A model generated the notes under the pieces. The model was not told the DNA's origin, searched no databases, and saw nothing but the letters and a program-made list of their open reading frames with translations. A stretch of DNA of 38,560 nt from a virus (Duplodnaviria; Caudoviricetes): positions 1 through 38,560 of IMG/VR virus record IMGVR_UViG_3300037195_000852; one strand, given 5' to 3'. The position numbers and the translations under genes are program-made. Positions 1-38,560 of the stretch are shown piece by piece (position 1 is the first letter of the stretch; every line of letters starts with the position of its first letter).

Positions 1-582
1 ATTATCTAGCTCTTGTGACCATACATCAGGAGCACCTGATCCTTGTTCGTAAGATGTACCAATAACAACACACTCACCATTATCATCAAGTGTGGTTGCT
101 GAACCATCTACAGATTGAATTGTCTTTACAACAATAGTGGTATCAGCACTATTTTGTGTTATTGTTTCAATCCTTGCAGTACCCTGTAGCAAAGGTTCAC
201 TAGAATCGCCTTCCGCATTATCATTCTGTGCGAATTGAACAACCATACCTTTAATTAACCAACTAACTGCTGCGCCACCACTTGTGTCAACAGTTAATGA
301 AGTGTTACTTCCAGGTGCAGCTAGTGTTCCACCGCCTTTTTGTAAAAAGCTTCTATCAGTAATAGAAACCTTTGTACGATCCTCTAAGAAACGAAATTGA
401 GAATCGCTTGTTGGGACTTTCCCAACTTTTGACAAGTATACGAAAAATGGAGACTCTTCTGGAGCTAAATCAGCGACCCTATCACTGAAATCATACAGTC
501 TACGTGTGCTTAAACCTACACCATCCGTAGTTGCACCACCAGGAGTACCAAATTTCACTTGTCCACTATTATAAGTAGCCAT
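1..582 (-). CDS. Major capsid protein, N-terminal part (SU10_MCP/DUF5309-like); runs off the window
   Basis: Not in the ORF track. ATG at 582-580 after SD AGGAG. Hand translation MATYNSGQVKFGTPGG...RRLYDFSDRVADLAPEESPFFVYLSKVGK... is open to base 1. Lies directly downstream of portal and scaffold. Confidence 0.85.
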   Translation of the reverse strand, partial: MATYNSGQVKFGTPGGATTDGVGLSTRRLYDFSDRVADLAPEESPFFVYLSKVGKVPTSDSQFRFLEDRTKVSITDRSFLQKGGGTLAAPGSNTSLTVDTSGGAAVSWLIKGMVVQFAQNDNAEGDSSEPLLQGTARIETITQNSADTTIVVKTIQSVDGSATTLDDNGECVVIGTSYEQGSGAPDVWSQELDN

Positions 583-597
583 TATAAACTCCTATTT

Positions 598-1338
598 TTA
601 TTTTAATACATTAGTTCGACTTCCAGCATTCATCACTTGTTTCCATAGCTCATCCGTTTCAGACTTTTTCTCAGGCTGATGACCTTGAAGGACTCCAGCT
701 GGATGAGGATTAGCTTGATTTTGACGGATTTGATCTAATGGATTATCCGTGACAGTTTCTGGACTTTGAGTTACAGCTTGCCACATTTTAAGTACATTGT
801 CCAAACCATATTCGGATGGATGTTTATCAGCAAATTCAAAGAAAGATGCTTGTTCTTGCTCGTTTAACCCTTTATTGGCTAAATCAGCACGAAGACTTGA
901 TCTCCCTTGTTGTGCCTTAATTCCACCGACAGCTTGATCTACTGCACCATTTATGGTTTCCTGCATCTCCTGCATCCTAAATTTATAGGATTTCGATGAT
1001 GGGTCATTGTAGGCTTCCCAAGGATCAAATTCATCAGGCTTTAACGTAACACGTTGTTGTTGATTATTTGGCTGACCACTTACTTCACCCATAAGGTTCT
1101 GTACCAAGTCTGGACGTGATTCCAAAAATTTCCCAACTTTTTCGTATTGTTTAAGCTGTTGATTTTCAGCGTAGAGTTTATCCTTCTCAGATTGGTGGTA
1201 CTTAGCTTGAGCCTCCCAATCCTCCTTAGAACTCTCTTCGTTGATTGCTCCTTCATCTTGCCCTACTTCTGCACTGAGTTGGCCATTTGTATTTTGACTC
1301 TCAACAACAGAAGCGATAACGTCTTCATTATTTGACAT
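598..1338 (-). CDS. Capsid scaffolding protein
   Basis: Acidic, Q/E-rich coiled-coil protein between portal and capsid; SD AAGGAG. Confidence 0.75.
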   Translation of the reverse strand: MSNNEDVIASVVESQNTNGQLSAEVGQDEGAINEESSKEDWEAQAKYHQSEKDKLYAENQQLKQYEKVGKFLESRPDLVQNLMGEVSGQPNNQQQRVTLKPDEFDPWEAYNDPSSKSYKFRMQEMQETINGAVDQAVGGIKAQQGRSSLRADLANKGLNEQEQASFFEFADKHPSEYGLDNVLKMWQAVTQSPETVTDNPLDQIRQNQANPHPAGVLQGHQPEKKSETDELWKQVMNAGSRTNVLK

Positions 1339-1354
1339 TGTTTACTCCTTTAGT

Positions 1355-3388
1355 TTACGATTTCTCGGATTTACGAGCCTGACCACGTTTCTTTTCCGCA
1401 TCTGTCACTAAACGTAATTTCTCTGATTCGAGTTTAACCGCATTAGATAATTTATCAATAGAAACTTTATTTTGAGTTTTGGAGTCATACTCTTGTTCTT
1501 TAAGTTTCCCTTTAAATTTCTCGACCTCAACCTTCTTACGTGATGATATTGATTCACGATGAGCTGTTTGTAGGTCTCCACTAAGCTTCTTAATTTCATC
1601 TTGAGCTTGTTGTAGTTGCTGTTGTAATTGTGTAACCATGTCAGTTCTTTGTAGTACACCAGCTTTATCAAATATTTCTGTTTTCTTCAAGGCTTCCACC
1701 TTATCAATAAGTCCAGCCTGATATGCTTCCATATATATATTCCATTCACCCCATTTGTTAGATGGCATAGTAGAATTACCAATAATACGTACATCAAAAC
1801 TTCCGACACTTAAATTATTTTCAATTGTCATAAGCTCTTTTGTTTTATCATCATATAACTTTTTATTTACTGTATACTCATTAATATCATTATTTGGCTG
1901 AACAATTCTAAATGTTTTCTGAAAACTATAATGTGATTTAGATAAATGATACATAAGTTTTCCAAGTCTCTTTAAACTTGCTTCAATGTCTCTTAATTTG
2001 GATTTAGAACGCCTTTGTCCAAAATCCTCCATCATCATTGTTCCAGACGATGTTCTTGGAGCTGCCTCAGTATTTCCCTGCTGCATCTCAAATATTCCAA
2101 TGTTTAAGTCGATGTAATGTTCCACCATTTGCGGTAATTGTAGTATAGAACCTGCAAGAGGTTGTGGAGATGGGAAGTGAGGTTCTCCAAATGAAGCGTC
2201 ATATTCAATCGTTGCATTGGGGTTCGCCCAATCTCGTTCCAGTTCCTCTATATCTTGTACAGAACCCTGGGGTATAAGCAACTTCAAGCCTGACGATGCC
2301 TGTGCATGCGATGTAATTAAAGACATTACTTTATTCAAGAACCTCTGAAATCCCTTGTTCTTACGAACATCACTCATTGGATAAGGAGTATTTGTCCAAA
2401 TATTAGGTACAGGTACAATTGGGAATATATTTGTATCTAAAACCTTTTCATATAAAACAACTTGACCAACAATACATGTAACTTGTATTCTAGTCTGCTG
2501 TACCTGTACAATATCAAAAAGCCCTCTATCAAAAGCCTCAGCAGTCCTATCATCAGCTAAAAGCTTTTCTAAACCATCATTATCTAAAACCTTCTCTTGA
2601 CCACTCTGCAAATCTATAACTCTAAAGAATGGCATTTTAACTTTTCTAAAATCTTCTATAATTCTGTATTTATCACCACCAGACCCATAATCATAATCTT
2701 TTACTATATCTGGCGTAAATGATGCTCCCTCTTGTCTATTTTGAGAAGAAGGATAATCTTCATCTGTAATTCCAATACCTTCAATATTATCAATTAAAAC
2801 GTCACCATCCTCATCTGGAACATTAAGCATTGGATATGCATCCAAGAGTTGATCTCTTGTTAGTATAGTAGAAAGTTGCATACCAGACGCATCATCAAAC
2901 CACTTGTTTCTACTGTTAGGATCAACAACGACACGAAATGGATCAACATAAGTAAATTTAACCTCACCACGACCATAATCATCTTCAGGGTCTATATACC
3001 CATAAAAGTACCCAATACCAGTAACAGAAAAATCATGGACAGCTTGTTTAAATACTTCATCTCCATCAGAATTATCCCATATATATTCAAGAATTGTTTT
3101 CCATATAGTAGCAAGCCTTGAATCAGAATCCTCTCTGCCAACGGCAGAAAATTTTGGGGGCTTAGAAGTTATAATTGCCTTAAACTGCTCAATAGCTGCA
3201 TATAGCCTATCAATGGGCAAACCCATTTGATTTCTTTCGGCAAGTTCTGTTGCCTCAGCATCTGTAAAATGATTGCCGAGGTAGAAATCTATATCCTCAC
3301 GTGCCTGCATATCCCAATCTGCACGAGCATCAAACCATCGTTGCCAACGCTCTTTTATCTCTCCTGCTCTTTTATCTTGTGGAATCAT
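1355..3388 (-). CDS. Portal protein (P22-like, with C-terminal coiled-coil barrel)
   Basis: 677 aa; N-terminal 'AREDIDFYLGNHFT', 'VDPFRVVVDP' and a long C-terminal coiled coil; follows TerL. Confidence 0.92.
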   Translation of the reverse strand: MIPQDKRAGEIKERWQRWFDARADWDMQAREDIDFYLGNHFTDAEATELAERNQMGLPIDRLYAAIEQFKAIITSKPPKFSAVGREDSDSRLATIWKTILEYIWDNSDGDEVFKQAVHDFSVTGIGYFYGYIDPEDDYGRGEVKFTYVDPFRVVVDPNSRNKWFDDASGMQLSTILTRDQLLDAYPMLNVPDEDGDVLIDNIEGIGITDEDYPSSQNRQEGASFTPDIVKDYDYGSGGDKYRIIEDFRKVKMPFFRVIDLQSGQEKVLDNDGLEKLLADDRTAEAFDRGLFDIVQVQQTRIQVTCIVGQVVLYEKVLDTNIFPIVPVPNIWTNTPYPMSDVRKNKGFQRFLNKVMSLITSHAQASSGLKLLIPQGSVQDIEELERDWANPNATIEYDASFGEPHFPSPQPLAGSILQLPQMVEHYIDLNIGIFEMQQGNTEAAPRTSSGTMMMEDFGQRRSKSKLRDIEASLKRLGKLMYHLSKSHYSFQKTFRIVQPNNDINEYTVNKKLYDDKTKELMTIENNLSVGSFDVRIIGNSTMPSNKWGEWNIYMEAYQAGLIDKVEALKKTEIFDKAGVLQRTDMVTQLQQQLQQAQDEIKKLSGDLQTAHRESISSRKKVEVEKFKGKLKEQEYDSKTQNKVSIDKLSNAVKLESEKLRLVTDAEKKRGQARKSEKS

Positions 3389-3425
3389 GTATTAAATTTA
3401 CTGAAAGTTTGATATTACATGCAAA
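3389..3425 (-). promoter_or_regulatory. Putative promoter giving a leaderless portal mRNA
   Basis: Minus strand reads TTGCAT-18nt-TAAATT-6nt-ATG, with no SD. Confidence 0.5.
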
Positions 3426-4988
3426 TTACACACGCTTGCCTGTAATCCAATTGTAAGCCTTGCGTGCCTTCATATAAGTACCATCTTTCTGTTTCTCCTT
3501 TAGTTTATTACCTGCCTTAGGATTTCCCTTGGCATACTGTGTTGCAAGCCAAAATGCATCAATTGTATCATCATGTGAGCCTTTTGGAAAATCAAGAAGC
3601 TCACCTATAAATTCATGGTGTAATTTTTTAAGATGAACAGCCCCAGCTTTGAACATTGGTTGCAATCCCTCAAATAACCTGTCTTTCTTTTTCTGAGTAT
3701 ACCCTTTAATTCCCTTTTCGATACCTGGTACAAAGAGTCCCTCCTTCTTGCTACGTTTTTGGACATAATCTCTAAGCATTTCCTGATAAGCGATTGTTTC
3801 AATATTTACCCTTCTTACAGGGCTGTACCTTTTAAGTATCTCAAAAATCTTATCAGCACATTCCATCGGGAGGACTCGCTCACGCCAATACTCAATAACG
3901 TAGTAATCATACTCTGAAGTAACACCCAAGACCATAATAACACTATAATCGTTCCTACTAGTAATAGTTGAGGCAGGATCAACCCCAATGTAAATATTGA
4001 CATATTCTGTGTGTCCATCATCGAATTTGATATACCAGCTATCGGATGCTTCTTCAAATCGTATATTCCCCCTGTAAAGTGCTTCGTTTATATCTTCTTC
4101 TGCAAAAATCTGATCTTCTGGTGATTTTGCCTGATTCATAAACTCCTGATAGAACTTCGCAGGAGTACCACTATCAATATAGAATTGTTTACGATCTTCT
4201 AATTTTGATAATGGCCATCTTGACGGCCAAATAGATTGACCTTCTTCTATTGCTTTTTTAGTATAGACTGCCCAAGAATATGCTTCCCCGCTCTTGCGAG
4301 CATCCCTCCAACCCGTAACGAGTCCATTTAAGAAAGAATCCCAGTGAACGATAGTACCATTACACCATAAAAATCCATTCTTATCGAAATCGATTGCTGG
4401 AAACACAGCTGCTGTAACCCAGTTCTTGATTTGCTGTCTTGCATCGGGTGTTTTAGTATTTAGTTCTGATTCGAAGTCATCAAGCACCATTCCTGTAAAA
4501 CGAGTGGATAATTGCTTTTTTCCTCTTAATCTTTGATTTGCACCCTTTGCAATCATTCTACAGCCATTAGTTAATGTAAACTCGGATTTTGTCCATTTGT
4601 TCCCTTGAAGATCACCAAAATAATAATCTATAGCTGGATTAAGCTCAATATGGTTCATAACCCAATTAAGATTATCAATAGCCTGATCTTGTGCTTCACC
4701 TATCCAAGCTATAAATTCTGGCTTTTCTTTTTCTGCAAACAGGAAGCGATGAAGGATTGCAGTAGCTGCAAGGGTTGATTTAGCGTGGTCACGTGGTAAT
4801 ACAAGTCCAAGTTGCTGTATACTTTTGTTTAAAAGAAGCTTCCCCACCTCTACGTGAAAATCGGGCGTTGAAGAAGCGAGGAAGTCCTGAGGAGAGAAAA
4901 GTTTGCCAAAAGTAATTAAATCGCCATAGGCTTTTACCAACAGCTCTTCATTTTTTGAAATATCTCCGTGTAGGTTTAAATTAGCCAA
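3426..4988 (-). CDS. terL: Terminase large subunit
   Basis: Walker A variant PRDHAKS, Walker B MVLDD, nuclease motif IGVDPA and C-terminal HDDTIDA; TTG start. Confidence 0.95.
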   Translation of the reverse strand: MANLNLHGDISKNEELLVKAYGDLITFGKLFSPQDFLASSTPDFHVEVGKLLLNKSIQQLGLVLPRDHAKSTLAATAILHRFLFAEKEKPEFIAWIGEAQDQAIDNLNWVMNHIELNPAIDYYFGDLQGNKWTKSEFTLTNGCRMIAKGANQRLRGKKQLSTRFTGMVLDDFESELNTKTPDARQQIKNWVTAAVFPAIDFDKNGFLWCNGTIVHWDSFLNGLVTGWRDARKSGEAYSWAVYTKKAIEEGQSIWPSRWPLSKLEDRKQFYIDSGTPAKFYQEFMNQAKSPEDQIFAEEDINEALYRGNIRFEEASDSWYIKFDDGHTEYVNIYIGVDPASTITSRNDYSVIMVLGVTSEYDYYVIEYWRERVLPMECADKIFEILKRYSPVRRVNIETIAYQEMLRDYVQKRSKKEGLFVPGIEKGIKGYTQKKKDRLFEGLQPMFKAGAVHLKKLHHEFIGELLDFPKGSHDDTIDAFWLATQYAKGNPKAGNKLKEKQKDGTYMKARKAYNWITGKRV

Positions 4989-5135
4989 TTAATATCTTGA
5001 ATACTCTACTATCATTTCTATATAGGCATGTACAAGTTCAGTCATGTAACTTACATCTATCCACATCTTATATACCAGATATGCTATTCCAAGCATCCAA
5101 AAAAATATTATAAGTTTAATTAAGTCTGTTTTCAT
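4989..5135 (-). CDS. 48-aa single-TM membrane protein
   Basis: Hand translation MKTDLIKLIIFFWMLGIAYLVYKMWIDVSYMTELVHAYIEMIVEYSRY; stop abuts the TerL start. Confidence 0.65.
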   Translation of the reverse strand: MKTDLIKLIIFFWMLGIAYLVYKMWIDVSYMTELVHAYIEMIVEYSRY

Positions 5136-5352
5136 AAATTATGTGATCGCATGATATACTTTGACAGTTATAGTTTTTTTTATGTCCTACATGAAAATGT
5201 CCTATATTGCAATGTTTAGGACAAAATCCATAGCCCCTTACCCTGACCATGAGCGTATCTCCATTTCCAATTGAATATGGCACTGGTTCAAACCTGTTTG
5301 TTTCCCAAGCCATAAAAGCAGCTAGTAAGATAAGACACATGGTCTCTTGCAC
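5116..5352 (-). CDS. Cys/His-rich small protein with hydrophobic N-terminus
   Basis: GTG start overlaps the upstream TAG (TAGTG); motif CPKHC..HFHVGH..C..CDH. Confidence 0.6.
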   Translation of the reverse strand: MQETMCLILLAAFMAWETNRFEPVPYSIGNGDTLMVRVRGYGFCPKHCNIGHFHVGHKKNYNCQSISCDHIIYENRLN

Positions 5353-5492
5353 TACTTCTTACCAAAAACAAACACACCAATATTTAAACACCCAATGATA
5401 AAAACGAATAAACCACTACCCATGTGCCAATAATACAGGTTTAAAAAACCTGCAGCAAGGTTCACAAGGCGAAGCTTATCCCTTAATTTCAT
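5352..5492 (-). CDS. 46-aa two-TM protein, holin candidate
   Basis: Hand translation MKLRDKLRLVNLAAGFLNLYYWHMGSGLFVFIIGCLNIGVFVFGKK; directly downstream of the endolysin. Confidence 0.6.
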   Translation of the reverse strand: MKLRDKLRLVNLAAGFLNLYYWHMGSGLFVFIIGCLNIGVFVFGKK

Positions 5493-5500
5493 TTTATCAT

Positions 5501-5896
5501 TTAGTTTCCTCTAATCTCAAAATGTACGAGATCATCAAAATTGTTATCAGAAAGCTGGGTATCATTATCCCAGTCACCTCCCCATCGAAGTGGTATACCC
5601 ATACGATATGCACAGCCCTTAACAAAGCCACCGAAGTAAATAAACCGCTCCCTGTCATCCCAGTCAATGGGATAGGGAGCTACATCCACAGCAAATGAAG
5701 GTCTTGAGTTGTGCTTACCATCTGGCCACTTGACCTTGGAGTGTCCACTCTCATAAGCGGTGTCCTGCTCATTCCTGCCCCTGTAACCGACTAAAACAGA
5801 ACAATCAAAATATTTTACCACTTCGTTGAAAAGGTCTTGTAAGTCTTCTTCACAAGTATTTAGACGTTTTTTAGATGTTTTACCAAATTTAGGCAC
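5501..5896 (-). CDS. Endolysin, peptidase M15 (L-alanyl-D-glutamate peptidase, T5-endolysin-like)
   Basis: Motifs GYR..EQ, KHN...AVD, RWGGDW and DLVHFE (His-Asp-His Zn ligands). Confidence 0.9.
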   Translation of the reverse strand: MPKFGKTSKKRLNTCEEDLQDLFNEVVKYFDCSVLVGYRGRNEQDTAYESGHSKVKWPDGKHNSRPSFAVDVAPYPIDWDDRERFIYFGGFVKGCAYRMGIPLRWGGDWDNDTQLSDNNFDDLVHFEIRGN

Positions 5897-6135
5897 TATG
5901 CCTCTCCTCTCATGCTATTTTCTCCCATATATTTTACTAAATGATTGTCTACATCAAACTCAGAAGCACAATGCGGACATAACCAGCCTATAACATCATC
6001 AAAATCACCCAAAAGACCTACTCTTTGAGTAAATTCATCATTTAAATACAGTTCCTTACTACAAATTGGGCAAGGATCAATATTTTTAGTCTTCTTCTTC
6101 TTTTTTGACGTGTGCAATGAGTTCTGGATTCCCAT
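5896..6135 (-). CDS. Zinc-ribbon protein (true start uncertain)
   Basis: CPIC...CPHC; stop overlaps the endolysin ATG. Confidence 0.65.
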   Translation of the reverse strand: MGIQNSLHTSKKKKKTKNIDPCPICSKELYLNDEFTQRVGLLGDFDDVIGWLCPHCASEFDVDNHLVKYMGENSMRGEA

Positions 6136-6853
6136 GTTTTTTTACCTCTTCAAGCTGCTCAGGCGAAAAACCTGCCCAAATTGTTACTTGTTCTGATTTT
6201 GATTCATCTGCAGCAAATAGTCCCGATATTTTAGAAAGACTTTCAAGTGATCTTAACTTTGCAGTATCACTTTCAGCCAAATCAGCTATAGTTTTATATC
6301 TTTCGATTATCCACTCTGGAGTTACACCCTCACTATCAAGTATTTCACGTATTTCTCTTTTTATCATTTTTTGTATTGTCTCCGTTTTTATAAGACTATC
6401 TGCTCTTCTTTTTATGTATTTACCCGATTTAGCTTTTGGGTATACACGTCTGTAGGCTTCTTTCATGTCAATGCCACTCGCAACGTACCTCGCAAACAAA
6501 AGTTCCTTAGAATTTCTCTCCCTACTATTATATTGCTCTTTTCCTGCATTTGTTCCCGAAAAGGTATATATGTTCTCAGCAATACCATCTTTACCTAACA
6601 TTTCTTTTTTCATATCTCTTGGAAGGAACGTGCCACAAACAGTTCTGATGCATGGAACAGATTTATCAGTATCTTTTTTAATATCTAGCTTTCGCAGGAT
6701 TTGACACACAAATCCGTCATCTGTGTAAACCCACTCTCCTTCTTCTCCATGTCTCCAATTATGACGGACAGGGACTTCAGGGCATAAGATAATAAACTCT
6801 GCCTTACTGTCGTACAGATAGTGCTTCTTGTTATTTATTTCTTTGAAATCCAT
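6086..6853 (-). CDS. terS: Terminase small subunit with N-terminal extension
   Basis: HTH-like 'FARYVASG.DMKEAYRRVYP' followed by 'AKLRSLESLSKISGLF'; first gene of the packaging operon. Confidence 0.75.
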   Translation of the reverse strand: MDFKEINNKKHYLYDSKAEFIILCPEVPVRHNWRHGEEGEWVYTDDGFVCQILRKLDIKKDTDKSVPCIRTVCGTFLPRDMKKEMLGKDGIAENIYTFSGTNAGKEQYNSRERNSKELLFARYVASGIDMKEAYRRVYPKAKSGKYIKRRADSLIKTETIQKMIKREIREILDSEGVTPEWIIERYKTIADLAESDTAKLRSLESLSKISGLFAADESKSEQVTIWAGFSPEQLEEVKKHGNPELIAHVKKEEED

Positions 6854-6888
6854 AGTAGAATATACATCAGTTTTTTAAATTTTACAAA
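6854..6888 (-). promoter_or_regulatory. Putative promoter giving a leaderless terS mRNA
   Basis: Minus strand reads TTGTAA-17nt-TATATT-5nt-ATG, with no SD. Confidence 0.55.
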
Positions 6889-6898
6889 TTTCTCCCAG

Positions 6899-6933
6899 TA
6901 TATAATATATAATATATAATATATAATATATAA
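6899..6933. repeat. Tandem repeat (TATATAA)x5
   Basis: Five perfect 7-nt units. Confidence 0.95.
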
Positions 6934-7149
6934 TAAAGTTCCTTTGTAAAGTAATATTGCTGTAGACTGTGTGTCAGAAATCACAAAAATAGCGATTTTT
7001 AAAAAATTACATTAGAATGAGTGCAGGGGTTTTTTTATCGGCATACCCCCGCATAGTTGTCCTCGTGGGGGTTCGAATAAGGTTACTTTTTTCATTAATT
7101 TATAATTTCTATTGATTTTTATGTAATATTTGAGGAAAGGGAGAACAAT

Positions 7150-7177
7150 AAAAAAACCGCTCATTACAAGCGGTTTT
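7150..7177 (-). terminator. Intrinsic terminator, possibly bidirectional
   Basis: Stem AAAACCGCT/AGCGGTTTT with a 7-nt loop; T7 tail on the minus strand and T4 on the plus strand. Confidence 0.7.
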
Positions 7178-7307
7178 AATATTGCTAGGGTTAATTACTA
7201 GTAGGTGTTTAGATCATAGTACTAGTGTGTTAATGTGCGTGTGTTAACCTTATGTGTACGTGAATATATATAAGGGCTTCAAATTTAACGTGTGCTATAC
7301 GTTCCCA

Positions 7308-7451
7308 TTAATTTACCTCCCTATTCTCTATCACCTTAATAGTGTTTATTCTCATTTTTTTACCATCTTTAATTAAATATAGTTTTCCTCTCTTACTTAA
7401 ACATATATCTAATTTATTAACGTCATCATATACAATCACTTCATCTTTCAT
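7308..7451 (-). CDS. 47-aa hypothetical protein, leftward gene in the control region
   Basis: SD GAAAGGT 6 nt before ATG; MKDEVIVYDDVNKLDICLSKRGKLYLIKDGKKMRINTIKVIENREVN; below the ORF-track cut-off. Confidence 0.65.
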   Translation of the reverse strand: MKDEVIVYDDVNKLDICLSKRGKLYLIKDGKKMRINTIKVIENREVN

Positions 7452-7490
7452 ATTATTACCTTTCTCATTTAATTAAATACTAACCCTATA

Positions 7491-7538
7491 ATATAAACAT
7501 ATAAACATATAAACATATAAATATTTATATATTTAAAT
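7491..7538. repeat. Tandem 8-nt repeat (ATATAAAC)x3 plus three degenerate units
   Basis: ATATAAAC ATATAAAC ATATAAAC ATATAAAT ATTTATAT ATTTAAAT. Confidence 0.85.
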
Positions 7539-7543
7539 ATTAC

Positions 7544-7573
7544 TTGTATCATATATATATTTGATATTATTAT
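7544..7573 (+). promoter_or_regulatory. Putative major early promoter
   Basis: TTGTAT-18nt-TATTAT; also TGnTATTAT at 7562-7570, with an AT-rich upstream region. Confidence 0.55.
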
Positions 7574-7577
7574 ACTC

Positions 7578-7603
7578 ATCCCTTCGGGGATTGCTTTTTG
7601 ACA
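7578..7603 (+). promoter_or_regulatory. Hairpin plus boxA-like antitermination element
   Basis: ATCCC-TTCG-GGGAT hairpin immediately followed by TGCTTTTTGACA (rrn boxA consensus TGCTCTTTAACA). Confidence 0.55.
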
Positions 7604-7698
7604 TTGAGGGATTAATAAAAGGATAGTAGATTAGAAAGATAAACTTTTATTAATGGAAAGTAATTCACTATAAATCACTTAAAAAAGGAAACAAAATA

Positions 7699-8130
7699 AT
7701 GTCCAATAATAATGATCTATATAAATCACTTGGTTTTAAAAAAACAGTATCAACAAAAAAAACCAATGGAAAGTTGAGCTTAGAAGGTGAAATTAAGAAA
7801 GGGATAAAAAATGCCGTACATTCTTTCTTATTGGAAGAGTATCCGCACCTTTACAAGCAATTGGAAAAAACCACCATTATCAAAACGGACAAAAAGGATG
7901 ATACAAAGGTGGCGGACGTTGGAGACGTTGAAGGTTATCATTTATTAATTCCAATTGGAACGGATAGAGAGATAAAAAACAACGGAAACAAAGTAACTCT
8001 AACAAATGCCGTTAAAGTATCAAATCCTCAAATTTACTTACAAGGTGTCCAAAATAATGTTTGTGAATTTGTAAAAGAAGGTGGAAAAGTGTTAAGGTGG
8101 GACAACGACAAAAACCAATTTACAAGTTAG
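7699..8130 (+). CDS. First early gene, hypothetical Lys-rich protein
   Basis: SD AAAGGAAA; 143 aa; followed by its own terminator. Confidence 0.85.
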   Translation: MSNNNDLYKSLGFKKTVSTKKTNGKLSLEGEIKKGIKNAVHSFLLEEYPHLYKQLEKTTIIKTDKKDDTKVADVGDVEGYHLLIPIGTDREIKNNGNKVTLTNAVKVSNPQIYLQGVQNNVCEFVKEGGKVLRWDNDKNQFTS

Positions 8131-8150
8131 ACTTGTAGATTAAAACAAAT

Positions 8151-8184
8151 AACCCTTGCTGATTAATTTTGGCAAGGGTTTTTT
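8151..8184 (+). terminator. Intrinsic terminator
   Basis: Stem AACCCTTGCT/GGCAAGGGTT followed by a T-run. Confidence 0.85.
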
Positions 8185-8244
8185 GTTACCTTTAATTTAA
8201 GTAATTATTTATAAATAATAGTAAAAGGAAAGGAAAAGCAAATT

Positions 8245-8487
8245 ATGTTGAATGAAAATCAGTACGATATAAGAAAGGAAAGCCTGATGGATGGTGTTAT
8301 TAGGTTTACCTGCATACCGAAGTTTCAAACTTGTGGTACTTGTAAAGGAAAGGTAGAGCAGGGAAAAATGACAGCAGTTAAGTATCCACTTATCAGAAAT
8401 AAAGTGAGATATATTATAAATAAAATAGTCTGTCCTAGTTGTTATCCACAAGTAAAAGAAATACTAAACAATAACCCATATAAATAA
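8245..8487 (+). CDS. Small Zn-finger protein
   Basis: CGTC...CPSC; SD AAGGAAAGG. Confidence 0.75.
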   Translation: MLNENQYDIRKESLMDGVIRFTCIPKFQTCGTCKGKVEQGKMTAVKYPLIRNKVRYIINKIVCPSCYPQVKEILNNNPYK

Positions 8488-8503
8488 CAGGAAGGGCAAA
8501 CTA

Positions 8504-8695
8504 ATGGTAGAAATAAATGTAAAGGAATGGAATGAAACAGAAGGTAGAATCAGATACTACAAGGAATCGGTTCTGAAAAATGGAAGGAAGTGTCATCATT
8601 CTGTATTTGTTAAGGATATAAAAAAGGCAATGCCTTTGAGATATGATACATTCCAGAAGCAAATGTACACAAAAGGTAAATGGAGGGCTGTATAA
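8504..8695 (+). CDS. Hypothetical early protein
   Basis: SD GGAAGGG; tightly packed with neighbours. Confidence 0.65.
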   Translation: MVEINVKEWNETEGRIRYYKESVLKNGRKCHHSVFVKDIKKAMPLRYDTFQKQMYTKGKWRAV

Positions 8696-8771
8696 TGCCA
8701 GCATCACCAATAACTAAAGAAGTAACACTACCTGATAATAAGAAATACTAAACAATAATCCATACAAGTAA
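8695..8771 (+). pseudogene. Chimeric gene relic: 5' end of a paralog of gene 9081 fused to the 3' end of a paralog of gene 8245
   Basis: 8695-8739 matches 9081-9125 at 40/45 nt; 8740-8771 matches 8456-8487 at 29/32 nt. Confidence 0.8.
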
Positions 8772-8782
8772 GGAGAATGTAA

Positions 8783-9079
8783 ATGAAAACCAGATGTACA
8801 CAGGATGAGATGAATGATATTGTTGATGAAATAATGCAAATGGATGCTGGTAATATTGAACAAGTTATCAATGCTGTTCGTGGTAGAAGGGAAATGTTAT
8901 CAATAAGGGCAAAGGCAAAGTTCAGGGTAGGCGACAGAGTGAAGTTCTTTAGCAGTAAAAGGCAAGAAGAAATAGTTGGAACTGTACATAAAATAAACAG
9001 AAAGAAAATACAAGTGTCTGTTGGTATAGCGACTTGGACTGTACCACCAACAATGCTAACACTAATAAAAGGAGAATAA
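8783..9079 (+). CDS. Hypothetical protein with C-terminal SH3/KOW-like barrel
   Basis: FRVGDRVKF...GTVHKINRKKIQV...WTVP; SD AAGGAG. Confidence 0.75.
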   Translation: MKTRCTQDEMNDIVDEIMQMDAGNIEQVINAVRGRREMLSIRAKAKFRVGDRVKFFSSKRQEEIVGTVHKINRKKIQVSVGIATWTVPPTMLTLIKGE

Positions 9080-9080
9080 T

Positions 9081-9425
9081 ATGCCAGCATCACCAATAGG
9101 AAAAGAAATAACACTGCCTGATAATTGGGTACAACTACAAAAGACAATGATACCTGATGATAACACAGGATGTTACTGGGGCGTTTGGTATGATATAGGT
9201 AGAAGTTATAAACAGGGTGTGGTAGAAGGTACAGCATGGCTGATGTGGTGTGCAATTGGAGAAGACCCATCAGTAAATGATAGTTGGGGACATGCAGAAG
9301 AAATAGGTGAAGAGTGTAGAAATGTACTAACTGCAATTGAATCAGTATATGGTGTATCATTTCATGACAGTATTTGGGTAGAAATGGGAACTGGTGAAGT
9401 ATTTCCATCTCTCGCAAGTAAGTAA
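9081..9425 (+). CDS. Hypothetical acidic, Trp-rich protein
   Basis: SD AAGGAG; 114 aa. Confidence 0.8.
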   Translation: MPASPIGKEITLPDNWVQLQKTMIPDDNTGCYWGVWYDIGRSYKQGVVEGTAWLMWCAIGEDPSVNDSWGHAEEIGEECRNVLTAIESVYGVSFHDSIWVEMGTGEVFPSLASK

Positions 9426-9432
9426 TCTCTAA

Positions 9433-9556
9433 CACTCACTTCGACCTGAGTGACGGAGGATGTGCATATGACAGGTCATCATTGGATAAAAGTTAACTGC
9501 CTGTTGTGTGTTATACAGTGTAAGGGCAGGTTTTTGGTACTCTCCTGCCTTTACAC
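9433..9556 (+). ncRNA. Putative structured intergenic RNA, copy 1 (three hairpins)
   Basis: Stems CACTCA/TGAGTG, GCATATGACAGG/CCTGTTGTGTGT (GU-rich, around a conserved 24-nt loop) and GTGTAAGGGCAGG/CCTGCCTTTACAC. Confidence 0.5.
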
Positions 9557-9582
9557 AAATTTAATAACAGAAAGGAAAGGCA

Positions 9583-9831
9583 ATGAAAGAGAGAACAATA
9601 ACAGGTCTAAGTAGAATGCTTGGCAATGCAGAAATTACACTGATAAAGCCACATGGAATTAGTACAAAGGATTATGCCTTAGAGAAAGGAAGAAGTTATT
9701 ATGACAGCCTTATGATAGAAGATGAACTGTTTCATAAGGTAGAAGAATGGCTGTTTCAAAATAAATCTATAACAGTTAAAGACTTCCTTGAGATTATGGT
9801 GAACACTGAACTAGACTATGTAAGAGAATAA
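9583..9831 (+). CDS. Hypothetical early protein
   Basis: Preceded by the AACAGAAAGGAAA cassette. Confidence 0.75.
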   Translation: MKERTITGLSRMLGNAEITLIKPHGISTKDYALEKGRSYYDSLMIEDELFHKVEEWLFQNKSITVKDFLEIMVNTELDYVRE

Positions 9832-9850
9832 TAATAAACAAAACAGAAAT

Positions 9851-9963
9851 GAGAACAGATACTGAGGCGTGGCAAGTAGGCGAGATAGGGCATATTGCCT
9901 GTGGTCATCATTGGAGAAGAGTTAACCACCACAGGGAAGATATGTGTGTAAGTATCTGCTCTC
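9851..9963 (+). ncRNA. Putative structured intergenic RNA, copy 2
   Basis: Outer stem GAGAACAGATACT/AGTATCTGCTCTC; inner stem CCTGTGG/CCACAGG around the same 24-nt loop. Confidence 0.5.
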
Positions 9964-9987
9964 TTAAATAACAGAAAGGAAAAACAA

Positions 9988-10224
9988 ATGAGTAAACAGG
10001 GACTAGCATGGAGTAAACTAAATGAGTTCATATCAAAAAATACTGGAATGTATATGCAAGACTTACCAGACTTTGATATACATAACTGGGTTGAAGATGA
10101 CTTCACAGAGAAAGAAATAGATGGTCTTATACCAGATATGGCTTGGGAAGTTCTTGACAATGCTGGAATGGACAGAAAGACTGTAAATACAATATGTTAT
10201 GGTGAAGACTGTGATGAGTGGTAG
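9988..10224 (+). CDS. Hypothetical acidic protein
   Basis: Preceded by the AACAGAAAGGAAA cassette; D/E-rich. Confidence 0.8.
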   Translation: MSKQGLAWSKLNEFISKNTGMYMQDLPDFDIHNWVEDDFTEKEIDGLIPDMAWEVLDNAGMDRKTVNTICYGEDCDEW

Positions 10225-10390
10225 AACTGTACAGCTTAAAGGACTAGACCTATTTGTATATCTTATGGAGAGGTTTGGTAATACTCCAGAACAAGCACTG
10301 GCAAGTATGAAAGAGCATGGGCAGGATACCAAAGATGCTGAGTTATTTGTCAAAATGTATAATAAACAGAAAGGAAATAAAAATGAATAA
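10214..10390 (+). CDS. Hypothetical early protein (start probably at MSGRTV)
   Basis: ORF-track 10199..10390; the later in-frame ATG reduces overlap with the upstream gene. Confidence 0.65.
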   Translation: MSGRTVQLKGLDLFVYLMERFGNTPEQALASMKEHGQDTKDAELFVKMYNKQKGNKNE

Positions 10391-10559
10391 CTATATGTTT
10401 GCTGAGTTTCAAAGTAAAGATGAATATCAACAGTCTTATAAATCAGTAATGGATAAGATGCCATATACTGACCAATTTGAGCTTGTTGTATTCATAGAAA
10501 GGTTAAGAACAACAATGCTCTGCGGAGTAGAACCAATAACTAAAACAGAAAGGAAATAA
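10383..10559 (+). CDS. Hypothetical early protein
   Basis: Start reassigned to the ATG after the AACAGAAAGGAAATAAAA cassette; same frame as track ORF 10317. Confidence 0.75.
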   Translation: MNNYMFAEFQSKDEYQQSYKSVMDKMPYTDQFELVVFIERLRTTMLCGVEPITKTERK

Positions 10560-10561
10560 AA

Positions 10562-10879
10562 ATGAAACTACTAACTAAAGAAATAAAAGAACAAGCACAG
10601 AAACAATATGATAAAGGTGCTGATATGGATCAGATGGTGGTAGCTAAATACTTTGGTGGCAGTTGGACATGGTATTTAATGAATCTTGATCCAGAGGACA
10701 GTGACTATGCTTGGGGTATAGTTAATGGTCATGCTGTAGAAATGGGTTCTTGGCAGATGAGTGAACTTCAGAAAGTTAAGATTAAACCATTTGGACTCGG
10801 TATTGAGCGTGATCTGTACTTTGAGCCAATGAAGGCAAGTGATGTATGGGAACAGCTAAATAAGGGGGAACACGTATGA
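10562..10879 (+). CDS. DUF2958-family protein (resembles DarA C-terminal domain; anti-defence candidate)
   Basis: MKLLTKEI...VVAKYF...WTWY...AWGIVNG..EMGSW..SEL...GLGIERDLYFEP pattern. Confidence 0.8.
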   Translation: MKLLTKEIKEQAQKQYDKGADMDQMVVAKYFGGSWTWYLMNLDPEDSDYAWGIVNGHAVEMGSWQMSELQKVKIKPFGLGIERDLYFEPMKASDVWEQLNKGEHV

Positions 10880-11097
10880 TAATAGCTGATACTCCACAAA
10901 AAATAGACCTGTATCGTATGCACGTACTTGAGAAGATGCTTAGGCTGGAAATACTTGGTATAAAAATGACAAGGTATGGCCAACCAACAGCATATTCTGC
11001 CATTAAGAAAGAATATAATCTTAAGGGTAATAAGCAGAAAGTATGGGATACATTTAAACAGATGATAGAAGCAACTAAACAGACAGAAAGGGAATAA
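10876..11097 (+). CDS. Hypothetical basic protein
   Basis: ATGA overlap; [12 protein letters not shown]...[13 protein letters not shown]. Confidence 0.75.
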
Positions 11098-11098
11098 C

Positions 11099-11305
11099 AT
11101 GAGCATAGAACAAAGAAAACAAATGACTAATTATAATGCAGTAGGAATAGCTGAAGGATGGGTAGAGGCTGATTCAGAAGATCAAGTAATAGAGGCTTGG
11201 CAACATCTTGTAGATACTGGACTTGCTTGGACTTTACAGGGCTGGTTTGGTAGAATGGCACACATATTGATACAGGAAGGGAGAATAAATGATACAAGGG
11301 GATAA
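11099..11305 (+). CDS. Conserved phage hypothetical protein
   Basis: [20 protein letters not shown] motif; preceded by ACAGAAAGGGAA. Confidence 0.8.
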
Positions 11306-11531
11306 AATAGACATGACGTTTTGTCGTGGTTGTGAAGAAGGAGCAGAAATGCATAGACCTATTGGTCAGCATTGGTGGGCAAGAACTGATATTTATGGAA
11401 TATTCACAGGTATATATTGTGATAAATGTTATGAAAGTGGAGACAGTAGTTTATATCCATATCGTAAAGACAGTTATGCCCAAGACTTAGAGCATGGTGA
11501 ACATATCTGGTTAGAGGAAGAGAGGTATTAA
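11289..11531 (+). CDS. Small Zn-binding protein
   Basis: CRGC...CDKC; SD AAGGGAG. Confidence 0.75.
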
Positions 11532-11532
11532 T

Positions 11533-11712
11533 ATGAAAACAGATGATAGGATGCCAGAAGAGTTCTATGATTGGATTGACAGCTCCCCTATTCGATGGCA
11601 GAGTTTTATGGTAAGGAGCGAAGGAATAGAATATTTCTTTCCATATCCATCTAATGAAGAACTGAATGAAGTAAACATTAATATAGAGGAGATAAATAAT
11701 GGCACAGTTTAA
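11533..11712 (+). CDS. 59-aa hypothetical protein
   Basis: Hand translation MKTDDRMPEEFYDWIDSSPIRW...; SD GAGGT. Confidence 0.7.
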   Translation: MKTDDRMPEEFYDWIDSSPIRWQSFMVRSEGIEYFFPYPSNEELNEVNINIEEINNGTV

Positions 11713-11944
11713 AGCCGAAATAAAAGGTGGTAGAGGTTCTGTATCAAGACTAGGACATAAAACAACAGGCATATCAAGTCACACGTGTGGATGGGATGCT
11801 GGAATAAGAGTAGAAGGACATCACGATGAAGAGCTTGGAGATATATTCTTAGTGTGGAAGACAAGTGGATCAGGAATTAAAGGGAAGAGTACATTACTTG
11901 GTAAACTTGTTGGAAATAGTTTCACAGCACAGGAGAACACATAA
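11699..11944 (+). CDS. Conserved phage hypothetical protein
   Basis: MAQFKAEIKGGRGSVSRLGHK...GWDAGIRV; SD GAGGAG. Confidence 0.8.
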   Translation: MAQFKAEIKGGRGSVSRLGHKTTGISSHTCGWDAGIRVEGHHDEELGDIFLVWKTSGSGIKGKSTLLGKLVGNSFTAQENT

Positions 11945-11945
11945 C

Positions 11946-12017
11946 ATGGATGTAATTGCCTATGTGATATTTGCACTAATAATAATAAACATAATAACAG
12001 AAATAAGAAGGGGATAA
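11946..12017 (+). CDS. 23-aa single-TM peptide
   Basis: MDVIAYVIFALIIINIITEIRRG; SD AGGAG upstream. Confidence 0.5.
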   Translation: MDVIAYVIFALIIINIITEIRRG

Positions 12018-12018
12018 T

Positions 12019-12282
12019 ATGGCAGTACAACTTGAATACGATAAGATAATGAAAAGATATAATGTTTTGTTACCATTTACTCTTGAAGACGAAAGCTCTG
12101 ATTTGGTGGTGGCAGCTATATCTGAGGACGAAAGATTAACTCTTCATAGAGAGTTAAGTCTTAATGTTGTGCAACAGATACTATTGAAATGGGATGAAAG
12201 AGTGCATATGGATACTGTGAATGATAAGAAACAGTCTGGAGAGTTTGACGAACTATTTAACAATAACAATAAAGGAGAATAA
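12019..12282 (+). CDS. Hypothetical protein
   Basis: SD AAGGGG; 87 aa. Confidence 0.75.
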   Translation: MAVQLEYDKIMKRYNVLLPFTLEDESSDLVVAAISEDERLTLHRELSLNVVQQILLKWDERVHMDTVNDKKQSGEFDELFNNNNKGE

Positions 12283-12340
12283 TATGGGATTTGATTTATA
12301 GTGAAAAAATCCACCTGTTTTATGATTGTGAGGCAGTATA

Positions 12341-12418
12341 ATGGAAATGCCTGTAGCTTTAATCTTGATAATAGCAATAGTTATCAGATATTACTTAACA
12401 ACCAGTAAATATAATTAA
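12341..12418 (+). CDS. 25-aa single-TM peptide
   Basis: MEMPVALILIIAIVIRYYLTTSKYN; SD GAGG. Confidence 0.5.
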   Translation: MEMPVALILIIAIVIRYYLTTSKYN

Positions 12419-12430
12419 GGAGAATAAATA

Positions 12431-12625
12431 ATGTGGATAAATAGTTTGACTGATGAAATGGTTAAACAGCATACTTCAAATCTGAAATTGGCAGGAAGGA
12501 GAAGTGAAGCTGAAATTCTCGAATTACTCTATAATGAGGTTAAACGATTGAATCTCATAATTAATAATGGCGAGACCCCATTTTCCACCTGTGCAACACT
12601 TGATGATGGGTTTAGAATATGTTAG
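12431..12625 (+). CDS. Hypothetical protein
   Basis: SD AAGGAG. Confidence 0.75.
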   Translation: MWINSLTDEMVKQHTSNLKLAGRRSEAEILELLYNEVKRLNLIINNGETPFSTCATLDDGFRIC

Positions 12626-12753
12626 ACAGGAATGATGTATTAAAAAAACTATTGATGCTATATGTATACTTTTTACACTATGCAGTATGGATGGGCTTGT
12701 TTTTACTCAGTATATTGTTGTGGTATTTTATATTATCACTAACTTGTAATTAA
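12619..12753 (+). CDS. 44-aa membrane protein
   Basis: MLDRNDVLKKLLMLYVYFLHYAVWMGLFLLSILLWYFILSLTCN. Confidence 0.55.
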   Translation: MLDRNDVLKKLLMLYVYFLHYAVWMGLFLLSILLWYFILSLTCN

Positions 12754-12764
12754 ATATATAATAT

Positions 12765-12838
12765 TAGGGGTGGGTTTTGTATATTCCATTGTCATATACT
12801 TGCGGGTTCTTTCAGCCTGCACCTTTCGCCCACCCCTA
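12765..12838 (+). ncRNA. Putative three-way-junction RNA element
   Basis: Outer stem TAGGGGTGGGT/GCCCACCCCTA; inner stems GTATAT/ATATAC and TGCGGGTT/AGCCTGCA. Confidence 0.5.
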
Positions 12839-12855
12839 TAAATTAAGGAGATGAT

Positions 12856-13002
12856 ATGTATAATTTTTTATTAGGTTTTATATTAATGGCTGTTATAGCC
12901 ATGACAGTAGTTTCATATAGCCCAGCACCAAAAGTAGAAACTGTGTGTGGTAAATGCGGTTCTCAGGAGTGGTGGTTTCAATTAGCAGAAGGAGAAGAAT
13001 AA
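12856..13002 (+). CDS. 48-aa membrane-anchored protein with CxxC
   Basis: MYNFLLGFILMAVIAMTVVSYSPAPKVETVCGKCGSQEWWFQLAEGEE; SD AAGGAG. Confidence 0.65.
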   Translation: MYNFLLGFILMAVIAMTVVSYSPAPKVETVCGKCGSQEWWFQLAEGEE

Positions 13003-13004
13003 TA

Positions 13005-13184
13005 ATGATAGCAATATGTAAATTAAAAATAGATGGAAGAGGAAGGCTGACGTTTCCAAGCAGCTTTCTTAAAGCTAATAACATAAAAAGAAACTCATTT
13101 GTATCAGTAATTCCAGTAAGTGGAAGAGCAGATGCAGTAAGATTAGAGTTTGAATGGGAGAAGCAGAATGAAGACAATAGATAG
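13005..13184 (+). CDS. AbrB/MraZ-like swapped-hairpin DNA-binding protein
   Basis: KLKIDGRGRLTFPSSFLKANNI; start moved to the ATG after AAGGAG. Confidence 0.7.
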   Translation: MIAICKLKIDGRGRLTFPSSFLKANNIKRNSFVSVIPVSGRADAVRLEFEWEKQNEDNR

Positions 13185-13455
13185 AGATACAGCAAAGCAG
13201 TACATATATAAAACTAATGGTAAGATATTTTCTGCCGTCTTTACAAAGAAAGATGGTGAGAAAAGAAAGATGATCTGTAGACAAGGTGTAGCCAAATACG
13301 TCAAAGGTGTTGGCTTGAAGTTTAAGCCTGAAGAGAAAGACCTTATTGGAGTATTTGATATGCACAAGAAAGCTTACAGATTCATAAATACAAAGACTCT
13401 TGAACAGATAAAAGTCAAGGGTATAGCATATAACATAAAACAAGATAAGGAGTAG
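13168..13455 (+). CDS. SH3 beta-barrel (WYL_2-like) protein
   Basis: GKIFSAVFTKKDGEKRKMICR...VFDMHKKAYRFIN. Confidence 0.75.
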   Translation: MKTIDRDTAKQYIYKTNGKIFSAVFTKKDGEKRKMICRQGVAKYVKGVGLKFKPEEKDLIGVFDMHKKAYRFINTKTLEQIKVKGIAYNIKQDKE

Positions 13456-13457
13456 TA

Positions 13458-14291
13458 ATGAAAACTACAATAAAAAGACCAGTGTCAGTTAAAAGACCAC
13501 TGGTAACAAACCATCGGAGTGTAACTAAGTCTTCTGACCAAGTTGTAAACACTGTGCTTAAAACAATGGACTATGACATGTTTGGATATTTTGAGGGCAA
13601 CAGAGAAGTAAATGAGTCTCATGTAAGGAATCTAATGGAATCATTTACCGAAAAACAGCTTCCAGTTCCAATAGTTGTTGATGAATTATATCGTACAGGT
13701 GATGGTCAGAACAGACTTGAGGCATGTAAAAGGCTTGGAATCCCAGTTTATTACATAATAATTCCAGGTTTAACATTAAAAGATGTCAAAAGACTAAACT
13801 CAAACACTAAGTCGTGGAGCTGGAAACAACATATGGATAGTTTCTGTGATCTTGGTTATGAGGATTACATAACCTATAAAGAGTTCTTCAATAGCTACGA
13901 ACTAAACCATACTGAGTGTATGCAACTCTGTTTAGGGCATACAAGCCTACGGAAAGGTAAAAGGAAAGGTCAAAAAACAATGGCTAAGGCTTTTAATGAT
14001 GGGCAGTTTAAAATAGTCCAACATGGTAAGGCTATTGAACAGGCAAATATGATAACTGAGGTGAAGCCATATTTTGATGACTTTACACACCATCATTTTG
14101 TTCGTGCACTAATTCATTTGTTTAACAAGAAACAGGATGTGTTCAATCATAGTGTCTTTATTAATAAACTTGCAAAAAGAAATCCCAAGCTTGTACATCA
14201 GGGAAATAGAAATGATTATCTAAGAAATATAGAAGAAATATATAATCATGGAGCAAGAAATAAAGTTAGATTATTCACATACACTGACTAA
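13458..14291 (+). CDS. ParB/Srx N-terminal domain protein
   Basis: NREVNESHV..L..S....PIVVD....DGQNRLEAC. Confidence 0.8.
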   Translation: MKTTIKRPVSVKRPLVTNHRSVTKSSDQVVNTVLKTMDYDMFGYFEGNREVNESHVRNLMESFTEKQLPVPIVVDELYRTGDGQNRLEACKRLGIPVYYIIIPGLTLKDVKRLNSNTKSWSWKQHMDSFCDLGYEDYITYKEFFNSYELNHTECMQLCLGHTSLRKGKRKGQKTMAKAFNDGQFKIVQHGKAIEQANMITEVKPYFDDFTHHHFVRALIHLFNKKQDVFNHSVFINKLAKRNPKLVHQGNRNDYLRNIEEIYNHGARNKVRLFTYTD

Positions 14292-14480
14292 TGGGAAAAG
14301 ATAAAACAACGATAGACTTGCTTGATATGTTTGCAGCACATGCCCTCTTTCGGGAGGGTGTGTGCTGCTGAGGATGCTTACAGCATAGCACTTGATATGG
14401 TAAAGGTGAGACAAGATATATTAGATACTGTAGAGAATGAGATGACTGTAGACTCCGAAGGAAAATTAAAACCCAAGTAA
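14291..14480 (+). pseudogene. Small gene interrupted by a +1 frame change inside a 16-bp hairpin
   Basis: Frame 0 gives MGKDKTTIDLLDMFAAHAL...; the +1 frame gives AAEDAYSIALDMVKVR... to TAA at 14480. Confidence 0.5.
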
Positions 14481-14556
14481 GCTTATGAGACAAGAATGAG
14501 ATTATTTGAGACTCTCCTCAATATAAATAAATATTTAATATATTTATAAATATATG

Positions 14557-14588
14557 TTTGTAGTGTCATATAATCTAATGTAATTTTA
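14557..14588 (+). promoter_or_regulatory. Putative promoter of the replication/recombination operon, flanked by TGAGA/TCTCA repeats
   Basis: TTTG-20nt-TAATTTTA after an AT tract; palindrome TTCTCAATGAGAA downstream. Confidence 0.5.
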
Positions 14589-14620
14589 ACTACAATTCTC
14601 AATGAGAAATAGAGGTAATA

Positions 14621-14797
14621 ATGAATAAGACCGACAAGGAATTTACACATTTCCAGTTCAAAATTAAACGTGTTCTGTGGGATAAATTCAAGATAAAAGT
14701 CATACGTGATGGCTGTCCAACATACAGAGAGAAAATAGAAGAGTTGATTGAGGGGTATGTTCACACGTGCAAGCTGAAAGAACCCGCAAGTAAATGA
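14621..14797 (+). CDS. 58-aa ribbon-helix-helix (Arc/ParG-like) regulator
   Basis: Hand translation MNKTDKEFTHFQFKIKRVLWDKFKIKVIRDGCPTYREKIEELIEGYV...; SD GAGGT; ATGA-coupled to the next gene. Confidence 0.7.
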   Translation: MNKTDKEFTHFQFKIKRVLWDKFKIKVIRDGCPTYREKIEELIEGYVHTCKLKEPASK

Positions 14798-15570
14798 TTG
14801 AAAAGATATACCATGAATATTTAGAGCACAAAAATGAGGAAAACAGAAAGAACAGGTATGATGGTAATGAAAGCTGGTATCATGCGAGTGGTGCTGGTTT
14901 TTGTTCTCGTAAGTTGTACTATGAGTCTGTAGAGCAAGCAGTCCCATCCAATCCACCAAATGAGAAAAGCTCAAGAATTATGAGAGTTGGCTCAATTATT
15001 CACGAAGATATTCAGAACGCATTAATATATTATAATAATATTAATAATAATAATATTAATATAGAACCTAATAAAATAAATATTGCTGTACAGAGCGTCA
15101 AAAAATTTGACACGGAAGGGGAGATTAAATTACCTGAGTTCAAAGTCCGTGGTTTTTATGACATATTTATGCGAGACTGCTCGGCTTCGAATACAGATAG
15201 TATTAACAGATTGTATGACCTGAAAACATCCTCAACATGGGGGTTCAGACAAAAGTTCAATAAAAAGAATGCAATTCCATTAGAAAATAGAAATCACTTC
15301 TTACAGGTTGCTACTTATGGACTTGCATTAAAAAAAAAGTATGGGAATCTTGACAGTATGTCAATAATATATTATAACAAAGATAACTCTGATATAAGAG
15401 AACAGATTATACCAAATGTTTATCTTGATAAGGCTAGAAAATATTGGCATTCAATTAACGCAGAACATGCAAGGGGTTTACCAGTGTTCCAACTTGGTAC
15501 ATCACCTGCGTACAGTTGGTCTTGTGGATATTGTCAGTTTAAAGATCACTGTAATCCACCAAAGTTTTAA
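14794..15570 (+). CDS. Cas4-like PD-(D/E)XK exonuclease
   Basis: HAS...CSRK, GSIIHE, RGFYD, YDLKT, QVATY and C-terminal CGYCQFKDHC (four-Cys cluster). Confidence 0.85.
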   Translation: MIEKIYHEYLEHKNEENRKNRYDGNESWYHASGAGFCSRKLYYESVEQAVPSNPPNEKSSRIMRVGSIIHEDIQNALIYYNNINNNNINIEPNKINIAVQSVKKFDTEGEIKLPEFKVRGFYDIFMRDCSASNTDSINRLYDLKTSSTWGFRQKFNKKNAIPLENRNHFLQVATYGLALKKKYGNLDSMSIIYYNKDNSDIREQIIPNVYLDKARKYWHSINAEHARGLPVFQLGTSPAYSWSCGYCQFKDHCNPPKF

Positions 15571-15583
15571 ATAGGAGAGAAAC

Positions 15584-16138
15584 ATGGCAACTAAAAAAAC
15601 AAACTACTTTACAGAACTTGACCAAGTAGATGTTACTAAACATATCGAGAAAAAAGGTAAGTTTAGTTATCTTAGCTGGGCTTATGCTGTAAGAGAATTA
15701 AAGAAAAAACATCCAAGTGCTACGTGGACAGTACATGAGTATGGTGATAATGGTGTTCCATTTATAGCCACAGAGTGTGGTTATTTTGTTAAGGTAACTG
15801 TAACTGTTGATGATGTAGATGCAACACAGGTGCATCCCGTACTTGACCATCAAAATAAACCTGTTGCAGCACCTAATGCATTTCAGATTAATACAAGTAT
15901 ACAGAGATGTTTAGCTAAGGCTATTGCACTTCATGGTCTTGGTATTCATTTGTTTGCTGGTGAAGACTTGCCTCCAAGTCCACCAATAAATGATAAACAA
16001 CAAAAAGAATTACTTAGCCTGCTAGGTGATAAAAAGGTAGAACCTGATCTAAGGTATCAAGTTATTAAGCAGATAAGTAGTGGAGTAATAAACCAAGGTA
16101 ATTTCCAGAAAGTTATGGAACATTACACAAACACATAA
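15584..16138 (+). CDS. Sak3/DUF1071-like single-strand annealing protein
   Basis: EKKGKFSYLSWAYA...PVLDHQNK...INTSIQRCLAKAIALHGLGIHLFAGEDLP. Confidence 0.9.
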   Translation: MATKKTNYFTELDQVDVTKHIEKKGKFSYLSWAYAVRELKKKHPSATWTVHEYGDNGVPFIATECGYFVKVTVTVDDVDATQVHPVLDHQNKPVAAPNAFQINTSIQRCLAKAIALHGLGIHLFAGEDLPPSPPINDKQQKELLSLLGDKKVEPDLRYQVIKQISSGVINQGNFQKVMEHYTNT

Positions 16139-16147
16139 GGAGATTAA

Positions 16148-16783
16148 ATGTCTACAATGACTGAAACGCTAAAACACGAAGAAGCTCTGTTTATACCAAG
16201 TGAAAATGGTACAGCAGAGAGAGATGAGTATATTCCAAAGGTAGCTGGTGAATATCTAGGACATATTACTGATGCTCGTAGTCTAACAAGAGAGTTCACA
16301 AAGGACAACAGAACTTTTAAGGCACGTATATTTAACTTTAAAGTACATGTTGCACCTGAAAATAGAACCCAAGCATACACGATAACAAGTAAAGAGGGAA
16401 CTACAAAACAAATAACTGGCGAACACTATGTTGGTTGGGATATAGTTTCTGATGGTATATTTAGGTTCTTAGAGCCAACAGATACTGACAAATTTGAGTC
16501 TAATGCCGAAGGCAATAAAAGATACTTGATGTTTTGTCAATCTATTGGAATGGAAATACAAACTGAAGATCGTACAATAAATGGTAAAACTGTTAGAGTT
16601 CAACTTTTACCAGATGTTAAAGAAACTGATCTTAACGGAACTCCTGTAACTGCGGTTGTGGGACGTGGAAAAGATTGGATTAATGAAAAAGGTGAAACTG
16701 TTCCATCCTACAGATGTAAGTTTACTAAATTGTGGACAGATGGAAAACAATTAGAAACCACTACACATGATCTTCCGTTCTAG
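16148..16783 (+). CDS. Putative single-stranded DNA-binding protein
   Basis: Follows the annealase; beta-rich; C-terminal DLPF tail. Confidence 0.7.
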   Translation: MSTMTETLKHEEALFIPSENGTAERDEYIPKVAGEYLGHITDARSLTREFTKDNRTFKARIFNFKVHVAPENRTQAYTITSKEGTTKQITGEHYVGWDIVSDGIFRFLEPTDTDKFESNAEGNKRYLMFCQSIGMEIQTEDRTINGKTVRVQLLPDVKETDLNGTPVTAVVGRGKDWINEKGETVPSYRCKFTKLWTDGKQLETTTHDLPF

Positions 16784-16898
16784 GTTAAAGAAAAAGCTTG
16801 CACAGATGGCTGTAAAGGCTTTAAAAATGAAGCCTGATACTGTGGCTAAAAAGCTTAACATAAGCAGAGCTACAGTGTATAGGTATTTAAAAAAGTAA
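16767..16898 (+). CDS. 43-aa HTH protein (resolvase-type HTH)
   Basis: MIFRSRLKKKLAQMAVKALKMKPDTVAKKLNISRATVYRYLKK. Confidence 0.75.
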   Translation: MIFRSRLKKKLAQMAVKALKMKPDTVAKKLNISRATVYRYLKK

Positions 16899-17032
16899 TA
16901 GGTTGGCTCACCTAGCGAAAGCAAAGCAGCATCTAAGTTCGAGTATATTCCATGCTTGGACTCCTTTGGGGAGTTTCCTTAAGGTGCTCCCCTAAATTTA
17001 AAAATAAGGGCTGGTGAAAGTATCAGCCCTTA
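16899..17032 (+). ncRNA. Cluster of hairpins, putative structured RNA
   Basis: Stems AGTTCGAGTA/TGCTTGGACT, GGGGAGT/GCTCCCC and AAGGGCTGGT/ATCAGCCCTT. Confidence 0.45.
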
Positions 17033-17039
17033 AAGATTT

Positions 17040-17138
17040 ATGAATAAAGTAAGTAACGAAACTAAACTGTCAATACTCATCTTACTATGGATACTTGATA
17101 AGGCGGTAATGATATTATTGCTTTGGGCTATACGTTAA
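17040..17138 (+). CDS. 32-aa hydrophobic peptide
   Basis: MNKVSNETKLSILILLWILDKAVMILLLWAIR; no clear SD. Confidence 0.5.
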   Translation: MNKVSNETKLSILILLWILDKAVMILLLWAIR

Positions 17139-17223
17139 GCAGGTACGCTTCTTGATTGGACAACAACATAGTGTATCCGCACAAAACCTCATAGCTACCT
17201 GCTTTAACGTAAAAAGGAGATAA

Positions 17224-17460
17224 ATGAAAGACACACAAAATGGCTGGTTAATACAAACAGACCCATATGAGATGGCTAAAATAAAATATAAGAAGAGGGC
17301 AAATGACCATGACTACAGTCGCTTTAGAGTATGCTACTGTGTAAAATGCAATAAGGCTCACGAGAATGTATTTTATGCGGGCAAAGGAAAAAATGTATAT
17401 TACTATGATGATTTTCCTACCTATGGATTAAAGAGAATAATTTGTGATCGCTGTGGATAA
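17224..17460 (+). CDS. Zn-finger protein
   Basis: CVKC...CDRC; SD AAGGAG. Confidence 0.75.
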   Translation: MKDTQNGWLIQTDPYEMAKIKYKKRANDHDYSRFRVCYCVKCNKAHENVFYAGKGKNVYYYDDFPTYGLKRIICDRCG

Positions 17461-17584
17461 CTATGAGTTTATGAATATAATAAAACATTTAGTACAGGAA
17501 AAAAAAGACCTACAAAAGAGACTTGATATAATGGAAGAGATATTACATTCATATTTACCTGTAATAAAAGAGGAGAAAGAATGA
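17453..17584 (+). CDS. 43-aa coiled-coil protein (start GTG 17453 or ATG 17471)
   Basis: Fills the intergenic gap; TGA overlaps the next ATG. Confidence 0.55.
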   Translation: MDNYEFMNIIKHLVQEKKDLQKRLDIMEEILHSYLPVIKEEKE

Positions 17585-18006
17585 ACACTGAGATACTAAA
17601 CCTTGTAGGTAAACGCCTGATTAAAGGTGAGAAAAAATATGGACATGAGAATGTTACAAGTGATGGTAGAAATTTTGTACAAGAAGCATTAGAAGAAGCA
17701 TTAGATTGTGCTGTATATATATCAGCAAAATTAGTCGAAATACAACAACAAAATAAGGGAGCAAAAATAATGGGCAGAGCTATTGATATGGAAAATAGTA
17801 TAAATAGTTTAGAAAGCAGAGTAAAACTTATAGAAGATGCACTTGAAGAAATAATACAAACAAGAATGCATCATATAGATTTAACAGAAAACAATACTAA
17901 AAATATAGCAACAGAAGGTGTAGAAGTTAAGCCAGATAAAAAGTTTACACCAACTACTGGAAGAAGTAAAAAAACTACACGGAAAAAAACTGAAGCTATA
18001 GCATAA
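17581..18006 (+). CDS. All-alpha NTP-pyrophosphatase-like N-terminal domain fused to a coiled-coil/basic tail
   Basis: GEKKYG...R.FVQEALEEALDCAVY; internal SD and ATG at 17770. Confidence 0.65.
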   Translation: MNTEILNLVGKRLIKGEKKYGHENVTSDGRNFVQEALEEALDCAVYISAKLVEIQQQNKGAKIMGRAIDMENSINSLESRVKLIEDALEEIIQTRMHHIDLTENNTKNIATEGVEVKPDKKFTPTTGRSKKTTRKKTEAIA

Positions 18007-18055
18007 TTGCGTAAAACACCAGAGCAGAGGCTAAGAGAATACTTAAAAAGAAAAT

Positions 18056-18265
18056 ATGGCAGTTCCGACAATATCTTTATTAGAGATAAGTCCAAAGATA
18101 ACATACGAATGTTATATGTGCAAGTCATACACAAAAAAAAATAAGTTTCTCTGGAAAAGCTGGTTCACTGGTGATGAAATAACTATATGTAGAGATTGTG
18201 CCTACAAAGAACAGTTTGGTACAAAAAATATGAAAAAAGCAAAGAAAGACAGAGTACTTGAGTAA
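18056..18265 (+). CDS. Zn-finger protein
   Basis: CYMC...CRDC. Confidence 0.7.
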   Translation: MAVPTISLLEISPKITYECYMCKSYTKKNKFLWKSWFTGDEITICRDCAYKEQFGTKNMKKAKKDRVLE

Positions 18266-18473
18266 AAAGAAATTAACTAATAAAGAAACTACCAATGCTA
18301 TTATTGGACTTCACAATGACATTCTCTTTTTAAGAGAAGAAAGCCTTGAAACGAGAAGAGTAATTGCCTTATATTTAGAACATAAAGGAGAGACAGAAAG
18401 CTTTAATAAGTTCGTCAAGGCAAAGGTAGAAGGGTTTGAAAAACAACGATCTGAAGATAAGAGAGGAACTTGA
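18258..18473 (+). CDS. Hypothetical protein
   Basis: TTG start; tightly packed. Confidence 0.65.
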   Translation: MSKKKLTNKETTNAIIGLHNDILFLREESLETRRVIALYLEHKGETESFNKFVKAKVEGFEKQRSEDKRGT

Positions 18474-18810
18474 TACTGTATATATAGATTCAGGCGGTAC
18501 AAAGCACCTTGATTATATAAAAGCTTTGTGTGCGGAAGCTCAAATAGAAGCATGCAGAGAACGTAGACAACAACGAAGGCAAAAGATCATGGATATAGTA
18601 GAACTAATAGTGAATATACTTAAAAGTGAAAACTGGGGTGTGTATTATAAAAATCAACCCATACAACCATTGGAAATGCAAGATGGTAATTCACTGTATA
18701 AAGTAAATCAAGTTGACGAAGAAGAAATAGGAAAAGTAATAACAGAGGCGTTAGCTTGGGAAAATTCGCAAACAAATTTGGATCAGAACAAGAACTCCAA
18801 GACTGGTTAA
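18436..18810 (+). CDS. Hypothetical protein
   Basis: 124-aa ORF in operon orientation. Confidence 0.65.
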   Translation: MKNNDLKIREELDTVYIDSGGTKHLDYIKALCAEAQIEACRERRQQRRQKIMDIVELIVNILKSENWGVYYKNQPIQPLEMQDGNSLYKVNQVDEEEIGKVITEALAWENSQTNLDQNKNSKTG

Positions 18811-18959
18811 TATCTTTTTACGAGGAACAGTTACAAAAATTCCTCGATGATATTGGTGGGCACACAGAAAATGATGTAAAGATTACATCACGACTCATCA
18901 AGGTCACCATGAATAGGTATTCACAGTTATTGGAGAGAAATAGTGTTACTGATTGGTGA
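18756..18959 (+). CDS. Hypothetical protein
   Basis: SD GAGG followed by TTG. Confidence 0.6.
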   Translation: MGKFANKFGSEQELQDWLISFYEEQLQKFLDDIGGHTENDVKITSRLIKVTMNRYSQLLERNSVTDW

Positions 18960-19851
18960 TTGTTTTGAAAAAATAGATGAGATAGAAGAAAAGTCAGTGC
19001 AAGCAATTGTCACATCTCCTCCTTATTGGGGTCTCAGAGACTATAAGGTGGGTGGACAGCTTGGCGAGGAGCTTGTACCAGAAGACTTTGTACTTAAACT
19101 TACAGCCTTTTTCCGTAAAGCAAAACGTGTACTTAAAGATGATGGTACTTTGTGGATCAATATTGGAGACACATACTTCGGTGCTAAAGGTGGACACTGG
19201 GAAGGTGGAAATTCTATAACAAGTGATGAAACAGGTCACAACTATAGAATGCATCGTAAAGCACCACCTAAACATTCAAGACTTAAAATAAAAGATTTAA
19301 CTGGTGTCCCTTGGATGCTGGCTTTTTCACTTCAGAAAGATGGATGGTATCTACGCCAAGATATTATATGGCACAAGCCTAATCCTATGCCTGAAGCTGT
19401 AAAAGATAGATGTGTTAAGTCCCATGAATATATATTCTTATTGTCATTAAAGTCCAAGTATTATTTTGATTATAAAGCAATACAAGAGAAGGCTGTATTT
19501 GCAGGTGACAATAGAGGAGCAAGAAAAGACAGTAGAAGAGGTGAACTTCTTGCAAATTCTATAGCAGCAGTATCGCAGCCGACTGGAGAATTTAGGAACA
19601 AAAGAGATGTTTGGAGTATTAATACCGCACAATCAGGTGAGGCTCACTTCGCAGTCTTCCCCGAAAAGATACCAGAACTATGTATAAAAGCTGGAACAAA
19701 AGAAGGGGATGTGGTGTTAGACCCTTTCATGGGTAGTGGTACAACAGCAAATGTGGCTAAAAGACTTAGCAGAAAATGGATAGGTATTGAGCTTAATAAA
19801 GACTACGCCAAATTTATAAACACTAAGACAGCACAAGAGGAAATATTCTAA
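18943..19851 (+). CDS. Orphan DNA amino-methyltransferase, beta class (probably N4-cytosine)
   Basis: Catalytic TSPPY precedes the SAM-binding motif LDPFMGSGTT. Confidence 0.92.
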   Translation: MLLIGDCFEKIDEIEEKSVQAIVTSPPYWGLRDYKVGGQLGEELVPEDFVLKLTAFFRKAKRVLKDDGTLWINIGDTYFGAKGGHWEGGNSITSDETGHNYRMHRKAPPKHSRLKIKDLTGVPWMLAFSLQKDGWYLRQDIIWHKPNPMPEAVKDRCVKSHEYIFLLSLKSKYYFDYKAIQEKAVFAGDNRGARKDSRRGELLANSIAAVSQPTGEFRNKRDVWSINTAQSGEAHFAVFPEKIPELCIKAGTKEGDVVLDPFMGSGTTANVAKRLSRKWIGIELNKDYAKFINTKTAQEEIF

Positions 19852-19852
19852 T

Positions 19853-21202
19853 ATGACAAAAGAACTCCCAAATGATGTAACAATAGAACTTGCTGTAATT
19901 GGAACTGTTATTAACTATCCTTCCAAATTTAATGATATAGCGAAGTATATAGTATCAGATGGGGTGTGGTATGATGATAAGTGTAAAGTACTGTGGAGCG
20001 TGCTTGCTGGCATGATACAGAGAAGAGAGCATATTGACCTTATGACTATCTCTGCTAATTTAGATGCTGCTAATATAGCAATGGGAGTTGATAATATATT
20101 TGTTGTTGACTGTACGCAGAACTCAGGCACAAAAAGCACGGCAGAGATATATGCAAAGAAAATATATGAGAAGTATCTTTTACGTCTTGTTGTTGAATCA
20201 GCTAAAGAAATAGAAAAAAAGGCTATGGACAATAAAGTAAATGCTTTAGATGTGCTTGTCACAGCCCATACATCTATTGGAGAACTTATAAGTCTTAGGC
20301 CAGATAGTAGTTTTGATATTAATGAAGCTCTTGGTGATGCAATAGAATCAATAAGAAATACGGACAAACTACTTGTCAAAACTGGCTTTGCTGATGTTGA
20401 TAAATTTGCAGGTGGTCTTACAAGAGGAGAGATAACAATAGTAGGTGGACGGCCTGGTCATGGTAAATCTACCATGTTGCTAAATTTACTCTCAAATATT
20501 TTATCCCAAAAACGAAAAGTTCTTTTGTTTAACAGGGAACTTACAAACGTAGAAGTGTTGAAAAAACTTCTCGCATTGGAGTCAGGCAGACTTTCGTATG
20601 GAATGATACGTCAAGGTATATATGACACGAAACAATTGCAAGAGCTTGATAGAGTACGTGACTACATTGCAAAGAAATATAGTACAGATCGTTTCCGCAT
20701 GTACGATAAGATAAGAGACTTCCCATCTTCAGCAACAGAAATAAAAAAGTTTAAACCTGATGTAATATTTGATGATTATATCCAACTTATAACTCCAACA
20801 GGAAAAGAAGATCAACGAAGATTGCAGTTAGAACGTATAGTAAATGACTACAAATGGATTGCAAAAGAATATAATTGTGTAGTAATTTTAGCATCACAAT
20901 TAAACAGAGCTTTAGAGACGAGAGGGAATCCAAGACCACAATTATCAGACCTCGCAGAAAGCGGTGCTATTGAGCAAGTTGCAGAGAATGTATTCTTTGT
21001 TTATTATCCATACAAAGTGCCAGCAACAGCTAAGCCAGAAAACAAGAATGAATTAGTACTTGTAGCTGCGAAAGTAAGATACGGAGAAACAGGCTCAGTA
21101 CAAATGGCATATGATGGAGACAAATGTAAAATGTATAACAATGAAGATGAACTGTTCACACCACCACTAACAGAAATACAGCAAGATGAGATTCCATTTT
21201 AG
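19853..21202 (+). CDS. dnaB: DnaB-like replicative helicase
   Basis: Walker A GRPGHGKS, DYIQL, SQLNR, SDLAESGAIEQ and KVRYG. Confidence 0.95.
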   Translation: MTKELPNDVTIELAVIGTVINYPSKFNDIAKYIVSDGVWYDDKCKVLWSVLAGMIQRREHIDLMTISANLDAANIAMGVDNIFVVDCTQNSGTKSTAEIYAKKIYEKYLLRLVVESAKEIEKKAMDNKVNALDVLVTAHTSIGELISLRPDSSFDINEALGDAIESIRNTDKLLVKTGFADVDKFAGGLTRGEITIVGGRPGHGKSTMLLNLLSNILSQKRKVLLFNRELTNVEVLKKLLALESGRLSYGMIRQGIYDTKQLQELDRVRDYIAKKYSTDRFRMYDKIRDFPSSATEIKKFKPDVIFDDYIQLITPTGKEDQRRLQLERIVNDYKWIAKEYNCVVILASQLNRALETRGNPRPQLSDLAESGAIEQVAENVFFVYYPYKVPATAKPENKNELVLVAAKVRYGETGSVQMAYDGDKCKMYNNEDELFTPPLTEIQQDEIPF

Positions 21203-21721
21203 ATGAAGAGTCCATTCAGAAAAGTAATTGGAATTGACCCAGGAAAAGGTGGGGGAATATCTGTTATCACAGATGAGATAGTAAGGGTACACAACTGCCC
21301 TAAAACAGTTAACGATATGGCAACACTAATTGGGCTTTGTCTCAATGATGTCGCAGCATACAGGACAAAAGTATTTATGGAAAAGGTATGGGCATTCCCT
21401 ACAGATGGTAGGGCTGGCTCATTTACATTCGGTGAAAACTATGGACAATGGCAGGGAGTGCTAGCATCACATGAACTAAATCCAATACTTGTTACTCCAA
21501 AGATATGGCAGTCACATTTTGATATAAAAAAGGGACTACCAAAGGATGTAAGAAAAAGAATTTTAAAGAAAATGGCAATAGATAAATGTCCTGAAACAAA
21601 AGGGATCACACTAAAGACAGCAGATGCAATACTAATTGCAATACATGGGATAGAGGCACATTTAAGCACGGAATATGATTTACCTTGGGTAGACCCTACA
21701 AAAATGGAGAAAGTCCCATAA
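21203..21721 (+). CDS. RuvC-like Holliday junction resolvase
   Basis: IGIDPGKGGG, VFMEKV, FTFGENYG, VTPKIWQ and ADAILIA. Confidence 0.85.
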   Translation: MKSPFRKVIGIDPGKGGGISVITDEIVRVHNCPKTVNDMATLIGLCLNDVAAYRTKVFMEKVWAFPTDGRAGSFTFGENYGQWQGVLASHELNPILVTPKIWQSHFDIKKGLPKDVRKRILKKMAIDKCPETKGITLKTADAILIAIHGIEAHLSTEYDLPWVDPTKMEKVP

Positions 21722-22306
21722 ATGGGCACTACAGAGGCTGTTAATCAGCTGTATTACATTGATAGTGAAGGGAACTATCATAAATGTCACAAATTACTAC
21801 CAGACATACGAAGAATATTTGGAGAGATAGAAGTCATGAATGGAGAATTAGTAGAAATAATAACAAATAAACAGGCAGGCAAGAACTTTAAAGATTCACT
21901 TAACATTGGACATAGAAGTGAAGATGCTGTATGTGCTAAGATAAAAAAGAAGTATCCTAAAGCACATGTCATGGAAGGATACTGTAAAGGCTATGATATA
22001 TATGTACCAGAGACTAAAAAGAAAATAGAAGTAAAGCAAGATAAGAAATCAAACTATACAGGTAATATAGTTGTTGAGATTGAGTTTAATGGTAAGCCTT
22101 CCGCACTTTCAACTACCGAAGCAGACTACTGGGTGTTTGATGATGGTGAGATTTATATATGGATAACGCCTGAGACATTGAGACAAGTAGTAGAACCATT
22201 TAAGCCTGTTAAGTTTGTTGGTAATGGAGACAACAAGGAAAAGCTGGCATACTTAATAAAGAAAGATATTATTAAAAGGAATGCTTTAAAGGTGGATAAG
22301 TATTAA
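21722..22306 (+). CDS. PD-(D/E)XK nuclease-fold protein
   Basis: GHRSE...YDIY....IEVKQD...TGNIVVE; possible later start at M39. Confidence 0.7.
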   Translation: MGTTEAVNQLYYIDSEGNYHKCHKLLPDIRRIFGEIEVMNGELVEIITNKQAGKNFKDSLNIGHRSEDAVCAKIKKKYPKAHVMEGYCKGYDIYVPETKKKIEVKQDKKSNYTGNIVVEIEFNGKPSALSTTEADYWVFDDGEIYIWITPETLRQVVEPFKPVKFVGNGDNKEKLAYLIKKDIIKRNALKVDKY

Positions 22307-25300
22307 TACCTATCGTAGTATGGAGAGTAATTAAGTTTATACTTTGACTGCTGTACAGTTGACAACAATTTCCTAAGCTTAAAGTTAAAGGTTTTCTCAG
22401 AATTTAAAGCTTGTCTATATACGTCATTATCATAATTCTTTAAATAATTCAAAAACTCACTACGCTTAGACATCTCTCTTCCTTTAACCTCGGCACTAAA
22501 ATTGACAGGATTCATACTTTTTAATGATTGTTCAATACTTCTCATTGCCTGCTTTCTTCTATACCCCTGACTTATATAGCCATCTCTAAGCATCTCCGTA
22601 TCTATCTGTGCCAATGCTGCATAGTAAGATTTAGCAAATTCTTTCTCATCTCCTCTCCAAAAATTATTTTTTAAATCTCTGTAGTATACTTGACGTGCTG
22701 TGTTTAGTTTAAACTGAGGAGTATCATAACCTTTTTCTTTTTTAAATGAGCGAGCAGCAGTTCTAAATTTGTTCCATTCCTTCACCTCTGGGTAAAATAA
22801 TCTATCCCATTGCCTAGATGTATGTCCAACTATAGAGACGCTTGTCTTGGTTACATGCTTCATAGCATCAGTCCATCCCTTTGGATTGGTAGGATCAGTC
22901 ATTACTGTGGATACACCTTCAACCAAAGACCTTGCACCTCTAATCATATATGGCTCAAAGAAATCTGTAGCAAAACTGGGGTCTACACCAAACTTTGTAT
23001 CATTATTCCCTCCGTATATTGGAGATGAATGAGGATTAAGTATATGAGAAAACATTCCAAGAAACTCTGCTCTCCATGCCATTTGTAGAACTGTCTTCCA
23101 TTTATCATCACTCATCTCATGCATTTGATCTTGACCCATAATGTATTTATAGAATGCATATAAACCTGCACCTGTAAATACAGAGCCAGCAGAATATCTA
23201 ACAAGTGGCATTACATTCCCTACTTCCCATATAGGTCTAAATACATTTGTCCACATTCCTGCCGTAGCAGATGTAGCCATTCTTGTAAAAAGTGTAAGAG
23301 GTCTCCACGCCCCAGAACTCATCCAAAGAGGTAATGTAATTGGATCAGTAAGACCTTGTGTAGCCCCTTGTCCAAAAAACTCTGCTTTTTTCATCATCCA
23401 TGCATATTGATAAGAGTTGTTAGTCTCTGTATATGGATTAGTTTTAGTTTTAGAGTTCAAGTCTTCATACTTTGTTTTTTTAATAAATTGTATTTCTTCT
23501 GGTGTCCATCTAAATAAATTTTTAGCTGTAAATTCAAATTGCTTGTTAAGCATTTTTTTGCCCATATATTTATGAACTACATTTTTATGACCTTTAATAG
23601 CATCAACAAGTTGCTGTGCATACATCCTATTGGCAGTACTAGAGCCTATTCTAGCTATATCTTCCGTTGGCGAAACTAAATTAATTTTAAATATAGACTC
23701 TGTTGTTAAATATTTTCCTAAAGGTAATTTTTCTGTTAGTCCTATTTCCTCAAATATACTTTTTTGAGTTTTAGTGACAGTATCCATGAAATTTGTATAA
23801 CCTTTTTCGCCTTGTTCTTTTCTGTGAACTGGATCAAAAGTCTTTAACCATCCCTGAAGAGTAGTTCGTAAAGGTCTTATAGCCATATCAAAGGTAAAAC
23901 CAACTGTTACATTCTTAAAACCAGGTACAATTGGTGTTGACATACCCGAAACAGCACCAGTAGATGCTAATATTCCGCCAAACCTATATAATCCCCTATT
24001 ATGCCTTTCTTTATAAGAACCTTCCATGCCAAGCGTTGATTCTAACCACATGCCAATATAATCAGCCCACTTAGAATCCACCTTTAATCCATCTGGTGCT
24101 TTTGCTCTTCCACTCAAATAATCCAATAGATTATTTTTCCAACTACCCACCTTTAGCTTCTTTCCAAGTGATGAAAATTCTGGAACATGTCTCCATGTTG
24201 ATAAATGATCTGCCTGTGAATTTCCATAATAATCAAAGCTATCATTCCAATTTTCTAAATAAGATTTAATTTTCTGAGTCTTTCCTTTTGCATCTTTAAT
24301 AGTAACGTATCTTGGGAATAATACACCACGTTCCATGAAAGCTGGATTTTCAAGTTTATGTGGCTTCATTGTCATATAATTATATACTATATCTGCAACA
24401 GTAGCTTTAGTCGTATCGTCATTTTTAAGTCTTGCCCGCTCTTCACTCACATCATCTTTATATTTATCAAGAGCCTTTTTAAACTGCGAGTCTTTCTTAA
24501 AATCTTTTTTTACAGGCTTTTTTATATTCTTTCTTATTTGAGCATTGATATACTTTGTGGTTTCCTCAGCCATCATCTTTTCAAGCCCTATGGCTTCATC
24601 AAAAAACTTCGTAGAAGACTCTATAGCTTCAAGTAGTTTTGGATTTACTTTTCTCACATGGTAATCTTCTTGGTACATTTTCCCACGCAAGTCTTCAAGC
24701 TGTTCCCTTATGCGAGGATTTTTTGTAACCTCTTCTCCATACTTACCCCACAGTCCCCAAATTTCATCAAAATAATCTTCTAAATGTTTCTTAACCCTAT
24801 ACTCCCAAGTACCTTCTTTATAAGAATTATCTATTCTCCTTATCTCTTCAGAGGTGAGTTCACCATTTTTTCTCCAAAACCTTTGTATTTCAGGGTCTTT
24901 TATAAGAATAGCTAAATCCATGTCTTTTATCTTGGGAACTTCTTTTTTAATTAGATTGGTATACTTATTTTTTATTGCTACAACAGCTCTTTTAGTCACA
25001 AGCCTATCTAAGAATGGTTGAATAATCCTCTGACCACCTTTCCCTGCTAGCTTTTCATTAAAAAATACTTGCATTGGACTCGTAAAAACTCTTCTAACAG
25101 CACCTGGAAATTTACCAAATGTATCTGAATGCATTTTTTCTATCATCATATCAGAATGTGATTTTTCTGGTTGTAATTTTTCATGCCCACTTATCCAACT
25201 TAATATATAATCAACAGTACTTTTAGTTTGAATATTTTCCCACTCACCATCCTTGACACCAATAGATTTAAGCTTTTCTTTTATCTCAGAATTCTTTACA

Positions 25301-28300
25301 CCATATTCTGTAGCAAGATCATCAGCTACTTGCTTCCTACCTCTCCACCTTCTATTTGTTTTTAAATAATTCTCGCTTCCTATGAAGTTAATATAATCAG
25401 TTAGATTGTCAGTACTAAGAGCATTTTCTGCATCACGACTAAGAGACTTTACGCCTTTACCAAAAAGACCTTCAGTATCTTCAAACAATTGTTTTTCATA
25501 AGCCTTCTTACCTAATTGTTTTTCACCCTCAGAAATACCAATATTCTTTTGCAACTCTTTGGCAATACCAACAAGCCTATTCCTTTCTTTTTTACCTGCA
25601 AATTCACTATACTCTAGCTTGCTTGGAGCTTTTTCTAATGCTTTTAATACATATTTATAATTCTTAATCCACTCACTATGAAAAGCAACGTCACCAATAT
25701 TAGGATTCTTTTTAAGTGCATTTGGATTTTTACTTACAAAGTCACGCCATTCCATGTGCCTCTCTATAAAATTATTAACAATTTGCCTAGCAGCTATCTT
25801 ATACCCAGAAGCTTCAGGAGTTCCACTAAGAGCATTGATGACAATATTTTTATCTTCTAAGTCAGACTTTTGTTCTTTCTTAATCATGCCTTTTAACTTG
25901 CCAGCAAGTGAAGGCTTTTCATGTGGTATCTTAGATTTTTTAATATATCCAACAGCAATATCTACATCTCTTGCAGGCGGAGCAGGTGGTTTATCTGGAA
26001 ATTCTCCTACTACTTTATCATATAAGGCTTCAATTCCTTCATTTTTGGCAAATTTTATCCTTACAGTTTTCCTTCCTGCATCTAATGCTTCATAATATCT
26101 ATGTAAACCATCTAATATTGTTACCTTCCCATCCCTTATACCTACAATTATAGGAGCATCTGGAGTTCTAGATTTTGGAGTTCCTTCTAAAAACTTTCTA
26201 TCTAAAGCAACAATACTTCCTATATCAACATCATGCTCGCTCCTTAAAAAATCTTCTTTATTCTTATTCCTTGCAGCTCTATCTATTACACTTATAGCAT
26301 CCCCTTTTAACTCAGCTTTAGGCTCTTTAGGTATTACAGTAGGAATTTCGCCCTCCTTTAAAGCACCTGAAGATACAAACACTCTTTCAATAATATCTAA
26401 CTGCTCTCTAAGAGGCATATCCCTCATTTGATAAATCTTAGCTATTGCACCTTGAACATCTCCAATAGTAAAACCTACTTCTTCAGGTGAAAAACTTTTT
26501 GCCTTTAATCCAAGCTGCGAAAGTATTGTCCTAGCATCTCTATAATTAGCCCCTTTGCCCCATATATGCTCTCCAACTTCTGCAAGAATACCTCTTTTTA
26601 TTTTCTTACCATCAACAACTTTTTCTATTTTTTTACCACCAAATAAAACTCTATTTTTATTTTTAGGAACTTTTCCTAAGTCATCAATAGTGAAATCACG
26701 TAATGCAAATAGTTTTTCAGCAAGGGCTTTTGGAATGAGAAGCGGTCTAGTTACAGTTCCCTTCTTCTTTATTTTAGAGGTATCAATATAATAGCGACCA
26801 TCCTTTCCTTCTTCTTTTGCTATATCAGATAATCTAAATTTATTAACCTCTTCCCTTCTAAGTCCAAATTTAGCAAGCTCTGTAAGTACGCCACCCTCTT
26901 TGCCTGCCACCTTTTTTGCTGATTCTATTTTTTCTGGAGTTATAGCATCAAGTGCACTACTTTTTATCTCACGTTTTATTACTTTTTCAAATCTTGCCTT
27001 ATTTGCCTCTTCAAAACTAATGCCCTCAACTACATTTTTATTCGTCCACTTGCCCTTAGACCAAGCACCGAATGTAGAAAAAGGACTTATATCTTTAGAT
27101 GTTAATTTATTTTTACCCTTTCTCTTTAAAATAACGTTGTTATTGTAGTCGTAGACATCTTGGTTTGTAACGTCTGCCCACTCTTTTCTCTTGTTGTCTT
27201 TAACCCATTTTAAAAAATCACCTACAGTTTTTGAGTACTCTGTATTCCATCCACCCTCACTTGCATATTGAAAAAGAGCATTAAGATCATCTTCTGATAC
27301 CTTATCTTTATATTGATCTAATCTTTTAAGTGCTGTTTGTTTTTTATTATAGTTTTCTTTTGATGTTTTATATAATTCATTGGTTTCAAAATCTTTTTCT
27401 AATGGCTTTTTTAAGGATTCAATATCTTTCTTTATTTCTAAGACTTTTGCTCTTTGCCTCTCAATATCAGCACCGCCAGTTTTTCTAATGATGATGTCAG
27501 CAACATCTTCTCCTGCTAGTCTTTTAGCATTTTTTTGGGCATCTATATATATTTTGGTTAACTCAGGAGTTGACAAAATATCATTTTTAAAATCTTCTGG
27601 AGACCTTCTTGTGCTCTTATCTTCCATGCTATATAATGCACGTGCATCTTCCTTGTCTTTTTTAAATTGTTCATCAGCAGTAACTTTTCTTCCAATAGCT
27701 TCTTTTTCTAGGTTTCCACCTTCAACATATGCATTATCTAGTTTTGCCCTCCACTCTAATAACTTTGCCTCACTAACATTTGCAGTTTTAAGACCCTCCT
27801 CTATCACACCTTGTGACTCAAAAATATCATTAGTTAATTCTTGTATTTTACGTCTTTGTTCTGTAGCATCTTTTATAGAAAGATTGTCCTTGAGCCTCAT
27901 TTCATGATAGTTTAATTTATTTATAAGATCATCAGCATGCACTAATTTTTTCAAAAGGTCAGAAGAACTTTCTATTTTCAAATTATCTTCTAAATCTCTT
28001 TTGGCTTGCCTCATAGTATCTGCAATCTTTAATGATTCTGCATCAGACTTACCTTCTGTCTCACGAATAATATTATTTATCTCGCTCTTTTCACTAAATA
28101 CCTGACTCTTAGGATTAAAAGGAGCTTCAGTACCCATGTCACGAGTTCTTTTAAAATCATCATAGAATTTATCAAGCGATGCTCTATATTCTTTTAATAT
28201 GGGGATAGTCCTACTTAAAGTTTTATTTTTAATACCCATTAACTTAACAAAGCCAGCATCAACAATTAATTGTTCTAAGAGCTGATCGCCTTTAAGCTCA

Positions 28301-29241
28301 CCATTTTTAATTGTATCAGCTATATTAAATGCTTGGAGAGATGCAACCTCAGCAGCATATTGTCCATGCTTTCCAGTATACTTCATTAATTTTTCAAGCT
28401 CTGGAACTGTGTATTGCTTGCCAAAACCACCACCAGCGTCAGGACGTTTCCCAATCTTCATTTCTTTTAACATCTTGTATCTAAGAAAATTAGATTCCAT
28501 AGCACCACCGACACCACCCATAACAGCACCAATCATAGCACCATGAACATATCCATGAGCAATACCTTCAAATGGATCATCACCCGCAATGTCAGCAGCT
28601 AATCCTCCTTTAGCAGCTTCATACAATCCAATTGTATTACCACTCATTATTGCTTTATTAAGACCAATCCCAAGAGAACCCTCAGCAAGACCAGCCTTTT
28701 TGCCTAAAGCATTTGCCTTACCTATAAGCCCTTTAACAATAGCACTCTCAGCAACTTCTTTTGCACCAGCTTTACTAGCAGCAGCTTTAAGACCAGCACC
28801 CATAACAGAACCAACGAAAGGAGCACCAATTCGCAATGTAAGAAGATCGAGTGGCATCATAAAACTTCCAACGCCAGCAAGTATTTTCTCGCCTATATTT
28901 AATTCATCATAATCTCTTTCAATATTATAATCAAGCTTACCATTATACCATTGATCTAATGTGCCTTGAAGAGAATTTGCATAAGCATGTTTAACCCATT
29001 CCCATGAATCATCATCAATATCCTTTAACACTAACTCATTCCATCCAGATGGAGATACATCTGCCTGCGGAGCATAAGTTTTCTTGCCACCAACATATCC
29101 CATTTCTTCCCAATCTTCTACGTCAGCATAAGGATCGGACTGTCTACCCATATGGTAAATAAACTCATCAGGCATTGTAGAGCTATATATATTGGGATGT
29201 CTCTTTCTAAGGTCAGCTACATACTGTTCACGTGTTACCAT
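22303..29241 (-). CDS. Giant internal-virion/DNA-ejection protein containing tyrosine-recombinase and ParB/Srx modules
   Basis: Last and largest gene of the late operon, after tail and smaller internal proteins. Gly/Ala-rich amphipathic N-terminal region; recombinase motifs at about aa 668-940; ParB motif at about aa 1028-1065. Confidence 0.8.
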   Translation of the reverse strand: MVTREQYVADLRKRHPNIYSSTMPDEFIYHMGRQSDPYADVEDWEEMGYVGGKKTYAPQADVSPSGWNELVLKDIDDDSWEWVKHAYANSLQGTLDQWYNGKLDYNIERDYDELNIGEKILAGVGSFMMPLDLLTLRIGAPFVGSVMGAGLKAAASKAGAKEVAESAIVKGLIGKANALGKKAGLAEGSLGIGLNKAIMSGNTIGLYEAAKGGLAADIAGDDPFEGIAHGYVHGAMIGAVMGGVGGAMESNFLRYKMLKEMKIGKRPDAGGGFGKQYTVPELEKLMKYTGKHGQYAAEVASLQAFNIADTIKNGELKGDQLLEQLIVDAGFVKLMGIKNKTLSRTIPILKEYRASLDKFYDDFKRTRDMGTEAPFNPKSQVFSEKSEINNIIRETEGKSDAESLKIADTMRQAKRDLEDNLKIESSSDLLKKLVHADDLINKLNYHEMRLKDNLSIKDATEQRRKIQELTNDIFESQGVIEEGLKTANVSEAKLLEWRAKLDNAYVEGGNLEKEAIGRKVTADEQFKKDKEDARALYSMEDKSTRRSPEDFKNDILSTPELTKIYIDAQKNAKRLAGEDVADIIIRKTGGADIERQRAKVLEIKKDIESLKKPLEKDFETNELYKTSKENYNKKQTALKRLDQYKDKVSEDDLNALFQYASEGGWNTEYSKTVGDFLKWVKDNKRKEWADVTNQDVYDYNNNVILKRKGKNKLTSKDISPFSTFGAWSKGKWTNKNVVEGISFEEANKARFEKVIKREIKSSALDAITPEKIESAKKVAGKEGGVLTELAKFGLRREEVNKFRLSDIAKEEGKDGRYYIDTSKIKKKGTVTRPLLIPKALAEKLFALRDFTIDDLGKVPKNKNRVLFGGKKIEKVVDGKKIKRGILAEVGEHIWGKGANYRDARTILSQLGLKAKSFSPEEVGFTIGDVQGAIAKIYQMRDMPLREQLDIIERVFVSSGALKEGEIPTVIPKEPKAELKGDAISVIDRAARNKNKEDFLRSEHDVDIGSIVALDRKFLEGTPKSRTPDAPIIVGIRDGKVTILDGLHRYYEALDAGRKTVRIKFAKNEGIEALYDKVVGEFPDKPPAPPARDVDIAVGYIKKSKIPHEKPSLAGKLKGMIKKEQKSDLEDKNIVINALSGTPEASGYKIAARQIVNNFIERHMEWRDFVSKNPNALKKNPNIGDVAFHSEWIKNYKYVLKALEKAPSKLEYSEFAGKKERNRLVGIAKELQKNIGISEGEKQLGKKAYEKQLFEDTEGLFGKGVKSLSRDAENALSTDNLTDYINFIGSENYLKTNRRWRGRKQVADDLATEYGVKNSEIKEKLKSIGVKDGEWENIQTKSTVDYILSWISGHEKLQPEKSHSDMMIEKMHSDTFGKFPGAVRRVFTSPMQVFFNEKLAGKGGQRIIQPFLDRLVTKRAVVAIKNKYTNLIKKEVPKIKDMDLAILIKDPEIQRFWRKNGELTSEEIRRIDNSYKEGTWEYRVKKHLEDYFDEIWGLWGKYGEEVTKNPRIREQLEDLRGKMYQEDYHVRKVNPKLLEAIESSTKFFDEAIGLEKMMAEETTKYINAQIRKNIKKPVKKDFKKDSQFKKALDKYKDDVSEERARLKNDDTTKATVADIVYNYMTMKPHKLENPAFMERGVLFPRYVTIKDAKGKTQKIKSYLENWNDSFDYYGNSQADHLSTWRHVPEFSSLGKKLKVGSWKNNLLDYLSGRAKAPDGLKVDSKWADYIGMWLESTLGMEGSYKERHNRGLYRFGGILASTGAVSGMSTPIVPGFKNVTVGFTFDMAIRPLRTTLQGWLKTFDPVHRKEQGEKGYTNFMDTVTKTQKSIFEEIGLTEKLPLGKYLTTESIFKINLVSPTEDIARIGSSTANRMYAQQLVDAIKGHKNVVHKYMGKKMLNKQFEFTAKNLFRWTPEEIQFIKKTKYEDLNSKTKTNPYTETNNSYQYAWMMKKAEFFGQGATQGLTDPITLPLWMSSGAWRPLTLFTRMATSATAGMWTNVFRPIWEVGNVMPLVRYSAGSVFTGAGLYAFYKYIMGQDQMHEMSDDKWKTVLQMAWRAEFLGMFSHILNPHSSPIYGGNNDTKFGVDPSFATDFFEPYMIRGARSLVEGVSTVMTDPTNPKGWTDAMKHVTKTSVSIVGHTSRQWDRLFYPEVKEWNKFRTAARSFKKEKGYDTPQFKLNTARQVYYRDLKNNFWRGDEKEFAKSYYAALAQIDTEMLRDGYISQGYRRKQAMRSIEQSLKSMNPVNFSAEVKGREMSKRSEFLNYLKNYDNDVYRQALNSEKTFNFKLRKLLSTVQQSKYKLNYSPYYDRY

Positions 29242-29247
29242 ATATAT

Positions 29248-31446
29248 TTAAGACTCCTGTAAAAATTTTCTAAATGCATCAAAATCTTTTGCAAATTTGG
29301 CATATCCAGCATCAGTAGCAACAACATCAGGAGAATATATTAAGTCTATCCGTTCCTTGGCATATTCCAAAGGACTCAAATCAGATGGCTCTGCTAAGAG
29401 CGATGCTCTTTTAAATGCCCCAGGATACCAAACTCTTTTACTATAATCTTTTGTTTTAAAGAAATATTTATAATCACCTTCTGCATATGGTTTTCCATAT
29501 CTACCACTTTTCCTTAACCACTTTTCAAATTTATCTTTAACAAATTGTTGTGTAGCTTCTTTCTTAGAACCTTTATATTTGTTTTTTTCTGATGCACTTA
29601 ATTTACTAAATTTATCTGATACAACTGAAGCTAAATTAGACTGTGCTTTTATAAATGGTTTGCTAGTTGAGGGTACAACTGGTTTCCCATCATCAATTTT
29701 ATATAATGTATATTCATCAACTTTAGGCTTAGGCTCTTTAGCTTTAGGAAAATCCCCTTTCCATCCTTCCTGCTTAGCAATCGCATTGGCAAGTTTCTCT
29801 GTAGAAACAGTGTCTATTTTAGCATTAGGAGATAAATTTAGTTCCTTAGATAAGTTTTTTAAATATACTTCCCTATCAGTTGCTGTGTACCCATAATCGC
29901 CATCACCCTTGCCATATATAAATTGTTTTAATGTATCATTCCTACCTTTATCAGCTTCAATTTGATTGTATAGTGCCTGCCATCCAGAATCTGGAGTATC
30001 AAATGTTGCAAATCCAGTTGGAGTTTTGCCCGTAGCATCAGTTTGATTAGCAAATTTTAAATTACCAGGATTATTCCATTCACTAAATTTGCGTGGCTCA
30101 CCAGCTGGCATAGTAGGTACTTCTGGAGTAACAGGCTTATGAAGCTCTGAAACAGCAAAAGATTCTTCGCCTGTAGGAGTAACACCAACGCCAACATCGG
30201 GAAGTTTCCCAGAAGGAAGTATTTTTTTAACATCTTCTTTAAGTTGTGCTTCTCTATCTAAATCTAATTCTTCCTTCGACTTTCTCCAAGGAGTACGTTT
30301 ACCCATCCACTCAGAATATTTACTTCCTGTTTCTTTTTCAAAATTAGCATCGGCTTCATCCATCATTTGCTCAAGAGAGACTTGATTCTTCCTTACCTCA
30401 GAAACATTTATTAGAGTTCCATCTTCAGGAAGGGGAAACTGCCAATTTAAAGGATCGTCTACCCAATCAATATATTCTTTTAATGTAATGTCTCCCTTCT
30501 CATATTCTTTATGTTTTTCTTTTGCATTCTCATCCATTGTCGCTGCTGCTTTTTGAAAGTCAGGGGAATTTACTACAATAGTATTTTTAACATGCTGGCT
30601 ATAAGCATTCGTAAATTGATCTTGATAGCCTTGTTGCCTTGAGTTTGCAGCAGACGCAATAGTTTCATTCCTTCCCCTTATTTCATCTGGGTTTCCATCT
30701 CTTATAGATTGGATCATCATTCTTTGTTCGTCTTCGGATATAATAGTACCCATTGGATCAAATGTATTAATTTGTTTTAAAAGTTGATTATACCCTCCAA
30801 TCAAGTTAATATTAACCCTGTCATTGTCAGCACTAAAGCTCCTATTATTTGAAAAATAATCTGCATTATTCTTCATAAACTTTTTAAATTCAGATATTTC
30901 TTGTGTTCCTTTATACAACCTTTCTTTAAGCTCTAGCTTTTTATCAGCATCATCTGCATATAAGTCATCCCAATCAAGGCCAGACAACTCCTCGGTAATA
31001 TCAAGAAGGAGCTTCTCGGTTTCAGGGATTTTATAGGAAGTAAAATAATTATAATGATTATTTAGCGATCTATACTCCTTTAATTTATTAATCTTTTTAT
31101 CATAAATGTCTATAAAATCAGCAGACTGATTTGGAAATCTCTTCATGTCTTCATTTTTAATTCTAGTAAGATTTGCTTCTAATTCATCAATACCTTTATT
31201 TGTATACATAGATTCATCAGATAATGCATTCATCATAGGCATACTTAGCCTTGCATCAAATCTTTGTTGTGCCAAAAGTTCTCGTCCATATTGCTCATAT
31301 TTAAACGTAGCAGCTTGTTGTTGTGCAACTGGGATATTTGCAACAGCAGAAGCTATAGGCTTTACCCACCAAGGCTGATTAATTTGTTTTGATTTTTCTC
31401 GCTTTGCAAGTTCCATTTCAATTTGTCTCATCATATCACTTGCCAT
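29248..31446 (-). CDS. Internal virion protein with lysozyme-like (NNPGNL) peptidoglycan hydrolase domain
   Basis: aa ~458-562: NNPGNL...GFATF.T...GWQAL..QI...TLKQFI...AIAKQEG. Confidence 0.7.
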   Translation of the reverse strand: MASDMMRQIEMELAKREKSKQINQPWWVKPIASAVANIPVAQQQAATFKYEQYGRELLAQQRFDARLSMPMMNALSDESMYTNKGIDELEANLTRIKNEDMKRFPNQSADFIDIYDKKINKLKEYRSLNNHYNYFTSYKIPETEKLLLDITEELSGLDWDDLYADDADKKLELKERLYKGTQEISEFKKFMKNNADYFSNNRSFSADNDRVNINLIGGYNQLLKQINTFDPMGTIISEDEQRMMIQSIRDGNPDEIRGRNETIASAANSRQQGYQDQFTNAYSQHVKNTIVVNSPDFQKAAATMDENAKEKHKEYEKGDITLKEYIDWVDDPLNWQFPLPEDGTLINVSEVRKNQVSLEQMMDEADANFEKETGSKYSEWMGKRTPWRKSKEELDLDREAQLKEDVKKILPSGKLPDVGVGVTPTGEESFAVSELHKPVTPEVPTMPAGEPRKFSEWNNPGNLKFANQTDATGKTPTGFATFDTPDSGWQALYNQIEADKGRNDTLKQFIYGKGDGDYGYTATDREVYLKNLSKELNLSPNAKIDTVSTEKLANAIAKQEGWKGDFPKAKEPKPKVDEYTLYKIDDGKPVVPSTSKPFIKAQSNLASVVSDKFSKLSASEKNKYKGSKKEATQQFVKDKFEKWLRKSGRYGKPYAEGDYKYFFKTKDYSKRVWYPGAFKRASLLAEPSDLSPLEYAKERIDLIYSPDVVATDAGYAKFAKDFDAFRKFLQES

Positions 31447-31449
31447 AAT

Positions 31450-32340
31450 TTAAGTACCTCCTGCATCTGGTAGCTGTGTTAAAAAATGTAAAAATGTTTC
31501 TTCTTTATTTGGTACTCTACCCCCACCCTTGAACCAACCTGCTGGAGCTCCTCCCATCCAGTCTTCTATCTCAGTTTCATAAGCTCCCATTGCTTGTTCT
31601 TTGAGTCCATATAATCCCTTTTCTTCACCAAGTTCAGCTCGATCCATACCAAGTCCATATGTACCATATGCAGATTCAGCTCCACTCTTTAGTGCCCTTT
31701 GCCCACGTATTTTTCCTCTCATGCCAGCACCAGTAGTGGGAGCACCACTAATATCATAAGCACTTTCTTGAAGACCATACATACTCTCACCAAATGTTTG
31801 CTGTACACCTCTTTCTTCAAGAGCACGCTCACGCTTTAAAAAGTCTTTATCTTCTTGAGACACTCCTTGAAACTTTGGGAGCATCTTGTTAATTTGAGCT
31901 AGCAATTCATCTTGCGAAACTTTTCCTGACACAAATCCAGGGATTTTATTTTTTATATTATCAAAAACTGTTTGAACTGTAAGTGGATTACCCTGAGCAT
32001 CAACAAAATCTTCAGCAGAAATATTTGCAGCACCCCAATCTGTGCGTTCAAAGTCTTCCTCAGGCATATATGATTCATTAGCTAATAGAACGCTACCATA
32101 ATGATTTGAAGTATCGTCACTAGAGCCTGCACCCCTATATTGAGTAGTCTCCCCTGTATCATTAAATCGAGAACCATCCCATTCATAAATATCATAAAAT
32201 GTTATATGAGCTTGGTCGTCATCACCTGGACGACCTTGACCAACAGTTATTCTTTCACCAGCCTCCCATGTTCTTGTTGCTACATGTGGTGCACTAGGAT
32301 TAGAAAAACCAGGATCACGTAAAGTACCTCCATTAGACAT
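31450..32340 (-). CDS. Putative internal virion protein
   Basis: Position in the ejection cluster; Gly/Ala-rich; C-terminal FKGGGRV. Confidence 0.6.
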   Translation of the reverse strand: MSNGGTLRDPGFSNPSAPHVATRTWEAGERITVGQGRPGDDDQAHITFYDIYEWDGSRFNDTGETTQYRGAGSSDDTSNHYGSVLLANESYMPEEDFERTDWGAANISAEDFVDAQGNPLTVQTVFDNIKNKIPGFVSGKVSQDELLAQINKMLPKFQGVSQEDKDFLKRERALEERGVQQTFGESMYGLQESAYDISGAPTTGAGMRGKIRGQRALKSGAESAYGTYGLGMDRAELGEEKGLYGLKEQAMGAYETEIEDWMGGAPAGWFKGGGRVPNKEETFLHFLTQLPDAGGT

Positions 32341-32342
32341 AA

Positions 32343-33878
32343 TTATATCCTTTCTAACATTTCTGCTAATGATTGTTTGTTGCTACCACCAAGTGTTGAA
32401 CCTTTTGCATCAAAATAATCTGCAATTGTTCCACCACCTTTATATTTTGGAACTTGACCACCTTGTTGAAAGTCAAGTCTATTATGTAACTGCATTTCTT
32501 GTTGTAATTTCTCAGCACTAGTTTGCGGTAGTTGAAATCCTTTACCTTTTCCATAAATACTTTGAAGAATACTTGAGGTATCAAGTGAACTCCCTTGTCT
32601 GTCTGGCAAAGGAAAATCAAAAGGACTATATGGTAATACATCTGGTTGTGCTGGCATATCACGTAAGACAGGCATTGTTGCTGAAATATCTGTAGCAAAA
32701 CTTTCAGATGGAGTAAATCCCCCTATTTCAGTAAAATCAGCCCCAACTGGAGAAGGATCAAATAGTTGTTTATACATTTCAATATCCATATCGGTAGTAT
32801 CTGGAGCAACACCTTCTGTGGTAGTTATAAAATCCATTAAAGCTTTTGAAGATGGATCATCAAATGTATCTTCAGATGCAAATGGCACATTAGGTCGTCT
32901 AGGCATTGGAGTCCCTTCTGGGCCAAAACCTTCATACTGTTCATAAAATTTCTCACCCAATTCTTGAGCCACCTGCTGAGGTGTTTTGCCTATATGCTCT
33001 CCAAAGCTACCATACTTATCATACTGCTTAATGTCAGCGTCTCTCCAACTTAAACTTGAAGACAAAGGTGGTGCTGTAGGTAATTTACTTATATTTTCTC
33101 TAGCTATAGTTTCTACATCTACTCCATATCCTTCGGGCATAAAAGATACATTCTTGAAAGCTTCTGATTTATCACCACCATAAAGCTTATCCATTTCAGC
33201 TAAAAGACTTTTATGTCTTACATCGGCTGTTTTCGATAAGAATTCTTCATATCCTTCCTCTGCTCCACGCATTTTTGCCTGTTTCATTCTTGATACACTT
33301 GTTGGTATTAATCCTTTATCTCCAAACTCAAGTAATTTAAGTTTTGATAAATCTTTTCCTTTCCAAGCCTCACTTATTTTTTCCCCAAGATCACCACTTT
33401 TTACGCCAATCTCTTTAGTAGTAGGATCAACACCAATCTTAGGAACAAGAGCACTAATATATGACATTCCAATATCAGCAGCTAAACTCTCAGGTGACCA
33501 ACCACGCTCTTTTATACCCTCTTTCATTCCTTCTTTAGCTTCTTTTGTAGCCTCTTTTCCATACCCATATATATTTGTAGATTTAATTTTACTTGGATCA
33601 GCCCCCATTTTTAGATGTTTTCTCATTCCTTCTTCACCCCACTTTTTAAATAAACTTGTACCAGCACCTGCAAGAAGAGGAAAAAGTAAACCACCACCAG
33701 TAAGACCAAGACCAGCTAGAGCAGCCTTACTTGCAATACCTGCAAGAGGGCTTAGAACAGTCAATAATCCACTAAGCTTACCTTCTTTGTCTCTTTCTCT
33801 TCCAAGGGCTGAGGCAATGCTTTTCTTAGCTTTTTCTCTCTGTCCTTCTTGTAAAAATCTACTTAGACTTATTGCCAT
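32343..33878 (-). CDS. Putative internal virion (pilot/ejection) protein
   Basis: N-terminal Gly/Ala/Leu hydrophobic hairpin; C-terminal FQQGGQV and YKGGGTI. Confidence 0.65.
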   Translation of the reverse strand: MAISLSRFLQEGQREKAKKSIASALGRERDKEGKLSGLLTVLSPLAGIASKAALAGLGLTGGGLLFPLLAGAGTSLFKKWGEEGMRKHLKMGADPSKIKSTNIYGYGKEATKEAKEGMKEGIKERGWSPESLAADIGMSYISALVPKIGVDPTTKEIGVKSGDLGEKISEAWKGKDLSKLKLLEFGDKGLIPTSVSRMKQAKMRGAEEGYEEFLSKTADVRHKSLLAEMDKLYGGDKSEAFKNVSFMPEGYGVDVETIARENISKLPTAPPLSSSLSWRDADIKQYDKYGSFGEHIGKTPQQVAQELGEKFYEQYEGFGPEGTPMPRRPNVPFASEDTFDDPSSKALMDFITTTEGVAPDTTDMDIEMYKQLFDPSPVGADFTEIGGFTPSESFATDISATMPVLRDMPAQPDVLPYSPFDFPLPDRQGSSLDTSSILQSIYGKGKGFQLPQTSAEKLQQEMQLHNRLDFQQGGQVPKYKGGGTIADYFDAKGSTLGGSNKQSLAEMLERI

Positions 33879-33895
33879 AATTTTGTTCCTAACTT

Positions 33896-34408
33896 TTATT
33901 TAAAAAATACTGTTAATGTATAATCTTTATTATCTATGGATGTGCCATTAGCAAATAATTCTATTCTTATTTTATTATTCACTTTATTATAATGCACAAA
34001 CATATCATATATTGCACTTGCACCAGTGTCACCTAATGAAAAATATGTTCTTTCATTAGCACCTAAACTTATACCAAAATTTACTCCTAATATATTTGAG
34101 TCGCTAATAAATTCTGGTAAAAATATATTCATTACAACAGTACCAGAATCATCATTAGCAGAAGTTACTCCACGATTAAACCAAGCCTTAGGAGTAAATA
34201 CATTTGGATCATTAATGTCATCTCCATGCAATACATTACTTAACCATCTACTTCCAAATCTTGCAAACAACCTTGCACCTGTACTTACTTGTCTTACCTG
34301 TATATCTCCATCACCGCCCTCACCTAGATGTGGAATACCAAGTCTATTGCTAACTTTTGGTTTTTTTGCTCTTCCCCACTCTAATGATCTTGATTTATTT
34401 TTTGCCAT
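33896..34408 (-). CDS. Putative tail accessory protein
   Basis: Directly follows the nozzle gene; EGGDGDIQVR motif. Confidence 0.5.
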   Translation of the reverse strand: MAKNKSRSLEWGRAKKPKVSNRLGIPHLGEGGDGDIQVRQVSTGARLFARFGSRWLSNVLHGDDINDPNVFTPKAWFNRGVTSANDDSGTVVMNIFLPEFISDSNILGVNFGISLGANERTYFSLGDTGASAIYDMFVHYNKVNNKIRIELFANGTSIDNKDYTLTVFFK

Positions 34409-34409
34409 A

Positions 34410-36983
34410 TTATTTTATAGGTCTCAATCTGTATAATATTGAAATATCATTTATTTCAAAATCTTTTCCAACAGTACCCGTCATATATAATGCAAAACTA
34501 TATATACCAGTTGCCTCAGATAGGTTCGTTGGGATAAGAGTGGCAATAGTTGTTGTAGTGCCAACGTCTAAGAGTGGTGTATTATCAGTATTAAATTGTT
34601 TGTTAGCTGAAGCACCATTGACATAGAAGTATAAAGCCATAGTATTGCAATCACCTTTATATGTAATATATACTTTCATTACCTTCTTAGTCTGAGAAGG
34701 AAAACCAAAATCTATATCTTTTGTAAAATAAATTATATCTTGCTCATCATCACTTGCCTCACCAATATCATAAATTTTTAAAGCTTGTACCTCAGATTGA
34801 GCTATAGTTAAATATCCCTCAGTGTCTATTAGAAAATTTGTATGCCTTATATCATTACCATTTGAAATAAAATTATAACCCTCAGTCCAAGATTGTGTCA
34901 TCATATTATATACCCAAGCATTATTATTGGTAGAATCATCCCCAATATCTTTAAGTACAATAATACTCTGTGTGCGTGGATCATATCCAACACATGGAAC
35001 ATTTACAGCATTCTTTGCTGACCCTGCAATAGCTTCTACAACACTACCCTCAGAAATATCCCAACTATTCGCTAGGTTGCCACTAATATTAAATTTCCCA
35101 CCTGTAAGCGAAATTACTTTACGACCATCATAAATAAAACATCCGTTTCTATTAGCAAATATAACGCCAAATTCAGCTGTAAATACCTGACATGGATTAG
35201 CTACCCCACAATCTCTAAAAATAGTCTCGGCATAATATGGTTCTGATGTTATATTTATTACATACATTGCATTTTCTCTAAATTGTAATATAGTATCTTC
35301 AAAAGCTGCAAGTGCTGTAATTGGAGAACCATCAGAAGAAGGAGAATCAAAAAAATTATACTGAGGAAATAGCCCAGGTCTTCCAGGCATAGAATACATC
35401 ATGCCATCAGGCGTATGCTTACTTTTAAATCTAACATTTCCGATAAATACAACCCCATTTTGACCAACTACTGAAGTTTTATATCTTACATCATGTGGTG
35501 TTGGCCCAGCAGCTCCATCAGCATTTATATCTGGCGATTTAGTATATACTTCATTTGCTAAATATCCATTTTTCGCAGCATATGTATAGACAGATGGAGG
35601 AGCATCAAACACAATACTAGATGTTAAAGTATGAACATCAGAAGTAATATCCCAAGAGGTAAATGAAGAATCAAGTGCCCCTTTTACACCATCTGCCAAA
35701 CTAATCTCTGCTAAAAGAAATCTTTCTGATGTGCCAACTTTTTTAAAATATACTCTAGCCCCTTCAATCCTTTTATTTCCCCCAAGGGGATTATCAGTGG
35801 TATGGGAAAGCGAAACATTGAAACCTAATTGATGGTTTGTAAATGCTATCCCATCTGAATTAGAGTTACTCCCATCATCATCTCCAGCCGAAGTTAGTCC
35901 CGTTTCCGTCCCGCCATCAAAAAGCCATGAAACATAAAAATAATAATTTACACCACCAGCAGTACCCCAAGAACCATCTCCTGAACTTCCTGTCGGTACA
36001 CATGATACTATCATTGACCCTGCTTCACTAGCATCCTCATCTGCTTGCTTAACCTTAACATCCTGTGCCCCCATGCCAGATGCTACGTCATCATCATATA
36101 TTGGAGAATCTAAAAGTGTATCACCTATAACCCAATCACTCACAGTTCCAACCTGATCTTCCCTATGAACCAACATCATGCATTGTCTTTCTGCTGTATG
36201 TGCAAAATTAGCATCACATACATAAAGACCATTATTAGCCCCATAAAATACAGGAGCAACATGAATATCAGCACCAAATTGTGAAATTGCAATTGCATCA
36301 GATATTGTACTAGGGGCTGTAGCATTGTCGGCCACTTCTATAAACCTACCATCCGATGAGGCAGAAATACGGCATACTTCGGAAACAGGTGGATCAGCCA
36401 ATGTATATCCACTTTTAAATATATAAATTCCATAACCTGGAGATGGAGCATGCCCTGAAGATATACCAGCAATTGTTGTAGTGGAAGATCCATCGGGGTA
36501 CTCGTTGCTTTTTAAATCTCCAAGAATCATAATTTTTCCAATTCTTGAAAAGGTTATATTTTGAGCATCTTGACATTCAATATCAGCTATATCACGTGGA
36601 GAAGATTTTCGATTAAGCCCCCCATGAAACTGAGATAATTGATATAATTTCTTTTTAGCACCACCAGTTTGTGGTAGAGGCTGGAAACCACCAGAAATAG
36701 CATTCCAATTAATAACACCACTTGGTGCTATAACACCAATATTAGAAACAGATGGAAGGGATGGAAGGGGCTTTGTTTGTATATCTTCATCAGCTCCCAA
36801 TGATGGAGAAGTATAGCCAGGCGGAGAACCGCCTTCATCAGTACCATTTCCACCACCACCATCATTACCATTACCATTACCTGGATCTGCAGCACATAAT
36901 ATTAAGTTTCCAGTATACTCAAAACTATCTTCGTATATTACATTGTTATCTATATCAAATATTATTTCATTGTAGATTTTCAC
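34410..36983 (-). CDS. Tail nozzle/hub (beta-propeller stabilisation) protein with a 108-aa N-terminal extension
   Basis: FHGGLN...DI N-terminal motif, DGSPITAL, GVANPCQV...GVIFAN..GCFIYDG and C-terminal TKDIDFG.P...KKVMKVYITYK...FEINDISILYR. GTG start is coupled to the upstream stop. Confidence 0.75.
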   Translation of the reverse strand: MKIYNEIIFDIDNNVIYEDSFEYTGNLILCAADPGNGNGNDGGGGNGTDEGGSPPGYTSPSLGADEDIQTKPLPSLPSVSNIGVIAPSGVINWNAISGGFQPLPQTGGAKKKLYQLSQFHGGLNRKSSPRDIADIECQDAQNITFSRIGKIMILGDLKSNEYPDGSSTTTIAGISSGHAPSPGYGIYIFKSGYTLADPPVSEVCRISASSDGRFIEVADNATAPSTISDAIAISQFGADIHVAPVFYGANNGLYVCDANFAHTAERQCMMLVHREDQVGTVSDWVIGDTLLDSPIYDDDVASGMGAQDVKVKQADEDASEAGSMIVSCVPTGSSGDGSWGTAGGVNYYFYVSWLFDGGTETGLTSAGDDDGSNSNSDGIAFTNHQLGFNVSLSHTTDNPLGGNKRIEGARVYFKKVGTSERFLLAEISLADGVKGALDSSFTSWDITSDVHTLTSSIVFDAPPSVYTYAAKNGYLANEVYTKSPDINADGAAGPTPHDVRYKTSVVGQNGVVFIGNVRFKSKHTPDGMMYSMPGRPGLFPQYNFFDSPSSDGSPITALAAFEDTILQFRENAMYVINITSEPYYAETIFRDCGVANPCQVFTAEFGVIFANRNGCFIYDGRKVISLTGGKFNISGNLANSWDISEGSVVEAIAGSAKNAVNVPCVGYDPRTQSIIVLKDIGDDSTNNNAWVYNMMTQSWTEGYNFISNGNDIRHTNFLIDTEGYLTIAQSEVQALKIYDIGEASDDEQDIIYFTKDIDFGFPSQTKKVMKVYITYKGDCNTMALYFYVNGASANKQFNTDNTPLLDVGTTTTIATLIPTNLSEATGIYSFALYMTGTVGKDFEINDISILYRLRPIK

Positions 36984-37132
36984 TATATACTGTTAATCAC
37001 TTTCTTTATTTTAGCCCATGCTTTATCATCTTTTTTAGACTTTGTAACTTTAACAGCTATATCTCCTACCTTTATAAGGAGTGGAATAAGACCATGTTTT
37101 GCTACAAATTTGCCTATTAATATTTTTAACAT
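36983..37132 (-). CDS. 49-aa amphipathic protein, holin-like
   Basis: MLKILIGKFVAKHGLIPLLIKVGDIAVKVTKSKKDDKAWAKIKKVINSI. Confidence 0.7.
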   Translation of the reverse strand: MLKILIGKFVAKHGLIPLLIKVGDIAVKVTKSKKDDKAWAKIKKVINSI

Positions 37133-37133
37133 A

Positions 37134-37277
37134 CTATTTACCTACTGATTTATAGATTGCTTTTTTAACTGATGTCCAAATTAGATCATCCCATTCTGTT
37201 GGGGATAGGGCAACAATTTTATCAATTGCAAGAATACCTATTACTGCATATTCCCAATTAGCCATTATAAATTCCAT
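37134..37277 (-). CDS. 47-aa membrane protein, holin-like
   Basis: MEFIMANWEYAVIGILAIDKIVALSPTEWDDLIWTSVKKAIYKSVGK; SD AAGGAG. Confidence 0.75.
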   Translation of the reverse strand: MEFIMANWEYAVIGILAIDKIVALSPTEWDDLIWTSVKKAIYKSVGK

Positions 37278-37300
37278 TGCTTATATTCTCCTTATTTTAT

Positions 37301-37774
37301 TTATTTAGATGCTATATAAATTTCCATATCAACATCGTCATCATCTGCGTCTACTGTAACTGATTTAAGGTCTCCAATTGAATAAGTTAGAGCACTGTCT
37401 TTTGCATCGATCATATCAGCCATTCCACCTGCTACATCTCCAATAATTATAAATGAATGTCCTTTGTCTACCTTTATAGCAAATTCATCGTCATCTTCAT
37501 TTGCAAAAGTTAAAATTACATGATTTGTATCATCAAGATTAGTAAACCTCATATACATTACATCTCCTACTATATAAGTACCTGCACCAATCGCAGCACC
37601 AAAATTTAATACAGTAGCCTCAGTGGTAGTAACTGTTACAAGTCTTCTTGTTACATCAACTATGCTTGGAATTGATATAGTTTGCTTACTACCATAATCT
37701 CTCTGATCAATCGTTAGAGACTCAGTAAGTGTAACAGTAAGAGTTGATCCTGCAAAACTAGTTATTCTTGCCAT
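37301..37774 (-). CDS. Beta-rich putative virion structural protein
   Basis: YMRFTNLDDTNHVIL motif; located in the late operon. Confidence 0.6.
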   Translation of the reverse strand: MARITSFAGSTLTVTLTESLTIDQRDYGSKQTISIPSIVDVTRRLVTVTTTEATVLNFGAAIGAGTYIVGDVMYMRFTNLDDTNHVILTFANEDDDEFAIKVDKGHSFIIIGDVAGGMADMIDAKDSALTYSIGDLKSVTVDADDDDVDMEIYIASK

Positions 37775-38028
37775 TACTTATTTTCTCCTTGTTTAAATAG
37801 TTTAATAACTATATCTTTAATTGTATTAACTGCTGTCATTGTTTTTTTTGTTTCATCCTTTGATTGTCTATTACTATCAATAAGTTTAACAGTAATATCA
37901 TATAAGTTTTTTATATCAGACTTTACATCCTTTGTTATAAATTTTATTAGATACATGAGAGCATAGCCTAGACCTATAGCAACAGCAACTGGTATTCCAA
38001 GTGTTTCTATTATTGAAAATATATCCAA
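37774..38028 (-). CDS. Single-TM plus coiled-coil protein (BhlA/UviB-like holin candidate)
   Basis: LGIPVAVAIGLGYALMYLIKFI followed by a coiled coil; SD GGAG and TTG start. Confidence 0.65.
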   Translation of the reverse strand: MDIFSIIETLGIPVAVAIGLGYALMYLIKFITKDVKSDIKNLYDITVKLIDSNRQSKDETKKTMTAVNTIKDIVIKLFKQGENK

Positions 38029-38067
38029 CCACTACTCCCATTATTTTAGTTTGCTTGCGAGTTCAAT

Positions 38068-38223
38068 TTATTTGATCTCTTTATATATTTTAATTATTAA
38101 ATACACTAAAGTTGCAACCCCTACGCCTAATGATACTATCTCTGGAAGCCAGCCACTAATTGATAACCACCATCCACTTACTCCTGCTCCTGTTGTTTTT
38201 AATGTGTCTACTATTCCATCCAT
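38068..38223 (-). CDS. 51-aa membrane protein, holin-like
   Basis: Start reassigned to MDGIVDTL, 1 nt after the upstream stop; hydrophobic core with basic C-terminus. Confidence 0.65.
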   Translation of the reverse strand: MDGIVDTLKTTGAGVSGWWLSISGWLPEIVSLGVGVATLVYLIIKIYKEIK

Positions 38224-38224
38224 A

Positions 38225-38560
38225 TTATTTATTATTAAGAAGATAATCAAGACCAAGCATTTTAATCAACTCTGGATTAGGCTTTAAATCCTCAACACTC
38301 TCAACACCCTTTAACTGATTTCCATATTTTTTTGACTCATCTACCTCTGCTACAATATCTAATATATTACCAGGTCTTAACGAGCCAGCGTCATCCCTAA
38401 AAGGAACTTGTTGTTGGGCATACCCAGTCTCACCAGATAGTGCTTGATATAAAATATCTAAAAGAGTACCTTTCGATGAAGCTCGCCTACTCCCAACATT
38501 AGAAGAAGTTGTTGAATAAGGAGCTAGAGCAGCCCCTTGATTCCAAGCACCAGAATATCC
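38225..38560 (-). CDS. C-terminal part of a hypothetical late protein; starts outside the window
   Basis: Open from 38560: GYSGAWNQGAALAPYS...PELIKMLGLDYLLNNK*. Confidence 0.65.
   Translation of the reverse strand, partial: GYSGAWNQGAALAPYSTTSSNVGSRRASSKGTLLDILYQALSGETGYAQQQVPFRDDAGSLRPGNILDIVAEVDESKKYGNQLKGVESVEDLKPNPELIKMLGLDYLLNNK

What the first reader, a model, noticed from the sequence alone, without database searches (positions are those of the whole stretch)
26400..27240. Full-length tyrosine-recombinase module built into the giant DNA-ejection protein
Seen: aa ~668-730 of the 2312-aa protein (EYSKTVGDFLKW...VTNQDVYDY...PFSTFGAW) fit the SAM-like core-binding domain of XerC/D and phage integrases. 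A catalytic-like domain follows with the motifs in the right order and spacing: GLR795REE (box I), K825-827-G..TRPLLIP, Y-R901-D-A-R904 (HxxR position), IG-D928 (LGH position) and Y937 nine residues later. Established: the family's catalytic set is R-K-H-R-H/W-Y. Here both Arg, the Lys and the nucleophilic Tyr are kept, but both His are replaced (H>R, H>D). Inference: gene position implies the protein is packaged and injected with the DNA. It could act before any phage transcription to circularise or resolve genome ends, integrate the genome, relax DNA like a type IB topoisomerase, or grip DNA as an inactive clamp. I do not know of a characterised virion-delivered tyrosine recombinase.
Basis: partly seen in the sequence, partly recalled or inferred. 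Interest (0 to 1): 0.92.

Follow-up and report, generated by a model that had tools for sequence, protein, structure and literature searches.

The report
Recombinase module inside phage ejection protein
A giant protein that this uncultured marine phage likely injects with its DNA contains a whole integrase-type DNA cutting-and-rejoining module, which related phages also carry and swap, so these phages would bring a ready-made DNA-nicking enzyme into the cell before any of their genes is read; packaging and activity are untested.

The parts
22303..29241 (-). Giant (2312 aa), cysteine-free protein, predicted T7 gp16-like third ejection protein; carrier of the module
   Evidence: ORF; 0 Cys; orthologues; C-terminal model top hits 9jyy_I and 8vb2_A
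26962..27294 (-). Core-binding (SAM-like) domain and linker, aa 650-760
26368..26961 (-). Catalytic domain of the tyrosine-recombinase fold, aa 761-958
26848..26859 (-). Box I: R795 (Arg-I) and E798 (Cre Glu176 position)
   Evidence: 21 of 23 and 19 of 23 conserved; register with 6en0 and 4a8e
26761..26769 (-). K825-K827, beta2-beta3 loop; which Lys is catalytic is not resolved
   Evidence: K826 column 16 of 23; contexts
26530..26541 (-). R901-D-A-R904: HxxR position, His-II replaced by Arg, Arg-II kept
26431..26460 (-). D928 (His/Trp-III position) to Y937 (predicted nucleophile)
   Evidence: Y 22 of 23; His at the 928 column 14 of 23
26368..26412 (-). Amphipathic helix after the tyrosine (aa 944-958), placed like the subunit-docking helix of Xer/Cre (comparison recalled)
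   Evidence: helix H295-309 in the model; sequences after the Tyr
26017..26244 (-). ParB/sulfiredoxin-like domain (DGLHR at aa 1044), a lead only; most relatives have an HExxH zincin motif here instead
   Evidence: Atlas 0.91 to a cluster with ParB_N in 26% of members; no Pfam hit; motif census
28207..29064 (-). Conserved Gly/Ala-rich N-terminal scaffold (aa 60-345) with one hydrophobic stretch; predicted membrane-crossing part
   Evidence: alignment A4; hydrophobicity
22342..25224 (-). Conserved helical C-terminal scaffold (aa 1340-2300)
   Evidence: alignment A3; model pLDDT 70; Foldseek
29248..33878 (-). Three upstream cysteine-free genes (511, 296, 732 aa), the other candidate ejection proteins; the 732-aa one has a transglycosylase-like part
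   Evidence: phrog_873 E 5e-8 and phrog_7182 'tail injection transglycosylase' E 4e-6; Cys counts

Best explanation
The module is a real tyrosine-recombinase core built into the middle of a protein that is likely injected with the phage DNA, and it likely works there as a nicking-resealing (type IB topoisomerase-like) enzyme of loose sequence specificity on the entering genome, not as a lysogeny integrase. Shown: the fold, the conserved R/K/R/Y/E residues, purifying selection, repeated exchange between scaffolds, absence of cysteine, and absence of any other Pfam-detectable integrase in the records searched. Inferred: (1) the carrier is a gp16-like ejection protein packaged in a few copies; (2) after ejection its middle lies in the cytoplasm at the mouth of the DNA channel, as proposed for T7 gp16 residues 411-1118; (3) the two domains clamp the duplex, Tyr937 forms a 3'-phosphotyrosine link, the DNA swivels and is resealed, which would relieve torsion while the genome is pulled in, or seal or join its ends before any phage gene is expressed; (4) in most relatives the neighbouring HExxH domain might cut the module free. 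This window's own copy, with Arg and Asp at the two His positions, may be a weak member of the family.
For: Fold and register. Of 316 columns the best conserved in 23 modules are Y937 (22), R904 (21), R795 (21) and E798 (19), with identity to the window's domain mostly 10-30%; by eye 19 of 23 keep a clear R-K-R-Y set. In Cre the residues least tolerant of change are these ones, shared with TopIB, which has no His-II equivalent (PMC2943603); here His-II is His in 2 of 23 and takes about ten different residues. dN/dS 0.17-0.36 in both domains for 3 of 3 orthologous pairs. Exchange: scaffold clades rejected on the module tree in 3 of 4 AU tests (p 0.004, 1e-4, 0.033; the fourth 0.065), module clades rejected on the scaffold tree in 4 of 4; two pairs with 68-76% identity downstream have 23-30% identical modules. 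The non-coding region upstream of terS stays about 70-75% identical among G001-G004, whose modules fall in different clades, which suits an enzyme without a fixed cognate site there. Carrier: position after the tail genes beside a transglycosylase-like gene; 0 Cys in 56,618 aa of 27 giants and 0 in 7,450 aa of modules against about 71 expected; top two Foldseek rows are T7 core 9jyy_I (E 2.5e-3) and PhiM1 ejectosome 8vb2_A (E 0.025), the next at 0.16. Tyrosine recombinases often relax DNA (PMC8371274 passage).
Confidence: 0.4

Rival explanations
1. Inactive or nearly inactive DNA clamp: the module grips the entering DNA (ratchet, brake, shield or repressor), like the integrase-fold repressor SroF; the catalytic residues are kept for phosphate binding and fold.
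Against: SroF lacks the catalytic tyrosine, whereas Tyr is the best-conserved column here, with both Arg next; L129 keeps the whole canonical set.
Confidence: 0.25
2. Site-specific recombinase that circularises the terminally redundant genome, or resolves dimers, at a phage-borne site just after entry (Cre/lox-like); the copies in the virion core would supply a ready tetramer.
For: Complete two-domain architecture with the recombinase-only Glu and a post-Tyr helix; Cre and Xer are the nearest folds; P22-like portal and terminase suggest headful packaging (inference); four copies of gp16 are seen in the T7 core.
Against: Inverted repeats with 11+ base arms and 6-8 base spacers number 0-6 per record against 0-4 in two shuffles each, and none is shared among module-bearing records except an AT-only tract; modules are swapped while the terS-proximal non-coding region is kept; the phage encodes a Sak annealing protein and a Cas4-like exonuclease; 3 near-complete genomes have neither the catalytic domain nor a substitute.
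Confidence: 0.15
3. Virion-delivered integrase for lysogeny: it inserts the genome into the host chromosome with no need for early transcription.
For: It is the only PF00589-like sequence in these genomes: 3 of 14 records match and all three matches lie in the giant ORF. Insect-virus INT-1 and VLF-1 are virion-borne and needed for proviral excision.
Against: No S24 repressor over cut-off in 14 records, only sub-threshold small HTH hits in 3 of 14, no serine resolvase; no tRNA in 28 stretches; a portal scan of 185,579 genomes gave 1 hit, a 3.2-kb contig without flanks, though the host may be absent there. Excision would need a late structural protein to be made in the prophage (inference).
Confidence: 0.1
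4. Counter-defence or host-attack effector: it caps phage DNA ends (hairpin or covalent adduct, protelomerase-like) or cuts host or rival DNA; swapping reflects an arms race.
For: Frequent module exchange and a recent shared module in L119/L122 (dS 0.06-0.10 against about 0.6 in the terminal scaffold); polyvalent-protein architecture with HExxH in 19 of 22; non-His residues at His-II in protelomerases (recalled, no call).
Against: No long non-AT palindrome shared by the records; dN/dS shows purifying, not positive, selection in orthologous pairs.
Confidence: 0.1

Closest known systems
Xer/Cre-type 'simple' tyrosine recombinases (XerA 4a8e, XerH 5jjv, Cre 1f44, Tn1549 Int 6en0, SSV1 Int 3vcf)
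   Same: Core-binding plus catalytic domain; Arg-I, Glu, Lys, Arg-II and Tyr in register.
   Different: Internal module of a 2.1-2.5 k-residue late protein; His-II unconstrained; no target site found; below all Pfam/NCBIfam cut-offs in this copy.
Type IB topoisomerases (3igc, 3m4a, 2f4q, 1a35)
   Different: Has a recombinase core-binding domain and the recombinase-only Glu; His-III, always His in TopIB per that paper, is Asp here.
T7 gp16-like ejection proteins and phage polyvalent proteins (PMC8954989; Iyer et al. 2017, PMC5512222)
   Same: Gene position, size, weak structural match to T7 core and PhiM1 ejectosome chains; neighbouring HExxH or ParB-like domains.
   Different: The main text of Iyer 2017 has 0 occurrences of 'recombinase' or 'integrase' (supplements not readable); the ejection-protein review has 0 of 'recombin'.
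Baculovirus/nudivirus/bracovirus VLF-1 and INT-1
   Same: Tyrosine-recombinase-family proteins found in virions, catalytic Tyr important (PMC3649998 passages); a nudivirus VLF-1 appears at rank 43 of the viral fold search.
   Different: Stand-alone proteins of insect viruses acting in assembly or excision, not a module of a bacteriophage injection protein.
SroF/MrpR/YopR repressors of SPbeta-like phages
   Different: They lack the catalytic Tyr and are prophage-expressed; here the Tyr is the best-conserved residue.

Membership tests
Tyrosine recombinase superfamily (DNA breaking-rejoining fold) | Catalytic-domain fold | tested here: met
Tyrosine recombinase superfamily (DNA breaking-rejoining fold) | N-terminal core-binding (SAM-like) domain | tested here: met
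Tyrosine recombinase superfamily (DNA breaking-rejoining fold) | Arg-I, Lys, Arg-II and Tyr nucleophile | tested here: met
   the exact Lys is not resolved
Canonical site-specific tyrosine recombinase / phage integrase | His-II (HxxR) and His/Trp-III | tested here: not met
   R901 and D928; His-II in 2 of 23, His-III in 14 of 23 relatives
Canonical site-specific tyrosine recombinase / phage integrase | Cognate att/lox/dif site | tested here: inconclusive
   none found; imperfect sites would be missed
Canonical site-specific tyrosine recombinase / phage integrase | Strand exchange through a tetrameric synapse | not testable with these tools
Type IB topoisomerase | TopIB N-terminal clamp domain and family fold ranking | tested here: not met
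   N-terminal domain is the recombinase core-binding type; recombinases rank above TopIB
Type IB topoisomerase | ATP-independent relaxation of supercoils | not testable with these tools
   needs an assay
Protelomerase / telomere resolvase | Fold match and long palindromic telRL site | tested here: inconclusive
   not among the 50 listed rows; only AT-rich palindromes
T7 gp16-like ejection protein | Last and largest gene of the cluster after the tail genes | tested here: met
T7 gp16-like ejection protein | Structural homology of the scaffold | tested here: inconclusive
   top two rows are ejection proteins, but E 2.5e-3 and 0.025, TM under 0.2; no profile hit
T7 gp16-like ejection protein | Present in virions and ejected | not testable with these tools
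   no isolate or proteome
Phage-type polyvalent protein (Iyer 2017) | Large protein joining unrelated effector domains, often with a zincin HExxH or ParB-like domain | tested here: inconclusive
   HExxH in 19 of 22 relatives, ParB-like lead in this copy; no LPD or MPTase Pfam hit

The most novel reading that the evidence does not exclude
A widespread group of marine podoviruses packages a pre-assembled recombinase tetramer as part of its ejection machine and uses it to join the ends of, or integrate, the genome the moment it enters, with no transcription; the module is a swappable cassette with a His-free active-site chemistry not seen in Cre or Xer.
Probability: 0.2. Interest if true: 0.92.

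Novelty: new variant of a known kind. Interest (0 to 1): 0.72.

Why it matters
Injected phage enzymes known to me are mainly RNA polymerases, modifying enzymes and wall hydrolases (recalled; polyvalent-protein paper passages). An injected strand-transfer enzyme would act in the first seconds of infection, when linear DNA is exposed to host nucleases and, in some phages, is pulled in under torsion. It would make testable how the cytoplasmic hub of gp16-like proteins handles DNA. It also gives 23 natural active-site variants, many with residues that kill Cre, which bears on which residues this chemistry needs. The copies fall below Pfam and NCBIfam cut-offs in most members, so annotation pipelines miss them.

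Tried and rejected
Single-sequence searches: Pfam and PHROGs on the whole protein, PDB phmmer, NCBIfam gave nothing for this copy. Word-index homologue searches found only the protein itself, or nothing with alignment A2 in longer proteins up to 2000 aa or with the L129 module, so the donor lineage is unknown. Pattern scans with the module in viral and metagenome contigs and with the C-terminus gave no confirmed relative; relatives were reached through the portal, nozzle-like and DnaB genes. No match among 50,697 GenBank phages. Two of seven representative hits (P0007, P0008) were repeat artefacts and were dropped; P0005 is a 167-aa fragment and was left out of the counts. lox-, telRL- and dif-like searches, tRNA scan and Rfam on 6854-8250 found no site; a T-loop-like word at 7070 is not above what occurs elsewhere. 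No gene family other than one small tail-region family tracks the module. A second core-binding copy suggested for L128 was not supported by my profile. No RNA holder listed. Contigs of four runs gave no usable junction, and their depth cannot rank gene parts. Complex prediction of the catalytic domain was not available; the structural second look for the scaffold and the wide search never ran. 'Cysteine-free like N4 vRNAP' is recalled: the N4 paper read has 0 hits for 'cysteine'.

Full report
Setting. The window is a 38,560-base fragment, 78% complete, of a phage record. It has a P22-like portal, terminase, an SU10-like capsid hit, DnaB, Sak, a Cas4-like exonuclease, a Holliday-junction resolvase and an endolysin, so the host is a bacterium (inference). 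Runs that hold it are labelled marine. A portal scan confirmed 569 related stretches, of which the best 80 were kept, at 68-93% identity; near-complete relatives are 45-53 kb. No GenBank phage matches.

Family. I collected 27 orthologous giants: the window, 22 ORFs from fetched loci and 4 database proteins, one of them partial. 23 carry the module: 19 by iterated profile, 10 of them seeds, and 4 added by eye. Of those 4, L129 passes the PF00589 cut-off, G008 has a weak PF00589 match, G013 a weak profile match, and L142 rests on motifs alone. Two pairs are close or near-duplicate (L139/L140, L119/L122), so 23 overstates independence. Four lack the catalytic domain; one of these keeps the core-binding domain.

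Catalytic residues. Y937, R904, R795 and E798 are the four best-conserved of 316 columns (22, 21, 21, 19 of 23). A fixed-column test on 12 held-out modules gave lower counts (10, 9, 8, 7 for R795, Y937, E798, R904) and mis-registered box II in the most divergent ones. His-II is His in 2 of 23 and R, K, D or E in 14; His-III is His in 14, and Asp in this copy. [quoted passage not shown] The family therefore keeps the core shared with type IB topoisomerases and has dropped the His-II constraint. Either its active site is built differently from Cre's, or many members, this one included, are weak or dead.

Selection and exchange. dN/dS is 0.17-0.36 in both domains for 3 of 3 orthologous pairs; two other pairs share 68-76% identity downstream but 23-30% in the module. 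The window's scaffold groups with G001 and L128 (100/100), its module with P0002 and P0004. AU tests reject 3 of 4 scaffold clades on the module tree and 4 of 4 module clades on the scaffold tree; groups were read from the other tree, 21 rows were used (L140 and the partial P0003 left out), and the module tree has long branches.

Carrier. The gene is last in a run of four cysteine-free genes after the tail genes; one neighbour has a transglycosylase-like part. All 27 giants have no Cys in 56,618 residues, and the modules none in 7,450 against about 71 expected from other ORFs, a set that includes some spurious frames. I take this as adaptation to passage through the envelope (recalled from N4; not confirmed in the paper read). 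The C-terminal model's two best rows are T7 core chain 9jyy_I (1223 residues, by length gp16; inference) and PhiM1 ejectosome 8vb2_A, weak but ahead of the rest. In T7, gp16 residues 411-1118 are placed in the cytoplasm, bind DNA without sequence preference and are thought to clamp the genome; four copies are seen in the core and six after ejection (PMC8954989 passages). The module sits in the matching middle part. An HExxH motif follows it in 19 of 22 giants long enough to tell and in 0 of 4 without it; the window has a ParB-like domain there. Such zincin domains are proposed to release cargo domains (PMC5512222 section 8).

What it acts on. PF00589 matches in 3 of 14 records, each inside the giant ORF. 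No S24 repressor or serine resolvase passes cut-off in the 14; small HTH hits are sub-threshold. No tRNA, lox-, telRL- or dif-like site stands out. The non-coding stretch upstream of terS is kept at about 70-75% among G001-G004 although their modules differ. One portal hit in the genome collection has no flanks. None of this excludes a cryptic site or an unsampled host, but there is no positive sign of lysogeny.

Mechanism. I commit to an injected clamp-and-nick enzyme of loose specificity acting on the entering genome (0.4): it fits the kept R/K/R/Y, the free His-II, the swapping without a linked site, and the dispensability. Rivals: inactive clamp 0.25, site-specific circulariser 0.15, integrase 0.1, end-capping or host-attack effector 0.1. 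Only the fold, conservation, selection, exchange and gene context are shown; packaging, location and chemistry are inferred.

Novelty. Searches of the held library found 0 papers with 'tyrosine recombinase' + 'ejection protein' + 'virion'; no listed paper with 'recombinase domain' among ejection-protein papers (20 of 58 listed) or with 'integrase domain' (20 of 48 listed); and nothing relevant (listings; passages of PMC7824862). Iyer 2017 main text lacks both words, but its supplements could not be read. Subscription papers are not covered. Virion-borne tyrosine recombinases exist in insect viruses (PMC3649998 passages) and an inactive phage repressor uses the fold (bioRxiv 2025.11.27.690993 passages). 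Also seen: passages of PMC8371274, PMC5388405, PMC10386132, PMC13434306. This scan noted a like fusion in another marine phage, which is not independent support. Verdict: a real, lineage-wide, apparently undescribed cargo of a known kind of protein; new variant of a known kind; interest 0.72.

Noticed in passing
window 26017-26244 (-); L119, L094, L129 and others about 60-170 aa after the module: The slot after the module holds an HExxH zincin motif in 19 of 22 giants, a ParB-like DGLHR domain only in the window, and neither in G001 and L128; all four giants without the catalytic domain also lack HExxH.
   Followed up: partly
L129:2986-9483 (-), aa 609-955: A giant with a fully canonical R-K-H-R-H-Y recombinase that passes PF00589; its scaffold sister L098 (76% identical downstream) has a different, non-canonical module. 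The best candidate for biochemistry.
   Followed up: partly
G003 (L097) and G013 (L121): Short modules that lack the helix before box I but keep Arg-II and Tyr; they group together although their scaffolds do not.
   Followed up: partly
window 6899-6935 and 6855-7185: An AT-only 7-base tandem tract just upstream of terS, also in G002 and G003, within a non-coding stretch kept at about 70-75% in close relatives; a 40-base part (about 6995-7038) is kept even in distant ones. Possible packaging site or late promoter.
   Followed up: partly
window 16807-16896 (+): Tiny helix-turn-helix ORF (about 30 aa) right after an SSB-like gene, sub-threshold HTH_3 hit, similar hits in G001 and G007.
   Followed up: no
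window 8456-8771, 8695-8739/9081-9125, 9965-10566: Duplicated gene-start and ribosome-binding segments among the small early genes, suggesting cassette duplication or exchange.
   Followed up: no
window 12792-12822 and 14767-14797: 31-base inverted pair, 94% complementary, 1.9 kb apart, flanking the ParB-like gene region.
   Followed up: no
window 13458-14291 (+): ParB-like gene (phrog_12305, E 2e-30) present in only 2 of 12 records compared.
   Followed up: no
window 598-1338, 38225-38560; G005, G010, G011: Several low-complexity genes near the capsid genes, some with a shared GG-x-V motif also seen in the 296- and 511-aa proteins; possible further internal virion proteins.
   Followed up: no
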